Shown: one piece after another, positions 1-64,000 of the stretch | Layout: every line of letters starts with the position of its first letter | How positions within the stretch are numbered: the first letter of the stretch is position 1 | Origin: a virus | IMG/VR virus record: IMGVR_UViG_3300029343_000516 | Reading direction: 5' to 3' (one strand) | Length of the DNA: 64,000 bases | Notes under the pieces: generated by a model | What the model saw: the letters and a program-made list of their open reading frames with translations, nothing else | What the model was told of the DNA's origin: nothing | The model's database searches: none | Program-made: the position numbers and the translations under genes

Positions 1-93
1 CTGATGTTTCAATATCCAAATAATATTCATTGGTCAACGGATCAACATATATCCGATTGTCTGGTGAATCATAATCACAACGATTACACATAT

Positions 94-741
94 TTATTCT
101 CCATTCTTTTTATTTTCAGTGATATTCTGATTGCAAAACCCATCAACAAAAATTTTAAAATTGGTATATAAATCCTCAATCGAATCAGCTACCATACTTG
201 TACAGGGATTGCTCATGAATAAACTATACTGCTTGTTCTTATCTAATCCATTAGTGTCCATATATTTTGAAAATGCATCCAAACATGTTCTTAGATAATT
301 ACACGCTGAAGCATATGTTTCAAACATATATGCTGTTTCTACTCCAAGCATATATTCTTTTTTCTGCTTGTCATATGTAATATCTATATCATTCATGGTA
401 TACATATTAGCTTCGTGACCAGATAAATCATCCCAGCTAGTTATTCCCCAAATGAATTTCCAATCATCTGTTTCTATACAACAATCTCCATATTTCTTAT
501 CCATTGCTTCATTATATTTTTCTTCTTTTTTATATGCTCTCTCAGTACGCCAATAATCAATTTGCTTGAATGGAAAAAGTTCAACGATTTTACCATAATA
601 TATATTTGATAATGAGTTACATTTACCAATTGGATAACCATATTCATCTTTCTCCCAACTGTCCATACAAGCATAATCATGATTCTTGTTAAGTTTTCTA
701 TATTTACAAAAAATACAACTATATTTTTCTAATAGTTTCAT
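94..741 (-). CDS. hypothetical protein (215 aa), Cys/Trp-rich
   Basis: Long ORF in the co-directional minus-strand array. The upstream gene stops inside GGAGAATAA just before its ATG. No recognisable motif. Confidence 0.5.
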   Translation of the reverse strand: MKLLEKYSCIFCKYRKLNKNHDYACMDSWEKDEYGYPIGKCNSLSNIYYGKIVELFPFKQIDYWRTERAYKKEEKYNEAMDKKYGDCCIETDDWKFIWGITSWDDLSGHEANMYTMNDIDITYDKQKKEYMLGVETAYMFETYASACNYLRTCLDAFSKYMDTNGLDKNKQYSLFMSNPCTSMVADSIEDLYTNFKIFVDGFCNQNITENKKNGE

Positions 742-747
742 AAATAT

Positions 748-1320
748 TTATTCTCCGCTCTTAATGATTTCTTTTAATGTTCTTGGTGTATAGTTTATAT
801 AACTTTTCATACATCCGACATTCCACATATTACATGGCTTATCATATAAAGCTGTCATCTGATATTTTACCTGCTGCATCATATTATCTTCGAAACCTGT
901 ATGTACATGACCGTAGAGATGATAGCTTCCGTAATAATGATTCTTAAAGCATGGAATTGGATAATGACATAAAACTATAATCTTACCATCACCAATATCG
1001 AGTTCCTTGTAATCAGCGATCTCACAAAATCTACTCTGTAATTCTCTGTTCTTTAACAACTTACCATCATGATTACCCTTGATTAGATGTATATTCCCAT
1101 TCAGATTGTTAAAAATTTCAATAGTTTTTGTTGCGTTGTACCACGAAATATCTCCAAGCAGGTATACATCATCATCAATTTCTACTGTATTATTCCAATT
1201 TTTAATAATCGTCTCGTCATTCTCTTCAATTGATTTAAAAGGTCTATTGTCAAATGCCATGCAGTTTTTATGTCCAAAATGTAAATCTGATATAAAATAA
1301 TTCATATAATTATTCTCCAA
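748..1320 (-). CDS. calcineurin-like metallophosphoesterase (possible RNA 3'-phosphatase / cyclic phosphodiesterase)
   Basis: Metallophosphatase motifs DLHFGH, GDISWY, GNHD and GHVH in the canonical order. Overlaps the RNA ligase gene by 11 nt, so the two are co-translated. Confidence 0.8.
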   Translation of the reverse strand: MENNYMNYFISDLHFGHKNCMAFDNRPFKSIEENDETIIKNWNNTVEIDDDVYLLGDISWYNATKTIEIFNNLNGNIHLIKGNHDGKLLKNRELQSRFCEIADYKELDIGDGKIIVLCHYPIPCFKNHYYGSYHLYGHVHTGFEDNMMQQVKYQMTALYDKPCNMWNVGCMKSYINYTPRTLKEIIKSGE

Positions 1321-2236
1321 AAATAATCTTCTTAGCCCAATTCATAGTTGTAGAACCACACATCTTGCCAAAGAATTCACCAGCTTCAACAACTAATTCA
1401 TTCTCTTCTTTTACACAATCCTCAAAAATTCTCTTAGGTAAATTCTGTGCAACAATTCTCATGTCTTGTGGCTCAATCTTTTGAGGTAAAATACCTTCAT
1501 CAATCATCTTGTATAATTCTTTTTGGACACGATTTTTTGTAACAATCTGCTCCACAATCTCAGAAGCCTTTGCTTTAGCTGCTAATTTCTGTGGATCTTC
1601 AACTTTCTGTCTATGGTTGTCCTTCTTGATTTCGCTAAACTGTGAATTTACAATCTTTAATACAAATGGAGTCCTTGAGTTTGGATTGTTAAGTTCTGTT
1701 TGATTCTTAACAACAATTCCTTCAGGAATATCTACCGCAATATCTGACTTGTGCATAAACGACATACAATGTTCCCATGAGATAAATTCTCCATCATAAA
1801 ATGTCTGTACATATCTCAAATTTAATTCGTCAGCAAGTCTCTTAACCTCTGATTGAGGTAAATAACATTCATTCTCTTTGTCATATACATCGTAAAAATA
1901 TGATTTACCATAGGCTTCTGGAATATATTTAATAGTATGCTTTGTAAGCCACTCCATGAAAAATACATAATTTGGATATTTTGAAAATGGTTCAACTGCC
2001 AATGTCTGCACCCAATTCCAAAATCCATTTAATGTATTGTTATAATCAAGAGTCTGCCTTCTCGAAAATGCAACTAACTTATTTGTTTCTTTATCATAAG
2101 CAATAGCTGAATTGCTTCCATCTACCTTTTCCTGAATTACAATATGATCTCCTACATGGAAACCACCTGTATTCGCTACTGTTAATTCCGTATCTTCTTT
2201 GATACGTGATATATCCATAAATTTCTTTTGTTCCAT
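1310..2236 (-). CDS. ATP-dependent RNA ligase-like nucleotidyltransferase (Rnl family)
   Basis: Motif I EKVDGSN (lysine adenylylation site, KxDGxN) near the N-terminus. Size 308 aa. Adjacent to a phosphoesterase, as in RNA repair cassettes. RNA rather than DNA ligase is an inference from the motif variant. Confidence 0.6.
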   Translation of the reverse strand: MEQKKFMDISRIKEDTELTVANTGGFHVGDHIVIQEKVDGSNSAIAYDKETNKLVAFSRRQTLDYNNTLNGFWNWVQTLAVEPFSKYPNYVFFMEWLTKHTIKYIPEAYGKSYFYDVYDKENECYLPQSEVKRLADELNLRYVQTFYDGEFISWEHCMSFMHKSDIAVDIPEGIVVKNQTELNNPNSRTPFVLKIVNSQFSEIKKDNHRQKVEDPQKLAAKAKASEIVEQIVTKNRVQKELYKMIDEGILPQKIEPQDMRIVAQNLPKRIFEDCVKEENELVVEAGEFFGKMCGSTTMNWAKKIIFGE

Positions 2237-2278
2237 TTTCAGTACCTCTCTTTCTATTTTTTATGTATATTTATTCTC

Positions 2279-2551
2279 TTATCTCAGCTCAATCTCACCA
2301 TATTTTAATGTGTTATCTTCAAACATTTTGTTACCCTGATATTTACCAATAAGACAACGTTTAAACGAGGTCGTAACACTGGTTATTGGTGATACGAATT
2401 TTAATTCTTGCTCAATTGGCTTAATTAACGTATCAAGCGTCTCTTTGTTTGCAAATATATACGGCTCATGCCCTTCTTGATATACGAATTCTGCAATTTT
2501 TGTATTTAACTTATCCACATTTATCTTATCTACTATTGAAAATGTCTCCAT
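2279..2551 (-). CDS. hypothetical protein (90 aa)
   Basis: ORF in the tight minus-strand array. Confidence 0.45.
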   Translation of the reverse strand: METFSIVDKINVDKLNTKIAEFVYQEGHEPYIFANKETLDTLIKPIEQELKFVSPITSVTTSFKRCLIGKYQGNKMFEDNTLKYGEIELR

Positions 2552-2591
2552 TTATTGTTCTCCTTTCCAAACTTTAAATATAACTTTTCCA

Positions 2592-2816
2592 CTATCCGTA
2601 AATACAAATATTATCTTTATTTAGGTAAATATGAGAAAAACCACCTATTGTATCCGAATTCATATCATGAATCAAAATTGTTTTATCACCGAATCTTTCT
2701 TTTACAGCTTGTAATAATTCAATGAATTCTGAAATCGTATATTGTCCTTCTTTTTCTAAATAAAGAGCTTTTGTATTGTTACCATAAAAATCTACCCAGT
2801 CTTGTTCTTTGATCAA
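2592..2816 (-). CDS. hypothetical protein (74 aa)
   Basis: ORF in the tight minus-strand array. Confidence 0.45.
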   Translation of the reverse strand: MIKEQDWVDFYGNNTKALYLEKEGQYTISEFIELLQAVKERFGDKTILIHDMNSDTIGGFSHIYLNKDNICIYG

Positions 2817-2864
2817 TAATTTCTTGCCTCCAAACTCTAAGAAATGCTTCTTTAATTGGATTGT

Positions 2865-3143
2865 TTATTCTCCCATCTGATCTACAATACTCTGTAACTT
2901 ATCAACATATATTTGAGCTTCTTCCTTATTATTTAGTTGCTTAATATCAGCAGGTACAAAAGCTAACTTCGATTCACCGAAAACATCATTATTCGAACAA
3001 ACTTTCATAAACTGGCACATAGTTTCGGCATCACCCCGATCTAAATCTGGCTGTAAACAAATCACATCACCCTCCTGTAGATGCAGTTTTCTAACTTTAA
3101 TAAGCGTCTGTTTAAATAACTTCTTTTTCTGTCTTTTGTTCAT
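2865..3143 (-). CDS. hypothetical protein (92 aa)
   Basis: ORF in the array; ends GGAGAATAA. Confidence 0.45.
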   Translation of the reverse strand: MNKRQKKKLFKQTLIKVRKLHLQEGDVICLQPDLDRGDAETMCQFMKVCSNNDVFGESKLAFVPADIKQLNNKEEAQIYVDKLQSIVDQMGE

Positions 3144-3147
3144 ATTG

Positions 3148-3399
3148 TTATTCTCCTTCGAATATTACTCTTATTGGCTTTATAGCTTCGTCATTTGTTG
3201 GTATAAGAAACACTTTGTCATTTCCAACCTGATCTTTAAATATTTTTGGAGCTTCAACAAATGTAACTCTTTTTGAGCTATCACTATCCAGCCACTCTTT
3301 AAACTTTTTAAGATTTTCTTTTTCAGAAATTGCAGCACATGGACTTACTTTATCTATTAACTCTAAAAATTTTTGTCTTTCATCTTGTGATAACTCCAT
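3148..3399 (-). CDS. hypothetical protein (83 aa)
   Basis: ORF in the array; 4 nt gap to neighbours. Confidence 0.45.
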   Translation of the reverse strand: MELSQDERQKFLELIDKVSPCAAISEKENLKKFKEWLDSDSSKRVTFVEAPKIFKDQVGNDKVFLIPTNDEAIKPIRVIFEGE

Positions 3400-3403
3400 A
3401 CTG

Positions 3404-3649
3404 TTATTCTCCTATTTCTACATGGTCATTATCCAACAAACCAAATTTTCGTAAATAGTACTGTTTGGTTTTATCATCGACTCTACAATAAAAATTATGT
3501 CTTCCTGACTTCTGCAAAGATAATGTATTAATATTAAGCTCTGCGTTCATAATAATCAGTAATTCGTTTAATGTAATATCATAGCAATGAAACGTTTCGC
3601 CTATTAGAAGCTTATAATATTTCTTCTCTAATTCTGTTGTTTCTTCCAT
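3404..3649 (-). CDS. hypothetical protein (81 aa)
   Basis: ORF in the array. Confidence 0.45.
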   Translation of the reverse strand: MEETTELEKKYYKLLIGETFHCYDITLNELLIIMNAELNINTLSLQKSGRHNFYCRVDDKTKQYYLRKFGLLDNDHVEIGE

Positions 3650-3661
3650 ATTGACACCATC

Positions 3662-4054
3662 CTACACTTCTATATATTCCAATATCCAACTGTCGTATTT
3701 ATTTTCTTTAATTAATTGCTGATATAAATTTATCCATTCTTGTGCTGAAAGACCTTTGTACCTCCAAACGCATTCTTTCCAATGTCTGTGTATAAAATGA
3801 CCTCTTGTTTTTAACTCAATACATTTCACACATTTATCGTATAATTTCTTGGAATACCAATTCGATCTCCTTCTATTCCAGCCATTAATCCCGTTATCTA
3901 TAAATGCTTCAGTCGGATCATATCTGCTTCTCATATCAGTAAGAGTTCTGTCGTATAACTCAGTTTTTGCATTGTATAAACAATGAAGCAGAAAATAGAT
4001 GTCTTCATAATCATTTTTAAAATTCCATTCTTCAATATTTAAATCAAAATACAT
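3662..4054 (-). CDS. hypothetical protein (130 aa), Trp/Tyr-rich
   Basis: ORF in the array. Confidence 0.45.
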   Translation of the reverse strand: MYFDLNIEEWNFKNDYEDIYFLLHCLYNAKTELYDRTLTDMRSRYDPTEAFIDNGINGWNRRRSNWYSKKLYDKCVKCIELKTRGHFIHRHWKECVWRYKGLSAQEWINLYQQLIKENKYDSWILEYIEV

Positions 4055-4557
4055 TATTCTTCATTCCTTACTACATTAAACTTAATTGGTAACATAGCCG
4101 TAAATCTACTCTTCATCCAAGGTTTTTCTTTTGTTGCAAATTGATCACCAAATTCTTCTGCTAATACAAAATCTCCGACAGTGTAGACAATAGAATATCC
4201 AGTTAAATCTTTTGGAATCTCCTTATTTACATTACAGGTTTTAAGATGAATCATTTTATCTATGCACTCACCCATTAAATCTTGAAAGAATACAAACGTT
4301 CCATCACAATTGCAACGCTGCATTGTGAAATATTCAAAATCTGCATCTGGATCATGCTTAATAATTACATTAAAATAAGGTTTGTCGCCTTTAAGATAAG
4401 GTACATCTGCTAAAATTTTTCCATTTTTGGTGTAATTAACAACCGTAAATAACTCTCGTATGTCCTGTTCAATCATGGATTCATATTTATTATTCTCCAT
4501 GCCATTGCACTGACCTGACGCAATTCGTTCTTTTACAAATTCTAATGATTTACTCAT
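4054..4557 (-). CDS. hypothetical protein (167 aa)
   Basis: ORF in the array; start overlaps the upstream stop. Confidence 0.45.
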   Translation of the reverse strand: MSKSLEFVKERIASGQCNGMENNKYESMIEQDIRELFTVVNYTKNGKILADVPYLKGDKPYFNVIIKHDPDADFEYFTMQRCNCDGTFVFFQDLMGECIDKMIHLKTCNVNKEIPKDLTGYSIVYTVGDFVLAEEFGDQFATKEKPWMKSRFTAMLPIKFNVVRNEE

Positions 4558-4596
4558 AATTTACCTCCTCAAATGAAACGTGGTTTTCTTATTGGT

Positions 4597-5139
4597 TTAT
4601 TCTCCTAATGGTCTTTCATATGTAACTAATTTTTCAACAATTAGATCCTTTGGTAATAAATCTCTACAGAAATATGCCGTTGCAAATGGACTACCTTTTA
4701 CTACAGAGTCCATATGCTCTTTATTGTGATAGCAAATTCTTGCATCAAAACTAAGAATCTGAATACCATCTTTGAAATATTTATATCTTGTTTTACCTTG
4801 TAGGGAATTAAGCGGTAGAAGAACCGCAAATGGTTTGTTAAATGAATAAAGTCTTTCTAAGACTTTATCTTTGATTGAGAATGGTGGATTGCTAACTATG
4901 ATATCCCATTTTTCAGGTTCATAATTAAAAAAATCCTGACCTTCAGCTAATGAACTTCTGACTACATTGTATCCTTCCTCTTTTAGCCTGTTGTAGAAAG
5001 CAGACCAATTTTCATCAAATGGACACCATATAATTTTATCCTTTGGAAGATATTTAATAATATGATCTGTTGCGTAATAGGGCGTGTATAACTCATTATC
5101 TTCCTTATCTGATGTTAAATATCCAATATTTAATGCCAA
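4597..5139 (-). CDS. phage-type small DNA N6-adenine methyltransferase (T1-Dam-like, NPPF motif)
   Basis: YTPYY...CPFDEN...WDIIVSNPPFS is the architecture of the small phage Dam family (WxTP ... NPPY/F). Apparent TTG start with no obvious SD, so the start is uncertain. Confidence 0.55.
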   Translation of the reverse strand: MALNIGYLTSDKEDNELYTPYYATDHIIKYLPKDKIIWCPFDENWSAFYNRLKEEGYNVVRSSLAEGQDFFNYEPEKWDIIVSNPPFSIKDKVLERLYSFNKPFAVLLPLNSLQGKTRYKYFKDGIQILSFDARICYHNKEHMDSVVKGSPFATAYFCRDLLPKDLIVEKLVTYERPLGE

Positions 5140-5227
5140 AATTTGTTCACCAATAGTAGCTGCGCAGCTTTACTCACATGTGAACATTTTCCTTTCTTTA
5201 ATTGTAATTACATTGTTATATTCTCTG

Positions 5228-5425
5228 TTACTTTTTTCTAATGTCCCATAAATAGGGACTGCTACATCCACAATTATGAATACCGTCTCCAAGAACACAT
5301 CTTCTACAATCTTCATATTCTTCATGTGTTCTACAATACTCTTTAACTGTATTTATAGCATTTATGATTTCTTCATTTATGGATTCTGATTCAATATACT
5401 CTCTTTCTTCAATTCTCATAATCAA
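5228..5425 (-). CDS. hypothetical Cys-rich small protein (65 aa)
   Basis: ORF with a CxxC...HNCGC cysteine cluster. Confidence 0.4.
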   Translation of the reverse strand: MIMRIEEREYIESESINEEIINAINTVKEYCRTHEEYEDCRRCVLGDGIHNCGCSSPYLWDIRKK

Positions 5426-5485
5426 TCACCTTTGTCCTGAATATTGTATAGTTTTCGTGACAAGCAAAGAAACCAAAATTTCTTG

Positions 5486-5872
5486 TTATTTTTTGTCCAA
5501 ATAAACTATATTATCTACATTATAGTGAAACCCACCTATCTCTCCATTAAACCTACCTTTGACATACCACGCATAAGGACTGATACCTTCATTCATTTTC
5601 TCTGCAAGTTCATCAGCTTTTCTTTGATGTTCATCAGCTTCATTTTGCATAGATATTTTTTGAGAATCCCATATAAGATTTGGAATTGTATCTACACACT
5701 TTCTATACATCTCAGACTCTTTTATATATTCTCTTATCACTTTTGTCATTTTGGGAATATTGTCTTTTAATATTGGTTCATTGCTAAGTCCATATGGATA
5801 TAGGATTAAAACACTTCTGTCTATACATTCCATAGATATTAATTCTTGTACACAAGACTTTGGTTCTATCAA
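5486..5872 (-). CDS. hypothetical protein (128 aa)
   Basis: ORF in the array. Confidence 0.45.
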   Translation of the reverse strand: MIEPKSCVQELISMECIDRSVLILYPYGLSNEPILKDNIPKMTKVIREYIKESEMYRKCVDTIPNLIWDSQKISMQNEADEHQRKADELAEKMNEGISPYAWYVKGRFNGEIGGFHYNVDNIVYLDKK

Positions 5873-5891
5873 ATTATCACCTCCCAGATAT

Positions 5892-6626
5892 TTATTCTCT
5901 TATTTCAAATAACTTTTCTACTGCTTTAACTCGCTTTGTATTGTCAATCGTTCTTTTGACTTCCTGTTGCCAAATACATTCCCATTCTGAAGGAGCTTCA
6001 TGCTCACTGACTAAGACAATATTCCTCTCACTCATCTTCTCAGCCCAATTCCAAAATCTGTCATAATCAAAGTTCTTACTTGATCCATATTGTTTCGTAC
6101 CCTTATATGGAATATCGCAATAAAATAAGCAGTCAACTTTATCAGAATATAACTCTTCATAATCTCCACATTGGAATTGAATATCTTCTAACCTTGGAAT
6201 TTGTTCTAACAAATTTCTCTTAGCTTCGTCATAATAATTTCTTTCAGTTCCAGCTTTTGTATGTACGATACCTGAGTAACCGCCATCAAAGAATCTGCCG
6301 TTATAACTTGAGAGAAAACCAACTGCTCCAATATACCAATCAGGATATGTAGACAATCTTTTGTTAAAGCACTCTCTTACATCTGAATAGTGTTCTTTTG
6401 TAATAAATTCTGGGAGATTTTGAATCTGATTTAGATTCTTGAACATTTCAATAAGATATTTATGATTGTCAGAAGCGATTTTTGTGTCACACTGAACTTT
6501 GTCGATTACATTACAACCACCGCAAAATGGCTCTATGTATGTTTTGATATTATAATCTCGCAATCTTTCTTGAATAATCGGTAAAATATTATCAACTATA
6601 CGAGATTTTGAACCCATATATTTCAT
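5892..6626 (-). CDS. dam: Dam-family DNA adenine methyltransferase (D12 class N6-A MTase)
   Basis: N-terminal MKYMGSKSR (Dam YxGxK motif), FCGGCNV (SAM-binding motif I) and DIPY (DPPY catalytic motif IV). 244 aa. Confidence 0.75.
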   Translation of the reverse strand: MKYMGSKSRIVDNILPIIQERLRDYNIKTYIEPFCGGCNVIDKVQCDTKIASDNHKYLIEMFKNLNQIQNLPEFITKEHYSDVRECFNKRLSTYPDWYIGAVGFLSSYNGRFFDGGYSGIVHTKAGTERNYYDEAKRNLLEQIPRLEDIQFQCGDYEELYSDKVDCLFYCDIPYKGTKQYGSSKNFDYDRFWNWAEKMSERNIVLVSEHEAPSEWECIWQQEVKRTIDNTKRVKAVEKLFEIRE

Positions 6627-6695
6627 AAATTACTTGGAGTAAGGAATTCCTTCTTGTGTACACGAACCTCGTCTCCTTTCATTATTCTTATTCTC

Positions 6696-6980
6696 TTAAT
6701 TTTCCCAATCTAATGCCTGACCGCATTGATCACAATATTTAATGTCGATATCTTTGTAGCCATCATCACACAATATTTCTCCGCAAGTAGGACAATACCA
6801 TTCAAACGGAATTCTCTCTCCGCTATTTTTTACTTTCTTTGGTGTCTGCTTTTCAAGTGCCTGTATTGCCATTCCATAAGCATTTTCAAAAGAACATCCC
6901 CATGAAGTATCACATGGGATTGCTTTACCAAGTTCATTACAATCATATTTTAGTTCTTCGATAGCTTCACTTTCTGTCAT
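6696..6980 (-). CDS. hypothetical zinc-ribbon protein (94 aa)
   Basis: Paired CxxC motifs (CPTCGE ... CDQCGQ). Confidence 0.45.
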   Translation of the reverse strand: MTESEAIEELKYDCNELGKAIPCDTSWGCSFENAYGMAIQALEKQTPKKVKNSGERIPFEWYCPTCGEILCDDGYKDIDIKYCDQCGQALDWEN

Positions 6981-7023
6981 TTGTCACCTCCTAAATCACC
7001 AAGAAACTTCGGTTTACTGTGGT

Positions 7024-7350
7024 CTATAAAATTTCATCTAAAGCACACTCAATTTCATTAATAATTTCTTGCTTAGTAATTTCATAACCTTCCATCATTT
7101 CATCAATAGGTAAGTGATTTCTAAGTACAATATAAAGATATTCTGCGATACCAGTAGTGTCATACCCTTCAACTGTTAAACCTTCTGCTAAAGGTTGAAT
7201 AAAACCATTTCTGATATGATGTGCAAATTTATCTGCACCAATAATAATCTTATTACCTTTTGGAATTTTCACCTTTTCACCTGATAATGCCTTTTCAATT
7301 TCTACATCTTCTGTTGAGGTCAAAATCTGACCAATCTTGTAATCTGCCAT
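7024..7350 (-). CDS. hypothetical protein (108 aa)
   Basis: ORF in the array. Confidence 0.45.
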   Translation of the reverse strand: MADYKIGQILTSTEDVEIEKALSGEKVKIPKGNKIIIGADKFAHHIRNGFIQPLAEGLTVEGYDTTGIAEYLYIVLRNHLPIDEMMEGYEITKQEIINEIECALDEIL

Positions 7351-7495
7351 ACTACTTCTCCTTTATTATCTCAAAATCTTACTTAATCTCTTCACAACTT
7401 CTTCGCAAAATCTGTACAAACAAGTCTTCTTAAATGCTATTCTCAAATCATCAACAGTTTGTCTATATTGCTGACGTAATTCGTTGTCTATCATA

Positions 7496-7768
7496 CTATT
7501 CCTTCTTCTCAATAATAGTTACAGTACCCTCAAACACTCCAAAATTTGATGATTGTTGAAATGTATGCGTCTCCGCAATGTCGTCATCTGTCATAGGTCT
7601 TGTAAGATACCATAATGAATCATCTTTCCATGTAATCTCTTCAAGTTTCTGGTTTGGTTCAAGCTCAATTGTTGTTGATCCGCCAAAATCTTTTGTAACA
7701 GATTGGCATCCAGTCATTCCAAAACACAATGTTAATCCTAATGCAATTGCTAAAATTTTCTTCTTCAT
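7496..7768 (-). CDS. putative lipoprotein (90 aa)
   Basis: Signal peptide MKKKILAIALGLTLCFGMTGC with a lipobox Cys. Strong SD GGAGGA upstream. Confidence 0.55.
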   Translation of the reverse strand: MKKKILAIALGLTLCFGMTGCQSVTKDFGGSTTIELEPNQKLEEITWKDDSLWYLTRPMTDDDIAETHTFQQSSNFGVFEGTVTIIEKKE

Positions 7769-7773
7769 ATGAT

Positions 7774-7923
7774 TTATTCATCCTCCTTTAACACAAGAAT
7801 TGCTTTATAGTATCTACTATTGCATGAACTGGATTCTACTTTGTATCCATCATCCAAATAATCATTCATAGCATTCTCAAAATCATTGCTGTTTTCCATT
7901 TCTAAAATTACACAGTTCTTCAT
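7774..7923 (-). CDS. hypothetical small protein (49 aa)
   Basis: Unlisted short ORF MKNCVILEMENSN... with SD AAGGAGAA 8 nt upstream. Fills the gap between flanking genes. Confidence 0.35.
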   Translation of the reverse strand: MKNCVILEMENSNDFENAMNDYLDDGYKVESSSCNSRYYKAILVLKEDE

Positions 7924-7928
7924 ATTGT

Positions 7929-8189
7929 TTATTCTCCTTTGCTATATCCAGTCTCTTCAAGGAATTTATCAAATTCCTCTTTTGTCATATTGTTTGGATA
8001 ATACATGTCCATCACCATATCAAATGGCTGCAAATAATTATCTAACACATCTTCAGCATCTTCTTTTGCTTCCTGCATTTTCATATTGATATAATCTTCT
8101 TTCGTCATGTTCCATGCTGTAGGACAATCCGTGATACTCGAAAATCTACAATATAATCCATTTGGTTGCTTTGATACAAATCCTGCCAT
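7929..8189 (-). CDS. hypothetical protein (86 aa)
   Basis: ORF in the array. Confidence 0.45.
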   Translation of the reverse strand: MAGFVSKQPNGLYCRFSSITDCPTAWNMTKEDYINMKMQEAKEDAEDVLDNYLQPFDMVMDMYYPNNMTKEEFDKFLEETGYSKGE

Positions 8190-8190
8190 A

Positions 8191-8829
8191 TTATTCTCCT
8201 AATTCTTTTAGTGCATTAACAAGTTCAGCGAGTCTTGGATTCTCAGGATGCTCTTTTACCATCCTTTCATATAAAGCAATATTATTCATCTTTTCAATCT
8301 CAGACTTTAACTCTTTCTCAATAGAAGCTTTCTGCTTTGCGATTTCTTTCTGACGATTTTCCTCATCAATTCTTGCATTATACGCATTCATATTAACAAC
8401 TCCAACGACCTGTGCCGTTACGCACTTGCCATATGCTTCTACTGATCTTACTTCTTTTAAAATTCCAAGGACTCTATTATCTTTTCCTCTTGCATTTACA
8501 ATCACATATAACGGATGTTTTGTATCGTACTTAACAATTTCATTCATATCTTCATCATATAAAGCAAATCCATAATCCTTCTTATTGTAATCATCTACCA
8601 AATTTACAATCGCCACTTTATTAAATCCTGTCATTTTATTATCCTCACTTTCAACTTTTTCTACTGATAAAACGTTATATCCTTGTTTTCTATTCTTTAA
8701 TTGAACCATAACATATTTCTGTGTACCTACATTATATGTATCTATAACAAATCCAGTCTGTCCCCTACTATTACAAGAACTTTTTATTATCACTTTATCA
8801 TTTATCTGAATATTCCTCATAGGCTGCAC
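8191..8829 (-). CDS. hypothetical protein (212 aa), C-terminal coiled coil
   Basis: ORF in the array. Confidence 0.45.
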   Translation of the reverse strand: MQPMRNIQINDKVIIKSSCNSRGQTGFVIDTYNVGTQKYVMVQLKNRKQGYNVLSVEKVESEDNKMTGFNKVAIVNLVDDYNKKDYGFALYDEDMNEIVKYDTKHPLYVIVNARGKDNRVLGILKEVRSVEAYGKCVTAQVVGVVNMNAYNARIDEENRQKEIAKQKASIEKELKSEIEKMNNIALYERMVKEHPENPRLAELVNALKELGE

Positions 8830-8841
8830 CTCCTATTATTT

Positions 8842-9378
8842 TTATTCTCCTAACTGTTCTAAGAACTCATTGCCACAATCACAAAATTCTCTAATCATAG
8901 ACTTCATTAATCCCCATGACATACCAGAATGTCCCTGATTTTTCATAATTTCAATTCCATCTTGGATAGATTTTTCTTTAACAGTTTTGATAATATCTAA
9001 GCACTGACCAAGTTCCATTCCTCTGTATAGATCATTAAGTCGAATAGGAACACATTTATCCCACGTATTCCATTTATCTTTAGATAAAACCTTATGACCT
9101 TCTTCTATCCAATATTTTGATAATTCAGGGATTTTTCTTTTATGTTCTTCCTCTTCACGAATTAATCTTTGACGACTTTCTTCTTGCTCTTTATTAAATT
9201 CGTCAAAAGTTTTACCTATACAAAGCATATAAGCATCATCTAAAGACATATCAGATGTTAGTTTATTCTCATTGAATTCACCGCAATATTTATTTCCATC
9301 CTTTGCTCTTTCGTGTAATTCTTTTACAGCTCGTTCAATAGTCCAACCGCAACAAAAATCAATCTCTCTATATTCCAT
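8842..9378 (-). CDS. hypothetical protein (178 aa)
   Basis: ORF in the array; ends GGAGAATAA. Confidence 0.45.
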   Translation of the reverse strand: MEYREIDFCCGWTIERAVKELHERAKDGNKYCGEFNENKLTSDMSLDDAYMLCIGKTFDEFNKEQEESRQRLIREEEEHKRKIPELSKYWIEEGHKVLSKDKWNTWDKCVPIRLNDLYRGMELGQCLDIIKTVKEKSIQDGIEIMKNQGHSGMSWGLMKSMIREFCDCGNEFLEQLGE

Positions 9379-9397
9379 ATTGCTACCTCCTGTTAAT

Positions 9398-9631
9398 TTA
9401 TTCTCCTAATCCATATCTTCTTAACCATTCTTTTTTATTTAATGTAGTTACACCACGTTTCTTTTGTTCTTTCCATACCTTGATAGCATATTCTTTTGTC
9501 ATTCCTGGCACTGGATAATGTATTACTGATTTTGAAATTGTATATGGTTTTCCTATAGAAATCATCTTCAACAAATCTAATAAATTAGTCATAAATATAT
9601 TCTCCTTTGATATTAATAAGAGTACATTCAT
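9398..9631 (-). CDS. hypothetical protein (77 aa), first gene of an operon
   Basis: ORF preceded by SD AAAGGAGAA and a 285-nt non-coding leader. Confidence 0.45.
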   Translation of the reverse strand: MNVLLLISKENIFMTNLLDLLKMISIGKPYTISKSVIHYPVPGMTKEYAIKVWKEQKKRGVTTLNKKEWLRRYGLGE

Positions 9632-9699
9632 TTCTGTACTCTATGAGAGCATCCTTATTCCTTATCATCACATGTTAGGATTGAGGTTTGTTCCAAGGC

Positions 9700-9705
9700 A
9701 TTATA
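9700..9705 (-). promoter_or_regulatory. candidate -10 box (TATAAT on minus strand) for the 9631 to 2279 operon
   Basis: Perfect TATAAT about 65 nt upstream of the ATG at 9631, with a weak -35 (TAGGCT) at 16-17 nt spacing. Confidence 0.3.
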
Positions 9706-9865
9706 TTCTCAAATGAATTTCAGCCTATACGCTCATCGGTTGACTGACTTATTAATTTCAGCCTTCACCTTTACCTTTTCACCATCTCAGGTTTTCAGTT
9801 CGTTTTACCTCATTTATATATTCTCTACTAAAGCAGAAGAAATCTATGTTTCTTGGTAAAAATAT

Positions 9866-9910
9866 TACTATATATAGCGTCTATATTTTCCTTAAACGCT
9901 ATATATAGTA
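9866..9910 (-). terminator. intrinsic terminator / conserved palindromic element, copy A
   Basis: Perfect 15-bp inverted repeat TACTATATATAGCGT-N15-ACGCTATATATAGTA. Lies 7 nt after the nadE stop and is followed on the minus strand by AUAUUUUUACC. Confidence 0.6.
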
Positions 9911-9916
9911 TTTCAT

Positions 9917-10654
9917 TTACGCCTGATACACAAAACTTGGCATTGGCTGTAATTTAAACAGATTTTTCTCATGCATTGAATCAATCTTAGCTTTTACTTC
10001 CTCACTTGGCTCAATTCCATCTCTGATATATGCATCTAATTCAGCATAAGTAAATCCAAGGTTATCTTCATCAGTCTTTCCACAAAGACCATCGGTAGGT
10101 GTCTTATCAACTAATTCTGACGGAAGCCCTAACTCACGACCGATAGCTTTAACCTCTGTTACTGTAAGATTTTCTAGTGGACTAAAATCACCAGCAGCAT
10201 CGCCAAACTTGCTACAATATCCAACCCAATTTTCTGAAAGATTACACGTATTAGCGACACGACCATTTACTGTCTGTGATACTGCATAAAGTGTAGCCAT
10301 ACGAATACGAGCAGGAAGATTTGTTATTGTCTGAATTGATAACTCTTCATCTAATGATGTTTTAATTTCATATTCAGTAACATTCACAATTGTTCCGACT
10401 GGAATAATAGTACGTGGAATGTCTAAAAAACTGCAAAGTTTACGACTATATTCAATATCTCTTTGTCTTCCCTGTGGCATCATCACACCAAAAACTCTAT
10501 CCTTGCCAAGAGCTTCACAACATAAGCCAGCAACAACGCTTGAATCCTTACCGCCAGAAATTCCAACTACTGCCATACAATCTTTACCATTCTGTTCAAA
10601 CCAATCTCTAATCCACTCTACGATTTCATTCTTTACTTTCTTAGCATCAAACAT
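9917..10654 (-). CDS. nadE: NH3-dependent NAD+ synthetase
   Basis: PP-loop SGGKDSS. KFGDAAGDFSPL and PTDGL...EDNLGFTYAELDAY align with E. coli NadE (KYGDGGTDINPL; PTADLEDD...LGVTYDNIDDYLEG). 245 aa. Confidence 0.85.
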   Translation of the reverse strand: MFDAKKVKNEIVEWIRDWFEQNGKDCMAVVGISGGKDSSVVAGLCCEALGKDRVFGVMMPQGRQRDIEYSRKLCSFLDIPRTIIPVGTIVNVTEYEIKTSLDEELSIQTITNLPARIRMATLYAVSQTVNGRVANTCNLSENWVGYCSKFGDAAGDFSPLENLTVTEVKAIGRELGLPSELVDKTPTDGLCGKTDEDNLGFTYAELDAYIRDGIEPSEEVKAKIDSMHEKNLFKLQPMPSFVYQA

Positions 10655-10670
10655 TTATATATTCTCCTTT

Positions 10671-11297
10671 CTACATTCGATTCATCACATCATAGAACCG
10701 AATTAAATACTCATATACATTTCTAGGAACTAATTCTTTTACCTTTTCAAATTCACCCTTTTCACATAAATCTCTAACCAAACTTGAAGAAGTATGATTT
10801 TTTGGTATCTGAATTTCTGTGAAGTGATCTTTATATTCCATAAGATTTGCTTCTCTTAAAGCAGTCTCAAGATTCTGACCTTCTCTCACACATGCTACAA
10901 AATTATATTCCTCAACAAACGGTTTCCAATTATACCAAGTTGTAAGTGGTTCAATATTATCCATTCCTAAACAAATATAGTATTCGTTGAAGATATAATC
11001 TTTTTCATTTATATCTCTTATCTGAGTAATAGTATTGTATGTCCTCTGTGGAAAGAAGCTGGTTGTTTCAACTTCGGATGCCCACATATTATTTTCCTCA
11101 CAATTTGGCATTGAATTAATCAGCGATACTCGACAATATCCAGGTATCAAAGTCTTTTTCTTCGCAACATATGTATCATGTGCAGGAATAAACAATATAG
11201 CATCAGCATTAACCGCTTTTTTAGCAGTCAATGCCATATCAACATGGGCGTTGGTAATTGGATTAAAACTTCCTGGTATAAGTAAAATTTTATTCAT
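10671..11297 (-). CDS. nadD: nicotinate/nicotinamide mononucleotide adenylyltransferase
   Basis: N-terminal LLIPGSFNPITNAH is the (H/T)xGH nucleotidyltransferase motif of NadD/NMNAT. 208 aa, flanked by nadE and pncB. Confidence 0.8.
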   Translation of the reverse strand: MNKILLIPGSFNPITNAHVDMALTAKKAVNADAILFIPAHDTYVAKKKTLIPGYCRVSLINSMPNCEENNMWASEVETTSFFPQRTYNTITQIRDINEKDYIFNEYYICLGMDNIEPLTTWYNWKPFVEEYNFVACVREGQNLETALREANLMEYKDHFTEIQIPKNHTSSSLVRDLCEKGEFEKVKELVPRNVYEYLIRFYDVMNRM

Positions 11298-12498
11298 GAT
11301 TCATTCTCCAATTAATACATCTCTTTAGATAATCAACATAATCAGGGTTTTTACACATACCTTTACCTTCTACATCAGACACTTTTGCAACATCCATACC
11401 GTTACATTTAGTGGTTTTCATTACAATATTTAAAACAGGAACATCTGTGTCATTACTCAAATAAGTACCAATTCCAAATGCAACGTTTACTCTATCATGG
11501 AAGTGTCTGAATAACTTATCAGCTCTTTCAAAATCAAGACTGTCACTAAACAGAAGTGTCTTTGTCTTAGGATTGATACCAAGTGACTCATAATGATTAA
11601 TCATCTTTTCACCCCATTCAATCGGATCTCCACTATCATGTCTTACACCACTGAATAATGTTGCATATGTCAACTGAAAATCTTTCAAGAAACAATCAGT
11701 TGTAATTGTGTCTGTGAGAGCAATACCATTTAACACACCATACTCTCTAACCCATGCGTCTAAGGCATACCAGTTTGAATATGCTGGATTGTGCTTGTGA
11801 TTTCCCTGACCAGAACACATAATCCATTCATGAGCCATAGTTCCAACAGGCGTGAGATTATATTTCTTTGCGAGATATACATTAGATGTACCAACAAATT
11901 TAGATGGACTGTGTAATGTATCATTCAAATGTGAAAACTTCTCAACAGCTAACTCCTGTGCTTCAGCAGAAAGTCTTCTTCTAAGACCAAATTCAGAAAA
12001 TGTACCAGCGTACCAATGACCGCTTCTGAGATTTTCATACTTTTCATCTAATCTCTTTTTGAAACTATTAAGCAATTCCTCATAGTTATATGCCATTCTA
12101 AAATATACTTCGTTCACAATCGCAAGTGTAGGAATCTCATACATAGATGTATTAAGCCATGTACCAAATGTTTCGATAGAAAGACCGCAATCTGAATCTG
12201 TTGTAATCTCAAAATCCTCATATCTGGGCTGCCATAATCTTAAAAAATCAACATACGAGCCCTTTATCCATTTGATATTGTCAAGGTAAGTAAGTTCATC
12301 TTCTGTGAATCTCAAACCACAATATAATTTAATCTGTCTGCGAATCTCTTCTACCATTTCTTGTGTAAAGTGAACATCCTTATTACGACATTTAAAACTC
12401 CAAGTGGTTTTATAATCACTAAACTGATGATAAATAGCCTGTCCCATACTTAATTTGTACATATCGGTTTCTAATAAACTTGTAATAATCTGCTCCAT
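11290..12498 (-). CDS. pncB: nicotinate phosphoribosyltransferase
   Basis: LLETDMYKLSMGQAIYHQF matches E. coli PncB LLDTDAYKLHMQQAVFHHY, and the roughly 400 aa length fits. I placed the start at the internal Met (MEQIITSLL), which has SD GAAGGAAA. The longer listed ORF start would read through the upstream gene. Confidence 0.8.
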   Translation of the reverse strand: MEQIITSLLETDMYKLSMGQAIYHQFSDYKTTWSFKCRNKDVHFTQEMVEEIRRQIKLYCGLRFTEDELTYLDNIKWIKGSYVDFLRLWQPRYEDFEITTDSDCGLSIETFGTWLNTSMYEIPTLAIVNEVYFRMAYNYEELLNSFKKRLDEKYENLRSGHWYAGTFSEFGLRRRLSAEAQELAVEKFSHLNDTLHSPSKFVGTSNVYLAKKYNLTPVGTMAHEWIMCSGQGNHKHNPAYSNWYALDAWVREYGVLNGIALTDTITTDCFLKDFQLTYATLFSGVRHDSGDPIEWGEKMINHYESLGINPKTKTLLFSDSLDFERADKLFRHFHDRVNVAFGIGTYLSNDTDVPVLNIVMKTTKCNGMDVAKVSDVEGKGMCKNPDYVDYLKRCINWRMNHE

Positions 12499-12499
12499 A

Positions 12500-13054
12500 T
12501 TAATTTCCTTCTTTCTTGATTTGATTAAATATTGTTCTAATATCATATTCTCTGTTTTCGTACTCATAAAACAGATTAATATACTTATCAATAAAAGCCA
12601 TGTCATTTGGATGCATTGCAATTGGTTTACTTTTCTTAGATTCCCACCATTTTAATTCCTTCTCAAAATTAAATGATTTACCATGATATGCTCTACCTGC
12701 TCCAAGATAATCACAAAGCATTTCTTTTTTATACTTCATTGGCATTTCAATAGGATTTCCACCATTATCAAAATTGTCCTGCCAATATTCGTAATGGTGC
12801 TTGTTTCTTCCTTTATGGTGCATCCAAGCTGCTGACCAACCATTCTCTTTCTTGCAAGCATCTATTGGACTTGAAGTACCTTGATAATACTTAACACTCT
12901 CCCAAAATTCCGTTGGAGAAAATTTAGATAAATCATGTACTAACCCTTGAAATGGAATTCCCACTTTACAGCAATAGTAGAACACCCAATGTTTATGCGT
13001 ACAGACTTTCTTAAAATGTCTGAAAGTATTAATGATATAATTCTTATACTTCAT
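12500..13054 (-). CDS. HD-domain metal-dependent phosphohydrolase-like protein
   Basis: H...HD pattern (THKHW ... GLVHDLSKF ... HHKGRNKHH). Start placed at MKYKNY, which has SD GGAGAG. Embedded between pncB and a radical SAM gene. Confidence 0.5.
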   Translation of the reverse strand: MKYKNYIINTFRHFKKVCTHKHWVFYYCCKVGIPFQGLVHDLSKFSPTEFWESVKYYQGTSSPIDACKKENGWSAAWMHHKGRNKHHYEYWQDNFDNGGNPIEMPMKYKKEMLCDYLGAGRAYHGKSFNFEKELKWWESKKSKPIAMHPNDMAFIDKYINLFYEYENREYDIRTIFNQIKKEGN

Positions 13055-13688
13055 TATTCTCTCCAATCTTTCTATACTCCGTATATACTTTGTTTTCACA
13101 GTAATACAAGTTATAATCACACTGTTCAATGTACCACCATAACTTCTGATGTCCTTCTTTAAGATATTCTCTACAATAATCTGTTTCCTGATAGTGATTA
13201 TCTACCATCTGTCTGAAACTCAACTCATCAATAATACCTGAGTTATGACAATATACTGCTATTCTGTTAATTAAATCCTCTGTGAAATTTTCCGTGACCA
13301 CAAATACAACTCTGACAATTTCGTTTTTTAATCGCTTGATGGATTTTAATTGTTTAAAATCATGTAAATGGTATACAACTCTGTCAAAATATGCATATGG
13401 TGCATCTTTTACATTTGGCATACTTGTATGTAGCTCTATCTGAACTCTATGTAAAGTTATATCGAAGAATTTCCTATACCACTCTACATTATTTTCTAAA
13501 TTCCATAATGGATCTCCACCACCAGATATTGATACCCAATTACACTGATTTTTCTTAATCTCCTCTTCCAAAGAGTTCAATCCATCAATCGTACTCTTTG
13601 GAATCTGAAGGTTATTATTCTTTACAATGCAATATGGACATGAATAGTGGCATCCAAAATTGGTTATCACACTCATGTACTTATCCAT
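13044..13688 (-). CDS. radical SAM protein (small, NrdG/PflA/QueE-like activase fold)
   Basis: N-terminal CxxxCxxC cluster (FGCHYSCPYC) and ISGGGDPL (the GGEPL-like SAM motif). 214 aa. Confidence 0.7.
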   Translation of the reverse strand: MDKYMSVITNFGCHYSCPYCIVKNNNLQIPKSTIDGLNSLEEEIKKNQCNWVSISGGGDPLWNLENNVEWYRKFFDITLHRVQIELHTSMPNVKDAPYAYFDRVVYHLHDFKQLKSIKRLKNEIVRVVFVVTENFTEDLINRIAVYCHNSGIIDELSFRQMVDNHYQETDYCREYLKEGHQKLWWYIEQCDYNLYYCENKVYTEYRKIGENNEV

Positions 13689-13691
13689 ATT

Positions 13692-14201
13692 CTACTCTCC
13701 AATCACTTCAATCTGACAACTTTTCATAACTTCCATAGCCGCTTTATGTTTATCAGGTGTGACTCCTGCACAGCAACTTGCATCTACTGTGACATTAATA
13801 AATGGATAATCAGCTTTAATAATTAAAGCATTTGATACTACACAAATTTCGCTACAAAGACCAATAAGTTCTATATCATTGTTAAATCCAAAGTCAGTCC
13901 AATGTGTCCAACCAAAAGATTCCTTATTGATATATGCACAATTTGGAACTTCTAATCCGTCTGCAATCTGCCATCCATGAGTATTGTAAATACAATGTTC
14001 AACTGGTAACTTGATACCTTCTGGTGTACTTAAATAGTTTTCATAATGTGTATCTCTTGTGAAAATAATTCTATCTCCACGATTATAATATTCTTCAATT
14101 TTCTTCTTGACATTTGGAACAATTGCCTGTGCTTCCTTTGTACCGAGTGAGCCATCAATAAAATCATTCTGCATATCAATTACAATTAATGTTTTGCTCA
14201 T
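13692..14201 (-). CDS. pncA: nicotinamidase (isochorismatase-family cysteine hydrolase)
   Basis: LIVIDMQNDF signature (catalytic Asp) plus the conserved Lys and Cys (LCSEICV) of the isochorismatase/PncA family. 169 aa. Confidence 0.75.
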   Translation of the reverse strand: MSKTLIVIDMQNDFIDGSLGTKEAQAIVPNVKKKIEEYYNRGDRIIFTRDTHYENYLSTPEGIKLPVEHCIYNTHGWQIADGLEVPNCAYINKESFGWTHWTDFGFNNDIELIGLCSEICVVSNALIIKADYPFINVTVDASCCAGVTPDKHKAAMEVMKSCQIEVIGE

Positions 14202-14286
14202 TTTGTTACCTCTTTTCTTTATTTTTATATGTATTTATTCTCTAAAAACCCAAAAGAAATTCCGCTTTCTTTCGGTCTTGGTTTTT

Positions 14287-14334
14287 ATACAATATATAGT
14301 ATTTCTTGCAATTCCTTGATACTATATATTGTAT
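14287..14334. terminator. conserved palindromic element, copy B
   Basis: Perfect 16-bp inverted repeat ATACAATATATAGTAT-N16-ATACTATATATTGTAT immediately after the MTase-remnant stop. U-rich flank on the plus side, A-rich on the minus side. Confidence 0.5.
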
Positions 14335-14339
14335 ATTAT

Positions 14340-14690
14340 TTTAGTTTTCTACTGTCATAGATGTTTCCCATACCATAACCATGAGTGCAAGCCATTAATG
14401 TGAAACAAATACCCTCTATTCCAATAACTCTACCGCCAATAAGACTATTCTCACTTACAGTTCCAACTCTTTGTACATCGTTTTCATAAGTTAATTTTGA
14501 ATAGAGGGTAAATTAAAATTTTTTGCCACCGTATACAAGTAACTGAACCCACCAGCATTACCTACAGGCTGTGCCAATAAACACATTGCTACATGATCTG
14601 AATCATATACTCTATTACCCTGACGAAATTGCTTTCCAAAATTTATTTCACCGACACCACCAACTAACTGTGGTTTATCACCACAAGCAG
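14340..14690 (-). pseudogene. degraded C5-cytosine methyltransferase fragment (frameshifted)
   Basis: Two reading frames give GKQFRQGNRVYDSDHVAMCLLAQPVGNAGGFSYLY and GGRVIGIEGICFTLMACTHGYGMGNIY. Both resemble the QGxRxY...TL.A..GGG motif VIII-IX region of C5-MTases. No intact ORF of 60 aa or more. Confidence 0.5.
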
Positions 14691-14693
14691 AAC

Positions 14694-16202
14694 TTAATCC
14701 ACTTGTGGCTGATGAAAATTTACCATCTTCTCATCTGTACAAATATATGTATTGTCATACTGAGCCTTATATAAATGCTCAATCAACAAAGAGATGCAAG
14801 TTGTCACTATACTGTTACCGCTTTGTTTATATCCCTGAGTATCAGACATTCCAACTGCTTTACAGTTCTCATAATCAATATCATCGAATCCCATGAGCCT
14901 GTGGCACTCTTTTGGCGTGAGCTTCCTCACAACTCTTAAATTGTCTCTTTCAACTTTTGGTTCTGTATTACCGCCACCACAAGTATGCATAGCTGGTGCA
15001 ATTCCATCTTCGCTATATACTCTGCGAGACTGTTCATGCATTCTCTGAAACTTTTCGCTGCATAAATCAGCAATATGTATTGGTTCGTTTGAGTCGGCAA
15101 GAATCTGTTTTGGCTGTTTATAATCGGTTGCCACTAAAGTACCCATTACTGAATCCTGCTGATAAACTAAATCTCTGTTACCTAATCTGGTACAATTTTG
15201 TCCAATTGTTGTTCCTACTACATTCTTTTCAAATTTTGGATCTGTTATCTGAAGTCTTTTCTGTACTTCATCAGATAAGAAATATTTCTCCAGAACACTG
15301 CTATCTGTTTCTAATAAATCCTTTAATCTGATTCCTGTATCAAAAGGCTGTGGAAATTCAAAAGACTTGGTATCAATATCCTTACGAATAGAGATACAGA
15401 AGATTCTATTTCGATTCTGTGGAATACCTGTATTCTTTGCATTGATTGTCTGATAATATGAGTTATATCCCAAGTTATCAAGCCGAATCAGCCAATCCTT
15501 AAAACTGTCAATATACTTCTTTGATACAAGAGCATCTACATTCTCCATAAGCAAATACTTTGGTAATGTATTATTCTCTTTTGCTTTTACAAGAAGTCTC
15601 TCAACTTCATACAATAAACCTGAACGAGTTGATTTAATGTTGTGGTTGCCACAATTAGGGCATGTATAACGAGTATCTACGTCTAATTCAGATGGATCAT
15701 ATTCACAACCACAATCATGACATGTCCACTTTAATCCTTCCTGCTTACCGGCGATTGACAAATCTGTACATGGAGTCGAGTATGTAAGTAAATCACTATA
15801 TGGCAGTGACTCAATCTGCATCATATCGCCAAGATTATGTGAAATATGGTCTGCTAACCAATATTTCTCAATACCTTTTGCCTTGTTCTTCTTTCGTGAA
15901 AGCTTCTCCCAATCATACGGAACATCTTTCTTAAAATCATATCCAAGTCTCTTATCTGTAAGCTGTTTTACCATTTCTTCTTTACTTGGATAATCTTCAT
16001 AATTTTCAATCATCTCATTAGTTAATCCACAATGAATTGCAGCATAACTAACTACTACTTCTTTGTCTAAATCTGCTGTTGCAATCATATTTGCATTGAA
16101 GAGATGAGTATTATCAATTCCCTTCATCTGCGCACCAATACCACTGCAAAGCTCAATTACACTTAACTCACAATAATTATTTTTTTCTTTATTCTCTGTC
16201 AA
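14694..16202 (-). CDS. dcm: DNA (cytosine-5)-methyltransferase
   Basis: Motif I LCSGIGA (FxGxG), motif IV TPCTDLS (PC), motif VI LMENV, RKLTPKECHRLMGF and motif X GNSIV. An inserted zinc ribbon (CHDCGC ... CPNCG). Only TTG is available as a start, at 16200-16202. Confidence 0.85.
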   Translation of the reverse strand: MTENKEKNNYCELSVIELCSGIGAQMKGIDNTHLFNANMIATADLDKEVVVSYAAIHCGLTNEMIENYEDYPSKEEMVKQLTDKRLGYDFKKDVPYDWEKLSRKKNKAKGIEKYWLADHISHNLGDMMQIESLPYSDLLTYSTPCTDLSIAGKQEGLKWTCHDCGCEYDPSELDVDTRYTCPNCGNHNIKSTRSGLLYEVERLLVKAKENNTLPKYLLMENVDALVSKKYIDSFKDWLIRLDNLGYNSYYQTINAKNTGIPQNRNRIFCISIRKDIDTKSFEFPQPFDTGIRLKDLLETDSSVLEKYFLSDEVQKRLQITDPKFEKNVVGTTIGQNCTRLGNRDLVYQQDSVMGTLVATDYKQPKQILADSNEPIHIADLCSEKFQRMHEQSRRVYSEDGIAPAMHTCGGGNTEPKVERDNLRVVRKLTPKECHRLMGFDDIDYENCKAVGMSDTQGYKQSGNSIVTTCISLLIEHLYKAQYDNTYICTDEKMVNFHQPQVD

Positions 16203-16220
16203 AATCCTTTAATCTACAGA

Positions 16221-16232
16221 GATTGCGCAATC
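16221..16232. promoter_or_regulatory. 12-bp perfect palindrome GATTGCGCAATC upstream of the C5-MTase start
   Basis: Perfect dyad 19-30 nt upstream of the TTG start; a candidate operator. Confidence 0.3.
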
Positions 16233-16389
16233 ATTTATCCTAGAATTTACTGTTAATTCCTTTCTTCTTAATTATTTTATTGTAAAATCCTATGGAATTT
16301 GCACGTCTGCAAAAACCATAAGAAAAAAATATTTCATTTTACTTTATTTTTGGAAACACTTGAACGAATGTACAAGTTAAGAAATATTC

Positions 16390-16764
16390 TCACTGATTTT
16401 CATTAATCAGCATATCTTCCAGTTTATAAATTTCATCTTTTAGAGATCTAATTCTGGTTCTAACCAATTTATTAAATCCCCATACAGCTTCCTCGTATGT
16501 ATCAGCAAAGAATCTCGCATATATAGTTACACCATTCTTTTTCAAATCTTTACCATTTGCTTTATATTCATAGAAATATTTATCTTCTTTGATTCTCCCC
16601 TTTACGGGCTTACACATAAGATTTAATGCTCTCTCATCTTCCTTGTATGCAAAAGCCCAAAAATCTTTATTATAATGTGTTCCATCATCAATGTATTGTA
16701 AATCATTAAAGATATTTCTATATATACCATTATATCTTGCATCTATATTGTTACAATAAATCAT
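16390..16764 (-). CDS. hypothetical protein (124 aa)
   Basis: ORF in the array. Confidence 0.45.
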   Translation of the reverse strand: MIYCNNIDARYNGIYRNIFNDLQYIDDGTHYNKDFWAFAYKEDERALNLMCKPVKGRIKEDKYFYEYKANGKDLKKNGVTIYARFFADTYEEAVWGFNKLVRTRIRSLKDEIYKLEDMLINENQ

Positions 16765-16799
16765 TTTCTTACCTCGCTTTGCTTGGAAAATTTGGCTGA

Positions 16800-17096
16800 T
16801 CAGCCTTTGAATAGAATCTCTATTTGAAATTTCTTTAATTCATCTTGAATCATCTTCTGTATATCTTCTTTGTCAAAAGATATATTTGCAACTGGAATAA
16901 TATTTGCATTTTGATTAACATCGCCAACAAGAGCATTATCAAATGCCTCTAAAAACATTTCTGCAATTTCTTTTTCATAGTTGCCACACATTCCATCGTA
17001 GTTAATATCTGCAATTACTCTCGAAAAGAAATCTTTGAACTTATCAGCGATAAAATCTTTCTCATACCCTATTGGAATATCAATTGTTAATTTCAT
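16800..17096 (-). CDS. hypothetical protein (98 aa)
   Basis: ORF in the array. Confidence 0.45.
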   Translation of the reverse strand: MKLTIDIPIGYEKDFIADKFKDFFSRVIADINYDGMCGNYEKEIAEMFLEAFDNALVGDVNQNANIIPVANISFDKEDIQKMIQDELKKFQIEILFKG

Positions 17097-17110
17097 TCTT
17101 TTATCTCACC

Positions 17111-17545
17111 TTACTTCCCAAATGGATTCTCCATAATACAATGGTCAACCATATCTTTAAATGCAAAAGGTGAATCAATCACTCTATTTGAATATCTGAA
17201 ACGCTTTAAAAACTCAAGTACCTCATGTGCATCTCTATGTGATAATGGAATAAATGATACATACTCTGGATGACCTTTAATGCATACAACCGCCCAAGAA
17301 TGGTCATCAGAACAAAAACCAACATCCGTTCCAACATCTACCATCGAGTTCATCATCTTGTGACAATCATCAACCAATTTATAAGAATCTTCATATGCAA
17401 TAGTTGCATCAGACAACCGTATATTGGCATATTCGCATCTTCTTCTTGCGTTATTGTATGATTTTTTAGCTGCTTCCACTTGAAATAAATCATCTTCTAA
17501 TAACCAATGTCTCAATTTATCTCGTATTTTATCCTTTAATTTCAC
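17111..17545 (-). CDS. hypothetical protein (144 aa)
   Basis: ORF in the array. Confidence 0.45.
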   Translation of the reverse strand: MKLKDKIRDKLRHWLLEDDLFQVEAAKKSYNNARRRCEYANIRLSDATIAYEDSYKLVDDCHKMMNSMVDVGTDVGFCSDDHSWAVVCIKGHPEYVSFIPLSHRDAHEVLEFLKRFRYSNRVIDSPFAFKDMVDHCIMENPFGK

Positions 17546-17551
17546 ACTCTC

Positions 17552-17995
17552 TCACCTCTTACATACCAAAATCTCAACATCTGTATCCGCAAAAATGTTT
17601 TTAATCTGTTCAGAGACATCATTCCAGTTCAATCTATCTAAGCCACAACCAATTACAGGCATTGCAATCTTCTTGATATTATTCTCCAAACAAATCTGTT
17701 TCATCTTTTCAAGTGCAAGTCTCATTGTAATTGTTGTTGGTTTGTGAAAATATCTCTCTTTTGTAATAAGATTTAATACCCTATCTTCTAATAGACAATC
17801 ACCACCAATCCTCTTATGAGTATACCGGTCAAAATAATATGGATATTTTGTCAGCAACCTTCTCTTCATATCAAACCTTTTATTGAACTCAACTACAATT
17901 CCTTTACCCATTCCAAAATCTGCACTGATACAATGTGCTAAATAATAATCTTCTGGTACTGTAAACAAGTCTTTATTTTCTTCTCTATATTTCAC
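17552..17995 (-). CDS. macro domain protein, Poa1p/TARG1(OARD1)-type ADP-ribose-1''-phosphate phosphatase / ADP-ribosyl hydrolase
   Basis: [19 protein letters not shown] and [21 protein letters not shown] align closely with human OARD1/TARG1 ([40 protein letters not shown]). 147 aa. Confidence 0.8.
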   Translation of the reverse strand: [147 protein letters not shown]

Positions 17996-18216
17996 TATTT
18001 CACCTCGCTTACCACTTTTATCTTACATTCGATTTCTACAACTTCTAGCTGCCTATCAGCGTTATAACGTCTTGACTTGAATCTTCTAACCGCATTCTCA
18101 GCAGTTTTTCTTGTTTCCCAATATTTGTGTCGTGGGTTTGTAAGATTACTTAGTAATTTTCCTGTTAATTTATCCATTACACCATATAATGTAAATTCAT
18201 TTTCCATCTCTTTCAC
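17995..18216 (-). CDS. hypothetical protein (73 aa)
   Basis: ORF in the array. Confidence 0.4.
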   Translation of the reverse strand: MKEMENEFTLYGVMDKLTGKLLSNLTNPRHKYWETRKTAENAVRRFKSRRYNADRQLEVVEIECKIKVVSEVK

Positions 18217-18221
18217 CTCAC

Positions 18222-18422
18222 TTATTCTCTATATGGTTCAGGACATTTCTGCCACGCAACCACATCTACGGTGCTACCACTTGGTAAAACATCCCATATC
18301 CAATTTCCCTTTGGATATTCATATCTATCAGTTTGTCTTACCTGTCTCCCAAAAGATGTTTCTATTGTTACCAAATACCTTCCTTTTTTCTGTGGTGGAT
18401 TTTTAGTTCCCCATTTTGCCAT
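18222..18422 (-). CDS. hypothetical protein (66 aa)
   Basis: ORF in the array. Confidence 0.4.
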   Translation of the reverse strand: MAKWGTKNPPQKKGRYLVTIETSFGRQVRQTDRYEYPKGNWIWDVLPSGSTVDVVAWQKCPEPYRE

Positions 18423-18432
18423 TTATTTCACC

Positions 18433-19173
18433 TCACATCCATTTATCAATCTCGCTAAACACATTGCCTAGCGAATCAACAATCGTCAGATCCGTATCTT
18501 CATTCATTAACACTTGAATTTTTTCCCTATTGATAATAACCAAATGCCTACCACTGAAATACGAAATATAATTCGCTGCTGGATAAACTTTTAATGAAGT
18601 GCCACCAATAATCAACATTTCAGCATCTCGAATGGCTCTGATTGCCCTATTTACCGCATCATTAGGAAGATTTTCTCCATATAAAGTTACGTCAGGTCTA
18701 ATCAGACCACCACATTCACACTTTGGGATAGCTTCTTTAGTGTTAAACAAGAAATCTGAATGATATTCCATTTTACATTTACTACAATAATTCCTCTGAG
18801 TAGTTCCATGAATTTCAAATACATTCTTACTGCCAGCTTTTTGATGAAGCCCATCAATGTTCTGTGTAACAATAGCCTTCAACTTACCTATTTCTTCCAT
18901 CTTAGCAAGTACCTTATGAGTAATATTTGGCTCAATATTTCTTGTATCCATCTTCTGACGATAGAACTCATAGAATACCTTTGGATTGTTATATAAGCAT
19001 TCTCGACTCAAAAGATACTCTGGCTCGTATCTATCAAACTGAACGTCATGCTGATTATATAACCCATCCTTAGAACGAAAGTCTGGAATACCACTTTCAG
19101 TAGATACACCTGCTCCACCAAAGAATACAATATTATTTGATTCTTCTATATATTCTCTTAATTTTTCGTACAT
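18433..19173 (-). CDS. cobB: NAD-dependent protein deacylase, Sir2/CobB sirtuin family
   Basis: GAGVSTESGIPDFR, TQNIDGLH, HG, a Zn-binding Cys4 (CSKC ... CECGG) and GTSLKVYPAA are all canonical sirtuin motifs. 246 aa. Confidence 0.85.
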   Translation of the reverse strand: MYEKLREYIEESNNIVFFGGAGVSTESGIPDFRSKDGLYNQHDVQFDRYEPEYLLSRECLYNNPKVFYEFYRQKMDTRNIEPNITHKVLAKMEEIGKLKAIVTQNIDGLHQKAGSKNVFEIHGTTQRNYCSKCKMEYHSDFLFNTKEAIPKCECGGLIRPDVTLYGENLPNDAVNRAIRAIRDAEMLIIGGTSLKVYPAANYISYFSGRHLVIINREKIQVLMNEDTDLTIVDSLGNVFSEIDKWM

Positions 19174-19183
19174 AGTTCTTACC

Positions 19184-19435
19184 TCACTCTATCATTTCAA
19201 CTTTAATTCTAAATTTTGTTGTTTCTATATGTTCGCTTTCTTGATAAGGACGATTATAATCAAAGTGCTGATGTTTAACAGTCGCAATCAAGTGAGCATC
19301 ATTGCCAGAAACAAATTTCGTATCTGTCTCATAAGTATCTTCTGAACCATCACCAAGTTTAGAGTCTGTACAATATATCTGATTTGCGTCTAATGCATCT
19401 TGAATAATTCTGTAAATTTCTCCTGTATTATACAT
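19184..19435 (-). CDS. hypothetical protein (83 aa)
   Basis: ORF in the array. Confidence 0.4.
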   Translation of the reverse strand: MYNTGEIYRIIQDALDANQIYCTDSKLGDGSEDTYETDTKFVSGNDAHLIATVKHQHFDYNRPYQESEHIETTKFRIKVEMIE

Positions 19436-19445
19436 AGCTACTCCT

Positions 19446-20834
19446 TTAATACTCTATCCAACCATCTGTAATACCAGTCATCCAATAAATAAGATCTTCT
19501 CTATCATTTTTTAATCTTCCATCTATTACACGAGTTAAGATTTCATTGAGCCAGTATCCAACTTCTTTTCCACTTTTAATGAGCATTGTATCCATTACAT
19601 CTTTTCCATTAACTGCTAAATCCTTTAGAGAAAAACATTCATCGTCCTGTAAAACTTCTTCCAAAATATATCCGATATTGTCAATCTTCTGTAATCTTGT
19701 TTCCTGATTAATGTCTGCTTGTGCTTTAATATCAGCTCTACGAACATTTAATAACCTTCTGAACTGTTCTTCTCCAATTTTATTAAGCCATCTCTTGACA
19801 TATTTCTTCCCCATCTCAAAAGTTGTATCATGATAATAAACAAGCTGCACTACTTTTTCTCTTGTATCATTATCAAAACGAAGTCTTTTCATAATTGTAT
19901 CAGTCATATCAGCACTGACTCTTCCATGACCTTTAAAATGTCTAATACCATCTTCTCCATCCTGATAACAATGTGGTTTTCCTATGTCATGAAAGAACAC
20001 CGCTAATGATGTAATTAAATCTATTGAATTTAAGTCGGGTTCACAATCACATTCATAAGCTTGTACTGCATGTACTGTATGATTCCATACATCATAAATG
20101 TGATATGGATTATTCTGTTGAAAGCCAAGCATATCTTTAATTTCAGGAATGAACAACGAGAATACTTCACGGAATAATCCTATCTGTATATAAAACTCGC
20201 TTGATAATGCAATCTTACAGAACTCACTGTTGATTCTCTCAATAGATATATTCTCTAAATTCTTATACATTTTATGAATATTAAAACTCACATCAGAATC
20301 AACCACAAATCCCAGTTGTGAAGCAAACCGAATAGCACGTAAAATTCTTAAAGCATCTTCCGAAAATCTATCCTCTGCTCTACCAACACATCTGATTTTA
20401 TAATGCTCAATATCTTCCATACCATTAAACGGATTTACAAGACCAACTTCATCATTGTATGCCATCGCATTGATTGTAAAATCTCTACGCTTCAAATCTT
20501 CTTTAAGACTTCGTGTAAATGTTACGCTATCAGGTCTACGACTATCTGAGTAATTACCGTCAATTCTGTAAGTGGTGCATTCATATCCTTCACCGTCAAT
20601 TACAATGGTAATAGTTCCATGTTGTAAACCAGTTTCAATAATTCTCTTGTCCTTGAATACTTCCATCATTTCATCTGGTGTGGCAGAAGTTGTAATGTCG
20701 TAATCGTGAATTGGTCTGCCAAGAATACTATCTCTCACTGCACCACCACATAAAAATGCCTCATATCCATTATTCTGTAAAGTATGAATAATTTCATTTG
20801 CACCAGATGGAATTTCAATTTTCAATTTCTTCAT
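19446..20834 (-). CDS. cca: tRNA nucleotidyltransferase (CCA-adding enzyme) with HD domain
   Basis: Class II nucleotidyltransferase head CGGAVRDSILGRPIHDYDI (GGxVRD...DxD), HD motif FFHDIGKP. 462 aa. Confidence 0.8.
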   Translation of the reverse strand: MKKLKIEIPSGANEIIHTLQNNGYEAFLCGGAVRDSILGRPIHDYDITTSATPDEMMEVFKDKRIIETGLQHGTITIVIDGEGYECTTYRIDGNYSDSRRPDSVTFTRSLKEDLKRRDFTINAMAYNDEVGLVNPFNGMEDIEHYKIRCVGRAEDRFSEDALRILRAIRFASQLGFVVDSDVSFNIHKMYKNLENISIERINSEFCKIALSSEFYIQIGLFREVFSLFIPEIKDMLGFQQNNPYHIYDVWNHTVHAVQAYECDCEPDLNSIDLITSLAVFFHDIGKPHCYQDGEDGIRHFKGHGRVSADMTDTIMKRLRFDNDTREKVVQLVYYHDTTFEMGKKYVKRWLNKIGEEQFRRLLNVRRADIKAQADINQETRLQKIDNIGYILEEVLQDDECFSLKDLAVNGKDVMDTMLIKSGKEVGYWLNEILTRVIDGRLKNDREDLIYWMTGITDGWIEY

Positions 20835-20871
20835 TCAAATTCACCTCAATTTTTGGTATATTTATAAAATA

Positions 20872-21426
20872 TCACTTATTCGTTATCATATCCAAAAACA
20901 ACAAATCATCTTTCTTCAATGTGATATCATAACCTTTCCATTCTTCCATTAGCCCTCTTATATCAAATTTATGCGGAACAATAATTGCATAGCCGTGAGG
21001 AGTCTTATGTACCTCTATCTCTAATAATGGAATTTCCGAATACATAGCTATCTCATGGACAAAATCATTCATCAATAACTCATCATCCACATCAAAATCA
21101 AATAACCACTTGCCATCATCTCTGTTCTGCACTTGCAGTGCAACTGAAGCCAATGTGTGATTGAGACGTGTCATACTCAGTTTATCTCTCAGTAGTCGGA
21201 TAATAAATTCTTCTCTGATTTTATCTTCATTCCTTGAATTGACCGACCTGTATAATCTTGTCTGTTCACCAGGAACTCCTTTGGCTGCAAAACTCTTAAA
21301 TTCTTCAATTATTTTGTCTTCATTCTCTTTATATTCAAGGATTGTTTCAATTCGCCCCTTGAAGTTTGGAACATCTTTATTATCCTTGTTACGAGAACGA
21401 ATTAAATATACATATAAATTTGACAT
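20872..21426 (-). CDS. hypothetical protein (about 184 aa) immediately downstream of tpt1
   Basis: ORF starting MSNLYVYLIRSRN. Its SD GGAGAATAA coincides with the Tpt1 stop. One HxTx-like motif (HKTP), otherwise unassigned. Confidence 0.45.
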   Translation of the reverse strand: MSNLYVYLIRSRNKDNKDVPNFKGRIETILEYKENEDKIIEEFKSFAAKGVPGEQTRLYRSVNSRNEDKIREEFIIRLLRDKLSMTRLNHTLASVALQVQNRDDGKWLFDFDVDDELLMNDFVHEIAMYSEIPLLEIEVHKTPHGYAIIVPHKFDIRGLMEEWKGYDITLKKDDLLFLDMITNK

Positions 21427-21431
21427 TGTAT

Positions 21432-21974
21432 TTATTCTCCTTCTAAATAACAGATTGGTACTTCTTTTGTAAGCCATACACCATTTTGAGATAAAAAGAA
21501 TTTATATCCGTCATTATACATATCTTTTGCTCGAACCTTATAAATAAACGGTTCTCCATGTCTACTGCCAACATTTGTTGCTGTTTCAATATCTTTTGAT
21601 AGATGAACATATAAACGGCTCTTAGAGATTAATCCTTGTTTGTTGATTGAAGAACAATATTTGACACCTGTTCCATGATATAAAATATCTGGTGGCATAC
21701 ACTCTTTTAATTCTACATCAACTTTTATAGAATGACCTTGATTTGCTCTTATAAGCGTCTTTTCTCGATTAAATGAATATCTCTGTTTAGAATCTTCTTC
21801 TACAATTTTCTCAAGCATTTTCATTGTAATCGTCTGAGTTTTATTGATTCCTTTTAATAGATCTGACACGTTAGCCCAACCATGTTTGTCTAATGTGATA
21901 CCGATAACATCAGGTCTGTGTCTAAGAATTAATGCTATGTATTTGCTTAAATTATTTTGCTCTTTATTCGTCAT
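21432..21974 (-). CDS. kptA: RNA 2'-phosphotransferase Tpt1/KptA (NAD+-dependent)
   Basis: LSKYIALILRHRPDVIGITLDKHGWANVSDLL, IRANQGHS, LYHGT, YVHLS and NGVWLT align along the full length with E. coli KptA. Start placed at the internal ATG (MTNKEQ), which has a GGAGA SD. The listed longer ORF begins at TTG. Confidence 0.85.
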   Translation of the reverse strand: MTNKEQNNLSKYIALILRHRPDVIGITLDKHGWANVSDLLKGINKTQTITMKMLEKIVEEDSKQRYSFNREKTLIRANQGHSIKVDVELKECMPPDILYHGTGVKYCSSINKQGLISKSRLYVHLSKDIETATNVGSRHGEPFIYKVRAKDMYNDGYKFFLSQNGVWLTKEVPICYLEGE

Positions 21975-21978
21975 AATG

Positions 21979-22215
21979 TTATCTCCATTCTCCAATATAC
22001 TCAGAACATTCTTTTTTGAATTTTTCCAATATATGTATTAAGCTATCTATTTCATAAGAATCCTTAAATGTTATTTCAATTATTTCAGGCTTAGATATAT
22101 CAATATTGTCAGTAGTGTAGGGCAATGGTTTCATAAAGCAATCAAATCTGACGTTCAACCCTTTATGTGTCAATCTTATTTGATTGACATTTTCTTTATT
22201 TCCAACAACCTTCAA
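21979..22215 (-). CDS. hypothetical protein (78 aa), TTG start with strong SD
   Basis: ORF with SD GGAGGTGA 9 nt before TTG. First gene after palindrome copy C. Confidence 0.4.
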   Translation of the reverse strand: MKVVGNKENVNQIRLTHKGLNVRFDCFMKPLPYTTDNIDISKPEIIEITFKDSYEIDSLIHILEKFKKECSEYIGEWR

Positions 22216-22273
22216 ATAGATTTCACCTCCAAAATTCCATAAGAAATGTGCGTTTCTTTCTAATGCAAAATAT

Positions 22274-22321
22274 ATACCACATATAGTATATATTGCTTAT
22301 TTTTAATACTATATATGGTAT
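22274..22321 (-). terminator. intrinsic terminator / conserved palindromic element, copy C
   Basis: ATACCACATATAGTAT-N16-ATACTATATATGGTAT (15 of 16 bp dyad), 12 nt after the stop of the 22333 gene. Followed on the minus strand by AUAUAUUUUGC. Confidence 0.55.
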
Positions 22322-22332
22322 ATCCATAACAA

Positions 22333-22722
22333 TTATTCACTTAATTCTGCAAGTGCCTTATCCAGATCCTCATCAGACATATTTTCAAGTGCCGCATCCT
22401 GTCTCTTAGCTTTGATTTCAAGCAATCTCTGTCTCATCTCAGCATTTTTCTTAGCATCTTCTCTCTTCTTTTTCTCATCCAGCTTCACGCTAACAATATA
22501 CTTAACAATTTCAATCTTGTTAGAAATCTCCTCGTCTTCCTTTGACTTAGTATTCAGAAGACTCTCTTCCTCAGACTTCTTTACTTCCGCATTGAGTGTC
22601 TTGAATACTGAGTCCAGATTTGTGAGAGATAAATCCCACAAATCAATTACATTAATCATTCCTCTGAATGGGAACTGATAGTTTGCTCTTGTTGCATTAA
22701 TAAATAATTCGTTGTTTGTCAT
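22333..22722 (-). CDS. hypothetical coiled-coil protein (129 aa)
   Basis: ORF; Lys/Glu-rich heptad-like sequence. Confidence 0.45.
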   Translation of the reverse strand: MTNNELFINATRANYQFPFRGMINVIDLWDLSLTNLDSVFKTLNAEVKKSEEESLLNTKSKEDEEISNKIEIVKYIVSVKLDEKKKREDAKKNAEMRQRLLEIKAKRQDAALENMSDEDLDKALAELSE

Positions 22723-22740
22723 AATAATCTCCTTTTCTAA

Positions 22741-24798
22741 TTAAAACTTAATCTTCATTACACGCTCTGTTGCGCCCTTAACCTTAACAACTAAATCTGC
22801 TCTCTTTGTCATAGAGAATCCAATTCCTGAAAGCTGATCATCAGTATCTTCTACATGGCACTTAGCACCTAAAGCCTCAAATACTCTCTTGTGCTTTTCA
22901 AGGTCACTCTTTAAGAACTCATTGTAATAGCCATTAGGATCTTCGCTATTTACACAATCCTTCAGGAAAAAGAATAAATGTCTATGACCAATTCCATCCT
23001 GCTCATCAAAATAATTTGGACTATAACTAATTACTGATACAGGAACAAACTGATTAGTGCTTACACCCCAAATCTCACGACTTGAGATAGATGAACTTCC
23101 AGATAACTTTTCCTTAATTGAGAAGTTGCCATTCTTGTCAAGTGTTACCTCTGCCACCTGAACTTTCTCACCAGTTCTCATAGGATTGCTATAATCAAAT
23201 GAATAAATCTCTCCATTGAACTCAACTTCTGCTCTAAATCCATGTCTTACTGCACCTGAATACTGATGTACAAAGAACTTATAAACACCTGGTTTCATTC
23301 TTGACAGGTCTTCCCAAGTAATATTCTCTACTGCAACCTTTCTATCTGGATGAATAATATCAACGTCTAACTGACCACCCATTCTTGAAACACTTGGCTT
23401 TCTACAATTACTAAAGAAAATTTCATTCTCATCTGGCTCAATACAATGTGCATCAAGGTCGTAATTATCATGACCATCTTCGTTCCACTGAATAGAAAAT
23501 CTGAGTACACCGTCAACATTACCGCCAGCAGCTTTTACATTCTGTTTCATATCAGAATCAGTAATGTTTCCTGAATAAGCCCAAGACAATCCATTATTCC
23601 ACTTGAACATTGTCTTAGCGTCTGGATTAACAGGTGCAACCATAGAAACAAAATTCTTCTCATGCTTATTCTCTACAAAAGCTTCAATTTCTTTTGCGGT
23701 TGGAAGTACCTTATCAATGAAATCCTGTGCTGAAATCTCTTCAACCTTAGAAAACTTCTTAGGACTTACAGCAACATCCTTTTCCATCTGACCAAAAATA
23801 TCATCTGCACCAACCATTCTTCTTGCAGCACTCTTATTTGAGAACAGTACATTATTTACAGTAATATCATTCAGATTAGCAAATCTTCTCTGTAATGAAT
23901 CCATATATCCAAGCTCTGTAATGGTCTTCTTTGCATCCTCAAGCATTTTCTTTGTAAAAATAGCCTTTGGTCTTTTATAGTTGCTCGGTGCTGTAATCTG
24001 CTCATACTTCTTAACTGCTGTGTCAAGATCCATATCCTCACTTACATTAATAAGAAGTGTTCCAATAGAATGATTTCTAATTCTACCGATAGCCATACCT
24101 GCTGTTACCGACTTCTCCCAAGCATATAAATCCTTTTCAGTATCAGAAGTCAGCTTATCATATTCTTTCTTATACTTCTTGAACTCTGTGAGTACACCTT
24201 TCCACTCTTCGCCCTTGTAAAGTGTATTTGAATTGATAAGTTCAAGAATTGTATCGAGTGCATCCATAGTAATTTCATCAAGAGAACGCTTAAATACATT
24301 TCTTGTGTCTCTGAACTGTCCCTTAACTTCCTCGTTTGAACGGCTACTTCTATTTACGAACTTGCTTGGAAGTTCTAAGAAAAAGTGATCCCACTGATGA
24401 GACTTTCCATTGATTTCCTCAAAATTAAAATCTGTACCAATCTTAGGGAACTTAGTTGTATAAATATCTGTAACTGTATGAGCTTTTACGAAAGCATCAA
24501 GTGCATCACATACTGGCTGATATGTTGTATCACCAAGATTCAGTTCCCAAATCGTATGAATCTGGTTATCCTTGATAGTTACAGCAGAACCAATATTCTT
24601 AATAAACTGTCTACAACAACTACAATCATGTTCTCTACGCTCTCTGAAAATCTCATTTGTACCAGCAGGGAAGCTATCAAGATATGTATTCCATAATTCA
24701 TCCTTATCTACATTTACCTCAAATAAATGTGTTGCCTCTTTCTGCATTTCATCGAAGTGCTTCTGTAATGCCTTCTTAAATTTCATAAATCCATCCAT
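22741..24798 (-). CDS. large hypothetical protein (685 aa)
   Basis: Longest ORF in the window. N-terminal HDCSCC cluster. No recognisable catalytic motif. Confidence 0.55.
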   Translation of the reverse strand: MDGFMKFKKALQKHFDEMQKEATHLFEVNVDKDELWNTYLDSFPAGTNEIFRERREHDCSCCRQFIKNIGSAVTIKDNQIHTIWELNLGDTTYQPVCDALDAFVKAHTVTDIYTTKFPKIGTDFNFEEINGKSHQWDHFFLELPSKFVNRSSRSNEEVKGQFRDTRNVFKRSLDEITMDALDTILELINSNTLYKGEEWKGVLTEFKKYKKEYDKLTSDTEKDLYAWEKSVTAGMAIGRIRNHSIGTLLINVSEDMDLDTAVKKYEQITAPSNYKRPKAIFTKKMLEDAKKTITELGYMDSLQRRFANLNDITVNNVLFSNKSAARRMVGADDIFGQMEKDVAVSPKKFSKVEEISAQDFIDKVLPTAKEIEAFVENKHEKNFVSMVAPVNPDAKTMFKWNNGLSWAYSGNITDSDMKQNVKAAGGNVDGVLRFSIQWNEDGHDNYDLDAHCIEPDENEIFFSNCRKPSVSRMGGQLDVDIIHPDRKVAVENITWEDLSRMKPGVYKFFVHQYSGAVRHGFRAEVEFNGEIYSFDYSNPMRTGEKVQVAEVTLDKNGNFSIKEKLSGSSSISSREIWGVSTNQFVPVSVISYSPNYFDEQDGIGHRHLFFFLKDCVNSEDPNGYYNEFLKSDLEKHKRVFEALGAKCHVEDTDDQLSGIGFSMTKRADLVVKVKGATERVMKIKF

Positions 24799-24899
24799 GT
24801 TTTGTACCTCTTCTTTCTTATATTTATTTTTGTTAATTGTTTCTACTATTATATTCTCCGTTTTATAAATTAAAAGGTCTGTTTTATTACCCTTTGAAT

Positions 24900-24929
24900 G
24901 AGTTAGTAGGCTATGACACCTACTAACTC
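24900..24929. terminator. hairpin terminator (11-bp perfect stem GAGTTAGTAGG/CCTACTAACTC)
   Basis: Perfect inverted repeat with an 8-nt loop between the ABC operon and the 685-aa gene. U-rich on the plus-strand side. Confidence 0.45.
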
Positions 24930-24934
24930 TTGAA

Positions 24935-25027
24935 TTATTTATTCTTCTTACGTTTTCCTACAATAAAACCTGCTCCAAAGCATACACCAAGACAGATTAC
25001 GAAAACTCCAATGTTTAATACAATCAT
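24935..25027 (-). CDS. possible 30-aa hydrophobic peptide
   Basis: Unlisted short ORF MIVLNIGVFVICLGVCFGAGFIVGKRKKNK with an AGGTGA SD, directly downstream of the binding-protein gene. Confidence 0.3.
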   Translation of the reverse strand: MIVLNIGVFVICLGVCFGAGFIVGKRKKNK

Positions 25028-25035
25028 ATTGTCAC

Positions 25036-26619
25036 CTACTCAATAATCTTAAATGATACATCTGTTCTTCTATTCATTGCACGATGTTCCTCTGTATCAT
25101 TATCTATTACAGGATTGCTTGAACCGTTACCAACAGTTACGATTCTATCTGCTGAAATACCATTCATAATGAAGTAATTCTTAACAGCTTCCGCTCTCTG
25201 GGCTGATAACTTCTGATTGTACTCGTCCTGCGGATCTGAATTTGGATTAGGATCTGTATTACCAGCAATCTCAATAATTGCTCCATCGAGTACATTTGCA
25301 ATATCAATAAATTTATTAAGCTCCTCGGATGCGGCGGCTGAATCTGTAAACTGGGCTGTATTCTTATTAAATGTTACCGAAGCAGATCCACTTAATAATG
25401 CCTCCGTATCCTGTACTTCCTGCTTATTATCATCTGTTACCTTTACTGTGTCTGTGTTAGATACATCTGTAGCATTAAACTTGTCTGCAATGGCATTAAT
25501 ATATGTATCATCAAAAATTGTATCTACTAAATCAGCATTTACAGTCTCACCAATTGATGTCCAAACATTGCACATATCTGAATAAATAGTCTTTGCTGTG
25601 CCATTTAATAAATCAGAATTGTCTTTCCAAGTTGTGAGTTTTGCAGTAGCTGCACTTCCTGCAATATCTTCATCAGATGCAGTATTGAACATTGGCATTA
25701 CTTCTCTGATTGCTGTAAACTCATTGTCGTACATATCGGATGCTTCAAGAGAACCCTGAACAAATTTCTCTACTATCTCTGGATATGCCTCTGCAAAATT
25801 CTTATCAAATAAAATTCCATCCATTACAAGATTTGTTGAGCTTGCTGTACTAAATAATACATGTGCATCTGTCATATTCTGTGCCTGTGTTAAATAAGGC
25901 TCCCATGTAGCAGCTACATCAACTTGTCCTGCAAAAAATGCTTTTGCTGTATCATCTGCTGTTGAGAATAATACAAGATTATCAATAATATCAGATTTCT
26001 CATCGTCTGATAAATCAGAATTATTAACAAACCAAATAACTAATGTCTGTGCCTCTGAAAACTCAGGGACACCAATTTTTGCACCAACTAAATCTTTTAC
26101 TGAATTAATTGATGATTTGGCAATAATACCATCACCACCATTTGAGTAGTTTGTAATATATGGCATAATTACATCTTCACCAGCTTCTGTAAACTTTTGT
26201 GATAAAAATGCTGTTCTATTGATTGTATAGCCTGCCGCATTTAAATCACCTTTAATAAGGGCGTTGCTTGACTGTGTAGCATCATTAATAACATTGATAT
26301 TTACATTGATACCGAGTTTTCCATAAATAGAATCTGGCTGTGTTGTAAGTCCACCATTAGCGTCAATAATAGATTTCCAGCCAATCCACTCATCTAATGA
26401 AAGATTAATAGTTCCGTCACTATTAGCTTTCTTTTTATTAGAACTAGAAGATGTTGTGCCAGTTACTTTGTTCCCTGCATTACTTATCGAAGTGTTACTC
26501 TTGGTTTTAATTAACCCTGTCTTTACACCAGCGAAAACACCACCACCAATTAATGCAATAACCAAAACCATAATTAAAATTTTTGAAGCTTTGGTAAGTC
26601 TAAATCTTTTTGTACTCAT
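25036..26619 (-). CDS. ABC transporter substrate-binding protein (NMT1/SsuA-like) fused to a C-terminal OmpA-like peptidoglycan-binding domain
   Basis: N-terminal TM anchor and a periplasmic binding-protein-like middle. C-terminal NQKLSAQRAEAVKNYF...RRTDV is the OmpA/MotB signature. 527 aa. Confidence 0.6.
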   Translation of the reverse strand: MSTKRFRLTKASKILIMVLVIALIGGGVFAGVKTGLIKTKSNTSISNAGNKVTGTTSSSSNKKKANSDGTINLSLDEWIGWKSIIDANGGLTTQPDSIYGKLGINVNINVINDATQSSNALIKGDLNAAGYTINRTAFLSQKFTEAGEDVIMPYITNYSNGGDGIIAKSSINSVKDLVGAKIGVPEFSEAQTLVIWFVNNSDLSDDEKSDIIDNLVLFSTADDTAKAFFAGQVDVAATWEPYLTQAQNMTDAHVLFSTASSTNLVMDGILFDKNFAEAYPEIVEKFVQGSLEASDMYDNEFTAIREVMPMFNTASDEDIAGSAATAKLTTWKDNSDLLNGTAKTIYSDMCNVWTSIGETVNADLVDTIFDDTYINAIADKFNATDVSNTDTVKVTDDNKQEVQDTEALLSGSASVTFNKNTAQFTDSAAASEELNKFIDIANVLDGAIIEIAGNTDPNPNSDPQDEYNQKLSAQRAEAVKNYFIMNGISADRIVTVGNGSSNPVIDNDTEEHRAMNRRTDVSFKIIE

Positions 26620-26634
26620 TCCATTCTCTCCTTA

Positions 26635-27372
26635 TTATTTGTTGTATTTTTTCTTTAAACTGTCTAAATAATCATTACTGCTATTCTTTTTAGCTTCGAC
26701 TTCTGCTTTTGCAAGTTTCGTAGACATCTTGTTATTATGTACTACTTTTGAACCCTCAACAATTGCATCTAAGTCTTTATTCTTATCTCTGACAGAATCA
26801 AGAAGTTTATCAGTTGCAGTTACATTTTTTAACTCGTCCATATCATCATAGACTTCCTGTAACTGTTTCTTCACTTTCATATTCTCCACAACTTCCTTAC
26901 TTTCTCTCTTTAATTTGCGGAGATTCTTTTCACACATTTCCTGTGCTTCTTTTGCAGTGTTAGCTGCGTCTTCATATGCTTTAACTAATTCTGAATATCT
27001 CCTGATATCAGCCATAATCTCTTCTCTCTCATCAGCTTTTAACTGTGCTAACTCTATCTTATTTGCTTTTACAAGAGATTCACATTCAGATTCGACCTTC
27101 TCAAGCTTTGCTTTGAGATTCTTCATATCTTTTTGTGCATTGCTTAATTTACCAGCAGCTACCTTGTAAGCATTATCCGCTTTGTTATAAGCGTCTTGTG
27201 CCTGATCAATTTTTTCACCATAAATAGCCTCCGCACCTTCTGGGGTTGTAGCCATATCTTTGATAAACAGTCTCGTAATTCCCGAAAATAATGTTCTTAC
27301 TTCAGGAAATAAAATAAAAATCAAAATAATAACTGCAACTACCAAAATCACAATAAGTTTTCCAAGATCCAT
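26635..27372 (-). CDS. membrane-anchored coiled-coil protein (PspA/IM30-like, tentative)
   Basis: N-terminal TM helix followed by about 200 aa of Ala/Lys/Glu-rich coiled coil. Confidence 0.4.
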   Translation of the reverse strand: MDLGKLIVILVVAVIILIFILFPEVRTLFSGITRLFIKDMATTPEGAEAIYGEKIDQAQDAYNKADNAYKVAAGKLSNAQKDMKNLKAKLEKVESECESLVKANKIELAQLKADEREEIMADIRRYSELVKAYEDAANTAKEAQEMCEKNLRKLKRESKEVVENMKVKKQLQEVYDDMDELKNVTATDKLLDSVRDKNKDLDAIVEGSKVVHNNKMSTKLAKAEVEAKKNSSNDYLDSLKKKYNK

Positions 27373-27902
27373 TAATTGTCTCCTCCTTCAATAAATTTAA
27401 TTAATCCAGAAATTCTACCAACTTCTGTATTAATACTATTCTCTGAAACTTTCATCTCTGACTGCTGTTCAGAAATTTCTTTTTCCAATCTTGCAATCTC
27501 TTTTTTATGATTCTCAATTTCAGTTTCCTTATCAGCGACATTGGCATTTCCATCATCTAAGATTTTTGCCAATACACTATTTAATACATCCACTCTCTGT
27601 TCGCCATCAAGTGTTACATCAGTAACCGTTAAGCCGAACACTCCAAGAGTTGCTAACACTGAACCTCTCTTTGTCTCTGTAACCATTTCTTTTGGAAGAG
27701 AATTAATCAGTTCTTCAATTTTGAAAATTGATTTTGACCTATCAGATAACTCATTCTGAGCATAAATATCATCAATAAGAGTATCTGTATGTACCTCGTC
27801 AAGTTCAACTGGAACTGTACTATCCTCTACAGAATAATCAGTGCCTACATCATAATTCTCTTCTTCTGGAACTTTCTCTACGAAAAAGTCTCTAAATCCC
27901 AT
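27372..27902 (-). CDS. hypothetical acidic coiled-coil protein (176 aa)
   Basis: ORF whose start overlaps the upstream stop within the ABC operon. Confidence 0.45.
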   Translation of the reverse strand: MGFRDFFVEKVPEEENYDVGTDYSVEDSTVPVELDEVHTDTLIDDIYAQNELSDRSKSIFKIEELINSLPKEMVTETKRGSVLATLGVFGLTVTDVTLDGEQRVDVLNSVLAKILDDGNANVADKETEIENHKKEIARLEKEISEQQSEMKVSENSINTEVGRISGLIKFIEGGDN

Positions 27903-27919
27903 TTTGTTTCCTCCTTAAA

Positions 27920-28531
27920 TTAAAATTCTATAATCACGTCACACATTTTTTGTGCTTCTTCTTTGCTATGTGTAACCATAATTATTGTGTTATTTGTTTC
28001 TTTATGCTGCTTGATAATCAAATCTTGCATTTTTTGTCTAGTTTCAATATCTAATGCAGATAATGGTTCATCCATAAGAATTATTTCTGGATTCATAAAT
28101 AATGTTCTTGCCAAAGCAAGTCTTTGTCTCATACCGCCTGATAGTTGTTTTGGATATTTATTTTCGTTATCTTTCAATCCAACAATAGAAATCATTTCTT
28201 TTGCTCTATCAATATCACACTTATTTATTCTCCCTTTGACTTTCTGTGCTATCAGAATATTATCCAAACACTTTAACCAATCAAATGAAGTATAATTTTG
28301 ATGCATCATGTAAATATTATTTTTACTTGCCTTAGTAACTAATTCTCCATTTACAACTACATTTCCACTTAAAGGCTTAATAAGACCTGCGATTGTTCTT
28401 AACAAAGTTGTTTTCCCACAACCAGATTCACCTAATATCCCATAGATCTTAGGATCAAATTGATAGTTGAAATTCTTCAATAAAGGCTTGTCTCTGCTAT
28501 ACCCTGTATATAACTCATTTAACTTAACCAT
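27920..28531 (-). CDS. ABC transporter ATP-binding protein (NitT/TauT family)
   Basis: Walker A GESGCGKTT, signature LSGGMRQRLALAR, Walker B IILMDEP. Confidence 0.85.
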   Translation of the reverse strand: MVKLNELYTGYSRDKPLLKNFNYQFDPKIYGILGESGCGKTTLLRTIAGLIKPLSGNVVVNGELVTKASKNNIYMMHQNYTSFDWLKCLDNILIAQKVKGRINKCDIDRAKEMISIVGLKDNENKYPKQLSGGMRQRLALARTLFMNPEIILMDEPLSALDIETRQKMQDLIIKQHKETNNTIIMVTHSKEEAQKMCDVIIEF

Positions 28532-29270
28532 TTATATACCTCCATTTAAAAATGTGTTTTACTAACCATTTTGCAGAAAAATCAAATATAACACTTATAA
28601 TCATGATTACGATAATAGCCATAAAAACCAAATCTGTTCTTCCTCTTGAAGAAGATTGTTGAATTATATAACCCAATCCATATTTTGCATTAATTGTTTC
28701 TGCTACTGCTATATATGTAAATCCAATTCCATACATCATGATAAAACTATTTAATACTCCTGGTAGAGATGCTGGTATCTGTATTCTCCAAATAGTTTGT
28801 ATCTTATTCATTCCGATTGTTAATCCTGTATCAATCAAATCACTACTGACTTCCTCTAAACATAAAATAACTGAAGGCATCATGTATACAAAAGTTGCGA
28901 TAAATAAAAATACTATTTTCATCATTTCGTCTATACCAAACCACATAATCAGTAGAGGATAAAAAGCTGTGACAGGAATGTATCTCATAACACTGATAAT
29001 CGGATTTAATATATCTTTTGCTACTTTTGAGTTATAAACTAAAATTGCAATAGGAAATGCAATAAATCCTGATACAAAAGTTGCTATAGTTATTCTCAAA
29101 AACGAATATTTAATAGCCATTATCAACTGTCCAGTTTTCAACATTGCAATTAAATCTTTAAATACTGTCTTTGGATCTGGAACAAATAATTGATTTACAT
29201 GTTGTGAAGCAATACTCCAAATTATAAAAATAGTCATTAGTAATGCTATTCTTTTTAAAATAATTTTCAC
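28524..29270 (-). CDS. ABC transporter permease (binding-protein-dependent inner-membrane component)
   Basis: Six hydrophobic segments. 8-nt overlap with the ATPase gene. Confidence 0.7.
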   Translation of the reverse strand: MKIILKRIALLMTIFIIWSIASQHVNQLFVPDPKTVFKDLIAMLKTGQLIMAIKYSFLRITIATFVSGFIAFPIAILVYNSKVAKDILNPIISVMRYIPVTAFYPLLIMWFGIDEMMKIVFLFIATFVYMMPSVILCLEEVSSDLIDTGLTIGMNKIQTIWRIQIPASLPGVLNSFIMMYGIGFTYIAVAETINAKYGLGYIIQQSSSRGRTDLVFMAIIVIMIISVIFDFSAKWLVKHIFKWRYING

Positions 29271-29369
29271 ATTCTCACCTCTTTCTATATCTATATTCTC
29301 TTTTTAATTTGGGAATTTTATTGAGCTGAATCACTCAGAAATTTTTTACAATGAAACGAAGTTTTCTTG

Positions 29370-29657
29370 TTACTTATTGTAGATATAGTCAGCATTTCTA
29401 AACAATATATTTGGAAATATATTTACAGCAACATTACGAAGTGCTACAAACAAATCCCCTCTCTCATCTACACATGAATCATGTCCATCAACTGTCTTAA
29501 ATACATTTAACTCATCATCGGAATTTTTATATACAAAGTAATCAGTATCCTCATCAAGAACAAAACCTATATGTAAAGTTTCACATAAAATTCTAAATGC
29601 TTCTGCTGAATCAATATCTATAGTACATATTGCTTTTGTATTAACATTTATTTCCAT
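29370..29657 (-). CDS. hypothetical protein (95 aa)
   Basis: ORF in the array. Confidence 0.4.
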   Translation of the reverse strand: MEINVNTKAICTIDIDSAEAFRILCETLHIGFVLDEDTDYFVYKNSDDELNVFKTVDGHDSCVDERGDLFVALRNVAVNIFPNILFRNADYIYNK

Positions 29658-29671
29658 TTGTTTCCTCTTAA

Positions 29672-29884
29672 TTATCTCTTATACTCTATCCACCTATCTG
29701 AACCCTTGAACTTCACTTTAATCTTCGTAGGACATCCATCTGGGATAGATTTTAATGATTTATAATCGCCTATAATTGTTGCTGTTTCCAAAGCCTTGTG
29801 ATTCTTCTCACATTCCATTGCTTTTTCTTTATCTGCATAATCAGTATTACAGAACTGACAAGTATATAATGTCTTTGTAACCAT
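29672..29884 (-). CDS. hypothetical Cys-containing protein (70 aa)
   Basis: ORF; CQFCN ... MECE. Confidence 0.4.
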   Translation of the reverse strand: MVTKTLYTCQFCNTDYADKEKAMECEKNHKALETATIIGDYKSLKSIPDGCPTKIKVKFKGSDRWIEYKR

Positions 29885-29902
29885 ATAAATCTCCTTTCCA
29901 AT

Positions 29903-30109
29903 TTACCAAATTCCATTTACCGTCTTATCAATAGCTTCCCTCATTACACCACCAGTCATTTTATTCATTGTATCCGCAACAAGACCTTTAAACTCTGCTC
30001 TTATTCGTTTATTATGATGAGTACATGGCGTTGAACAATAATTATTTCTTCTACATTTTTCACAGTTACCATTCAATTTCCACTGTTCATTTTCCTGAAT
30101 CTGTTCCAT
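29903..30109 (-). CDS. hypothetical Cys-rich protein (68 aa)
   Basis: ORF; CEKCRRNNYCSTPCTHH. Confidence 0.4.
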   Translation of the reverse strand: MEQIQENEQWKLNGNCEKCRRNNYCSTPCTHHNKRIRAEFKGLVADTMNKMTGGVMREAIDKTVNGIW

Positions 30110-30150
30110 AATATTCGTATGTTCCTTTCAAAGTTATATATTTATTCTGC

Positions 30151-30480
30151 CTAATATTGCTCTGCTATATCATCATATTCTCTTGAAAGATATCCAACTA
30201 AATCCTTATAAATATCTAACTGATGTTCATGTAAATAATTACATAGTTCAATATCTGTATTGAAAAACTCTTCAATAGCTGTAGAATTAGCCCATCTATC
30301 AAAAGCGCTTCTTGTTGAAACTCTAAGCATCCATCTGTTTTTAGTTCCACTATGAGGCTCTACTACCATAAAAATAACTGTATCTGTTCTTGCTTCTAAA
30401 TGACCTTCGTATTCGTCAATCTCGTAATTCTGACCATTATTCATTTGGTCGTTCTCAAACCATCTTCTTATATTTTCCAT
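30151..30480 (-). CDS. hypothetical protein (109 aa)
   Basis: ORF in the array. Confidence 0.4.
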   Translation of the reverse strand: MENIRRWFENDQMNNGQNYEIDEYEGHLEARTDTVIFMVVEPHSGTKNRWMLRVSTRSAFDRWANSTAIEEFFNTDIELCNYLHEHQLDIYKDLVGYLSREYDDIAEQY

Positions 30481-30517
30481 TTCTTAACCTCTCTTCCAAA
30501 GAAATCGAACTTTCTTG

Positions 30518-30700
30518 CTACTCAAATTTCTTATTAACCCAATGTCCTGTTGGATCAATTCTGTATTCTTCAACCAAATGTACTTTTTCTAACCATGCAC
30601 AGTCACCATTCTCACATCTAATTGGCAACCATGCGAATACAGTGGAGTATCTTAGTTCACCATGATAAGGTTTTCTTTGTACTACTTGTTTCCATCTCAT
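30518..30700 (-). CDS. hypothetical protein (60 aa)
   Basis: ORF in the array. Confidence 0.35.
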   Translation of the reverse strand: MRWKQVVQRKPYHGELRYSTVFAWLPIRCENGDCAWLEKVHLVEEYRIDPTGHWVNKKFE

Positions 30701-30917
30701 AGTTTTTACCTCTCTTTCAAAGAAACGAACTTTCTTAGTAATCGTTTCCTATCAAACATACAAAACAACCACACTCCATACAGTCACCATGTCCAGTTTC
30801 AGAACACTCTTCTGCCACATTACATAATTTTTCTGGAATTTTTGTTATGTAATATCCATTATCTTTTAAAAGCTCTATTGCTTCTTTAATTTTTGTTTCC
30901 ATTTTCTACCTCACAAT

Positions 30918-31133
30918 CTAGCAAATATGTTTGCTTGTGTCTATTTTTAAAGCATCTGCTTCCAAGTCTTCTACTAACGTTCTTCGTTTCACTATTCTTT
31001 TTCCATTACAATAATTACACTTTTCTTCCCAAGATTGATCTTCGTAACAATTTAATCTTTTTGAACATTGTATTTTCCCATTACCATTACATATGGGGCA
31101 AATAATATTTTCAAATTTTTCTAATACTTTCAT
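30918..31133 (-). CDS. zinc-finger protein (DnaJ-like CxxCxGxG repeats, 71 aa)
   Basis: CPICNGNGK ... CNYCNGK. Confidence 0.45.
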   Translation of the reverse strand: MKVLEKFENIICPICNGNGKIQCSKRLNCYEDQSWEEKCNYCNGKRIVKRRTLVEDLEADALKIDTSKHIC

Positions 31134-31555
31134 TTATTTTTCTCACCTGTTCATGTTTATCTTCTCTCTCATAATTGTAAACACCAACTACTTTTGCTAT
31201 TTCTATGCAACATTCATAATCATCCAAATCAGGTGATTGCAATAACTCAATAATTTTATTTACTTTTTCTTCATCACTCATATTTTCACCTCTTAATCAT
31301 TTCTCAAATTCTTCGCCAGTTGCACAATCATTTTTGACAGGAATTTTATCACTGTTATTTATTTCTTTTATGATATCTTTTGCAAATTTAACTGACATAG
31401 TTCACTTTACTTCCTTGTTAGTCTAATTATCATCTCTACAAGTCTTTCCTTACTCATAGCATGTAAATGCTCTCTCTTCTCATCATCTGAGCAGTTTTTA
31501 ATAATTTTTAAATCACTCTCTGGCATTTTTAATATCCTCCTTATATTTTTTCTAA

Positions 31556-31630
31556 CTAGGCTGGTGGGACTTGAACCCACAAAACCTGCGGTCAAAGCGC
31601 AGTGCGTCTAACCAATTTCGCCACAGCCCA
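31556..31630 (-). tRNA. tRNA-Gln (anticodon UUG), Firmicutes-like
   Basis: Cloverleaf with acceptor UGGGCUG/CAGCCUA (U1-A72, G73), D-loop with GG, anticodon stem CUGCG/CGCAG, loop CUUUGAC and T-arm GUGGG-UUCAAGU-CCCAC. Resembles B. subtilis tRNA-Gln. No encoded CCA. Confidence 0.75.
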
Positions 31631-31673
31631 TTAGAGATGGTGTGGAATTTCACCACACCAAGTTATTCTCTAT

Positions 31674-32551
31674 TTACTGGTCTGAATCAGCATCCTTTGT
31701 AACTACAGTATCGCTACCCTGTACTGTAACCCATCCATGTTTAAGTCTTGCTTCTGCCTCTTTCATACGAATGAGCTGATCAGTAATTGAACTGTTAATC
31801 TTTGCATTTGCGTCTGCCTCTGCCTCTGCTGCGATAACCTTTGCGTCTGCATCACCCTGAGCTTTTGTAACCTCTGCTTCAGCGTCAGCTTTTGCCTTAT
31901 CAATATTTGTCTGATTCTGAATTGCCTGAGTCTCTGCGTCCTGTTGAGCCTTAATCTTAGCATTTATAGCTTTCATTGTATCTTTATCCACATCAATATT
32001 GATTAAAGATACGTTGCTAATTGTAATACCATACGGCTCAAATTTCTTTGCAAGATAATCTGAAACTGCACTATTAATATTCGCTCTTTCAGAACCAAGA
32101 ATATCGGATACTTTGTAATTTGCAACAATCTCTTTAGTCCAAGAAACAATATTAGGTTTGATAAAACTATCTCTTACCTCTTTACCACTCTGACCTTTAA
32201 ATCTTGTAAAAACGTCTGCAACACTATTTTGTTTATACTGGTATGTATAAGTAAGCTCTAAAGTCATTGACTTACCCTCTGATGAACTTGCTGTAAAACT
32301 ATCATCGTCTGGTGAATCTCCTTTTTAGAAGCTGTTAGATATGACTGCTCAAGACCAACTGTATATAATGTTGTCTTTACCATTGGACTCTTCCAATGCC
32401 AACCTTGATCAAGTACCTTTTTCTCTACTCCACCGTTCGCATTGTACTGAACTGCTGCATAGCCAGCAGGTACTCTTACTAAAGATTTCATACATATGAT
32501 TACTCCAATTACAAGTACAATTGCTGCTACAAATCCTCCTAGTTTCTTCAT
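31674..32551 (-). pseudogene. SPFH/band-7 (HflK/C-flotillin-like) membrane protein, split by a frameshift
   Basis: The N-terminal TM plus VPAGYAAVQYNANGGVEK..GWHWKSPMV (ORF 32264-32551) and the rest of the SPFH domain plus an Ala/Gln-rich coiled coil (ORF 31674-32267) are in different frames. The junction is at an A5 run near 32300. Confidence 0.55.
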
Positions 32552-32707
32552 TCTTTTGTCTCCTTTTCATCTTTATTTATTTCTTCTATCACACTATTTT
32601 TTATTATCTTATAGATAAATGAGCCTATTTTTGTAAAAAATGGTGACAGTAAAAACCATAATATTAATAGTCCTATAATGACCAAAATCATCAAAACTGA
32701 CATTTGA

Positions 32708-33103
32708 TTATTCTCCTTGTTTTAATGTTGATATTCCTAATTTCTCTTCTAATTTTCTTTTTTCTCTTTCCATTTTATTTAATTTAATTATCAAAGAATC
32801 ATAGTTATTAATTACATCACAAGCTGCCATCATACTTTCTGCTAAATTTCTTATATATTCTTCTTCATGGCGGTAAATCTTCTGTAAGTCTTTAATATTT
32901 GTTTGCCCATTAAAAATTTTTATCAATACATTTGCTAATTCTTTTTGATTATTTGGTGAATAATTAAAATTCACGCTCCAAGAAAAAGGAATATTGGTTA
33001 ATTTTTCTATTCTATTAATTTCAGTTTTTAGGCTATTTATTTGTACACAAGTTTCTCTTAGTTCTTCTAATAGAGATTGCTCTTTATTCTTTTTATCAAA
33101 CAT
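32708..33103 (-). CDS. hypothetical coiled-coil protein (131 aa)
   Basis: ORF flanked by two unlisted small TM-peptide ORFs (32590-32706 and 33115-33246). Confidence 0.45.
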   Translation of the reverse strand: MFDKKNKEQSLLEELRETCVQINSLKTEINRIEKLTNIPFSWSVNFNYSPNNQKELANVLIKIFNGQTNIKDLQKIYRHEEEYIRNLAESMMAACDVINNYDSLIIKLNKMEREKRKLEEKLGISTLKQGE

Positions 33104-33238
33104 ATTATTACCTCAACAACAAATATTTTAACCAATCAGGTATATCAGCATTTACAACCATACTAAATATCCCAATGTTTGCTAATATAGCGAGTATCGT
33201 AATTACTATAAATATTCCTATAATAAATAACTTATCTT

Positions 33239-33460
33239 TCATATGTATTTATTCTCCCCTTGCCAACTTATATATCCAAGTATCAACAGTTTCTGTAAAT
33301 CATTGCCATGAAAACCTGTTACATCGCAAAATGCACCAAGTATTTCTGTATCTTCATGTGTTATTGCATGATAATTTACACTATTACATTCTTCTAAGTG
33401 ATTCATATTTCCATTTTGGAAAAATGTGTCTTGTAATATTTCATATTCAGTATTCGTCAT
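33239..33460 (-). CDS. hypothetical protein (73 aa)
   Basis: ORF in the array. Confidence 0.4.
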   Translation of the reverse strand: MTNTEYEILQDTFFQNGNMNHLEECNSVNYHAITHEDTEILGAFCDVTGFHGNDLQKLLILGYISWQGENKYI

Positions 33461-33694
33461 ATTTTATGCACCATATCTTTCCAGTTCATCTAAAATTTTC
33501 TCAGCTTTAATATTGTGTTCATCACATTTTTTAGATAATAGATTCATTATCGAAACATAAAATTTTATCACCGCAAGATGAAATCTAAATCTAACTTCGT
33601 TCATACTCATCCTCCAAACATTTCATGCCGTATAACCATTCAGAAAATCCAACGACACCTGCGACCAATGTAATTTCCAAAATCCATTCCATAT

Positions 33695-34171
33695 CTATAA
33701 CCTCTGATTCTTGGCAATACGTTTAATTTTCAAATCTTTTGGAATATCCATTGGTCTGAAATCAGACCTTATAATCCTTGATATAATTACTGGCTTAACA
33801 CCACATTTGGTATAACACATGACTATATCTCCTACCGATATATTCTCCATAAACATATTCCATTTCTCAGAAGTCGGAACTCTCCAAACGTATTCTTTAT
33901 CACTCTGCTGATTTGGGTGCTTGCCATATATGTATGTAACTACTTTTTTATTCTCTCTTTCATATCTATATTGTTTGACATGTTCCACATCAAACTCTTT
34001 AAGCACTAAATATCTTATGTATCCATCTACCAATTCTTTTTTATGGTTGATTATAATTGGCTTGTCCAGTTCTCCATACTTAAGGAAATATCTCTTTACT
34101 CTGTTCATCTTTGCCTCATTTGGTACAGACTCGGCAAGATAATCTGGGATTATAATGTCTGCTAACTTCAA
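33695..34171 (-). CDS. ParB-like nuclease (ParB/Srx fold) domain protein
   Basis: ELVDGYIRYLVLKEF resembles the ParB N-terminal DGxHR box. 158 aa. Confidence 0.4.
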   Translation of the reverse strand: MKLADIIIPDYLAESVPNEAKMNRVKRYFLKYGELDKPIIINHKKELVDGYIRYLVLKEFDVEHVKQYRYERENKKVVTYIYGKHPNQQSDKEYVWRVPTSEKWNMFMENISVGDIVMCYTKCGVKPVIISRIIRSDFRPMDIPKDLKIKRIAKNQRL

Positions 34172-34199
34172 TTTATTTGTTCTCCTTTATTTTATGTAT

Positions 34200-35648
34200 T
34201 TATGCATTTGCCATCTTATCAAAACTTCTCTTCATGAAGTCATAATTTACCTTCTGTGAAGAGCTAAATTTCTTCTGATTTTTGTATTTATTAATCCATT
34301 CCTCAAACTTGTCCTCATTCTCATTCTTGCAAGCATAAGCCATTAAAGCAATTAATGCCATCTGACACTTCTGATATAGTGGAATATCTATTTTTATCTG
34401 ATTATGATTAAAACAATACTCAACTAAATCTGTATATTCTTCAACATCCTCATTTGTCACTTCAGAATCTGCATTCTCCTGAACAAAGGAAAGAATGCTT
34501 TCTTCCGTATTATCTTCAACATTTTCTTCCGTATTATTATTCTCTATTTCCTTGCTATTTGTTTCTGCTGTATCAATATATAAAAAATCGTTCATCAAAG
34601 CTGTATATGTATTAATTTTAGCAACTACAAGTTTTTTATCTGTAGTACCAGACTCTTTATTTAACGAATCGTAACTGACACCATTAACATCAATACTATG
34701 TAATTTTCCTGATAACTCATGAATAAAATCTGCAAACTTGCTATCTTCTAAACCACATTTTGCAAATCTACTAAATACTGTCAGCCATACAGGAATATCT
34801 TTTTTAACAAGAATATCTTTACAAGTATCTTTACAAGCCGCTTCGATTCTTTGAAAATATTCATGGATTGTATTAAACTCTTCGATATTACTGTTATCTT
34901 CGAGATAATCACATATTTCTTTTGCACCACGTTTATAGTCATCAAAATGAAAAACATTCATAACAGATCTGCATACACTCTGCATATATTCTCCGTTTTT
35001 TCTGGCAGTATCAGAATACTCAATACTATTTTTAAAGAATCCTTCATCGGCAATGTTTTTAATTTTTCTTGCATATGTAGGAATCCAAGTCAACGCTCTC
35101 TGACTTGTATTCATTCCTCTTTGTACATTCAATTTTCTTACCAATTTACTTACCTTTTTCATATCACAATTTTGATATGTGGCAATTCTAAGCTGATAAT
35201 TGTCAAATCGTTTCTTCAGTTCTTTTGGAAAATCATCATATGTTTTATTTTTAATATCAAATGTTTTCTTTTCCCATACAAAATTCCCATCATCATCTTT
35301 TAGAAATTTACCATTTTCGTCTACTTGCTTTTCCTGGTACTCAATTTCACTATCTTCAATAGCACCAGTAAATTTATGATTTCCATATCTAATCTGCATC
35401 AATGCGGTTGTTCTCTGAAGACCATCTACAATATATTTCTGTACAATATCTTCATTTAAAGGAATTTCGGCTAAAATTAAAGGTGGAAGATAATCACCAG
35501 TTAAGATCGTAACACCGATTCCATTAACAAATGGTTTGTCGCTACAGAAATACCTCTGTACATCCTGATTGTCATTAACATCTCCATCTTTTACCTCACT
35601 GGTATAGTTAATCAATGGAATATTTTCTTCTCTTACTTTCTTTGCCAT
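34200..35648 (-). CDS. DGQHR-domain (DndB-like, ParB/Srx superfamily) protein
   Basis: VDGLQRTTAL matches the DGQHR signature. 482 aa with an acidic C-terminal tail. Confidence 0.5.
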   Translation of the reverse strand: MAKKVREENIPLINYTSEVKDGDVNDNQDVQRYFCSDKPFVNGIGVTILTGDYLPPLILAEIPLNEDIVQKYIVDGLQRTTALMQIRYGNHKFTGAIEDSEIEYQEKQVDENGKFLKDDDGNFVWEKKTFDIKNKTYDDFPKELKKRFDNYQLRIATYQNCDMKKVSKLVRKLNVQRGMNTSQRALTWIPTYARKIKNIADEGFFKNSIEYSDTARKNGEYMQSVCRSVMNVFHFDDYKRGAKEICDYLEDNSNIEEFNTIHEYFQRIEAACKDTCKDILVKKDIPVWLTVFSRFAKCGLEDSKFADFIHELSGKLHSIDVNGVSYDSLNKESGTTDKKLVVAKINTYTALMNDFLYIDTAETNSKEIENNNTEENVEDNTEESILSFVQENADSEVTNEDVEEYTDLVEYCFNHNQIKIDIPLYQKCQMALIALMAYACKNENEDKFEEWINKYKNQKKFSSSQKVNYDFMKRSFDKMANA

Positions 35649-35667
35649 GAGTATTTCCTCCTTATGT

Positions 35668-36228
35668 TTACATTAAAATTTTTACATTCTCATATGCTTG
35701 AATAGCTGCAAGATTATTAGAATATTGTTTGCTATCCATATGTAATAATTCTCTGATTTCCTTTGCCTTATATCCTTCAGATAACAAAGCAACTATTTTC
35801 CGTTGATTATATGATAATTTATTCAAATATCTTTCTATCTTTGTGCCTTCAAGCATATACTCAGCAACAAGTTCATATGTATTAAAATCTGATGGAATTA
35901 ATTCGCTTAATTCCATACCATCCTCTGATACCAAACTATTGATTGAATCAATCTTCTTCGCAGGAATTCGTTTGTTACGATTACGATCACGAATTTCAGT
36001 TTTAAACTTTCGTTTAATGTTGCTGGCTAAGAATGAATCAAAACTGCATTGATTTTTTTCATCATATTTAAAAACCGAATAACTAAGTGTATCTAATGCA
36101 ATGTCAAAGAAATCATCATAATCCTTATCAGATATGCCACCTATTTTGATTATCATTGGAAGACACATTTTCTTGAGCATAGCCATTTCGTTGTTACAGT
36201 AATAGTTAAGTGTTTGTTGTATATCCAT
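35668..36228 (-). CDS. sigma-70 region-4-like / HTH regulator (possible phage sigma factor)
   Basis: C-terminal RKIVALLSEGYKAKEIRELLHMDSKQYSNNLAAIQ is a sigma region 4/LuxR-type HTH. 186 aa. Confidence 0.45.
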   Translation of the reverse strand: MDIQQTLNYYCNNEMAMLKKMCLPMIIKIGGISDKDYDDFFDIALDTLSYSVFKYDEKNQCSFDSFLASNIKRKFKTEIRDRNRNKRIPAKKIDSINSLVSEDGMELSELIPSDFNTYELVAEYMLEGTKIERYLNKLSYNQRKIVALLSEGYKAKEIRELLHMDSKQYSNNLAAIQAYENVKILM

Positions 36229-36253
36229 TTCATTACTCCTTTGATTTTGATGT

Positions 36254-36532
36254 TTACTTATTCTCTGTTTCGTTCACTTCAATTATTCGATATGTATATT
36301 TTCGGTTGAATAATCCATTTATTGCTTTTTGTGTTCTTTCTTTGCTGACTTTAGTGGTGTCTACTTCAGCAATTACATTATGTATAATGACCATCTCATC
36401 TTTGAGGTTACGTCTATTTTTTCGATTTGTACGAATTCTCTTATAGAATATCCAGCCTCTGTAGAGATCAACTGGCTTTTCCAACTCTACTTCATGTAAG
36501 ATATCTATCAATTCTTCGTCAGCTCGCTTCAA
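36254..36532 (-). CDS. hypothetical protein (92 aa)
   Basis: ORF. Confidence 0.4.
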   Translation of the reverse strand: MKRADEELIDILHEVELEKPVDLYRGWIFYKRIRTNRKNRRNLKDEMVIIHNVIAEVDTTKVSKERTQKAINGLFNRKYTYRIIEVNETENK

Positions 36533-36604
36533 CTCAATTTCGAGTTCTTTATATCTTTTTGCTGCATCACTAAGAATTCGTTCACATTCGCCAAACTTAT
36601 CAAC

Positions 36605-36880
36605 TCAAGACTTAACTGATTCAGCAACTTCATATCCATCATTACCTTTAATTGATACTTTAGTTGCTTTAACAATTCTCTCAACTGATGTTTCCATCTT
36701 AATATCAGGTATACATTCCAATTTAAAATGTAAACGTCTCATAGATTTTGGTAGATGCTCCAAGATATTTTCTGCCTTTTGCTTTTGAAATGTGTCTCTT
36801 GTTTTCTTTGTACAAGCAATTGGTTGTCCATTATTGAGCCTTATGTATACACCATTGTTGTTTACAATTGCGTATTCCAA
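36605..36880 (-). CDS. hypothetical protein (91 aa)
   Basis: ORF. Confidence 0.4.
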   Translation of the reverse strand: MEYAIVNNNGVYIRLNNGQPIACTKKTRDTFQKQKAENILEHLPKSMRRLHFKLECIPDIKMETSVERIVKATKVSIKGNDGYEVAESVKS

Positions 36881-36912
36881 TTTCTATCACCCTTTCTTCT
36901 TATTTATAATAA

Positions 36913-36969
36913 GAGGCATCAAGGAGTTGAACCTTACATAATTTGACTTTCCTGTAAAGCTGATGCCTC
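36913..36969 (-). ncRNA. tRNA-like minihelix lacking an anticodon arm
   Basis: 8-bp acceptor-like stem GAGGCAUC/GAUGCCUC, a small hairpin CUUU-ACAGG-AAAG and a T-arm-like AAGG-UUCAACU-CCUU whose loop fits the TΨC consensus. 57 nt, too short for a full tRNA. Confidence 0.35.
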
Positions 36970-37099
36970 ATCCGTTAGTGGATTAAACTATGGTAGAACT
37001 ATAGCAGCTACACATTCTGCTCTTACAAGGCAATATGTATGTACAAAGAAACAAGTACCTTGCGTACTGCACTTACATCGGGTGTGATTCAGTGCATAA

Positions 37100-37171
37100 C
37101 GGGGCTACTGGGATTCGAACCCAGAAATACATGGATCAAAACCATGTGCCTTGCCATTTGGCGATAACCCT
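37100..37171 (-). tRNA. tRNA-Gln (anticodon UUG), E. coli tRNA-Gln-like
   Basis: AGGGUUAUCGCCAAAUGGCAAGGCACAUGGUUUUGAUCCAUGUAUUUCUGGGUUCGAAUCCCAGUAGCCCCG is near-identical in architecture to E. coli tRNA-Gln (AUCGCCAAG...GGCA, loop UUUUGAU, T-arm CUGGG-UUCGAAU-CCCAG). A1·C72 mismatch, G73, no CCA. Confidence 0.75.
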
Positions 37172-37229
37172 ATAATTTATTAAATTTTGATTAAATATGT
37201 GAAAAATATGCTGAATTGCTTGAATTTAA

Positions 37230-37258
37230 TTGACATTCCATCAATTTATATGTATTAT
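37230..37258 (+). promoter_or_regulatory. sigma-70-like promoter TTGACA-N17-TATTAT (plus strand)
   Basis: Consensus -35 hexamer and near-consensus -10 with 17-nt spacing in a non-coding region. Confidence 0.45.
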
Positions 37259-37264
37259 AATTAT

Positions 37265-37363
37265 GAGCGTATTCCAGTACGTTCATAATACAATTCAACC
37301 AAATATTTTTAGGAAAGTCGAGCTAGTGTTCCAGCACTATGATGCTCGGCTTTCTCTTTTTGT
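37265..37363 (+). ncRNA. candidate small RNA (promoter to terminator, about 90-100 nt)
   Basis: Bounded by the promoter at 37230-37258 and the terminator at 37314-37363. No credible ORF. Confidence 0.3.
37314..37363 (+). terminator. rho-independent terminator (10-bp stem AAAGUCGAGC/GCUCGGCUUU plus U-tract)
   Basis: Perfect 10-bp stem, structured loop, followed by CUCUUUUUGU. An A-tract on the other side means it could also terminate the minus-strand gene ending at 37478. Confidence 0.6.
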
Positions 37364-37477
37364 ATCTCACATTTTATATATTAGAACGTTCGTTCGATTT
37401 TGTCAATACTTTTATCGAACATTCATTCTGTTTTTTATATAATATCACGTTACGAGTCCCAAATTCTGCTCTCGTAA

Positions 37478-37744
37478 CTATTTTCTTGAAAGAATTGTAT
37501 GTAAATATCCCCTTGGCGTTTCTTCTTGGATTTCTGAAAAAACTTTAAGCCCATTGGAAAATTCATCACATACCCTTGCGATGCTTGCAGCTTCTTCCAA
37601 GATATTTGTGCAGTCGCAAAATTTCTTTTTACAAAATCCAACATTCACATCAGGTTTTGCTAAATCCTGCTTCGCTACTAATACAATAGCATCTTTTTTT
37701 GCAAACTTTTTCGCTTCTTCCAGCGACATTTTAATATATTCCAT
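37478..37744 (-). CDS. hypothetical protein (88 aa), co-transcribed with the MazF-like toxin (possible cognate partner)
   Basis: Start is 2 nt after the toxin stop; CxC pair. Confidence 0.4.
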   Translation of the reverse strand: MEYIKMSLEEAKKFAKKDAIVLVAKQDLAKPDVNVGFCKKKFCDCTNILEEAASIARVCDEFSNGLKVFSEIQEETPRGYLHTILSRK

Positions 37745-37745
37745 A

Positions 37746-38108
37746 TTAAGCCTCCTCTAATTGCCCGAAATTAGCATCGTATACTGCTTTGACTTTTATT
37801 TTCTCTTGTAATTTAGTGATAGTACCTAACTTCTTCATTATTCTCTTTTTTGAAACTTGCCTAACGCATTCACCAAGAATCATTGAATCTTTAGTTAATC
37901 CTTTGCCTAAATCCTTATGAAAGAAAGAATGTGTCGGTTGCTGAAGATGTTTTATTTTACTTGTAAATGGAATTACAATTGTTGTATCAGAATAAATATT
38001 GCCATAAGCATTCTGAATTACAACTGCTGGTCTTATACCGCCTTGCTCTCCAGCAAAGACCACATCTCCGAAATCAACTCTTACAATATCAAAAGTATTT
38101 ATTTCCAT
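37746..38108 (-). CDS. mazF: MazF/PemK-family endoribonuclease toxin
   Basis: FDIVRVDFGDVVFAGEQGGIRPAVVIQN and ILGECVRQVSKKR match the PemK/MazF fold signature (GDIV.VDF.....E..K.RPAVVIS). 120 aa. Confidence 0.65.
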   Translation of the reverse strand: MEINTFDIVRVDFGDVVFAGEQGGIRPAVVIQNAYGNIYSDTTIVIPFTSKIKHLQQPTHSFFHKDLGKGLTKDSMILGECVRQVSKKRIMKKLGTITKLQEKIKVKAVYDANFGQLEEA

Positions 38109-38257
38109 ATATCACATCCTCCTTTCTTATATTGAGTATTCATAACTACCTTGGATTACCTTTGATACTTCGTATTATATACCTATACATATTATATGTC
38201 AACATATAATATTGAAAAATATAATATTTTTTGATATTATATTAATAAGTAATTCAC

Positions 38258-38476
38258 ATGGAGGTATTATATATGAAATTAAATGTGAAACAAATTCTTG
38301 AAAAACAAGGCAAAACTCCATATTGGTTATCTAAGGTTACAGGAATTTCTAACAATAATATTAGCAATATTTGCAATGGTGACACAAAAAGTATTCGACT
38401 TGACACCATTGAGAAAATATGTCATGCACTAAATTGCACACCAAATGATATTTTCACCAACGACACTAATAAATAA
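38258..38476 (+). CDS. XRE-family HTH transcriptional regulator (Cro/CI-like, 72 aa)
   Basis: HTH_3 pattern QGKTPYWLSKVTGISNNNISNICNG. The only convincing plus-strand gene. Preceded by GGAGGT. Confidence 0.65.
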   Translation: MEVLYMKLNVKQILEKQGKTPYWLSKVTGISNNNISNICNGDTKSIRLDTIEKICHALNCTPNDIFTNDTNK

Positions 38477-38669
38477 ATTTAACGAGATCAAATGGTTGCA
38501 CTTCCATTGCTTTAGCAACCAAATCAAGTACAGCTAAGTCAGGAACAGCACTTCCATTTTCCCATTTACTGATTGTACTTGGTGCAATGTCAGACATTTT
38601 CGCAAGCCCTCTTACTGTTATTCTCTTTTCAGTTCTGATTTTCTTTCCAATATATTTAACCATAATCAC
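38466..38669 (-). CDS. XRE-family HTH transcriptional regulator (67 aa)
   Basis: ITVRGLAKMSDIAPSTISKWENG HTH_3 pattern. Convergent with, and overlapping, the plus-strand HTH gene. Confidence 0.6.
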   Translation of the reverse strand: MIMVKYIGKKIRTEKRITVRGLAKMSDIAPSTISKWENGSAVPDLAVLDLVAKAMEVQPFDLVKFIY

Positions 38670-39694
38670 ATCTCCATCAATTTCTCTTTCATTCCAACAG
38701 CTCCGTTTGCATAATTATTAACTGTTGTATTTACACTACTATGCCCCAACTGTTGTTGCACAAATGCAAGATTTCCATTCTGATTCATTATACTAGCATA
38801 ATAATGTCGCATCATATGTGGAGTAATACCATTTCCATAATTCTCAAATATCTGTTTGATATTTCTTTCCGTGGTACGTGTGCCATTCTTATTAATAAAA
38901 ACTGCTTCTTTGTCTACAATATTATTCAATGTGTTTCTATACTCTAGCCATTCTCTTAATGCTTTCAGAGCAGATCCAGTAAGATATACAGGTCTTTTTT
39001 CAGTTTCTCTTTGATATCCTTTTGGTAAAACCATAATATGTGACATATCATTAAGATCAATATATTCACTATTTTCATCTAAATGCAAATCTGATAAATC
39101 CAAACCAGCAAGTTCAGACTCTCTTATTCCAGTTCCTCTTAAGACACGAAAAATAGCAATATTCCTATTCCTTACACATTCATCCTTTTTCCACATTATT
39201 TTTTCTTCCATACCATTAAGCTGATTTTCTGTTGGAAGTTTTTGTGTTAAGTTGTTTTTAGAAGATATCCCTTTATATTTTATTTGTTTACTAAAATCTT
39301 CCATACTGTTATAAAGTTCTCTCAATAAACATTCTCTATATGAATATACATTTTTTATAAAACTTTTTATAATATTCTTTCTTGTTTCCGTTGTGGTTGG
39401 CGACATTCCATTTGTTTCCTTATATCTAAGGTATGAACTAATATTTTGTGGTCGCAAGTCGCTAAAATCAGAAACTTCTATTTCAGAAATTGATTTCTTA
39501 TTAATAATATTACTTTCAATCAACCACTGTAAAAAATCTTTAATTGCTACTAAATAATTTAACGCTCCGTTCTTGCTTTCCAACTCATTCAAGTAATCTC
39601 TTAAAAACTGTGGTGCATTTAACTCATCCAACTTCCTATTAAGCTTTTCAGCATTTTTATTTTGCACTTCTATCTTATAACACATAATTATCAC
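38666..39694 (-). CDS. int: tyrosine site-specific recombinase / integrase
   Basis: Catalytic R (VLRGTGIRESEL), HxxR (HMMRHYYAS), LGH box (LGHSSVNTT) and the Tyr nucleophile (NNY). 342 aa with an N-terminal SAM-like domain. Confidence 0.85.
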   Translation of the reverse strand: MIIMCYKIEVQNKNAEKLNRKLDELNAPQFLRDYLNELESKNGALNYLVAIKDFLQWLIESNIINKKSISEIEVSDFSDLRPQNISSYLRYKETNGMSPTTTETRKNIIKSFIKNVYSYRECLLRELYNSMEDFSKQIKYKGISSKNNLTQKLPTENQLNGMEEKIMWKKDECVRNRNIAIFRVLRGTGIRESELAGLDLSDLHLDENSEYIDLNDMSHIMVLPKGYQRETEKRPVYLTGSALKALREWLEYRNTLNNIVDKEAVFINKNGTRTTERNIKQIFENYGNGITPHMMRHYYASIMNQNGNLAFVQQQLGHSSVNTTVNNYANGAVGMKEKLMEM

Positions 39695-40005
39695 TCCCTT
39701 GTATAATCTGCTATCGCTTTTGCAATAGCTTTAGCTGCCATTTTACTCTTTAATGATTTCTGAATAGATTCTGTATTCCAAGGGACATCACTAAACTCAG
39801 CTAACTCACCACCACAATTCCAATTCGGAATACTAAAGAATCCTCCATTTACATATTCTCCGAAAATCACACTATAATAATTTCCATTATATTCAACACC
39901 TATATGGTGAATATTTTCAACATAAGCATCACCATTATAACCGATTTTATAATTTTCCATATTAATCAACCTCACTTTCCTACATACATATTCTCTGTTT
40001 TCCAT
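39691..40005 (-). CDS. hypothetical protein (104 aa)
   Basis: ORF. Confidence 0.4.
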   Translation of the reverse strand: MENREYVCRKVRLINMENYKIGYNGDAYVENIHHIGVEYNGNYYSVIFGEYVNGGFFSIPNWNCGGELAEFSDVPWNTESIQKSLKSKMAAKAIAKAIADYTRE

Positions 40006-40271
40006 TCAGGTAGCAGCTCATTATTCTCATCATAATATTTTGACTTAATTTTCTTTGCATATTCCATTCGCTCATCAAAATCATCGCACCACCTGACTTC
40101 AAGATTTTTAGTTCTCATTTGCAATTTTGTACATAGACAACACAAGTTTTTTACATGATCCTTTTCTCTCATATTCGGTCTACGAATTTTATCACCAACT
40201 TGATTTTTGCTAAGACATCTTAAACAGATAAACTCACTTGCTCTGCTCGTATTGTCGTGTCGTTTACTCAT
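39972..40271 (-). CDS. hypothetical Cys-rich basic protein (99 aa)
   Basis: ORF. Confidence 0.4.
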   Translation of the reverse strand: MSKRHDNTSRASEFICLRCLSKNQVGDKIRRPNMREKDHVKNLCCLCTKLQMRTKNLEVRWCDDFDERMEYAKKIKSKYYDENNELLPEWKTENMYVGK

Positions 40272-40373
40272 AATTTTATTTACCTCGTTTTCTATACTAA
40301 AAAAGAAGCAGTTAATTCCTGCTTCTATTGCTTATTTCTATATTTAATTCGCTTTCAATAAGAAAGCAATTTT

Positions 40374-40787
40374 TCATTTGATTAATGTATCTACATCAAT
40401 ATTTGTTTTAAAAATAACAAACGATCTTGACTTCATTAATTCATCCGTTTTCTTGGCAGCTTCTCTCCAATCTAATCCTTCATAATCTCTTTTTGAAATT
40501 TCGATAAAATCAGTTTCGTAAATTTTCTTATGAGTCTTTTTTATATCAACACATCCACTACTATTCAGTTCAGGTCTTCGTATTTTTACAACATATGCAT
40601 CATATTTTGTGTCGATTATAAGTACACTTGCCATTTCACAGATTCTTTTATCTGGTAATCTACTTATAAGTTTTGTTCTAATATCTCTAATATCCTCTTT
40701 ATATAAATGTGGCTCATAAACACAATCTACAAAGCTTCCAAGCACCTTCATATTATTACCTCCAAATTTCCCATAAGAAATCGTCAT
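40374..40787 (-). CDS. hypothetical protein (137 aa)
   Basis: ORF. Confidence 0.4.
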   Translation of the reverse strand: MTISYGKFGGNNMKVLGSFVDCVYEPHLYKEDIRDIRTKLISRLPDKRICEMASVLIIDTKYDAYVVKIRRPELNSSGCVDIKKTHKKIYETDFIEISKRDYEGLDWREAAKKTDELMKSRSFVIFKTNIDVDTLIK

Positions 40788-40990
40788 TTCTTAAACATCA
40801 ATTCTTCAACTTCCTGCTTTATCATACTTATTTCAGATAAATCATACGATTCAATCATTTTCTCTAATTCATTAGATAATCCAGACATTTGTGATAAATC
40901 TTCAATAGCTCTTTCCATATGTTCATAAGCTAAATCTAAATTGTTCCACACGGTATCTAAATTATTTTGCGTTTTATTAATTCGACTCAT
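40784..40990 (-). CDS. hypothetical protein (68 aa)
   Basis: ORF. Confidence 0.35.
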   Translation of the reverse strand: MSRINKTQNNLDTVWNNLDLAYEHMERAIEDLSQMSGLSNELEKMIESYDLSEISMIKQEVEELMFKK

Positions 40991-41380
40991 TTATACCACC
41001 TCTTCTAATCTTCCAAGTAAATCATTCTTTACTTCGATTATTGTATTCAACCTTGATTCAGTTTCAGTAACCTCACAAGCTTCTACATTATAAGTCATTT
41101 GCTTTTCTAGGTCAGATTCAAGTCTGTCAATTTCTGTATCAAGCTCACCAATATATTCTTTTATCTTTTCTCTCATATCTAGCTCATTAACAAAATCAAC
41201 TCCACCAAAATCCTCTTTAGTTAGTTCTCTCCCACACTTAGGACAAAATCTAAAGCGATTATCATTATTGACTTGTTTTTTACTTCCTGAAAAAGCAATT
41301 CCTGTCATATCTAAATATTTATCAATTTGAACCATTCTAAAATCATATTTTCCACCACATAATTCACAATTATTATTCAT
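40991..41380 (-). CDS. zinc-ribbon plus coiled-coil protein (129 aa)
   Basis: CELCGG ... CPKCG. Confidence 0.4.
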   Translation of the reverse strand: MNNNCELCGGKYDFRMVQIDKYLDMTGIAFSGSKKQVNNDNRFRFCPKCGRELTKEDFGGVDFVNELDMREKIKEYIGELDTEIDRLESDLEKQMTYNVEACEVTETESRLNTIIEVKNDLLGRLEEVV

Positions 41381-41418
41381 TATCTTTCACCTCCAAAGGA
41401 AAGTTAAAATTGCTTGCC

Positions 41419-42123
41419 TTATTTGCTTTCAATATCAACTGGATTTTCCAATTTTAAAATTTCATCTCTATGCTCTACCAACGCAGCACTTGCAATAGCA
41501 TTTATTTTATTCTGGCAAAATGACTCAATTTCACCTTTTGCTTCCATAACAGTTTTATCCATCTGTTCATTGAACTGGTCTGCAATAAAATCCAAATCAC
41601 ATCCAATATCCATACTTAATTTTCTAAGTTTAGATATTACAGCTTCTTTGTCTGCCTTTGTTAGTGCCTTTTTCTGTGAAAACAAATCAGTCACATCCTG
41701 AATTAACTGCTGTGCCTCATTCATTGCTTCCTTTGTTTTATCTTTGAATTCATCAGTAAACTGTTCTCTTTTACTAACAAAATCACATGGAGGTATTTTA
41801 CCATCTTTTTCAGTATAGCGAATTGTTACTGGAATTCCTGTTTCTTGTCCAAAAGATGTAATTGCCTCGGCAAATTGTGAATAACTCATTTCGACTTTTA
41901 CAATAGGCTTGTTGCCAAAAATATCGTCACGATTTAACCCTCTTGTAATATCAGCATGTCTAAGTTCCATTGTAATTACATTACTATGTTCAATGCTACT
42001 TCCAAATAAAGGTGTCTTTCCACCATAAGCTCTGTTAAATAACAAAGTACCATAACTAGGATGGCTTGTTTTTGTTCCAAATTTTGTTTCTTCTACTTTA
42101 TATTCATTTTCCATATATTTCAT
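41419..42123 (-). CDS. hypothetical protein (234 aa)
   Basis: ORF. Confidence 0.45.
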   Translation of the reverse strand: MKYMENEYKVEETKFGTKTSHPSYGTLLFNRAYGGKTPLFGSSIEHSNVITMELRHADITRGLNRDDIFGNKPIVKVEMSYSQFAEAITSFGQETGIPVTIRYTEKDGKIPPCDFVSKREQFTDEFKDKTKEAMNEAQQLIQDVTDLFSQKKALTKADKEAVISKLRKLSMDIGCDLDFIADQFNEQMDKTVMEAKGEIESFCQNKINAIASAALVEHRDEILKLENPVDIESK

Positions 42124-42354
42124 TCTCCTTCCATAATAAACTTAGAGTTCCTACTATTTACTTTCGATAATTACATTGATTCCGTCAAGTTTCAATTCTC
42201 TTGCTATATTCTCTGCATTATACCAATCAAATTTTTCTGCATTATCTTTTGATACCCATGCACCATTATTGTAGTATTTAATATCATTTTCTTTTTTTAT
42301 GATATATTTACACATAATATATTCTCCCTGCTCACATAAAAACTTGTTTTCCTA

Positions 42355-42600
42355 CTATTTTTCATAATAACTACATGGTACTTCACATTCTCCAGAGGAC
42401 GTACATGCAGGATTTTTACCACACAATCCATTTCCTAGCATATATTTACACCCTTCTTTTCTTGTACCAATATTTCTCGAACCACAATTATTACAATGAT
42501 ATGATTTCTCTTTTTCATCATATCGAATATCCATATTTCCGCAATCCAAACAAATCATATTTTTATTCTCCATTCTTCTAAAGGATCTATTACAAACCAA
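42355..42600 (-). CDS. zinc-finger protein (81 aa)
   Basis: CLDCG ... CNNCG ... further Cys. Confidence 0.4.
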   Translation of the reverse strand: MVCNRSFRRMENKNMICLDCGNMDIRYDEKEKSYHCNNCGSRNIGTRKEGCKYMLGNGLCGKNPACTSSGECEVPCSYYEK

Positions 42601-43000
42601 TCATTTTTTCAAAATACATTGCTGCTTTACCATTTCCACCTTCATGTTTATATCCAATACATCCAATTAATGCAGAATCAAGAGATAAATATGAATGGTT
42701 TGTATCACTGTAGTTAATGTATCCATGATAATATGTTTTCTTATCTCTTTTATCAATATACTCTACAATCTGATATTCTCCAATGCAATGTATCTTGATC
42801 ACATTGCCCCATGTAAATTCTTTTTCTATCAGTTCCAACTTTTCATCGTGTGTTGCTTCTCTTACATCCTTATCTGTAATTGTATCCAGTAAACTAAATG
42901 AACAACTTCCATAATTACACGGATGAAACTTAAAATCATTTTCGTTTTTTACTACTGTTCCAATCTGATTTTTGTATACAACAATGTCTCCATATTTCAT
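42590..43000 (-). CDS. hypothetical protein (136 aa)
   Basis: ORF. Confidence 0.4.
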   Translation of the reverse strand: MKYGDIVVYKNQIGTVVKNENDFKFHPCNYGSCSFSLLDTITDKDVREATHDEKLELIEKEFTWGNVIKIHCIGEYQIVEYIDKRDKKTYYHGYINYSDTNHSYLSLDSALIGCIGYKHEGGNGKAAMYFEKMIGL

Positions 43001-43081
43001 ATAAATACCTCCAATTTTCTAATGAAACTATTATTTCTCGCTTTTATTTTAGCATGTAAAATGCATACTGTCGGTATTCAT

Positions 43082-43714
43082 TTACCAATCTTCACCCCAT
43101 AATTTCTTAGTCACATTAAAATCACTTGGCATTGTCCTACATTTTAAACATCCAAAATTCAACTTGTTAAATTCTTCCTCTGTAATTTCAGTGCCCATAT
43201 CTCCTTCAACAGTCGTATCATAATCAAGTTTTCCCTGACATTCTGGACGAAAATACCATACTCTATAAAATTCTTTTCCAGTTTTTCTATTTTTTCCGCT
43301 AAACAAACAAGTAATTGTTCTTCCTGAACTAATTTCGGTTGTTACTATTTTCCCAAAATAAGGATTATACTGTCCATATGAATTGTATCCTCTCTTGATA
43401 TTATTTTGTTTGTCACGTTCACTCATTTCCAATAACTGCTGCGTACCTCTTCCGTAAGAAGTGTTATACACTCTGCTACTATTCACTCCAACAGTTGAAT
43501 ACAACTTAACTCCATTTCTGTCCGTTGTTTCAACTCTCTTTACTCGCTCACCGTTGATATAATCATTGCACAATCTGTCCATATAATGCACATTTCCATC
43601 TTTATCAACTGTACGAGTTGTTTTCTTCATGTCATAATTATCATAAGCTGCCTTTGCAGCACTTCCTGCATAAATTCCTAAGAATGCTAATAGTCCTCCG
43701 AACATATTCATCAA
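43082..43714 (-). CDS. hypothetical secreted/membrane-anchored protein (210 aa)
   Basis: N-terminal hydrophobic segment MMNMFGGLLAFLGIYAGSAAKA. Confidence 0.45.
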   Translation of the reverse strand: MMNMFGGLLAFLGIYAGSAAKAAYDNYDMKKTTRTVDKDGNVHYMDRLCNDYINGERVKRVETTDRNGVKLYSTVGVNSSRVYNTSYGRGTQQLLEMSERDKQNNIKRGYNSYGQYNPYFGKIVTTEISSGRTITCLFSGKNRKTGKEFYRVWYFRPECQGKLDYDTTVEGDMGTEITEEEFNKLNFGCLKCRTMPSDFNVTKKLWGEDW

Positions 43715-43728
43715 CCACCTTTCTTATA

Positions 43729-43881
43729 TTATTTTCTCCATTTATCCATTTCGTCTACAGACTTCTTATTAAGATTGTTATACATATCTTGTCTCTTTTT
43801 TGCTTCATCTTCCTGACTAGCTTTCCAAGGAAGATATATACATAAATATCCTGCAATCAAACATCCAATTAACTGTGCCAT
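43729..43881 (-). CDS. possible small membrane protein (50 aa)
   Basis: Unlisted ORF MAQLIGCLIAGYLCIYLPWKAS... Confidence 0.3.
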   Translation of the reverse strand: MAQLIGCLIAGYLCIYLPWKASQEDEAKKRQDMYNNLNKKSVDEMDKWRK

Positions 43882-44194
43882 AATAACTACCTCCGTTATC
43901 TTATTTCCGTTACCATATTACTACTTTTATTATATCACTACTATTTCATTATTAATAGTATCAAAAATCTCGTAGAAATTCTCTTCATAAATATTATCCA
44001 GTTTATCAGCTTCCTCATACTCATTAAGGGCATACATCGCAGCTTCCAACGAATCGAAACTATCTATGACATTTCCACCCTGTCCATCTCTGATTTCAAA
44101 CATACAATCACCTCCATTATATTATTCTCCACTAAAAAACAGACAACCTTTCGATTGCCTGTTTCAAGTCACATATTCAATTTACAATTTTATA

Positions 44195-47100
44195 TTAAAA
44201 CTCTATAACTTTATTCTCTCTCCCATCTTGATATGTATCAGTATATTTATTTAGTACGTTAGCTAACTCTTCTAATGTTTCAGACTGCTCAATTTCTTTT
44301 TTGTATTCAGTAAATTCTTTACAAAATCCTTCATAATCATCACCTAAATACTCTTCCCTAGTACATGGAATATTATCTTTTGGCAAGTACCATTCCTTTG
44401 CCTCTTCTAATTTTGTAAAAACAACCTCTGTATCAACATTATTTCTTAATTTTTTTCATAATATTTGTACCTCCATTCTTTTTAATTATATCATATAAAA
44501 ATATGCACTTCTGTTTTCTGATATATTATAAATCCATTATATCAATTCCAAACTCTGATTTCAATACATTCTCAAAGCCTGGATCGAATTCACAGTATCT
44601 CTTAATAAATTCATTGTTACTACATGGTGCAAACTCATTATGTACCAGTTCTCTTATGCCACCATCCATAAATATTGCAATTGCAGGCATCGCATATTTA
44701 CTTATTTCCATTTCATCAACCTCCTTTACACGCATTGAGCAAATAATATACACATTTTCTTATGATCTGTGTATGTTATCTTTTTCTTAGTTGTCTTGTT
44801 ATAAACAGTAATACTCAATTGCTTTGTGAGCAGATTCTGATTTAGCACTATCTGCTTTTCTTTGTTGTCTTTTAATAACATGTAGCTTTCCTCCTAAACC
44901 CAAGTACTACTGCATAAGCCGAGTTAAAAATCATATCAGACAACTCAATATTATGTACTGATTTGAAAACTTCTGTAAACGCTGTTTTCTCGTCCTTTCC
45001 ATCTTCAATATTAAAGACTGCTGAAAGAAAAGCATCTTCTCTCTCATATTTGTCTGGATTTATTCTGTATCTCTTTAATAGCTCATTATATAGCTTACTG
45101 TAAAAATTATAATCTTTCATATTTTACCTCACTTTTTCCAAGAATTTTCCGTTTCTTCCTAATCGCTAATCGGTAGCCAATTTACAACCGCTGGCATTTG
45201 AATTAAGCTTTCTGTTTTCTGTATATCTTTTTGCATTTCTTTTATGTCTTCTGTAGTTGGTGGAATATTTTTAAAATTATATACCGCACTATATATTCCG
45301 TTTTCCGTATAAAATATTACTAAATGTTTCATACTTGTTTTCCTCACTTTCCGCAGTAAATCATCGTTTCATTTCTCTGCTAGGATGTCATTAATGTGTT
45401 TTGTATACGAAATAATCTCATCAATCTTATATTTAATTTTCTCTGTATGTGTTTCGCCATCCTCTATTTTGTCGATAAGCTTTCCAATATTACTTGCTGT
45501 TGTACGAATGCTCTGTTGGTAGAAGGATAAGCTTTCTACCTCGTCTGATGTTAAAGTATATAATTTCTGCATATATATTTCTCCAATCCTAAAATTATCA
45601 TTTTATGTCCAAATTTGCTTTAATCATATCCATTGCATTATCTTTGATTTCATTACGCACCTTTTGTAATTTATCCCATGTCACATCTTCCTTCATACCA
45701 CAATCACCCCAATTACAGTACATGTATTCTGTGACTGTATCAATAATGTTCATAATTGCTTCGTCACTTGCTACAACCCCAATCTTTTTCATAGGTTCAT
45801 TTAGTGACATCTTATAAATCTTATTATCCTGTATATGGTAAAGTCCGTTATTCATAATATTCTCCATTCTTCTAAATTTTACTTAATTGTGATATTACTC
45901 CTTTCGATTCACTCGTTTCAAAATAATTTCTGTATCGGTATAGGCAGTACAATATGCAATGTTATTGTTTTCATCATAATAATTTACATAATACGTATCA
46001 TCGTCAAATGTTCTATTGACTCCAATAAAACCACCTCTTCTTTTGCCGTTTAAATAAACATCATACTTTACTTCTTTTAATGTATCTGCCCAATAATCTT
46101 GAGGATTTTTCACTCTCCATATAAAATCATGTGGTGTTGTTCTTAATTCATCCATTATTTTGCCTCCAATTCTTACCTTAAAACTCTTGATTCATAGTGA
46201 CGTATATTCCGTCATTTCTGAATCTCCACGTTCTATTGTAATTCCTGTCCTATAATATTTTTTATTTGTTGTCTTACTCCATTCAACGATTTCATTCTGC
46301 ATTCCGTCAACGAAGTTAAATCCACGATTAACGAGGGCAATAATCAAATTCTCTATATTGTCTGCAATACAAATTTGATTTCCATAACCATTCCTTGTGG
46401 AAAAATCTGCTGTAAATTTCATACTTATACCTCCATTCTATCCCATACATCCTAATTCAAGAACATCAGGATTATCAGCAAACCAATGATTATCAATATT
46501 TTCAATTTCAATCATATCTTTGGTTATCACTGACTCGTATCCTCCATGCTCTGTATATGCTTTTAATACTTTCTGTTTGGCTTCCTCTTCTGTATCAGCT
46601 TTTACAATTCCATAAGTGTCATCGTCAAATGTGTATATCCAAAACTTCATAGATCATCACTCCTTATCATCTTCCCAATAAGCATTTACATCATCTTTGT
46701 TATCCTTGTCATCATCCCAACAATTAAATCCACATTTTACTTTTGCTTTACAATCCCATTTCTTATCACAATAATAACAACATCTATCATCTTTGTAACT
46801 GCAATCGTCTGTTTCAGGCTTTACATAATTTCCACATTTGTACATATATCATCACTCCATTTCTAACTCTCTTCTAATTACAGTATCAACAAACCATTCA
46901 ACTTCTTCTGGAATTTCCTTTTCGCACTCATATAATTTGTTATGAAATTTTCCATCATTATATGTTTTAATCACAAATGATTCTTGATTATATATCAACC
47001 AATACTCATTATCTCCTGTTTGTCTAAAGTGAATATCAATATCTTGCATAATTATCACCTCTCTCCAATCTCAAATAATTCATTACCTGAAAAATCAGTC

Positions 47101-48647
47101 ATATCTTGTAATACTGCATGAGCAAATTCTTTTGCGTATTCTGACCATATTTTATCTTGCAATTCTTCTACACTTAATCTTTCAAGCTCATAATCCTTAA
47201 CGAATTTCCGAACTATATTTTTCATTCTGTATTCATAATCTTCTTCTATTATTGGAATATGCATATCTTATACCTCCAATCTTATAATTTTATCTTTCCA
47301 TAATCAGGAATCATCTGAATAAATTCATCTGCATTTGTAAACTGTTTATTGATTTCAATCCAATATTGTTCGTTATTTGTATCTGTACAACAAGCTTCTA
47401 ATTTAAAATCATGCTGTGCGTAAATCGTTAAACATAATTCCGCTTTCTGAATAGATACACCCTCTGGAACTTCTTCAACAGTTGCATATTCTTCTAAAAA
47501 GTCATCAATTTCGCTTTCTTTTAAATCATAATTGTAAAATGCCTGTAATGGTTTGTCTGTATCATCTAACTCATTAAATGTAATTTTTGTATAATCTAAC
47601 ATATTAAGCAATCCTTTCTACACTACAGAAGAAATCATCTTCTGTAAAACTATATCCATCATAGTGTTCATAAATAAATTCATCACTAACATATTCATCA
47701 ATACTTGCAATCATTTCATATGATGGTTCATTGATATTAACTCCCATCACTTCTGCAAAAGTGCCTTCATTTACAAGTTCTGAATAATATGCCTGTTTCA
47801 ATTCGTGTAACTGATCTCTATTTAATTCTCTCGCTGTCATAATTTATCACTCCTTATGCAACTTTTGTTATTTCCATGTAGCAACCATTCATAGCTTTAT
47901 CATACTGTCTAATATCATAGAGCCAACTAAACGGAACTTTAACAGTTCCTTCTTTTTTCAATTTTTCCATTACTTCCCCAATAGAAAAATAGCCCTGCAT
48001 CCAACCATAGCCTGATAAATACTGTTGTCTATCCAAATTACACAGTCTGTCATGATATTTGATTGTATTTTTCTTTAGAAATTTAATATATCTATCAGAT
48101 AATCCATAATTTTCTTCTGGGTTGTCATCACTGTATTCCGACATAACAAATGAATTTCCGTGGAATAATTCAAGCTGCCACATTACTTCTCTCATATTAT
48201 AAAGAGTTCTCGTTATTCCGTTTATTGCAATCATATAATCATTTCGTGTGCCAGGTTCCCAATTCTTTTTACTACATCTTCCGCATTTATATGTATCTGT
48301 ATTAATTATCATTTTATATCTCGCCATACAATCAACCATCCTTTCTATAATTCAAATTCCACGATTCTTCCAGAACTTAACACTACATATTCATCTCCAT
48401 TTTCTGCAATATGATTTCCAAGCTCTGTATAATCAAGAACCGCCTCAATATGATGATCTAATTCTCCAATTACGTTATCAATATAATTACTTGCCAAGTC
48501 ATAAGCGGAATCAAATATTGCTACAATATGTAAATCATCTTCTGTTACATTGTCGTTAAAATTTCCAAGAAGTTCATCAACTTCCCTTTCCCATATATCC
48601 TGATCTAATAAGTATTCTCTTAATTCTTCCATGATTTTATCCTCCAA
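44195..48647 (-). other. block of about 20 small, mostly acidic hypothetical genes
   Basis: ORFs 44195-44386, 44526-44753, 44872-45120, 45159-45347, 45369-45572, 45598-45867, 45895-46155, 46192-46422, 46438-46650, 46657-46845, 46852-47058, 47055-47264, 47282-47611, 47604-47840, 47854-48339 and 48345-48647. All minus strand, nearly gapless, no recognisable domains. Confidence 0.4.
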
Positions 48648-48667
48648 TCTTAAAATGAAATTGCTAT

Positions 48668-49057
48668 TTACGGTGTTTCTTCAATATTCTTTTCCAACAT
48701 AAATACAAGTCCATCCTTATATGTAATTCTGAACTTATATGTTTCTTCAAGCCAATCGTTAAAACCATCATCAAAATATGTTTTTTCTGTTCCTCTTCTT
48801 GGCTTAATATTATCTAATAATTCGATAAAACAACCTGCAATCCCAAATACAGACTCTGCAATTACTATTGGATTTTCCATAAATGCAAGTGTTGATGGAA
48901 CTGCTATGAATCTGCACCTATTGATATTCGGGTTACTACTTTCTGTTCTTTCAACTACAATAGCTGCTTGATTGCAATTACTATTCATAAACATATTATA
49001 AAATCTATTTGCATTTTCTTTTCGTTCTTTTTTGGTTGTTCTTTTCATTTTTATCAC
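48668..49057 (-). CDS. hypothetical protein (129 aa)
   Basis: ORF. Confidence 0.4.
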   Translation of the reverse strand: MIKMKRTTKKERKENANRFYNMFMNSNCNQAAIVVERTESSNPNINRCRFIAVPSTLAFMENPIVIAESVFGIAGCFIELLDNIKPRRGTEKTYFDDGFNDWLEETYKFRITYKDGLVFMLEKNIEETP

Positions 49058-49371
49058 TCCCTTATCATCATGTTTCTAAAGTATGCAAATACCATTATCA
49101 TCGCTTTATATTTCCGTGGATGTTTCATAATATCCTCAATTTCTTTCTCAAGACCTGCTGTATCTATGTCTAATTCGCTTTTTGTGAGAAAGAATCCGTT
49201 TAATCCACGAATTTCCTCATTGCTATAAGTTTCCATAATTTCTCTTCTTATCATTTTTGCTGTGTCTATTACAGCTTGCTCTAATAATTTTTGATTTACC
49301 ATATAATCACTCTCCAATCTCTTCTGCAATTTCTTTTCGTGTTCCTCTAATAGAGCAACCTTCTGTATCAT
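49054..49371 (-). CDS. hypothetical protein (105 aa; true start may be the internal Met)
   Basis: Overlaps an alternative 59-aa ORF at 49308-49487. Confidence 0.35.
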   Translation of the reverse strand: MIQKVALLEEHEKKLQKRLESDYMVNQKLLEQAVIDTAKMIRREIMETYSNEEIRGLNGFFLTKSELDIDTAGLEKEIEDIMKHPRKYKAMIMVFAYFRNMMIRE

Positions 49372-49487
49372 GTTTGTTTAGAATGTTCCAAATTGCATTT
49401 TCTTCAGCTTCGGTAAGACTAAATCCTTCCCAATAACCGAAATCATTATCTTCATGTTCTATTACAATTCCTGCGATTCTATTCATA

Positions 49488-49841
49488 TTAAGCTACCTCC
49501 TTTAATATCTGTGCAACCTCATCATTTGTAAGTTCTCTGATGACTTTCATTTTCTGCGCCAATATCCAACTGCCGCCTTGTGATTCAGGACGATTGTAAC
49601 TATCCCAATCTTCTACTTCACATTCAACCCATACTCTCTGTTCTCCGTTTGCAAGCCGCATTGAAAGATGTGGCGCTAATGGTTTAAAACAACAATGCCA
49701 ACCGCATCGAACTGCAAATCCCTTTGTTGGATAACACTCAGCTTGTATCCATTCATTGAATGGGGTTGCATATGTTTTGTGAATGAACAGCGGATATAAT
49801 TTTCCGTCAGATAACTTTCGTAATAGTTTATATGCTCTCAT
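49488..49841 (-). CDS. hypothetical protein (117 aa)
   Basis: ORF. Confidence 0.4.
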   Translation of the reverse strand: MRAYKLLRKLSDGKLYPLFIHKTYATPFNEWIQAECYPTKGFAVRCGWHCCFKPLAPHLSMRLANGEQRVWVECEVEDWDSYNRPESQGGSWILAQKMKVIRELTNDEVAQILKEVA

Positions 49842-49913
49842 GTATTATTCTCCTTTCCATAATAAAAGAGAGTAGATTTCTCTACTCTCAAGAAACAGTT
49901 CTTTCCTTTGGTT

Positions 49914-50807
49914 TTATGCTACTGCCTCAACGCTGTCATACAATGTTTCGCTTACACCAAAATCGAGTGCTATTTCCTTAATCAACTCATCTCCCCACTT
50001 ATCATTGAAGAATCCCCAACAACTGTCTTTTTCTTCCCAGTCATCATCTTCTGTATCATATTCTTCCGTGATGACTCCATATACTTCACCAGTTAAATAC
50101 ATGTCATATTCTTCAACTTCGCCTTGCATCCACTGGTATGCAGCCTTCTTCCAATTTTTATCTGTGGTTTTTACGTAATTCCCTTTTTCATTCCTAATTT
50201 TTCCACCGCAATCAATAATTGTTTTCTTGTCAGTGTAAATATATCCAACCTGTCCAGAGTCCCATCTGTCACCAAAACTTCCAGTGCTCATTGTGATTCC
50301 GCTATGGTCATACAGATAAAGTGGAAGATATACAATGTTTGCGTGTTTCTCTAACAAATACCATTTATCTTTCTGTGGTAAAGCTTCAATCATATCATCG
50401 ACTAACCAATCAAGCGATTCATATTCTTCTATTACATCAAATTTTGCTTCTCTGCTTGTGCCAAGTGGAAACCAATAATATGTTCCCCATAACTGCCACA
50501 TCTGTTCATGTCTGTCATATCTCAACTCAAGTCCATTAGATGCTTTCTTTGCCTTGATATAATTAATGATTGATTTATCTTCTACATTTTCCCTTATGAG
50601 ATTATTTAAAAAGTCCTCATTATCGTTGTAATCATTATCCTTATAATCTCCCAGTCTATAATCTCTATGCCAACACATCATTTTGCCTATTTGACCATCC
50701 CAATCATACCGTGGATCGAGTGGTTCATTATCCTGTTCAATATGTAGTCTCATAAGCTTTCCGTTATCTTTATAGTATCTGTATTCTTTATCTATCATAT
50801 CAATCAA
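49914..50807 (-). CDS. hypothetical acidic protein (297 aa), Trp/Asp-rich
   Basis: ORF. The acidic composition is reminiscent of anti-restriction/DNA-mimic proteins, but no motif was recognised. Confidence 0.45.
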   Translation of the reverse strand: MIDMIDKEYRYYKDNGKLMRLHIEQDNEPLDPRYDWDGQIGKMMCWHRDYRLGDYKDNDYNDNEDFLNNLIRENVEDKSIINYIKAKKASNGLELRYDRHEQMWQLWGTYYWFPLGTSREAKFDVIEEYESLDWLVDDMIEALPQKDKWYLLEKHANIVYLPLYLYDHSGITMSTGSFGDRWDSGQVGYIYTDKKTIIDCGGKIRNEKGNYVKTTDKNWKKAAYQWMQGEVEEYDMYLTGEVYGVITEEYDTEDDDWEEKDSCWGFFNDKWGDELIKEIALDFGVSETLYDSVEAVA

Positions 50808-50815
50808 CCTCCGTT

Positions 50816-51253
50816 CTATATTTCATAATCTCTTACTGGTTCTGTATAACCACTATCCAATTTAATTTCCGTTGTTTCATAATCATCATAAACACTCTTT
50901 TGTGTTCCTCTTGTATGAATAATCTTTGCAAGCTGCATAATTACATATCTGCGTTCACAACCATGTTCATCATAAATTTTATGTTGATAATATAATGCTC
51001 TACCATTGCAAACTGTAAAATTATCAAACTCTTTTCCATAGAACTGTTCACAATCACTAGCATGTAAATTCCGTAATGCGTGTTCTCTAATGTACTGTTT
51101 CTCTTCATCTGTTAATTTATCTGTGTTATCTAATAATGAGAAATCAAACAGAATATTTCTCTTACCAGTCTCAAATGAATCAACATATTCCAGGCTATTT
51201 TCTTTTGCTGTCTTTTTAGCTGTCTTGTACAATTTATATTCTTTAATTTTCAT
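50816..51253 (-). CDS. hypothetical protein (145 aa)
   Basis: ORF. Confidence 0.4.
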   Translation of the reverse strand: MKIKEYKLYKTAKKTAKENSLEYVDSFETGKRNILFDFSLLDNTDKLTDEEKQYIREHALRNLHASDCEQFYGKEFDNFTVCNGRALYYQHKIYDEHGCERRYVIMQLAKIIHTRGTQKSVYDDYETTEIKLDSGYTEPVRDYEI

Positions 51254-51482
51254 TTTCGTTTACCTCCGCTTTATATTTCTCAAACACTTCTTCGCATCTC
51301 GCTTTGTCGCTGCTCCAAAATACTAAATGCCAGGAATAAACCCATTCTCCATTTTCAAAATATTTATATTTCTCTTGGATTTCCCATCGCTTATTCCAAT
51401 GACTTCCAATTCCTTCAACCATTCTGTATTTCCGTAACCGCACCATTTCATTCACTCCTTCCATTACAAAAGGCAGACACAT
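51243..51482 (-). CDS. hypothetical protein (79 aa)
   Basis: ORF. Confidence 0.4.
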   Translation of the reverse strand: MCLPFVMEGVNEMVRLRKYRMVEGIGSHWNKRWEIQEKYKYFENGEWVYSWHLVFWSSDKARCEEVFEKYKAEVNENEN

Positions 51483-51515
51483 TTGTTTGCGTCTGCCTTT
51501 ATTTATTCTCTGTTT

Positions 51516-51941
51516 CTAATCAATCTCATCACACTCTAAACTATCAACATCCCAATCAAGTTCATCAATCGGCTTATCCCACAATCCATTATCATCCGCA
51601 ATATAGTTCATAATCTTTGCAAAACTACTTGCTTTTACCTTTTCCATTTCCTCTGTAAATTTATAAGTCGGCTGCATAGCATCGTCTGTTTCATAGATGT
51701 ACATATCAATTGTGTTGTCACTATTTACGAATGCCTTGATAAAGCCCATCTCATTTTTATGGAAAATGAGAAACTCACATAACCTGTTATTACAATTCCA
51801 ATCAAAAGGTGTGCTGTCATTGCCATTCATATAATGAATAGCTCCGTTAGTATCAAGCATTTCATCTGTTACATTAGGACACATATTTCGTGCAACCTTA
51901 AAAATTCTTTCAATTTCTCTTTTAAATTCATATCCATTCAT
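51516..51941 (-). CDS. hypothetical protein (about 141 aa; start trimmed to MNGYEF)
   Basis: The listed ORF overlaps the upstream gene by 107 nt. The internal Met removes the overlap. Confidence 0.35.
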   Translation of the reverse strand: MNGYEFKREIERIFKVARNMCPNVTDEMLDTNGAIHYMNGNDSTPFDWNCNNRLCEFLIFHKNEMGFIKAFVNSDNTIDMYIYETDDAMQPTYKFTEEMEKVKASSFAKIMNYIADDNGLWDKPIDELDWDVDSLECDEID

Positions 51942-51942
51942 A

Positions 51943-52455
51943 TTATTTTTCTTCCTTTGGTGTAATAAGCTTTGTGATCTTCTCTCTGAAAAATTCACAA
52001 TATCCGTTAATACTTCCGTCATTATAAACCCAGAACCAATCATCATCATAATTCCAGAAAATTATTACTTCGTGACCTGCTGTGACACCATCAAATACAT
52101 GTTTATCTCTCGTTCCATCTTTTGATTTAAAACAATCATTTATCGTATCATCACTTGCTCCATTTTTCTTTAAAACAAGGTATAAATATCTTTTAAGGTT
52201 TTCCAAATCTCTTTCTGTTTGTATATCAAAAATTTCAACTTTCTCATCATAGCTACAATCATCGTTTATGTCGCAATGTGATAAATAGTTTTTGTTACCC
52301 ATTCTCTTTAATTGTTTACTTAACGCAAACAGTGCTGATTCCTCATACTTTTTGCACTCCTCTTCGCTTCTAAATACAGTTCCATCATCTGCAATGTATT
52401 CTATTCTTACAAGTTTCTCGATTGTTTCTGTTTTTCTTACTTCTTTTATCTTCAT
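51943..52455 (-). CDS. hypothetical protein (170 aa)
   Basis: ORF. Confidence 0.4.
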   Translation of the reverse strand: MKIKEVRKTETIEKLVRIEYIADDGTVFRSEEECKKYEESALFALSKQLKRMGNKNYLSHCDINDDCSYDEKVEIFDIQTERDLENLKRYLYLVLKKNGASDDTINDCFKSKDGTRDKHVFDGVTAGHEVIIFWNYDDDWFWVYNDGSINGYCEFFREKITKLITPKEEK

Positions 52456-52558
52456 TTTTTATTTTTAGTCTCCTTTTCTCTTATACTATATATTGTGGTT
52501 GCTCGTTTTATACGTCACTACATCTTGTAATTTTTTACCAGGAAATTACAATTTCCTG

Positions 52559-52747
52559 TTAATCTTCCAAAGTCCAATTGCCAACTTTATTTCCATTGAT
52601 ATCCATTATGTAACCAGCTTGATATCCATATTCGAGTTTTTCTTTAATCTCTTTTAAATTTCGTCTTAACTCATATGCACTTCTGTCAAGCTCACCATCT
52701 TCATCTCTATAAGCTGCGCCACCTGTTTCAATTTCAATTTTCAGCAT
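52559..52747 (-). CDS. hypothetical protein (about 62 aa; start trimmed to MLKIEIETGG)
   Basis: The listed ORF overlaps the upstream gene. The internal Met is adjacent to the upstream stop. Confidence 0.3.
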   Translation of the reverse strand: MLKIEIETGGAAYRDEDGELDRSAYELRRNLKEIKEKLEYGYQAGYIMDINGNKVGNWTLED

Positions 52748-52748
52748 A

Positions 52749-53162
52749 TCAATATTCCTCCTCATAGAATTTAATTGTTCTTTCCTTTTCAGCTTCATAT
52801 TTCGTTTTATCAGTAAACAACGTGAGATAAATATCTCCCTCTGTATATGTGAATATTGCCATCTGTTCATCTGAATAAGCATAGGCACTATAACCATCTA
52901 CCTGCACTAAATCGAATTTACATTTCTTTGCAAATGCATAACTTAAATCAGACATCCAATGTCCACCCAACATATAGTTTCCGTTTTTATCTTCTGTCTC
53001 TTCCATAAAGTTTACATTTGCAATTCGCTTTGTATCTTCATTTAATGAATATACTGATAAATCTAAGTCTGCAATTTCATACTCACTTTCTACTTTCTTT
53101 ACTCCAAGCTTATCAATTAATTCAAAATATTCATTTCTCGAAACATATTTCATATCAATCAC
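52749..53162 (-). CDS. hypothetical protein (137 aa)
   Basis: ORF. Confidence 0.4.
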   Translation of the reverse strand: MIDMKYVSRNEYFELIDKLGVKKVESEYEIADLDLSVYSLNEDTKRIANVNFMEETEDKNGNYMLGGHWMSDLSYAFAKKCKFDLVQVDGYSAYAYSDEQMAIFTYTEGDIYLTLFTDKTKYEAEKERTIKFYEEEY

Positions 53163-53170
53163 GCTCCTTC

Positions 53171-53758
53171 CTAAATCAACAACATTCTCTTATACTCTGG
53201 ATTCTTTTTATGTCTATCTCCAACTTTAACGAAAATCGACTTTCCATTGTCAATAGTCACAGCTCCCCAAGGATCTGTCATAAGTGGATTTTTCTTCCAA
53301 CCTTCAGGTATTTTAGATACAACTTCCATACCTCTTTCTTTTGCAACTTCCATTACATGTTCAAGTTTCTTTTCCGTTGCACTCTTACCTGTGGCAGATT
53401 TAAATAATCTGATGCAAGCTTCAATGATTTTCTTTCTGTTTTCTTCTGTATCTTCAAGCAACCAATCAAAGTTAATCACATTTCGTTTCCCATCAAATTT
53501 TTCTGTCACATTATATCCACCATAACAACCATTTTCTGAATCATGTACATAAGTATGGCAACCAATATAGGTTTCCATTACTTTATCAGTCCAACCATTT
53601 TTATACCACGCATAAGGTAATGAATTTTTTCCACCTGGATTTTCACAATGCACAATTTCAATTACCATTGTTTCCTGCTTTGCATTCTTACCAATTACAT
53701 GTACCCATGTACTACCAAAATCTCTTTTTTCTATTTCATACTTCATCATACTAATCAA
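53171..53758 (-). CDS. hypothetical protein (195 aa)
   Basis: ORF. Confidence 0.4.
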   Translation of the reverse strand: MISMMKYEIEKRDFGSTWVHVIGKNAKQETMVIEIVHCENPGGKNSLPYAWYKNGWTDKVMETYIGCHTYVHDSENGCYGGYNVTEKFDGKRNVINFDWLLEDTEENRKKIIEACIRLFKSATGKSATEKKLEHVMEVAKERGMEVVSKIPEGWKKNPLMTDPWGAVTIDNGKSIFVKVGDRHKKNPEYKRMLLI

Positions 53759-53767
53759 CCTGCCTTT

Positions 53768-54049
53768 CTAATCATCAATTAAATGCTCAATGTGTGCTTT
53801 TTCGCTCAAACAAACTGGCGTATCAAGTGTTCCCATAGAATAATCATAATCATACCACTCACTCATTGACGGATTAGGATCATTCCAAATTGCATTACAT
53901 AAATGACTTGCAATACAAAAGTTGTCTTCATCAATTTTTTCTTTAATAAATTCCTTTAAACTGTCAAGTGTTGTAATCTCATCCAATTCTTCATTAAGCT
54001 GACTCATTACATCTTCAAATGATTTCTCTTCAAATTCTGTTCTTGTCAT
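53768..54049 (-). CDS. hypothetical acidic protein (93 aa)
   Basis: ORF. Confidence 0.4.
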   Translation of the reverse strand: MTRTEFEEKSFEDVMSQLNEELDEITTLDSLKEFIKEKIDEDNFCIASHLCNAIWNDPNPSMSEWYDYDYSMGTLDTPVCLSEKAHIEHLIDD

Positions 54050-54061
54050 ACAATCATCTCC

Positions 54062-54748
54062 TTATCTCACATATGGAATATCTTTTCCATGCATATAATT
54101 TTCACCTCTAAAACAATCACCACAGTATTCCCAAATTCCATCATTCACCTTTTTGAATGTGGAATATGTTGTTCTGCCTTCTCCGTTTTCATCAATTCTG
54201 CTTGAACATGGTTCACCAATCTGTGAACAATCGCTTCTCATACAAACTGGTGGTAATAAATCCATAAAGAAATCAACCATATCTTCTGTGAAATACTCAC
54301 CAACTTCATGTGCATCAAGTCCAAAATAGTGTTCTTTATCTACAACTTCCTTTCCCTTGTACATTTTCGGTTCGCTTAATGGAACACCGTCATATTCGAC
54401 TTCTTCAATCACTAAATCTTCATTGAACCATGTATATGATTCATAATGCTTTTTATAAACTTCTGCTGCTTTGCGTGTTGGGAAGATTTGTGGATTACCT
54501 GCTGATAATCTATATTCTCCGTTGTAATACACAACTTCATATCCCTTAAGTCCTTTTGTCCATCCTGGAATATCAGTTTCGATCACATATCCGTTATCAA
54601 CTGACCATTCAACTGCTTCATAATCATATTCGTCTACAGGTTCACCAACTGTTTTATACTTGTAACTTGCACATTCTTCTTTGCCTTTTTCTGTAAGTAC
54701 AAAATGCTTTCCCTTGTCTGCTTTGTACCAATTGTTCCGTAATTTCAT
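54062..54748 (-). CDS. hypothetical protein (228 aa)
   Basis: ORF preceded by SD AAGGAGGAAA and an upstream hairpin. Confidence 0.45.
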   Translation of the reverse strand: MKLRNNWYKADKGKHFVLTEKGKEECASYKYKTVGEPVDEYDYEAVEWSVDNGYVIETDIPGWTKGLKGYEVVYYNGEYRLSAGNPQIFPTRKAAEVYKKHYESYTWFNEDLVIEEVEYDGVPLSEPKMYKGKEVVDKEHYFGLDAHEVGEYFTEDMVDFFMDLLPPVCMRSDCSQIGEPCSSRIDENGEGRTTYSTFKKVNDGIWEYCGDCFRGENYMHGKDIPYVR

Positions 54749-54840
54749 AATTCGTTTCCTCCTTGTAATAAAATAGGCAGCTAGGTATTTATTCTCCTAA
54801 CTGCCTTTGCGTTTGCGTTATTCTGTTTAGTTGCTAAACA

Positions 54841-57800
54841 TTACAGATACTCTGCAAAAATCTGAAGGTTAAATTTGTTACTCAACTCTTCAATAGTCAT
54901 ATCTTTAAGTTTCTTTGCAAGTGATAATTCGTTTGCATTATAACTCCATTCCATTGCACATCCGTTTGGTGTTGCAGGAAATTTCACTTCTACACAAATT
55001 TCATTTGTATATTCTGTAACTTCTGTTACTGTACCAAAGAAACTTTTATGTGTTCTTTCTCCATATTCCTTTTCATATTCTGTATCTGGGTTAGATACAT
55101 ACACTAAATCACCAACTTTAAACATCTTAATCACCTCATTTCTTTCCATAGTTTACACTCATTGGATGCCAACTCATATCAAATCCGAAATCATATTCCA
55201 GACATTCAACAATTTCATCCTCATTGAATGAAAGGGCTTTCATTTCTCTTATAATTATCTCCTCGAAATCATCTTCGTCCTCAACTATTCCCATGAGATA
55301 ATTAATAAGATATTTAAGCTTCTTACCATGCTTTCTGTAATCTGCTAACTGTTTCCGTGTATTTTCCGTTATCATTTTCCTTCACCTGCTTCCTAAGAAA
55401 TCTTAGTTTCATTCGGCTAATACGCTAATACAGATGTATAATAATCTAACTCAGCTTCATCTAATCCATGTTCTTCAGCAGATTCAACGTCTTTCAGTAT
55501 ATTAAAAATCATATCTATTGTCATATCTAATGTATATGATTCCCAATATTCTTCTTTTGTTAAATCATCATCTTCTGAACCGAGAAAATAAAATGCGTTA
55601 TCACCAATTCTGCAACAAATGCCAATACATCCTGCATATTCTTCTTCGATTGAAACAGTTCCAGATTCAAAACCATTTCTAATCATTTCTCTTGTAATCA
55701 TGTCCTATCCTCCAATCTTTTAAATAAATGCGAATTTCAAATACTCATTGTTCCATCCAAATAATCATTTACACCTTCAAAATAATCTTCGTTTGACTGT
55801 TCCTGATGAGCAAATCCCTGTTCGCACTGTTCCTCATAAGCTGCCTTTTGTGTCTCTTCATAAATAATTTCATCAATTCTGTTCATTTCTCTTGTCTCCA
55901 ATTCTAATGAGATACACATATTTAGTGCCAACTTTCGCAAGTAGAATTTCTATCAACTAATCCTTCTACTTCTGTACAATATCCTTCATAAGTTGTACAA
56001 GGATTGTACGCACTGCATCCGTCACAACGCTTGCACTTTCGCTTTGAACTGCTTACAATATGATACATATTCGGTTCTACATATTTCTCTTTAATGTCTT
56101 CCCATTGTTTTTGAGTTACTTTTAAATAAGCATTTACAATCATTTTCTCTTACCTCCATTTTAAAGAAACACACAAATTTCTTTATTCTGTATCGCATAA
56201 TGTATATCCCATTCCTGCTAACACATCTGGTGCATTATTATAATTGATTTCCTCAAAATCTTCTTCCATCCATGATAAAGTTCCCTTACAATCACATTCA
56301 GGACAAGTGTCTTCTCCGTGATTTATCAGCATTGCTCTTCCACAGTTATTACATGCTACAAAATCACAACATTCGCTTTTGTTTTCATTTGTAACTCTGT
56401 CTAATACAATATTTTCATCCATTTTTAATCACCATTCATCTTTCTTAAAATCCATAAGAAGCTCGCATTTTTATTTATCTTATCTAAACACATCAATACA
56501 AGATAATGGTACACTTAATTCACTTGCTAATTTTTTTCGTGCATTAAATTCGTTTTCAGCTTCTACTTCATAGCTTTTCATTGTTACTGTACAAAATAAT
56601 TTCCATTTCATCATAATTACCTTCCTTTCTAAAGAAACACGCATTTACTCAGTTACTCCCAGCTCTACCATACAGATATAAAAATATCCATCTCCGTTTC
56701 TCTCTTTAAAACATAATGAATCTTCATAACTTTCATCTTTTACATAGCGAAAATCATTATCATCAATATATTCTTCTTTTCGCTTTTTCATATCTACAAG
56801 AGCTTTCTCTTTATTTGTGAATAATTTCATATCACATCCTTCTACACAATCAACATCTCCGTCCATATTGTAATTCTTTTCATATACTAAAAACATATAA
56901 TCACCTCTACCTTTCCGAAGAAACCATTTACTACCAACTAATCTCACAAGTTTCTTTATTAAAGAAATAAGCGTGATCGCTTAATATTTCTTCGGGTTCA
57001 ACTTGTGTTTCATTTACCTCACGAACCATATTTGAATACATTTCCATATCTGGGTTATTGTCGATATGAATAATACATTCATGAATACTTGATGGAAGAA
57101 TTACAAGGTTACTATTATATTTCCTTGCAATATTGCTTAACAACTCTTTATTACAAATTGCAACTGCTCCATTTACCTTTTCCTTATTTGTAACAATAAT
57201 CATTTTTGCTTCATCCATATCGAAAAGTTCGTCACAACCTATCATATTGGCAAGCATTTTTGCCATATCTTCAACAAGAATATTTTCTTTTGCATTTAAC
57301 AATGCTCTTGCAAAAATCTCATCTTCGCTTACTTCTTTAAACATTCCTGGCTTTACCTTGTATGTAGCATCTTCTGCGACTTTTACCCTAACATACATTT
57401 CCATATCAAGATAATCCCTCTTTAAAATATTTTCATTCGTCTTTCTCTGTAAACAAAGTTGCAAGTTATTCTTTGCATAATCCCACTTTACGATCTTATC
57501 CGTATTTATATCCATTTTTGGAATGTTTTCATAAATATTAATAATTTCACTTACACACTCATCTACTGTATAATTTAAGTCGGGATAAATAGTAGGTCTT
57601 ATTGTACCTTCACCTATAATTATTCCGACTTTTTCAATTCCATTTTTTACCACTGTTGTACTTTCTGCCTTGTATCCTCTGTTATTTAACTCTGCAATAA
57701 TTTTATTCATCATAATTTTTTACCTGCCTTTCTTCTAATGAAATATCCATTTACTCTTTACTCTAAATCCAAATCATCTTCATCACAAACAGATCCGCAC

Positions 57801-58767
57801 TGTCCATCTGATGTAAGAATTAAGGCTCTATAATCATTTCCTCTAAATGATGCTATGCCTTTACCTTCTTCAATATATCCAATGTATTCTCCATACATAT
57901 CACCTGATGGTTGAAATACAATTTTCATATCTTCATCATAGTCATCCAACATTCTTTTTAATTCACCAACTGTCATATTTAATCACTCACTTTCATTTTC
58001 AAACTCGTCAATAAACTTTTGTGTAAACCTACCTACTTTGTAAGTTCCATAGTTTACCTTTACCTCATCCGTAATTTCCAGATATCCGTTCTCAACCATT
58101 TCGGTAATCAGATTGGGAGAATCGGCACTCAGAAATGATTCTCCCTCATTAAGTGAATACTGTGGGATATTGATTGTAACGTCTCCATACAATTCGCCTT
58201 TTTCATCACCACTTGCAACAAACGCAAGAACTGCTTTTCTATGGAACATATCTGCGTATGTATCTACTACAAAAGATACTTCGCAATCATTTACTTTTAT
58301 TGTTTTCATTTTCATCACTCCTTACTATTTGCGCCATCTGCAAATCCATCATCGTAACCCTTGTTATACATAGGATTCTCAAACTTTGTATTCGCTATTG
58401 GTGAATCTTCTTCAATGCCAAAGAAAGATTTCTCTTCCTCTGACATTTCACAGATTTCGTCAAAATATTCAAGAGCACTTTCTCTGTCGTCAGAGATAAG
58501 TCCATCTTTGAAGAGTATTGCAAGTTCTTCAAGTCTGCATCGTGGGATATATCCCTCTTCAGTTTTGTATCTAAAAGCATCAATCGCTTTTGCTAATGCT
58601 TCTGCTTTTGATATTGGTGAAAATTCACCAAAGTTGTAATAGACATATGTCCATGCCCATTCACCTTTTGCCTTGTCAAGCCTATTGACTACCGCATATT
58701 CATCCATCCGTGTTTTACGGAGAATTAATGCATAATCACCTTTTTCCATTATTACTTCATATTTCAT
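54841..58767 (-). other. block of small hypothetical genes, mostly acidic
   Basis: ORFs 54841-55149, 55136-55375, 55417-55701, 55737-55940, 55922-56143 (Cys-rich), 56183-56422 (Cys-rich zinc ribbon), 56645-56947, 56931-57713 (260 aa), 57758-57976, 57983-58318 and 58315-58767. All minus strand. Confidence 0.4.
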
Positions 58768-58772
58768 TTTTA

Positions 58773-59000
58773 TTACCTCCTACTACTAATTTTTGACAAT
58801 AACTCTCTGCCACCCTTTAGCGAATGCCTTTTACATTCACCAAGCCATAGCATTCTATTTAACGACTCTGGAAGACTTATTACATCTCCCTTTTCATTCT
58901 CATATATGTAATGAGAACCTGATTTCCGTTTGATATGGTATCCGTTCATCTCCATTACTGGATTGACGACACGGATATCACTATGCCATCTTTTGCTCAT
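58773..59000 (-). CDS. possible HicA-like mRNA interferase toxin (75 aa)
   Basis: KRKSGSHYIYENEKGDVISLP resembles the HicA GSHH...P pattern. The downstream 150-aa gene begins MKYEVIMEKGDYALIL, which is HicB-like. Weak. Confidence 0.3.
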   Translation of the reverse strand: MSKRWHSDIRVVNPVMEMNGYHIKRKSGSHYIYENEKGDVISLPESLNRMLWLGECKRHSLKGGRELLSKISSRR

Positions 59001-59109
59001 TTGTTTTCTCTCCTTTTATTTATTTGACCGTATAGCCGTTATCTCAGCTATTATGTATTATTTATGCATATACCATAACTATGCACCTCCTTTGCATATA
59101 GTTATTCTC

Positions 59110-60030
59110 TTAAATTGCCTTCTTTCTTGTTGCTTTTTTCTTTGTTGCTGTAAATGGGCTTTCCATTTCGTAACGTACAATTTCTGACAGATAATCAAAA
59201 ATCTGTGCCTGTGTTTTATCCATGATATTTTCAACAAAGTATTCAGTTCCATTACAATGTTTAATTAAGGCTTTCTCCATTTCGTCTGTTCTGCCTTCTG
59301 TGTATGCATATAATGCTTTTAAAGCACGAATAATTTTTGCAGTATATGCTTTTCCGTTGTAACTATCTGCATATCCATTCCATTTGAGTTTGGTAATAAT
59401 ATTAAGAATATGATCAAGCAATTCTGGATTCATACGAACTAATTCAATTCCATCTGTTATGGATGTGAGCGTTCCAACTTTGTTTGCCTTATTTCTATCT
59501 CCTTTGACCGACAGATTGTATTTTTTACAAATATCTCTAAGTGTAATATAATCCTCATCTCCACTTGTTATCTTTGCCTTATATGTATCTTTTGGTCTAA
59601 TCTGTGTTCTGCCTTTTGTTTGATCCGTAAATATAGCGATTGCTTTCTTTAAATCGCATTCAATTACTTGTCCTACAATAAAATCTTTTCCTGATTTTAC
59701 TGCTCCGTATGTTCTATGTTGCCCTTCAATAGCCCAAAGTAATCCCATAAAATGCCAATAAATAGGCAATCCCCACAAATCACTATCATAGTTATTTCCA
59801 ATAGATAAAGCCTTTGGTACTCTGATTTCCCTTTGCCATTCTGGGTAATGGATGTATTTCGGATCAATACAAATCAAAACCTTATCACCAATCCGTGAAT
59901 TTACCTTTGCGTTCTTTACAAGTTCCTTTATAAATATTTTCTCTGTCTTTTCGTCAATCCCTGCTGCCTTCCTGATTTCTGCTACTTCTTTCTCTGCTTC
60001 TTCTGGGAATAAAAATGTTCTTTTGCACAT
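59110..60030 (-). CDS. ParB/sulfiredoxin-fold (DGQHR-like, EGQHR variant) protein
   Basis: LWAIEGQHRTYGAVKSG matches the ParB box II / DGQHR signature. 306 aa with a basic C-terminal tail. Confidence 0.45.
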   Translation of the reverse strand: MCKRTFLFPEEAEKEVAEIRKAAGIDEKTEKIFIKELVKNAKVNSRIGDKVLICIDPKYIHYPEWQREIRVPKALSIGNNYDSDLWGLPIYWHFMGLLWAIEGQHRTYGAVKSGKDFIVGQVIECDLKKAIAIFTDQTKGRTQIRPKDTYKAKITSGDEDYITLRDICKKYNLSVKGDRNKANKVGTLTSITDGIELVRMNPELLDHILNIITKLKWNGYADSYNGKAYTAKIIRALKALYAYTEGRTDEMEKALIKHCNGTEYFVENIMDKTQAQIFDYLSEIVRYEMESPFTATKKKATRKKAI

Positions 60031-60113
60031 AACTTTTACCTTTTTAACCTTTCTTAAATTTAAATTTTTTTGTATAAAAATAACGGTTTGCCTTTTGACA
60101 AACCGTTTAGTTA

Positions 60114-60377
60114 CTAAATACCCAATTCTTTTCGGATTTCGCTTGTCCAGTAGCGAACATCCTCAAGCTCTTCTCCATTTGCAATGTCTTCATCTAAATT
60201 AGTAAGCAAATACTTGATTGTATTATTTGGCTCACCTTTCTCTTTACTTGACTGAAACTCGCATAAATAATTATAAGCATTCTCAGCTATCTCGATTGGT
60301 GCGAAACCGCCTTTCCAATTCATATTAGCATAATCAGCTATGCGGTAGAAATCAGCATAATCTAACATATTAATCAA
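60114..60377 (-). CDS. hypothetical protein (87 aa)
   Basis: ORF. Confidence 0.4.
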   Translation of the reverse strand: MINMLDYADFYRIADYANMNWKGGFAPIEIAENAYNYLCEFQSSKEKGEPNNTIKYLLTNLDEDIANGEELEDVRYWTSEIRKELGI

Positions 60378-60647
60378 CCTCTCTTCTGCCTGTAATAGTC
60401 AAAGTAAAATTCTGCCTTACCACTACTGTAATTTTTGTGTAGCCTTTTCTTTTTAATGAACGGATTGCCTTCCGCTCGTTGTACATTGGAACATTAAATA
60501 GTGTGTAACTCATGCTGCATCCTCCTTTAATAATACATATTCAAGATAATCAGTTTCCGTTGCGAATAACTGATATCTGCTTTCGCTTTTCAGCCATCCC
60601 ATATAGCCGTTGGGTACGGTGTATCCTTTAATCATTGTTTGCCTCCT

Positions 60648-60824
60648 TTACAGTAATGCGGATAATATTTCCGCAAAGCTCTTGTGATTTTTGTTTTGCC
60701 TTTTATTTCTCTTTGCATAAAGCTCCTCTGCATAACGCATATTCTCATATGCGATCTCTGCTTCAGGGCGAGCATCTATAATTTCCATTCCGTTGTACGC
60801 TCTGTATACTATTGCCTTTTGCAT
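60648..60824 (-). CDS. hypothetical small basic protein (58 aa)
   Basis: Unlisted ORF MQKAIVYRAYNGMEIIDARPEAEIAY... in a region of noticeably higher GC. Confidence 0.3.
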   Translation of the reverse strand: MQKAIVYRAYNGMEIIDARPEAEIAYENMRYAEELYAKRNKRQNKNHKSFAEILSALL

Positions 60825-60970
60825 TTTACAGTTCCTCCTCTCTTGCGGTGCGCAAAATCCGTGTTACCTCATTTTCGGATGTTGCATTTTTGATTTTATT
60901 AATTACGTTTTCGCTATAGCAAAGCTGCTTAGCAATGCGAATAGCGTTGTACTTTATTGCGCCCATTTAT

Positions 60971-61483
60971 TTATTCTCCCTTCTGTACGTAATCGAACCT
61001 TTCGATTACATCATCTGTATAGTTTGTATCTGGATTGTAAATTAGATACGTTACTATTGTGTCTCCCTTAGTGCAGTCAACACTTTCGTATGAGATATAG
61101 CTTCCGTCCTCAAGACTTCCGTTTTTCTCATCGTCTGTGACTGTTCCAATGCATTTTTCTATGATTAGTTTGCCTTGTCTATTGGCAAGAATATCTTCTG
61201 TAAGTTCAGAAGAATCATAGAATTGACAAATATTATCCGTTTCTGTTTCGCTTGGGATCACGTTTACATTTGGCTCAAAATTGTAACTGTCAGTTGATGT
61301 ACTGATAGTCAACTTATTTTCGCTTGCATAGTAATCAATTGATTGAATATCATTGACTGCTAAGTATTGTTTTGCGTTTGGTTTTGGCTCAACTGTCTTC
61401 TGTATAGACATTGTTTTGCCTATTAAAAAAGCACTCATTACGAGTGCGGTTGTTGTTAGTATGTATGCAATTTTGTGTTTCAT
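60971..61483 (-). CDS. secreted hypothetical protein (170 aa)
   Basis: Signal peptide MKHKIAYILTTTALVMSAFLIGKTMS. Confidence 0.5.
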   Translation of the reverse strand: MKHKIAYILTTTALVMSAFLIGKTMSIQKTVEPKPNAKQYLAVNDIQSIDYYASENKLTISTSTDSYNFEPNVNVIPSETETDNICQFYDSSELTEDILANRQGKLIIEKCIGTVTDDEKNGSLEDGSYISYESVDCTKGDTIVTYLIYNPDTNYTDDVIERFDYVQKGE

Positions 61484-61578
61484 GGTTCGTTTATCTCCTT
61501 AATTTTGGGTATAAAAATAGCACCCTTTGCGCTTTACGTTTGGGTGCTTGATTGGTGCGTTGGTTATATTTGACGCAG

Positions 61579-61881
61579 TTACATTGTTTTTAGTTTCGCT
61601 TGAAGTTCTGCTATTTGAGCCTGGACTTCTTGCTTTGCCTGCTGCTTCTCTATATAATTACTATCTGGGATGAATTCCATTATCTCATCAGGCATACATT
61701 GAAAATAATCGCAAATACGACAAATAATTTCTAATGTTACAGATTCATTATTAATTAATTTTTGCATAGTACCACCACCAATATTGGCAGCTATTTTAAA
61801 TTCTTTTTGTGTTAAATTATTTTCTTTTAGCTTATTAAAAAGCCTAGTATATTCAATACGCATTTTCTTATATGCCTCCAT
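61579..61881 (-). CDS. XRE-family HTH regulator (100 aa) with a C-terminal coiled coil
   Basis: LTQKEFKIAANIGGGTMQKLINNESVTLEIICRICDYF is an HTH_3 pattern. Confidence 0.55.
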   Translation of the reverse strand: MEAYKKMRIEYTRLFNKLKENNLTQKEFKIAANIGGGTMQKLINNESVTLEIICRICDYFQCMPDEIMEFIPDSNYIEKQQAKQEVQAQIAELQAKLKTM

Positions 61882-61962
61882 CAGTTATTCACCTCCTATA
61901 ATAGCATATAATTTCGCTTTTGTAAAAGGGCAAAGTTGTCCCTTGCCCTTAATTTCCGTAGA

Positions 61963-62253
61963 CTATTTAACCCCAAAACTTTTTAATGTCTGAGGTTCAA
62001 GAGTGGCAACCATATAATAAAACAATGCATTCAGATATAATTCATCATCTTTTGCTATATGTTCCCAATTTTCCCTTGTTTCTTCTGCGGTTGCTTTCAG
62101 ACCACCGCCATATTTTTGCCAAATAGTATCTCTGCTACCTACAGACATATCACGCAAATGGTTATCCATTTGACGCAAAGACTCCATCCGTTGAGCGGTG
62201 TTCCAATCGTTAATTTTGAGCATAGTAATGCCCTCCTTTTGTTTTTTAGGCAC
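61963..62253 (-). CDS. hypothetical protein (96 aa)
   Basis: ORF. Confidence 0.4.
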   Translation of the reverse strand: MPKKQKEGITMLKINDWNTAQRMESLRQMDNHLRDMSVGSRDTIWQKYGGGLKATAEETRENWEHIAKDDELYLNALFYYMVATLEPQTLKSFGVK

Positions 62254-62377
62254 ACTGTACCTATCTACAATGTTACCATAAAATCAGCCTCCTTTTCAAT
62301 TTCCGTTTCGCTACTGCTCATCGGTTACGGACTCACACCGTAAGACGGAAGGCAGAACTTAATCTGCCTTTATATAA

Positions 62378-62984
62378 TTATCCAAAACATAATGTTATTT
62401 TGCGTTCTGTATAAGTACGCAACTCATTATTCCAGACTGTGCCTTCTGTATGCGAATATGTGCATGGCAAACCCTCATATTTTAAATCCGCAAGACATAT
62501 ATCTTTTAATTTTTTATTAGGCAATTCTATTCCTAGATCTGCCTTTATAAGTTGAGATATTATATCTTTTGCCTTATAGTTACCTTCTGCATCTGAATGA
62601 ATTGTTGTTTGCATATTAAGCATGATTATACCTCCTGCAAATCTAATTTAATCATGTCTATAACTACAGTTCCCTTATATTTCAAAGGTTCATTATAAAA
62701 GGCATTCCAACCCTCTTTGATTTTTTCAAGCTGTTTTTGAGACAGCCACATGTCAAGCATGTTTTCTATTAAAGCCTGATTATTCATGACGTAAGTCCTC
62801 CTTAATCTCTGAAACACTCTTCAAAGTCGCAAAGTGCCATTTCCCTATAAATTCCAGACGCACCGCCAAAAGTTCGTGCATATAAAAGCGCAAACTTATT
62901 TCGTGCATACTCTTTTGAAAATACGCCTATATTATAGGCAAGTCGAATAGAATATAATTCTTGTGAAAACTTGTCTTTCATCAT
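62378..62984 (-). other. three small hypothetical genes (81, 63 and 60 aa)
   Basis: ORFs 62378-62623, 62626-62817 and 62802-62984. Confidence 0.35.
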
Positions 62985-62995
62985 ACTATTTCCCC

Positions 62996-63481
62996 TTAAT
63001 CTCTAATATTTGAGGCAGTCCAGCCAGCGTTGCCTTTTCCGTACCAATGAGCCTCTTCAGTTACCTCGTTCCACTCAAGCGGATTATTAATCTGATGTGT
63101 GTTAATCCGTGAGCCAGTTCCTTTTTTATGCAAAGCATATGTTTTCATCATGCTTTTACAACTATCAAAGGACAGATTTTCCCTTTGAACCGTAGGAATA
63201 TAGCCTAACTTTTCACACGCAGACTTTACCCACTTATAAATCGGATGGTCTGCATTTACAAGCACATCTTGCCAATATCCGCAGAAAATATGGACTGGCA
63301 ATTTACCATTGAAAAGCGCAAAATCATCGCATACCCAGAAAACACGCTTTTCGTTTTCGTTGGTGTATCTACCGTAGATTGCACCTGGTAACACCTTAAA
63401 ATCGCAAGGCAGATTTGTAACAGTTCCCTTACATAAACGCACATAAAATTTTGGTGCGTGTACGTGGTTATTTTTTGGCAT
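62996..63481 (-). CDS. hypothetical protein (about 161 aa; start trimmed to MPKNNHV)
   Basis: The listed ORF N-terminus translates through the tRNA-like element. The internal Met has SD AGGGGGTGA. Confidence 0.45.
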   Translation of the reverse strand: MPKNNHVHAPKFYVRLCKGTVTNLPCDFKVLPGAIYGRYTNENEKRVFWVCDDFALFNGKLPVHIFCGYWQDVLVNADHPIYKWVKSACEKLGYIPTVQRENLSFDSCKSMMKTYALHKKGTGSRINTHQINNPLEWNEVTEEAHWYGKGNAGWTASNIRD

Positions 63482-63528
63482 GGTTTCACCCCCTAAAATT
63501 AGGCGCACTTGTAGTGCGATTTTTGAAA

Positions 63529-63582
63529 TAGGCAGGCAGGGAATCGAACCCTGCTCACCTAGCACTTGCGTACTACTACCTA
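63529..63582 (-). ncRNA. tRNA-like minihelix lacking an anticodon arm (second copy of this architecture)
   Basis: Acceptor-like UAGGUAG/CUGCCUA, a GNRA hairpin GUAC-GCAA-GUGC and a T-arm GCAGGG-UUCGAUU-CCCUGC. 54 nt. Followed by the GC hairpin CGCAC-UUGUA-GUGCG at 63494-63508. Confidence 0.35.
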
Positions 63583-63584
63583 GA

Positions 63585-63905
63585 TTATTTTGCAGCCTTT
63601 TTGTCCTCAGACTTTACTTCAGGCTTGATAACCTCATGGTATTTCTCATTCGCAAGGACAACCGAACACAAGTCGGTAATACTTGCTACTTGCTGAGCTT
63701 TAGTCAGATTAAGGTTGTAGTTATACGGCTCATAATTCACCGTTTTATTACCTAAATCATCCTTGCCAGTCTTAATCTTTCTACTAGCGTTACCGCCAAA
63801 AGAAGCGACAAAATGATGTAATAACCACTCATCAATAAATGAACGCTTGCAAGTAACTGGATAGAAATACTTACAATCCTCATTGTTAAAAATCTCAACA
63901 ATCAA
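63585..63905 (-). CDS. hypothetical protein (106 aa)
   Basis: ORF. Confidence 0.4.
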   Translation of the reverse strand: MIVEIFNNEDCKYFYPVTCKRSFIDEWLLHHFVASFGGNASRKIKTGKDDLGNKTVNYEPYNYNLNLTKAQQVASITDLCSVVLANEKYHEVIKPEVKSEDKKAAK

Positions 63906-64000
63906 CGGACGGAGATACTCTTTGAATTGTTTAAGCCCTGAACCTTTTGTGTAAAATGTTTTGATAGCATCAGCAATTTTCTTTGCTCTTTCATCTGAAA

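Follow-up and report, generated by a model that had tools for sequence, protein, structure and literature searches.

The window analysed here, a 64,000-nucleotide stretch of the IMG/VR viral genome IMGVR_UViG_3300029343_000516, contains an open reading frame at 18433..19173 on the minus strand that begins with ATG and encodes 246 aa in the ORF list of the window. A ribosome-binding region read directly from the sequence, GAGTGAGGTAAGAACT, lies 5' of the ATG (19176..19190, minus strand) and carries a GAGG Shine-Dalgarno motif ≈8–9 nt before the start codon, and a 10-nt gap on each side separates the gene from those that adjoin it. The encoded protein matches Pfam SIR2 (PF02146) over the full length of the profile (positions 1–180 of 180; E = 1.5e-56, 191.6 bits, cutoff 24) as well as phrog_2162 'Sir2' (2.6e-47), and scores 309.6 bits against the NCBIfam equivalog NF001752, 'NAD-dependent protein deacylase' (cutoff 221). 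This score falls inside the range of chromosomal orthologues (283–322 bits), while five other phage sirtuin lineages reach only 57–182 bits. The closest solved structures are those of Sir2Tm (PDB 1yc5; E = 1.1e-45, 43% identity over 201 aa) followed by Sir2-Af1 and Sir2-Af2, all deacetylases established by experiment. The fold is assigned from these matches to solved structures, not from a predicted model; an AlphaFold2 model made with an alignment of 30 phage-lineage homologues is poor (mean pLDDT 43.9, pTM 0.31) because all alignment rows are at least 83% identical. The ORF is a genuine and complete sirtuin, an ordinary representative of a known enzyme family. Scans for promoters and terminators reveal no enrichment (53 promoter-like matches vs 64 expected, 3 terminator-like matches vs 3.8 expected), and the transcription unit around the sirtuin therefore cannot be defined.

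Active-site and zinc-site residues were assigned by alignment to Sir2Tm. The NAD+-binding Rossmann motif G20-A21-G22-V-S24 and the cofactor-loop residues F32-R33 (19075..19116, minus strand) correspond to G21/A22/G23/S25/F33/R34 of Sir2Tm and are invariant in 30 of 30 phage-lineage sequences, and the nicotinamide-ribose pocket Q104-N105-I106-D107 and the catalytic H122 of the EIHG motif (18808..18864, minus strand) align with Q98/N99/I100/D101/H116. The zinc ribbon (18712..18786, minus strand) is formed by C130 and C133, a CxxC pair, together with C152 and C154; this second pair has CxC spacing in place of the textbook CxxC, as it does in chromosomal Lachnospiraceae orthologues. Y165-G166-E167 (18673..18681, minus strand) is the counterpart of FGE in Sir2Tm, which we take to be the substrate-peptide-binding motif; G191-T192-S193 and N215 also align with Sir2Tm, and the loop G190-G191-T192-S193-L194-K195-V196 is of the GTS type found in deacylases. 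A reading made earlier from the sequence alone (the sequence-only reading) had called this sirtuin canonical and non-degenerate, and the NAD+-binding, catalytic and zinc-coordinating residues are indeed all present.

The neighbours listed in that reading, a TARG1-like macro domain, a Tpt1/KptA enzyme and an NAD+ synthesis module, are likewise all detected. Directly 5' of the sirtuin on the same strand is an 83-aa ORF (19184..19435, minus strand) that is the nearest gene on this 5' side in 11 of 47 related loci and gives no Pfam, PHROG or PADLOC match. It is preceded in turn by a CCA-adding tRNA nucleotidyltransferase (19446..20834, minus strand; NF009814, 318 bits, cutoff 290), the commonest annotated neighbour of the sirtuin (20 of 47 loci), which we regard as context that does not imply a partnership, and by an NAD+-consuming RNA 2'-phosphotransferase of the Tpt1/KptA family (21432..21995, minus strand; NF002014, 245 bits, cutoff 239). 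On the other side lies a macro domain resembling TARG1/OARD1 and DarG (17552..17995, minus strand; PDB 4j5r, E = 1e-26; PADLOC DarG, 55 bits), which retains K79 and D120 and thus appears to be active. The whole NAD+ module spans 9917–14201 on the minus strand and comprises a PncA-type nicotinamidase (13692..14201; Pfam Isochorismatase, 2.8e-23) and the remainder of the Preiss-Handler route (9917..12621), namely an NAPRTase (11290–12621; Pfam NAPRTase, 1.5e-66), a NaMN adenylyltransferase-like NadD (10671–11297; Pfam CTP_transf_like, 1.2e-14) and the NAD synthase NadE (9917–10654; Pfam NAD_synthase, 7.5e-51). The best PDB match of the nicotinamidase is the P. horikoshii enzyme (1im5, E = 8.6e-15), with the D/K/C triad and the DxH...H metal site aligned. 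The sirtuin was described previously as an NAD+ consumer next to NAD+ synthesis, and the two do lie a few kb apart; across related loci, the PncA/NAD+ module is found within 10 kb of the sirtuin in only about half. An RNA ligase is encoded further away in the window (1310–2236). When the small flanking ORFs p83, p66, p73, p144, p98, p124, p129, p78 and p201 are scanned permissively against Pfam, PHROG and PADLOC, nothing usable emerges, and the ORFs scanned yield no candidate for a partner or substrate, an acetyltransferase included.

We find that the sirtuin region belongs to a large phage and not to a core host chromosome. It is carried by 46 viral genomes of IMG/VR, and proteins encoded near the sirtuin are similar to proteins of large Bacillus phages. 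A megablast search with the region finds no match in plasmids or in phage records; the element is known from metagenomes only. At least 67 blocks of contigs encode the identical protein, and its relatives at 83–97% identity form more than 100 protein clusters. Among 67 phage loci anchored on the CCA-adding enzyme, the sirtuin is found in seven, which indicates that it is dispensable for the phage lineage. The locus counts refer to stretches of ±5–10 kb around related loci, and co-occurrence was evaluated by Fisher tests that ignore kinship. The best reading of this distribution is that the sirtuin is a sporadic accessory gene of a hypervariable phage region, without a fixed partner.

The ancestry of the gene is cellular, and it has evolved under purifying selection. 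The protein is 60–71% identical to sirtuins of Lachnospiraceae and other Clostridia, three syntenic groups of which occupy ordinary chromosomal settings (with Na:Ala symporter, PrsW, LacI, Pta, VTC and YitT genes). The closest relative in an isolate genome (L016, 80% identity) and three further relatives (L007–L009, 70–71%) were considered as host genes and rejected since their contexts look mobile or phage-like, which limits the chromosomal references to the syntenic groups at 60–64%. A neighbour-joining tree (100 bootstraps), constructed without eukaryotic class I/II/IV or SirTM sequences and only weakly supported at its internal nodes close to the phage clade, places the window sirtuin inside a Clostridia clade (94%) that is sister to Sir2Tm (98%) and outside Sir2-Af1. 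Comparison of 120 phage-lineage sequences with 41 cellular orthologues identifies 100 positions that are conserved and identical in both, and not a single position fixed in the phage lineage that differs from a residue conserved in the cellular set. In 14 comparisons that reach dS values of 1.9, dN/dS has a median of 0.063, revealing strong purifying selection, and such low values at these distances point to a long stay under constraint inside phage genomes. The sequence-only reading had named clear clustering with housekeeping CobB, together with a core host chromosome, as the outcome that would tell against it; the sirtuin does cluster clearly with housekeeping-type cellular enzymes, those of class U and Sir2Tm-like, but the region around it is viral, so that half of this outcome is observed.

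The sequence-only reading had also considered the sirtuin and the macro domain as a writer/eraser pair. In such a pair, akin to SirTM or to a toxin-antitoxin system, mono-ADP-ribose attached to a protein by the sirtuin would be removed by the TARG1-like macro domain. The arrangement invites this idea, as the sirtuin and the apparently active macro domain are encoded 437 nt apart in one co-directional array, with two ORFs between them, the macro gene directly follows the sirtuin in one related genome (L080/L118), and sirtuin-macro pairs are known in bacteria and in Streptomyces phages. The macro gene, however, overlaps the upstream ORF p73 by 1 nt, which denotes translational coupling to p73 and not to the sirtuin, and two contigs with a 100% identical sirtuin (L001 and L003) have no macro gene. 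Of the 67 CCA-anchored loci, 7 have the sirtuin, 11 the macro domain and 1 both, leaving ten macro loci without a sirtuin (Fisher p = 1.0, odds ratio 0.83); of 40 sirtuin loci, 5 have a macro gene within 10 kb, and of the 34 from IMG/VR only 1. The defining features of SirTM argue against the pair as well. In SirTM (class M), the catalytic HG is replaced by QG, and the gene directly adjoins a Zn-macro domain and is accompanied by GcvH-L and LplA2 (Rack et al. 2015). Judged by these published defining motifs rather than by phylogeny, the window sirtuin resembles SirTM in its fold with a zinc domain and in having a macro domain in the vicinity, but it keeps H122-G123, the macro domain is TARG1/DarG-like, not a Zn-macro and not adjacent, the class motif GVGx[NT]TP is absent as a string from the sirtuin sequence, and no GcvH-L or LplA2 homologue is found among the neighbouring genes scanned. 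The co-occurrence data thus largely refute the writer/eraser pair, which we now consider very unlikely, and show that the macro domain is an accessory gene in its own right on which the sirtuin does not depend as an obligate partner. The same holds for Tpt1, which accompanies the sirtuin in 8 of 40 loci and shows no association with the sirtuin in the 67 CCA-anchored loci (Fisher p = 1), and is therefore variable context that is statistically independent of it. What looks like an "NAD+ signalling array" of sirtuin, macro domain and Tpt1 has come together by chance, from accessory cassettes that are shuffled independently of one another.

Three further explanations were weighed. A role in RNA repair has been proposed for most viral sirtuins (Iyer et al. 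2022), and here the enzyme would carry out NAD+-using, KptA-like processing of damaged RNA ends, such as the removal of 2'-phosphates, together with the CCA-adding enzyme, Tpt1/RlaP and the RNA ligase, so as to restore cleaved tRNAs. Beyond the prevalence of the CCA-adding enzyme, a Tpt1 or an RlaP "RNA repair pathway" protein is often encoded 5' of the sirtuin in related loci, and the genes that come after the L016 sirtuin encode a HAD_SAK_2 RNA-repair phosphatase and a YpsA SLOG protein; neighbours of this kind are frequent enough to leave some scope for a function connected with RNA. Beside the sirtuin, neither a 2H nor a Nudix or cREC gene is detected. The window sirtuin is, however, only 23–27% identical to the proposed RNA-repair clade and distant from it in the tree, and the members of that clade lack the four zinc cysteines and fall below every NCBIfam cutoff, whereas the window sirtuin keeps the cysteines and passes. 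The absence of lineage-specific substitutions relative to chromosomal deacylases, the absence of a statistical association with Tpt1, and the presence of Tpt1 itself in the window, which would make a second 2'-phosphate remover redundant, argue in the same direction, and we regard an RNA-repair function as unlikely. An NADase effector that hydrolyses NAD+ as a weapon of superinfection exclusion or abortive infection, like ThsA, DSR or SIR2-HerA, is extremely unlikely, even though the SIR2 fold is shared, phages and prophages do carry defence systems, and the window has an integrase-like gene. In agreement with the earlier statement that this is not a SIR2 NADase-type defence effector, no PADLOC defence-SIR2 profile matches significantly (the best covers a partial stretch with 16.6 bits, E = 6e-4); the 246-aa protein is the sirtuin core alone, with no SLOG, HerA, pAgo or TIR domain fused to it or directly adjacent in the window, it has kept both its zinc ribbon and its peptide-binding motif, and an adjoining module that rebuilds NAD+ would oppose its depletion.

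The sirtuin could also be a redundant passenger, that is, a recently transferred host housekeeping gene that raises the dosage of host sirtuin and is selectively maintained without a phage-specific target or role. This is consistent with its patchy presence among relatives, with chromosomal orthologues in the likely host families and with the lack of phage-specific substitutions, but a dN/dS of 0.06 held across phage variants out to a dS of ≈1.9, and the wide spread of the exact protein and of its many 83–97% variants, make this rather unlikely.

The explanation that we favour, with a probability of roughly 0.6, is that the gene encodes an active NAD+-dependent lysine deacylase of class U, Sir2Tm/SrtN-like, captured from a host by a lineage of large phages that infect gut Clostridia, probably Lachnospiraceae. 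We infer deacylase activity from 43% identity to Sir2Tm and 60–71% identity to cellular orthologues. If the enzyme works like its homologue Sir2Tm, it would bind NAD+ and an acyl-lysine peptide between the Rossmann and zinc-ribbon domains, His122 would serve as the general base, and the acyl group would be transferred to ADP-ribose, with nicotinamide, O-acyl-ADP-ribose and the deacylated lysine as products. During infection, the sirtuin may then strip acetyl or other acyl groups off host and/or phage proteins, its presumed substrates. Where the NAD+ module is present, the phage nicotinamidase and the NAPRTase-NadD-NadE enzymes could recycle the inhibitory nicotinamide and meet the NAD+ cost, a coupling suggested by gene content; where the TARG1-like macro domain is present, it could also hydrolyse O-acyl-ADP-ribose, although the proposed mechanism does not require it. 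Host-imposed acetylation of phage proteins has been reported (in a preprint), and host CobB has been reported to restrict T4 and lambda, so that the benefit of a sirtuin to a phage is not self-evident. One speculative reading, to which we assign a low probability, is that the captured sirtuin acts as a counter-acylation eraser that removes inhibitory lysine acetyl or acyl marks imposed by the host and so lifts a post-translational restriction, with the phage module paying the NAD+ cost and relieving inhibition by nicotinamide. Such marks might arise enzymatically or by acetyl-phosphate and acyl-CoA chemistry in butyrate-producing Clostridia, and might be erased from phage proteins or from translation and tRNA-maturation factors, e.g., the co-encoded CCA-adding enzyme.

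This locus does not represent a new kind of system, since phage sirtuins are catalogued (phrog_2162, with 164 phage records matching the window sirtuin) and gut phages with NAD+ synthesis have been published; the Preiss-Handler module was considered as a novelty in its own right and rejected, as pncB-nadD-nadE clusters in gut jumbo phages are already described. What is new is that the sirtuin of this lineage was copied recently from a cellular Clostridia deacylase, has been conserved faithfully and stands outside the divergent zinc-less viral clade, and that the proximity of the macro domain and Tpt1 to the sirtuin is explained by the independent shuffling of cassettes. Should the sirtuin indeed remove acyl groups from proteins of phage or host in infected cells, it would offer a tractable entry into the role of lysine acylation in phage-host conflict of gut anaerobes, an almost unexplored field.

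Several known systems invite comparison. Large gut phages described as "NAD-jumbo phages" from animals and humans (Li et al. 2024, Microbiome) have, as here, clustered pncB-nadD-nadE genes and several NAD+ consumers; the main text of that paper names ligases, PARP-like proteins and dehydrogenases as consumers, and a sirtuin deacylase does not appear there. The zinc-less viral sirtuins of proteobacterial phages (rV5, KVP40-like phages and Serratia BF/Yersinia/Erwinia jumbo phages), from the predicted RNA-repair clade typified by rV5, Serratia BF and SP15 (Iyer et al. 2022), are likewise phage-encoded with RNA-repair neighbours, but form a separate deep branch. The sirtuin of Streptomyces phage Moab (Iyer et al. 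2022) resembles the window sirtuin in its catalytic His and zinc Cys residues at 30.6% identity, and the best 60 matches of a PDB search with it are Af1, CobB and SIRT5, with no SirTM chain among them. Moab illustrates what a truly coupled pair looks like: its sirtuin and macro genes overlap by 1 nt, while those in the window are separated and statistically independent, and its macro domain belongs to another subfamily, being SCO6735/ALC1-like and 25% identical to the TARG1-like domain in the window. CobB of E. coli and Salmonella (class III) shares superfamily and chemistry with the window sirtuin but is more distant than Sir2Tm (PDB 1s5p, E = 3.7e-26); the window sirtuin scores 229 bits against the CobB equivalog NF040867, below the cutoff of 320, and reads Y71-x-x-K74 at the position of the class III YxxR motif. 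Sir2Tm of Thermotoga maritima (class U; PDB 1yc5/2h4f) is, like the window sirtuin, 246 aa long, with aligned NAD+-binding, catalytic and zinc residues, and differs in its CxxC second zinc pair, its FGE motif and its cellular origin, as compared to CxC, YGE and a phage genome here. The cellular deacylases of Clostridia and Lachnospiraceae (NF001752), of which Bacillus subtilis SrtN is the studied Firmicute counterpart, have the same CxxC...CxC zinc site and the same range of equivalog scores; the cellular genes lie among transporters, regulators and Pta, whereas the phage copy lies beside genes for tRNA repair and NAD+ synthesis.

The open reading frame at 18433-19173 (minus strand) begins with an ATG preceded 8-9 nt upstream by a GAGG ribosome-binding site, is separated from both flanking genes by 10-nt spacers and encodes a 246-residue sirtuin. 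This protein spans the whole 180-position Pfam SIR2 profile (E = 1.5e-56), matches phrog_2162 ("Sir2") and scores 309.6 bits against the NCBIfam "NAD-dependent protein deacylase" equivalog NF001752, whose curated cutoff is 221. Its top solved-structure match is Thermotoga maritima Sir2Tm (1yc5; E = 1.1e-45, 43% identity over 201 residues), with Archaeoglobus Sir2-Af1/Af2 likewise among the best and human SIRT1/3/5 and E. coli CobB (3.7e-26) next; the best-matching structures are bona fide deacetylases. All functional positions of Sir2Tm are kept in the alignment, namely the NAD+-binding and cofactor residues (G20-A21-G22-x-S24, F32-R33, Q104-N105-I106-D107, G191-T192-S193 and N215), the catalytic H122 within EIHG, and Y165-G166-E167. 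C130/C133 and C152/C154 supply the zinc ligands; the second pair is CxC rather than CxxC, a spacing found in the chromosomal orthologues too, so we regard it as a trait of the family rather than as decay. The full-length profile matches and aligned residues thus bear out the sequence-only reading of a canonical sirtuin with intact motifs. Class III sirtuins recognise succinyl and malonyl groups through a YxxR motif; at this position Y71-K74 (18952-18963, minus strand) reads Y-R-Q-K, a YxxK shared with all 41 cellular orthologues, where Sir2Tm has A...G. This could reflect a preference for acidic acyl groups, with the helix alignment uncertain here.

Searching one genome per prokaryotic species yields 56 relatives at 49-80% identity, mostly from Lachnospiraceae and other Clostridia. 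Neighbourhood clustering resolves three independent syntenic groups (60-64% identity) lying among chromosomal genes for a sodium:alanine symporter, PrsW, a LacI regulator, phosphate acetyltransferase, VTC and YitT, and the closest relatives sit in mobile-looking contexts (one at 80% identity and three, L007-L009, at 70-71%). On NF001752 the chromosomal proteins score 283-322 bits, a span that includes the phage protein, and the sirtuins of five other phage lineages (rV5, KVP40-like phi-pp2, Streptomyces Moab, Bacillus JL and Yersinia fHe-Yen9-03) reach only 57-182 bits and pass no model. A neighbour-joining tree (100 bootstraps) places the phage lineage within a Clostridia clade (94%), with Sir2Tm as sister of that clade (98%) and the proteobacterial-phage sirtuins far away. 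We take this position to be class U in Frye's scheme, which answers the question, raised from sequence, of class U/CobB versus class M. The 80%-identical homologue, from the isolate genome of Clostridium sp. AF37-5 (226-kb contig NZ_QUDR01000002.1; 6001-7716 of locus L016), falls inside the phage clade and is followed directly by an HAD_SAK_2 phosphatase and a YpsA/SLOG protein amid hypothetical genes; it may mark a related phage or prophage, and so a lead to a culturable host.

Comparing 120 phage-lineage proteins with the 41 cellular orthologues, we find 100 positions conserved and identical in both sets and none at which a phage-fixed residue differs from a cell-conserved one. Compared pairwise with 14 phage variants, the window gene has a median dN/dS of 0.063 at dS up to ~1.9, indicating that strong purifying selection has long acted on it within phage genomes, and the tree reveals no branch acceleration. 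Because phage-specific substitutions and acceleration are lacking and dN/dS is low, the predicted activity is most likely unchanged, i.e., NAD+-dependent lysine deacylation. Sir2Tm-type deacylation gives nicotinamide and O-acyl-ADP-ribose besides the deacylated lysine, and by this borrowed mechanism the window enzyme would do the same. As judged from sequence, the gene is real, intact, under selection and host-derived, and encodes a class-U sirtuin deacylase.

The genome that carries it is that of a large uncultivated phage, as indicated by phage-like neighbours, viral contigs and gene layout; core host chromosome, the alternative against which the sequence-only reading had asked to be checked, does not fit. 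The large ORFs of the 64-kb window all lie on one strand, tightly packed at ~32% G+C, alongside two tRNA-Gln(UUG) genes (31556-31630 and 37099-37172, minus) and an RNA ligase (1310-2236, minus). Several proteins neighbouring the sirtuin belong to phage-only PHROG families; a 685-aa DUF8224 protein (22741-24798, minus; phrog_1735) is ~60% identical to Bacillus Herelleviridae proteins, which are annotated "galactose-binding domain-like", and a 527-aa NMT1/OmpA-like protein (25036-26619, minus) is 48% identical to Bacillus phage G gp249, with distant matches in Lak megaphages. Near these two genes, sister contigs carry additional ABC-transporter, PspA, TerD and cation-ATPase genes. Exact copies of the sirtuin protein are encoded on at least 67 blocks of metagenomic contigs, the longest reaching 373 kb; 46 IMG/VR viral genomes carry the sirtuin and at least 80 the adjacent gene for a CCA-adding enzyme, and the region has no DNA-level match among deposited phage records or plasmids. 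A tyrosine-integrase-like gene (38666-39694, minus; phrog_1, 2e-32) hints that the phage is temperate or uses site-specific recombination. Two DNA methyltransferases are encoded (14694-16202 and 5892-6626, minus), among them a 502-aa C5 enzyme with a Zn-ribbon-like insert (weak HypA match); its slot is highly variable, holding one or two different methyltransferases across sister genomes, which fits an anti-restriction accessory region.

The NAD+ synthesis module noted earlier is present, with all four genes downstream of the sirtuin (9917-14201, minus): a PncA-like, isochorismatase-family nicotinamidase (13692-14201), whose catalytic triad and metal site align with those of its best solved relative from P. 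horikoshii, NAPRTase (11290-12621), a NadD-like adenylyltransferase (10671-11297) and NAD synthase, NadE (9917-10654). They form a complete deamidated NAD+ route; DUF5662 and a 214-aa protein of radical-SAM-like type are encoded in among them. Nicotinamide, product and inhibitor of the sirtuin, could be turned back into NAD+ by these enzymes, a metabolic coupling that we infer. Of 40 viral loci, 20 have PncA and 12 have the full module within 10 kb of the sirtuin. In one sister contig (L006, 14028-18679) a Pribosyltran-like and a NAMPT-like gene, resembling the Adps+Namat pair of NARP1, take the exact place of the DUF5662-NAPRT-NadD block, which suggests an exchange of NAD+-rebuilding cassettes. 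Preiss-Handler (pncB-nadD-nadE) clusters are already described in gut jumbo phages (Li et al. 2024), and NARP1-3 are routes other than this module.

A defence-type NADase is unlikely, as the sequence-only reading held: the best PADLOC match is not significant (16.6 bits) and a sensor partner is absent. That the gene is a redundant passenger is countered by its dN/dS, and its patchiness, at 7 of 67 loci anchored on the CCA gene, shows it to be dispensable for the lineage. Iyer et al. (2022) proposed a separate clade for most viral sirtuins, with a role in RNA repair, and the surroundings lend this some colour: the CCA-adding enzyme (19446-20834, minus) is the commonest annotated neighbour (20/47 loci), its gene is preceded by either Tpt1 and a phrog_8839 protein or the "RNA repair pathway" protein RlaP, and the phosphatase behind the isolate homologue is an HAD "Swiss-army-knife" RNA-repair enzyme. 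The window sirtuin, however, is merely 23-27% identical to that clade and has the four zinc cysteines, all gone in three aligned representatives (rV5, phi-pp2 and Yen9-03), and we consider an RNA-repair role improbable.

RNA ligase, CCA-adding enzyme and Tpt1 (21432-21995, minus) make up a scattered tRNA/RNA-repair toolkit. Between the latter two lies the phrog_8839 protein (184-201 aa; 20872-21477, minus), among the most frequent upstream neighbours of the sirtuin (19/47 loci); it has no Pfam or PADLOC match, and its WLFDFDVDD/HKTPHGY pattern may point to a fold of nucleotidyltransferase or primase type. Some sister genomes (L003, 6369-8359) have RlaP (PF10127) and a 320-aa protein in place of Tpt1 and phrog_8839, which suggests alternative RNA-repair cassettes.

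The sirtuin is a sporadic accessory gene of a large gut Clostridia phage. Host CobB is reported to restrict T4 and lambda in E. coli, and since a 2026 preprint describes extensive acetylation of phage proteins during infection, apparently by the host, a phage-encoded acyl-lysine eraser is plausible, if speculative.

The sequence-only reading also paired the sirtuin, as writer of ADP-ribosylation, with the nearby macro domain as its eraser, and here the comparative data are decisive. The stand-alone macro domain (17552-17995, minus) is TARG1/OARD1-like (PDB 4j5r, E = 1e-26), with a further match to the macrodomain of the antitoxin DarG (PADLOC, 55 bits), and retains K79 and D120, which align with K84 and D125 of human TARG1. 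Its gene is translationally coupled to the 73-aa ORF before it, with whose stop codon it overlaps, and is separated from the sirtuin by two ORFs (437 nt). Two sister contigs (L001 and L003) encode a 100% identical sirtuin with a 65-aa ORF where the macro gene would be, and L003 additionally lacks Tpt1. Of the 40 viral loci anchored on the sirtuin and complete on both flanks, 34 come from IMG/VR; a macro domain lies within 10 kb in five of the 40, just one of these being an IMG/VR genome, and Tpt1 is present in eight. The ascertainment bias of this set is avoided by taking the CCA gene as anchor instead: of 67 such loci, seven hold a sirtuin, 11 a macro domain and one both, so that the sirtuin is associated neither with the macro domain (odds ratio 0.83, Fisher p = 1.0) nor with Tpt1 (p = 1.0), within ±5-10 kb per locus and uncorrected for kinship among the genomes. 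Ten related phage loci have the macro domain without a sirtuin. Given these statistics and the identical-sirtuin contigs, a functional sirtuin-macro pair finds no support. It is more economical to read the macro domain as an independent accessory gene, which may reverse DarT-type DNA ADP-ribosylation as an anti-DarT counter-defence, or may clear or hydrolyse ADP-ribose derivatives from Tpt1 or the sirtuin.

Known systems differ in the same sense. SirTM enzymes replace the catalytic HG by QG, carry a GVGx[NT]TP motif, lack deacylase activity and are encoded directly adjacent to a Zn-macrodomain, with GcvH-L and LplA2 (Rack et al. 2015), whereas the window sirtuin has H122-G123 and a GTS-type loop, and the macro domain near it is of the TARG1/DarG type; the window sirtuin does not belong to a sirtuin-macro system. 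Streptomyces phage Moab has its sirtuin and macro genes overlapping by a single base, while those of the window lie apart, and the Moab macro domain is SCO6735/ALC1-like, a different subfamily from that encoded here.

Follow-up and report, generated by a model that had tools for sequence, protein, structure and literature searches.

Class II CCA-adding enzymes of the Firmicutes, represented by those of Geobacillus stearothermophilus (1MIV) and Planococcus halocryophilus (6IBP and 6QXN) and by the NCBIfam model NF009814, have the head-neck-body-tail fold in common with the phage protein analyzed here, together with identical motifs A, B, D and E, an intact flexible loop and approximately 55% core identity. 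Compared with these Bacillus-type enzymes, the phage protein is about 60 residues longer, is phage-encoded rather than chromosomal, and carries in its body an HD motif set that is missing from their Pfam architecture. The multifunctional CCA addition/repair protein of E. coli (NF008137) is a fusion of a class II nucleotidyltransferase with an HD domain, as is the phage protein, and the NF008137 model aligned with an E-value of 9.3e-36 over residues 109-380, a span that takes in the HD region. However, the phage protein scored only 123 against the NF008137 cutoff of 451, and its tail is of the Firmicute tRNA_NucTran2_2 type. The HD domain of the E. coli enzyme reportedly has phosphatase, 2'-nucleotidase and 2',3'-cyclic phosphodiesterase activities. 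Among the chromosomal CCA/HD proteins of Clostridia/Eubacteriales, a homolog from an Eubacteriales MAG (CAZQDT010000031) has a four-domain Pfam architecture identical to that of the phage protein (442 vs 462 aa, 49% identity), whereas its context is housekeeping (PFOR, Ffh and topoisomerase) and the phage gene lies in an accessory island.

Phage CCA-adding enzymes tend to receive an annotation and no further attention. The enzymes of PHROG 2244, from mycobacteriophage, Vibrio, Caulobacter and jumbo-phage genomes, are phage-borne and co-occur with tRNA genes, RNA ligase, KptA/Tpt1, RlaP, Thg1 and PTH2, and a homolog was found in 529 phage records. Among the RNA-repair nucleotidyltransferases of jumbo phages, Iyer et al. 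2021 (PMC7824862) rank the CCA-adding enzyme second in frequency. Phage-encoded CCA-adding enzymes are already described, and the present one is another of a known type. It differs from the known phage enzymes in its low identity to the GenBank phage collection (46% for the best tblastn match) and in being a presence/absence gene, mostly RlaP-linked, in a gut phage lineage.

The gene was studied in a 64-kb window, the whole stretch of viral DNA that was analyzed (Table 1). Considering the sequence and the predicted structure, we think it probable (roughly 80%) that it encodes a Clostridia/Eubacteriales-like, host-type bifunctional CCA/HD enzyme, predicted to be functional, which serves as an accessory for tRNA 3'-end maintenance and repair.

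Table 1. Features of the 64-kb window discussed in the text
Feature	Position	Strand	Evidence and remarks
CCA-adding enzyme gene, 462 aa	19446..20834	-	Class II tRNA nucleotidyltransferase with HD domain; ORF, Pfam, NCBIfam, PHROG, AF2
Pol-beta-type nucleotidyltransferase head, aa 26-148	20391..20759	-	PolyA_pol; motif A GGAVRD...DYD, motif B RRDFTINA
HD phosphohydrolase domain, aa 245-368	19731..20102	-	Metal ligands H252, H282-D283, H303, H335-D336, D368
Shine-Dalgarno-like GAGGTG	20842..20847	-	7 nt 5' of the ATG of the CCA gene; sequence reading
184-aa ORF, phrog_8839	20872..21426	-	Separates the CCA gene from Tpt1; listed for context only
Tpt1/KptA RNA 2'-phosphotransferase, NAD+-dependent	21432..21995	-	Two genes upstream; PF01885 1e-46; NF002014 245 bits vs 239
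RNA ligase, Rnl2-like, KxDG motif	1310..2236	-	PF09414 5.4e-22; phrog_548 1.4e-47
Calcineurin-like phosphoesterase, candidate end-healing enzyme	748..1320	-	Directly downstream of RNA ligase; PF00149 1.1e-06; phrog_547 1.5e-44
tRNA-Gln(UUG), no encoded CCA, then TTA	31556..31630	-	ARAGORN; Rfam RF00005 56.9 bits
Second tRNA-Gln(UUG), no encoded CCA, then TTA	37100..37171	-	ARAGORN; Rfam 56.6 bits

Identity and predicted structure of the enzyme

The CCA gene is a single unbroken ORF with an ATG start, and its ribosome-binding site is good. In a promoter and terminator scan, the signal did not exceed the shuffled expectation, and no terminator-like site was found on the minus strand between 25 kb and 14.3 kb.

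The original prediction, made from the sequence alone, was of a class II nucleotidyltransferase with an HD domain. This was borne out by Pfam, NF009814, PHROG and AF2/Foldseek, and the motifs that it quoted, CGGAVRDSILGRPIHDYDI and FFHDIGKP, are present. The domain search that it proposed detected the PolyA_pol head (3.4e-36), the HD domain (3.9e-06; 27.6 bits vs a cutoff of 22) and the tRNA_NucTran2_2 tail (4.9e-12). PolyA_pol_RNAbd was a sub-threshold match, as was TIGR00277 HDIG (18.6 vs 27.6 bits). The protein passed the cutoff of the CCA equivalog NF009814 (318.4 bits, cutoff 290) and scored below those of the other CCA equivalogs (actinobacterial and E. coli type). Additionally, phrog_2244 (tRNA nucleotidyltransferase) was matched at 2.5e-69.

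In motif A, GGAVRD (residues 30-35) is followed by D44-Y-D46, which holds the two catalytic carboxylates (DxD). Motif B for ribose recognition (R116-R117-D118) and motif D (EDxxR; E159-D160-A-L-R163), the protein template for CTP/ATP, are both present. Motifs A, B, D and E, including G30, G31, R34, D44, D46, R117, D118, E159, D160 and R163, were invariant in 56-57 diverse homologs sampled from a family with 46,683 cluster-representative matches. These residues were also kept in 81 phage orthologs, with the exception of one R34K.

These pocket motifs do not distinguish CCA-, A- and CC-adding enzymes from one another or from poly(A) polymerases, and specificity was therefore judged solely by how the models scored, whether the loop was intact and how the folds ranked. 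CC-adding enzymes are reportedly marked by deletion of the flexible loop, which lies between motifs A and B. The loop of the phage protein (YRIDGNYSDSRRPDSV) aligned without gaps to FRTESSYSDNRRPDSV in the Planococcus enzyme; the above identity to this enzyme and that of Geobacillus is over residues 12-230, and the phage loop has no deletion. No second PolyA_pol-family gene, as in a pair of CC-adding and A-adding enzymes, was found in the 64-kb window.

The AF2 model of the protein (pLDDT 95.1, pTM 0.91) has a complete head-neck-body-tail fold. All of the top 46 Foldseek matches were class II tRNA nucleotidyltransferases or poly(A) polymerases. Full-length CCA-adding enzymes ranked first (6QXN, 5e-23; target-normalized TM 0.78 for 1MIV and 0.82 for 8CBM), and poly(A) polymerase and A-adding enzymes ranked below them.

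An enzyme that resembles poly(A) polymerase or tails RNA 3' ends in general, marking host or phage RNAs for decay or stabilization, would agree with part of these results, in that the head shares its Pfam family with PcnB (TIGR01942 pcnB, E 3.5e-44) and E. coli poly(A) polymerase structures were found by Foldseek at E 1e-13 to 1e-14. However, classification as a poly(A) polymerase, which the original prediction had named as the outcome contrary to it, did not occur: the protein reached 151 of the 305.65 bits set for TIGR01942 and 105.5 of the 702 bits set for NF008634, whereas the CCA equivalog was passed. The tRNA_NucTran2_2 tail, the core identity to solved CCA-adding enzymes and the full-length structure matches, which favored CCA-adding enzymes by at least eight orders of magnitude, also argue against a tailing enzyme and make it very improbable. 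By every test available, the predicted product of the ORF is a class II CCA-adding enzyme that is complete in length and retains an intact HD domain, and the annotation of the gene as a CCA-adding enzyme is ordinary and correct. Its enzyme family, intact catalytic residues and predicted fold are established.

The metal-ligand set of the HD domain (H...HD...H...H(D)...D) is complete. Seven residues (H245, H252, H282, D283, H303, H335 and D368) were at least 90% conserved in the 56-57 sampled homologs, and these residues and D336 were invariant across the 81 phage orthologs. A phage origin of the HD domain was rejected on account of this conservation in the family and of the chromosomal Eubacteriales homolog, whose shared four-domain architecture indicates a host-type domain. 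By analogy with the E. coli multifunctional enzyme, we infer a phosphohydrolase activity for it. The invariant ligands, together with weak matches to Cas3 HD models and phosphodiesterase folds and a DHH/DHHA1-like gene that is often just downstream in relatives, might suggest that the HD activity is the selected one, for example hydrolysis of an immune nucleotide second messenger, with the nucleotidyltransferase as a passenger. We regard this as extremely unlikely, since the nucleotidyltransferase catalytic residues are equally conserved (except for the R34K above) under the same purifying selection, the HD domain was inherited with the whole architecture of cellular CCA-adding enzymes, and the matches of the HD region to other families are weak and generic.

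Distribution and selection in related gut phages

The lineage comprises large, uncultured human-gut phages, and the IMG/VR contigs of relatives are mostly 90-210 kb long. Presence or absence of the CCA gene at this locus was scored in 63 syntenic relatives, for which the upstream DUF8224 gene served as the anchor; it was present in 28 and absent from 35. The surrounding part of this phage-like element is accessory and variable, in line with the mobile-element accessory block that had been proposed. A 6-kb megablast query had no match among GenBank phages. The nearest outgroup representative (P0243) is on an uninformative 3-kb contig.

Of 62 CCA-anchored loci, 48 have RlaP in the 10 kb upstream, and every RlaP locus of the DUF8224-anchored set (18/18) has the CCA gene. 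Thg1, PTH2 and PARG are also present among the relatives. RlaP extends damaged RNA 3' ends by 1-2 nt (PMC12776372).

The CCA gene is under purifying selection: 80 phage orthologs contained no internal stops, and their median dN/dS was 0.14. Within the phage clade, identity ranges from 84 to 96%, identity to the next cluster representatives does not exceed 57%, and a species-representative genome collection gave two matches only, with identities no higher than 50%. The host-type architecture and the patchy presence among relatives would suit neutral cargo, a host gene captured recently and without an adaptive role. However, a clade that stands so well apart and has diversified to this extent under constraint, with no pseudogene in 80 copies, makes such cargo scarcely credible.

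Neighboring genes and tRNA genes

The CCA gene had been described as next to Tpt1 and between two tRNA genes. In fact, the 184-aa ORF separates it from Tpt1, and both tRNA genes lie on one side of it, at distances of 10.7 and 16.3 kb. In the RlaP-CCA repair cassette of this lineage, RlaP (PF10127) is located either directly upstream of the CCA gene or one ORF further away. The 184-aa ORF takes that position here, and the two do not occur together in front of the CCA gene. Nevertheless, the ORF was rejected as a functional RlaP analog, because it occurs without the CCA gene in 26 of the 63 DUF8224-anchored loci and its homolog in Streptococcus phage Javan74 is located between a replicative helicase and a resolvase, in a replication module. 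The ORF is not demonstrably RNA-related.

The RNA ligase is situated 17 kb from the CCA gene, and Sir2, a macro domain and a four-gene NAD+ salvage set are also encoded in the window. Of a heal-and-seal RNA repair system of the T4 Pnkp/Rnl type, the ligase and the phosphoesterase are present, and no polynucleotide kinase was found among the ~45 ORFs scanned; the element continues past the window. Searches with tblastn identified no homologs of RlaP, p320, Thg1, p290 or PARG in the 64 kb. The lack of RlaP, and of a kinase among the scanned ORFs, speaks against the repair reading, as do the distance to the ligase and a 184-aa neighbor with no demonstrable RNA link. A PADLOC scan of the block returned a DarG-like macro match and otherwise weak, generic matches to HD, Sir2 and MotB. 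The gene company, like the accessory distribution and the purifying selection, is established.

ARAGORN and Rfam detected no tRNAs in the window beyond the two tRNA-Gln(UUG) genes, and TTA follows both of them, confirming that the encoded tRNAs lack CCA. The acceptor stem of the second tRNA is topped by an A1-C72 mismatch, flagged by Rfam as a non-canonical 1-72 pair. Codon bias was rejected as an explanation for tRNA-Gln(UUG), since CAG outnumbers CAA in 40 window genes (207 vs 95).

The original prediction had explained the presence of the enzyme by these CCA-less tRNAs. Its premise holds well beyond this phage: CCA is encoded in none of the tRNA genes of the window and relatives (66, then 92 further tRNAs), and 37 of 80 relatives have tRNA genes in the 10 kb preceding the CCA gene. 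Moreover, large phages that bear tRNAs often carry a CCA-adding enzyme (Al-Shayeb 2020, PMC7162821). The enzyme might then mainly mature the phage's own tRNAs, with no role in damage repair. The argument is weakened by the phages that lack the gene. Among 36 relatives scored CCA-minus and scanned with a 10-kb reach, 29 keep tRNA genes within 10 kb, none of them with an encoded CCA. As these relatives keep CCA-less tRNAs, phage tRNA maturation appears independent of the phage enzyme, and the host enzyme evidently suffices in CCA-minus phages. In addition, IMG/VR stretches with a DUF8224 relative outnumber those with the CCA gene (437 vs 140), and the host must own a CCA-adding enzyme, as the closest cellular homologs share this architecture. 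The tight linkage to RlaP, an extender of damaged RNA 3' ends, also points to repair. Maturation of the phage's own tRNAs as the main function is rather unlikely, and a plain dosage role, in which extra CCA-adding activity would be supplied for phage tRNAs, is inseparable from repair by sequence alone. The CCA gene is best read as optional, an accessory of a variable island and not required for the phage's own tRNAs.

Predicted role during infection

For an accessory enzyme of tRNA 3'-end maintenance and repair, the preferred reading, we infer the substrates from its family. The Pol-beta head, with its EDxxR pocket and flexible loop, would add untemplated C, C and A onto tRNAs lacking all or part of the 3' CCA, and the HD domain would strip 2',3'-cyclic, 2'- or 3'-phosphates that block extension, as in the E. 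coli enzyme. During infection, the enzyme would maintain the 3' ends of host and phage tRNAs and supplement the host enzyme for CCA-less phage tRNAs. As a more distinctive function, it could also restore tails that nucleases, toxins or defenses of the host have trimmed or cleaved, acting alongside the other RNA-repair and NAD+ salvage genes of the element.

The idea of counter-defense, raised in the original prediction as well, fits the gene company, namely RNA ligase, phosphoesterase, Tpt1 and NAD+ salvage genes here and RlaP, Thg1 and PTH2 in relatives. The CCA gene behaves like a putative counter-defense gene, being optional, RlaP-linked and located in a hypervariable island among genes for RNA repair and NAD+ replenishment. 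Cleavage of tRNA 3' tails by immune systems is a recent discovery, and to our knowledge, no phage countermeasure to such cleavage is known. We tentatively suggest, while considering it unlikely, that the CCA/HD enzyme is a mobile counter-defense cassette, which would travel with RlaP in most relatives and with Tpt1 here. In such a cassette, blocking phosphates would be removed by the HD domain and possibly by Tpt1, one or two missing nucleotides would be replaced by RlaP, and the tail would be rebuilt by the CCA enzyme.

The paper on Cas12a3 calls for "yet unknown means of resistance" to tRNA-tail cleavage (PMC12851939), and the cassette, if real, would be such a resistance. Near-isogenic gut phages with and without the CCA gene form a natural set, which would make the counter-defense question directly testable.

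Identity of the CCA-adding enzyme

The CCA gene is preceded by a ribosome-binding site (GAGGTG) 7 nt upstream of its start, and no second gene of the family was found in the window (table below). The motifs quoted in the original prediction, CGGAVRDSILGRPIHDYDI and FFHDIGKP, were found in the protein, and the three Pfam domains named there were all matched: the PolyA_pol head (3.4e-36), the HD domain (27.6 bits; cutoff 22) and the tRNA_NucTran2_2 tail (4.9e-12), with the RNA-binding neck only sub-threshold. PHROGs assigned the protein to phrog_2244 ("tRNA nucleotidyltransferase", 2.5e-69). A poly(A) polymerase-like tailing enzyme, the classification that would have contradicted the prediction, was very improbable: two PcnB models gave just 151 and 105 bits against cutoffs of 306 and 702, whereas the NCBIfam equivalog NF009814 ("CCA tRNA nucleotidyltransferase") gave 318.4 bits against a curated cutoff of 290. 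The predicted class II tRNA nucleotidyltransferase identity therefore held, and no assignment to poly(A) polymerases or non-tRNA enzymes was seen.

The best matches among PDB sequences were the CCA-adding enzymes of Planococcus (E ~1e-65) and Geobacillus (~1e-61), to which the catalytic core was ~55% identical and the flexible loop from motif A to motif B aligned without gaps. CC-adding enzymes are marked by deletion of this loop. Searching 1.8 billion cluster representatives returned 46,683 homologues, the best 150 of which were mostly full-length (~440-470 aa) at 40-57% identity, with one exception at 81%. In alignments of 56-57 of these homologues, residues of motif A (G30, G31, R34, D44 and D46), motif B (R117 and D118), motif D (E159, D160 and R163) and motif E (E199, R200 and E204) were invariant, and the HD ligands (H252, H282-D283, H303, H335 and D368) were at least 90% conserved. 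A function centred on the HD domain, whose ligands are kept alongside these nucleotidyltransferase motifs, is most improbable. The AlphaFold model built from the homologue alignment was very confident (pLDDT 95.1, pTM 0.91), and its top Foldseek matches were full-length class II CCA-adding enzymes (6QXN at 5e-23; target-normalised TM 0.78 for 1MIV and 0.82 for human mitochondrial 8CBM), with A-adding enzymes and poly(A) polymerase ranked well below. The window protein is a genuine CCA-adding enzyme of class II, and its HD site is intact.

Features of the window
Feature	Coordinates	Strand	Remarks
215-aa ORF	94-741		adjoins ligase/phosphoesterase pair; no family match
Rnl2-like RNA ligase, then calcineurin-like phosphoesterase	748-2236	-	PF09414/phrog_548; phrog_547
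NadE	9917-10654	-	
NadD-like CTP_transf	10671-11297	-	
NAPRTase	11290-12621	-	
Isochorismatase/PncA-like	13692-14201	-	
CobB-type Sir2 and DarG-like macro domain	17552-19173	-	few genes apart; NF001752 310 bits (cutoff 221); PADLOC DarG, 1.9e-15
CCA-adding enzyme	19446-20834	-	462 aa; ATG start; one unbroken ORF
184-aa ORF	20872-21426	-	phrog_8839
Tpt1	21432-21995		upstream of CCA gene; NF002014 245 bits (cutoff 239); NAD+-dependent
DUF8224 protein (685 aa) with 129-aa partner	22741-24798	-	phrog_1735, 6.4e-268; phrog_2018
ABC-transporter block	25036-29270	-	
tRNA-Gln(UUG)	31556-31630	-	no encoded CCA, then TTA; ARAGORN and Rfam
Lysogeny-/maintenance-like genes	34200-39694	-	
GmrSD_N-like 482-aa protein	34200-35648		
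Second tRNA-Gln(UUG)	37100-37171	-	no encoded CCA, then TTA; ARAGORN and Rfam
PemK-family toxin	37746-38108		
Tyrosine integrase	38666-39694		

Selection and distribution in the phage lineage

The window lies within a 373-kb scaffold from a human-gut metagenome (ENA ERZ28635104). The window resembles a large phage: nearly all genes lie on one strand, many being small unknown ORFs, many PHROG matches occur, one close homologue was deposited as "Caudoviricetes sp.", and the relatives are IMG/VR viral contigs, mostly of 90-210 kb. The identical CCA protein occurs on 373-kb contigs (the window's scaffold) and close homologues on contigs as long as 895 kb; contigs longer than the ~90-210 kb cluster might be explained by concatemers or misassembly, by integrated copies or by truly larger genomes. 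No cultured relative was found: Megablast against GenBank phages gave no match, and the best tblastn match among them was 46% identical. The species-representative genome collection gave only two matches, both at most 50%, one of them among neighbours (PFOR, Ffh, topoisomerase and chemoreceptor) that clearly mark a Eubacteriales chromosome. This homologue has the same PolyA_pol, RNAbd, HD and NucTran2_2 architecture as the phage enzyme, indicating that the HD domain came along with a housekeeping enzyme of the Clostridia type and was not invented by phages.

None of 80 phage orthologues (84-96% protein identity) contains an internal stop, their dN/dS against the window copy has a median of 0.14 (range 0.06-0.25), and the nucleotidyltransferase and HD catalytic residues are kept in every copy, with one R34K as the sole exception. 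Wherever it occurs, the gene is thus functional and under purifying selection; that it is neutral host-derived cargo is scarcely credible.

The gene is nevertheless optional, not core, in the lineage and sits in a counter-defence-like island. DUF8224 is a highly conserved anchor directly upstream of this hypervariable RNA-repair/NAD+ island, with 437 relatives in IMG/VR (the best 80 at 89-98% identity) versus only 140 for the CCA gene. Only 28 of 63 syntenic loci that were anchored on DUF8224 and extended 10 kb downstream carried the CCA gene: 18 with RlaP, 9 with the 184-aa ORF and 1 with neither. The 184-aa ORF stood alone in 26, and 9 had none of these genes. The window's own state, 184-aa ORF plus CCA gene, is thus a minority arrangement. 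RlaP, absent beside the window copy, was found less than 10 kb upstream in 48 of 62 CCA-anchored loci; the 184-aa ORF was found there in 13 of the 62, 10 of which also had Tpt1. RlaP was recently shown to extend damaged RNAs at their 3'-OH by one or two nucleotides and to be required for over-damaged tRNA to regain aminoacylation (PMC12776372).

The ABC-transporter block at 25036-29270 is unusual for a phage. It encodes a BPD_transp_1 permease, an ABC ATPase and a PspA/IM30-like protein, as well as a 527-aa protein that has an NMT1-type substrate-binding region and, at its C-terminus, an OmpA/MotB peptidoglycan-binding domain.

tRNA genes without an encoded CCA

ARAGORN and Rfam found no tRNAs in the window beyond the two tRNA-Gln(UUG) genes. 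The CCA gene had been placed between them; both lie on one side of it, 10.7 and 16.3 kb away. That they lack CCA was correct, and the second has an unusual A1-C72 mismatch. No 3' CCA was present in any of the 66 tRNAs of the CCA-anchored loci and the window (Gln-UUG, Lys-UUU, Met-CAU, Ile-UAU and one unassigned by ARAGORN), a lone script-flagged "CCA" being rejected as the last bases of an acceptor stem, or in 92 further tRNAs of the DUF8224-anchored loci.

These genes would suit an enzyme that only matures phage tRNAs, and their lack of CCA was the reason originally given for a private enzyme. However, 29 of 36 relatives scored without the CCA gene at the locus keep CCA-less tRNA genes within 10 kb, so that the host enzyme suffices for phage tRNA maturation unless these relatives hide a copy elsewhere. 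With that proviso, the missing CCA is not the main explanation, and a role confined to phage tRNAs is rather unlikely.

The lineage nearly always has tRNA-Gln(UUG), along with Lys(UUU), Met(CAU) or Ile(UAU) (related phage loci L012-L174). CAG is preferred over CAA in the window's genes (207 versus 95), so codon supply is no obvious explanation for tRNA-Gln(UUG). Anticodon nucleases classically attack Gln-UUG and Lys-UUU, so the lineage's tRNAs may be replacement tRNAs. The lysogeny-/maintenance-like genes near the second tRNA-Gln, which include a divergent HTH pair and were mostly annotated from a near-identical relative (L008), hint at a lifestyle that is temperate or plasmid-like, or at an integrated island.

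Gene company and proposed role

Genes are closely packed from ~25 kb down to 14.3 kb, and no terminator-like sites were detected on the minus strand over this stretch. Tpt1 is not immediately next to the CCA gene, as first described, but separated from it by the 184-aa ORF. The latter has no Pfam or PDB match; its family's invariant motifs (LYRSVNSRN, WLFDFD and KTPHGY.I.VPH.FD), judged by eye, resemble a DxD/His palm-type site. The family is common in the gut-phage lineage, Lactococcus 949-group phages and Streptococcus Javan prophages, and in Javan74 the homologue is flanked by a replicative helicase and a resolvase.

The Sir2 and macro-domain genes directly follow the CCA gene's region on its downstream side and could form an ADP-ribosylation writer/eraser pair or have an anti-DarT or anti-NADase function. 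A Dcm methylase is also encoded downstream. A full nicotinamide-to-NAD+ Preiss-Handler set follows in one run (9917-14201), interleaved with a radical-SAM-like 214-aa gene and DUF5662. The set resembles a phage module for NAD+ replenishment that exists in swappable variants, and it may differ from the published NARP1/NARP2 pathways. In relatives (L009), Nampt, a PRPP-type phosphoribosyltransferase and NadE occur instead. The directly adjoining ligase and phosphoesterase genes, 17 kb downstream of the CCA gene, resemble a heal-and-seal pair for RNA repair; no polynucleotide kinase turned up near them.

Thg1, RlaP, PARG, the Nampt-based module and PTH2 are swapped in among relatives. Next after the CCA gene, 37 of 62 CCA-anchored relatives (L005-L007, L012 and others) have a 290-aa gene with DHH...GGGH motifs, by eye DHH/DHHA1 phosphoesterase-like, and some relatives have Thg1 and a NUMOD homing endonuclease upstream; none of these three genes was found in the window. 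This gene company is the same repertoire that Iyer, Aravind et al. described in large phages as RNA-repair and NAD+-ADPr conflict systems, in which the CCA-adding enzyme is the second commonest repair nucleotidyltransferase after RlaP (PMC7824862, PMC9503650). Al-Shayeb et al. also listed CCA-adding enzymes among huge-phage translation genes (PMC7162821).

We consider it probable (about 0.8) that the gene encodes a functional CCA-adding enzyme with an accessory role in maintaining and repairing tRNA 3' ends. Within this reading, it may be a simple supplement or act in true counter-defence. During infection, it would maintain the CCA ends of host and phage tRNAs. The HD domain of the E. coli enzyme is reported to remove 2',3'-cyclic, 2'- or 3'-phosphates; by analogy, the phage HD domain would remove such blocking groups, after which the nucleotidyltransferase domain would re-add the missing C, C or A. 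In addition, Tpt1 could clear 2'-phosphates with NAD+ from the adjacent salvage genes. A more specific and speculative idea, which we regard as unlikely, is that the RlaP/CCA cassette (with Tpt1 in the window, which lacks RlaP) counters immune nucleases that remove the discriminator and CCA tail. Cas12a3 makes such a cut in tRNA; according to its discoverers, no mechanism by which phages resist it is known (PMC12851939).

Phage CCA-adding enzymes are an already known kind, to which the window gene adds another member. The annotation itself is correct and ordinary; the useful by-product is the lineage-level pattern of presence and absence.

Follow-up and report, generated by a model that had tools for sequence, protein, structure and literature searches.

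The stretch of DNA analysed here, hereafter the window, comprises 64,000 nt of IMG/VR record IMGVR_UViG_3300029343_000516. It corresponds to the accessory-gene arm of an uncultured gut phage with a large, AT-rich genome (~150-200 kb). Its ORFs read normally with genetic code 11 at a coding density of ~88%. The phage appears by sequence to be a distant relative of the Bastille/SPO1-like myoviruses, and window proteins share ~60% identity with their counterparts in Bacillus Bastille-like phages and Clostridioides phage pCD1602_4.

A preliminary description of the window had reported two different tRNA-Gln(UUG) genes in one element. Both were called by ARAGORN as tRNA-Gln with anticodon ttg (31556-31630 and 37099-37172) and by Rfam model RF00005 (tRNA1, 31556-31630, 56.9 bits; tRNA2, 37100-37171, 56.6 bits; gathering score 29, E ~1e-10 for each), which confirmed that the pair is real and shares one anticodon. 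Both genes lie on the minus strand, which had not been stated before, and no further tRNA was found in the 64 kb. They are 69% identical and come from different lineages, in line with the divergent origin proposed earlier. tRNA1 (type B1) has U1-A72, G2·U71, the anticodon loop CUUUGAC and discriminator G. tRNA2 (type A, the host-derived type) has A1·C72, U5·G68, the loop UUUUGAU and discriminator G; A1·C72 is its sole non-standard pair according to cmscan, and its MFE fold is the cloverleaf. As also described previously, neither gene encodes CCA (tRNA1 runs into TTAG and tRNA2 into TTAT), and the element carries a CCA-adding tRNA nucleotidyltransferase with an HD domain (19446-20834, minus strand; NCBIfam NF009814, 318 bits against a cut-off of 290; Pfam PolyA_pol, 3e-36; PHROG tRNA nucleotidyltransferase, 2.5e-69).

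tRNA1 belongs to an SPFH/Band 7 module on the minus strand (31674-32703; Pfam Band_7, 2.4e-15; phrog_200), which consists of a 51-aa membrane ORF (32548-32703) and an SPFH gene that is split in the window (95 aa at 32264-32551 and 197 aa at 31674-32267) and unsplit (292 aa) in the related loci L288 and L289. A G+C-rich, stable minus-strand hairpin (31638-31660; dG -18.1 kcal/mol, z-score -4.56) separates the SPFH stop codon from the start of tRNA1 and may have a role in processing or attenuation. Upstream of tRNA2, the AT-rich intergenic DNA contains a promoter-like site by consensus match (TTGACA-17-TAATAT, 37378-37406, minus strand), followed by a gene for a MazF/PemK-like endoribonuclease (37746-38108, minus strand; Pfam PemK_toxin, 5e-19; PHROG MazF-like growth inhibitor), a pair of XRE-type HTH genes (38258-38476 on the plus and 38466-38669 on the minus strand; Pfam HTH_3, HTH_26) and an Xer-like tyrosine recombinase (38666-39694, minus strand; Pfam Phage_integrase, 4e-27). 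This recombinase lies ~1.5 kb from tRNA2, on its 5' side; at least 80 IMG/VR contigs have a conserved version that is 70-98% identical. Its top NCBIfam models are XerS and XerC, both under cut-off, and its best full-length plasmid matches are XerS proteins of Bacillus megaplasmids (27% identity).

Between the two tRNAs, profile matches identified a DUF5839 protein (33695-34171), a DUF262/GmrSD_N-like protein (34200-35648) and a sigma-70-like factor (35668-36228), all on the minus strand. The sigma-like and DUF262 genes were present in 63/63 full-length related loci, with or without the tRNAs. The segment 33695-36228 thus holds core phage genes and is no inserted island. Elsewhere on the minus strand, a metallophosphoesterase (748-1320; Pfam Metallophos; PHROG phosphoesterase, 1.5e-44) and an RNA ligase (1310-2236; Pfam RNA_ligase, 4e-21; PHROG RNA ligase, 1.4e-47) possibly form an RNA end-healing and sealing pair (748-2236).

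Two tRNA-Gln(UUG) slots across the phage family

The search recovered 157 related IMG/VR loci, on contigs of up to ~218 kb. Individual relatives are labelled with L numbers; L291 and L292 are metagenome contigs. Slot and co-occurrence counts refer to the 63 full-length loci anchored by the recombinase. At least one tRNA-Gln(UUG) gene was present in 48 of these and two in 7. It is by far the commonest tRNA kept in the accessory region; relatives add tRNA-Lys(UUU). Across the family, it occupies two distinct conserved slots. Type A starts at a near-constant ~1.4-1.6 kb past the end of the recombinase gene and occurs in 32/63 loci, the other 31 having the recombinase without it. The minus-strand XRE gene accompanies type A in 27/32 loci and was seen in 0/31 loci that lack it, while the MazF-like gene was present in all 63. 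The 100 nt on the 5' side of type A are highly conserved across relatives. The tRNA2 allele recurs unchanged in L287, L288 and L290, and it also occurs in L291 and L292; it is one base off in L079 and L082, and one T-loop base off in L289.

The second slot lies 45-53 nt after the SPFH gene in every locus with both SPFH and type B, even where the SPFH proteins are only ~71% identical. The tRNA1 sequence is identical in L006, L078, L118 and L287-L289. Relative to L079, L082 and L095, where it is absent, the SPFH-tRNA1 module forms a clean 1.15 kb indel (31548-32697) with RBS-like short homology at its junctions, and in L290 it is missing although the DUF262 protein is identical. One type B1 copy, in L147, has a broken anticodon stem, and the type B slot of L152 shows a single change from UUG to UUA. 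Lak and crAss-like gut phages recode stop codons with suppressor tRNAs, which this gut phage family resembles in having a tRNA-Gln-derived gene and, in L152, in this anticodon change. Unlike those suppressors, both window tRNAs keep the sense anticodon UUG; the window ORFs read normally with code 11, and no TAA-for-Gln substitutions were seen in 21 kb of L152.

Structural selection acts on both tRNAs. Among the relatives' alleles, 99.7% of the stem cells of type A and 97.4% of those of type B are paired, and compensatory double changes were found at 12/20 and 7/20 pairs, respectively.

Unexpectedly, type A varies beyond its flanks while retaining the cloverleaf. The window and L118 are 98% identical upstream, 76% within the tRNA and 95% downstream, and 12/62 allele pairs had a tRNA identity below 85% despite flanks that were both at least 93% identical. 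Anticodon-stem variants numbered 8 in 43 phage loci versus 4 in 77 Lachnospiraceae species. Type B is not hypervariable.

The earlier suggestion that one copy is a host attB tRNA at a prophage junction was rejected. Neither base composition nor gene strand changes across the site, and no copies of the 3' end of either tRNA were found elsewhere in the 64 kb window. Phage genes form both flanks and are conserved in over 100 related viral contigs, in each of which the tRNA lies far from the contig ends, and bacterial host-type tRNAs occur without adjoining phage DNA.

Origin of the tRNAs and codon use

The affiliations first given to the two tRNAs did not hold. tRNA2, which had been called E. coli-like, is of a type that shares its A1-U72 start and its D-arm with the chromosomal tRNA-Gln(UUG) of a Firmicutes family, the Lachnospiraceae. 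The subtype of the supposedly Firmicutes-like tRNA1 was seen in 9 IMG/VR contigs only, all of the window's phage family. In many Lachnospiraceae the A1-type gene lies in a chromosomal operon Pro-Gly-Arg-His-Gln-Lys, whose carriers include the isolates Acetatifactor muris, NK4A144, MA2020 and Waltera hominis. The type A allele of L009 and L127 is identical to that of Agathobacter MAGs over 72/72 nt, and other alleles are 1-5 nt away from it. By these matches, type A is derived from Lachnospiraceae. The tRNA identity and the codon bias indicate that the host is probably a member of this family, with Agathobacter-like bacteria as the best candidates.

The genome had also been described as CAA-heavy, whereas the window ORFs contain 171 CAA and 277 CAG codons (38% and 62% of Gln codons). 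Even so, the CAA share exceeds that of the presumed host lineage, which is 22% across 310 ORFs of 78 Lachnospiraceae loci. For arginine, the AGA share is 67% in the phage versus 27% in the presumed host, and a tRNA-Arg is not carried. Among relatives, CAA use is unrelated to how many tRNA-Gln genes are present, being 0.40, 0.45 and 0.41 in 21 kb loci with 0, 1 and 2 genes.

Proposed tRNA supply and competing explanations

The best overall explanation, which we consider moderately probable, is that of a large gut phage with two slots and a module-shuffled pair that provides tRNA-Gln(UUG) in infection. Such supply is the most likely role, and the pair most likely arose through module shuffling. 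The first slot, after the Xer-like recombinase, the XRE genes and the MazF-like gene, would hold a captured chromosomal copy from the host lineage that later diverged via compensatory changes and recombination within the gene; the second holds a tRNA-Gln lineage known from this phage family alone. Most relatives have a single slot filled. The window lineage would owe its two filled slots to shuffling, which brought in the SPFH-tRNA module at a gene boundary. The two tRNAs would be transcribed along with the minus-strand genes, trimmed by host RNase P and 3' nucleases, completed by the phage or host CCA-adding enzyme and charged via the host glutamine pathway. The enlarged tRNA-Gln(UUG) pool would then read CAA, which the presumed host seldom uses, and CAG by wobble.

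Large virulent phages such as T4 (with a cluster that includes tRNA-Gln), T5 and the Bastille/SPO1-like phages carry tRNA genes that are read as codon compensation. The window genes are likewise complete, lie among the accessory genes of a large phage beside a phage CCA-adding enzyme gene, and decode an A-ending codon that is more frequent in the phage (38%) than in the presumed mid-GC host (22%). Unlike the T4/T5-type sets, they cover glutamine only, twice, in 64 kb, and unlike the T4 cluster they occupy separate conserved slots. Codon supply does not account for glutamine specifically, as the AGA gap is much larger, and both the CAG majority among phage Gln codons and the independence of CAA use from gene number count against it. 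Simple supply also does not predict that type A diverges faster than its flanks or that A1·C72 persists in the window allele.

We regard it as rather unlikely that the tRNAs serve counter-defence, with a host defence nuclease or the phage's own MazF-like shut-off destroying host tRNA-Gln(UUG) while phage copies escape because their stems have been rewritten and pair 1-72 altered, which would let translation continue. The very different tRNA1 would then be an insurance, and RNA ligase, phosphoesterase and CCA-adding enzyme would mend cut tRNAs. The excess divergence of type A over its flanks and its more numerous anticodon-stem variants than in Lachnospiraceae, all with pairing preserved, are consistent with this, as are the preferential retention of tRNA-Gln(UUG), alongside tRNA-Lys(UUU) in relatives, and the presence of all three repair-type genes and a MazF-like gene in the window. 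Phage tRNAs are known to neutralise tRNA-cleaving defences, namely T5 tRNA-Lys against PARIS (PMC11464382) and T5 tRNA-Tyr against the retron PtuAB (PMC11555353), and escape through the anticodon loop has been hypothesised for phage tRNAs (PMC10264068). As in the T5 cases, the window has a diverged phage copy of a host tRNA species. However, the loops UUUUGAU and CUUUGAC are exactly the two tRNA-Gln loops of the host lineage and therefore lack the published loop-mutation signature. The divergence lies in the stems and the 1-72 pair. Unlike for PARIS and PtuAB, a cognate tRNA-Gln-specific bacterial nuclease was not identified here. The MazF-like gene (63/63 loci) and type A (32/63) are not linked, and a PADLOC scan of ten window proteins gave no convincing match, with two very weak hits only. 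Moreover, type B lacks hypervariability, and fast phage evolution with recombination could produce the same pattern.

Redundancy with decay, in which one copy matters and tRNA2 has been weakened or dying and passive since tRNA1 came, seems improbable to us. In its favour, the acceptor stem of tRNA2 has A1·C72 and U5·G68, the former accounting for the sole unpaired cells among type A alleles (2/580), and type A shows a stem irregularity (G3·U70, A1·C72 or G·U) in every B1-bearing genome examined. Such genes do decay, as the broken type B1 stem of L147 indicates, and two protein genes of the window are frameshifted. Yet the exact tRNA2 allele recurs in several independent assemblies from different samples, its 19 other pairs are intact, its Rfam score is 56.6 bits, and L290 has tRNA2 without tRNA1. 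Since GlnRS of E. coli opens pair 1-72 in tRNA-Gln, a mismatch at this position does not have to be harmful.

Least probable, and in our view very improbable, is that tRNA2 is an attP, or a complementing tRNA in tRNA-dependent lysogeny, with the recombinase targeting host tRNA-Gln(UUG) and the mosaic 3' parts, A1·C72 and G3·U70 left as scars of host tRNA gene exchange. Temperate phages of the P4, HP1 and L5 type have tRNA attachment sites. Actinobacteriophages pair tyrosine integrases with a same-isotype phage tRNA (PMC10865867), and here a full-length host-type tRNA-Gln has a tyrosine recombinase with two XRE regulators 1.5 kb upstream; one relative's type A allele equals the Agathobacter chromosomal gene exactly, and the L118 tRNA joins a window-like 5' part to an L080-like 3' part. 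Against this, no integrated form was found: recombinase relatives were not found in 185,579 species-representative genomes (GTDB), 116/120 bacterial A1-type tRNA loci match the phage over a tRNA-sized stretch only, and bacterial flanks or the host tRNA operon adjoin the recombinase in 0/157 viral loci. The anticodon and T arms of the window allele were found in this phage only, in no bacterial context. Unlike in tRNA attP phages, the recombinase is XerS/XerC dimer-resolution-like and lies on the 5' side of the tRNA, half of the relatives (31/63) retain it without type A, and tRNA2 is a full-length gene whose cloverleaf evolves as a unit.

Structure and predicted maturation of the two tRNA-Gln(UUG) genes

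According to ARAGORN, the 64 kb window contains just two tRNA genes, both tRNA-Gln with the anticodon UUG and both on the minus strand. The first, tRNA1, lies at 31556-31630, and the second, tRNA2, at 37100-37171 according to Rfam (37099-37172 in the ARAGORN call); with RF00005 scores of 56.9 and 56.6 bits, respectively, both exceed the gathering threshold of 29 bits. Each gene folds into a cloverleaf and places UUG at positions 34-36 of a 7-nt anticodon loop with U33 and A37, the loop reading CUUUGAC in tRNA1 and UUUUGAU in tRNA2. The acceptor stem of tRNA1 begins with U1-A72 and G2·U71, and that of tRNA2 with an A1·C72 mismatch, its sole non-standard pair, accompanied by a U5·G68 pair; the discriminator base is a G in both. 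The two-gene claim of the preliminary description, along with the 1-72 pairs and loops that it listed, is thereby confirmed. The same applies to its view that these isoacceptors have divergent origins; they are 69% identical and belong to separate lineages. As had also been proposed, neither 3' end is followed by an encoded CCA and the window carries a CCA-adding enzyme (19446-20834), which passes the NCBIfam equivalog cut-off with 318 vs 290 bits.

We consider it probable that these are two functional tRNA-Gln(UUG) genes of separate lineages, predicted to be expressed and charged, that boost CAA decoding in a presumed host. Two phage genes from two conserved slots would have been brought together via module exchange, both tRNAs would be matured with the help of the CCA-adding enzyme, and both would raise CAA decoding in a CAG-preferring Lachnospiraceae host.

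Over 31200-37600, a permissive Rfam search revealed no structured RNA besides the two tRNAs, and the 219-nt 3' flank of tRNA2 folded no better than shuffled sequence (z -1.6). Between the stop codon of the SPFH gene and tRNA1 there is a very stable hairpin without a T-run (31638-31660, dG -18.1 kcal/mol, z -4.6), which ends 8 nt ahead of the tRNA1 5' end.

Two conserved tRNA-Gln slots in a family of large phages

No close cultured relative turned up when 9 kb of the window were compared with INPHARED by megablast, and protein matches do not exceed ~60% identity: a 685-aa protein of the window is ~60% identical to proteins of Bacillus Bastille-like myoviruses and of Clostridioides phage pCD1602_4. 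Searches with two anchor proteins brought up 157 related loci in IMG/VR, whose contigs reach ~218 kb, and an identical DUF262 protein was recorded in 98 blocks of public assemblies. The phage thus belongs to an abundant, uncultured family of large phages, of which the window is the accessory-gene arm. This arm encodes an RNA ligase, a phosphoesterase, Dam and Dcm methylases, a Sir2 protein, the CCA-adding enzyme, an ABC transporter, an SPFH protein, the DUF262 protein, a sigma-like factor, a MazF-like RNase, two XRE regulators and a Xer-like tyrosine recombinase.

In the relatives, tRNA-Gln(UUG) is the dominant tRNA of the region: 48 of the 63 full-length loci anchored on the recombinase gene carry at least one such gene, two being present in seven loci, and 15 carry none. 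By sequence these genes form two families. Type A, to which tRNA2 belongs, starts at a near-constant ~1.4-1.6 kb past the end of the recombinase gene and is often followed by a tRNA with the anticodon CAU. Many relatives have the latter ~160-330 nt past type A (e.g. at 12802 in viral contig L083 and at 12807 in L084); it is absent from the window. Since the same backbone carries AAU instead of CAU in five loci, we suggest that it is an isoleucine tRNA (lysidine-type Ile2) and not a methionine tRNA. Type B, to which tRNA1 belongs, always lies 45-53 nt behind an SPFH gene, in the subtypes B1 and B2 alike. The SPFH protein of the B1 loci is 97-99% identical to that of the window, itself a B1 locus, and that of the B2 loci ~71% identical, and in most cases a tRNA-Lys(UUU) gene comes next after B2. 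Loci that combine type A with B2 are very rare, while B1 is present only together with type A, and the B1 sequence was found in 9 of 2.9 million IMG/VR contigs, all from this phage family. Types A and B are both under structural selection, with 99.7% and 97.4% of stem cells paired among their relatives and compensatory double changes in 12 of 20 and 7 of 20 pairs, respectively.

The SPFH-tRNA1 module (~31548-32697) forms a clean indel relative to the related contigs L079, L082 and L095, with junctions at RBS-like short homologies, and a further contig, L290, has the identical DUF262 protein without the module. The tRNA pair of the window is thus the product of ordinary phage module shuffling. 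The idea of a 5.5 kb island between two tRNA-Gln direct repeats was rejected because of the merely 69% identity between the tRNAs and the presence of the sigma-like and DUF262 genes in 63 of 63 relatives.

Two genes of the window are split by frameshifts, which are either real or assembly errors. The SPFH gene (31674-32551) is divided into parts of 95 and 197 aa and is intact, with 292 aa, in the near-identical contigs L288 and L289; an ORF at 36254-36880 is divided into 91 and 92 aa and is intact, with 208 aa, in L288-L290. Among the relatives, in the tRNA region of contig L152 (17035-17185), the type B gene has the anticodon UUA, the ochre-suppressor form, in place of the UUG of its sister contigs. 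No TAA-for-Gln substitutions indicative of stop-codon recoding were found in the 21 kb of L152. The tRNA-Lys-like neighbour gene in L152 and in L150 (17104-17178) has an 8-nt anticodon loop.

Lachnospiraceae affinity of type A and glutamine codon use

A scan of bacterial genomes, one per species, for the 5' half of A1-type genes returned at least 120 loci (L158-L277). Most of these are from Lachnospiraceae (Acetatifactor, Agathobacter, Waltera, NK4A144 and MA2020) and some from tRNA arrays of Vibrionaceae (Vibrio and Photobacterium); nothing is common to the bacterial loci and the phage beyond the tRNA itself. The Lachnospiraceae gene sits in a conserved chromosomal operon, Pro-Gly-Arg(UCU)-His-Gln(UUG)-Lys(UUU), which indicates that A1-U72 is the native state of tRNA-Gln in this lineage, and the same pair is found in 31 of the 37 unique type A sequences. 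The canonical bacterial tRNA-Gln identity set, known from E. coli GlnRS and bacterial GatCAB, comprises U1-A72, G2-C71, G3-C70, G10 and G73 (PMC2811023). Its U1-A72 start is present in tRNA1, but followed by G2·U71, and is replaced by A1·C72 in tRNA2. Given the native A1-U72 of the chromosomal Lachnospiraceae gene, the family of tRNA2 departs from the textbook identity set and not from its presumed host; it is these bacteria that differ from the U1-A72 read by bacterial GatCAB (PMC2811023).

Where phage and host sequences align without indels, a type A allele is 0-15 nt away from its closest sampled host counterpart, and the allele shared by the viral contigs L009 and L127 is identical at 72 of 72 positions to the tRNA-Gln of Agathobacter MAGs. 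For the window tRNA2 the difference amounts to 15 of 72 positions, under a scan pattern that required an AAGHGG D-loop and hence would miss host alleles with the AAATGG D-loop of the window; a metagenome scan for a donor found this allele in this phage only. Accordingly, tRNA2 is of the host (Lachnospiraceae) type and tRNA1 specific to this phage family, and the labels "E. coli-like" for tRNA2 and "Firmicutes-like" for tRNA1 do not hold. The case points to Lachnospiraceae (Agathobacter-like) as the hosts of this abundant, uncultured family of 150-200 kb phages.

A G3·U70 pair combined with the anticodon UUG occurs in 9 of the 37 unique type A alleles (e.g. L003 at 15885, L118 at 12516 and L006 at 15215) and in none of the 77 Lachnospiraceae chromosomal tRNA-Gln alleles. 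G3·U70 is the universal alanine identity pair.

Contrary to the earlier characterization of the genome as CAA-heavy, CAG is the majority glutamine codon in the window ORFs (277 CAG and 171 CAA), CAA making up just 38%. This fraction is 22% in Lachnospiraceae (310 ORFs from 78 loci, GC 44.5%) and 26% in a small Agathobacter sample. CAA is thus enriched in the phage relative to its presumed host, as codon compensation predicts, which fits the classical supply argument qualitatively. However, in relatives with 0, 1 or 2 tRNA-Gln genes the CAA fraction is 0.40, 0.45 and 0.41, and so is not tracked by copy number, and a far larger gap for AGA (67% of Arg codons in the phage vs 27% in the host lineage) is left uncompensated. 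The supply argument therefore leaves the choice of glutamine unexplained.

Variability of the type A slot and alternative explanations

Type A varies more strongly than the DNA on either side of it. Upstream of the tRNA (429 nt) the window and contig L118 share 98% of their bases and downstream (400 nt) 95%, while the tRNAs themselves are only 76% identical. Among 62 allele pairs whose two flanks both reach at least 93% identity, 12 have a tRNA identity below 85%. We counted eight anticodon-stem variants and at least ten T-stem variants in 43 loci of the phage family; 77 Lachnospiraceae species have four anticodon stems, two of them dominant. Two anticodon-arm types and two T-arm types exist in all four combinations, and the L118 gene joins a window-like 5' part to a 3' part like that of contig L080; recombination thus occurs inside the 72-nt gene. 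The arms of the window tRNA2 were seen nowhere else, and its A1·C72 is the only mismatch of the family. This allele is unchanged in L287, L288 and L290; L289 departs from it by one base of the T-loop, and L079 and L082 by another single base. It is also present in two metagenome contigs of the same phage; its recurrence across assemblies marks it as real and stable. Type B displays none of this hypervariable behaviour.

Phage-encoded tRNAs are common, and their purpose, codon supply or counter-defence, is debated. The present phages offer a clean natural comparison within one large gut phage family, since its two tRNA-Gln(UUG) slots are independent: a host-derived gene with a perfect cloverleaf occupies one of them and outpaces its own flanks, and a stable gene occupies the other. 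That these are counter-defence tRNAs, replacing a targeted host tRNA or escaping its cleavage, seems doubtful to us. Stems that vary more than the flanks while pairing is kept would be in line with it, but a loop that differs from the host was not found: CUUUGAC is present in 69 and UUUUGAU in 8 of 77 Lachnospiraceae tRNA-Gln. Both window loops are therefore identical to host-lineage loops, and the published loop-escape signature (PMC10264068) is absent. Moreover, the MazF-like gene is universal in the family and not linked with type A. For ten window proteins PADLOC gave two very weak matches, Sir2 and RNA ligase (E ~7e-4, ~16 bits, no qualifying stretch), and none for the other eight.

Somewhat less probable again is that the recombinase-proximal slot is an arms-race locus, in which a mimic of the single-operon tRNA-Gln(UUG) of the Lachnospiraceae host is rewritten to escape a putative tRNA-Gln(UUG)-specific RNase, which could belong to the defences of the host or be the MazF-like enzyme of the phage itself. 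Stems and the 1-72 pair would then be altered by mutation and intragenic recombination faster than the surrounding DNA, and in window-like lineages the unrelated tRNA-Gln behind the SPFH gene would serve as a further copy that does not cross-react. Should the hypervariability be due to nuclease escape, a major group of gut bacteria would turn out to have a defence directed at tRNA-Gln; if not, the window contains an ordinary pair of phage tRNAs. What sets the case apart is the hypervariable slot that mimics a host gene, together with the assignment of a host.

It is unlikely that tRNA2 is a redundant copy in decay: its allele persists in several independent assemblies, and all 19 pairs other than A1·C72 are intact.

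We regard an attP or lysogeny role linked to the recombinase as very improbable. The recombinase, which has a GTG start in the window and resembles XerS/XerC, is present together with a same-isotype tRNA. An arrangement for tRNA-dependent lysogeny (PMC10865867) is conceivable, but no attB, common core or lysogen was identified and nothing positively supports such a role. In half of the relatives the recombinase is present but type A is missing, and none of 185,579 GTDB genomes contained a relative of it. The suggestion that one tRNA is a host attB at a prophage junction near 37100 failed on composition, genes, repeats, flanks and genomes alike: every substantial ORF of the window lies on the minus strand, on both sides of this position, GC content stays at 0.30-0.38 with a negative GC skew all along, more than 100 related viral contigs have conserved phage genes on both flanks, no further copy of the 3' end of either tRNA was found within the 64 kb when up to 3 mismatches were allowed, and in bacterial genomes (one per species) no integrated copy was found, the host tRNAs lacking adjoining phage DNA. 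The Xer-like recombinase, two XRE regulators and the MazF-like toxin are clustered at 37746-39694. This cluster, together with the kinship to pCD1602_4, raises the possibility that the family is maintained as an episome (phage-plasmid) and not by integration.

Elsewhere in the window, a complete nicotinamide-to-NAD salvage set (9917-14201) consists of NAD synthase (9917-10654), an NMNAT-like cytidylyltransferase (10671-11297), NAPRTase (11290-12621) and an isochorismatase/nicotinamidase-like protein (13692-14201). With a nearby phosphatase-like protein (17552-17995) and the Sir2 protein (18433-19173), these genes may form an NAD-replenishing counter-defence kit. A 75-aa ORF at 44526-44753 has a weak, sub-threshold match to the anti-CRISPR family AcrIC5 (E 1.4e-5, 25.6 bits vs a cut-off of 27). 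The adjoining metallophosphoesterase and RNA ligase genes (748-2236; phrog_547 and phrog_548) might work as a pair that heals and seals RNA ends, alongside the CCA-adding enzyme. Finally, the ABC transporter cluster at 25036-29270 comprises an ATPase, a permease, a PspA/IM30-like protein and a substrate-binding protein with NMT1/THI5-like and OmpA domains. Its DNA is carried by only 1-3 related loci and so has the appearance of an insertion specific to this lineage.
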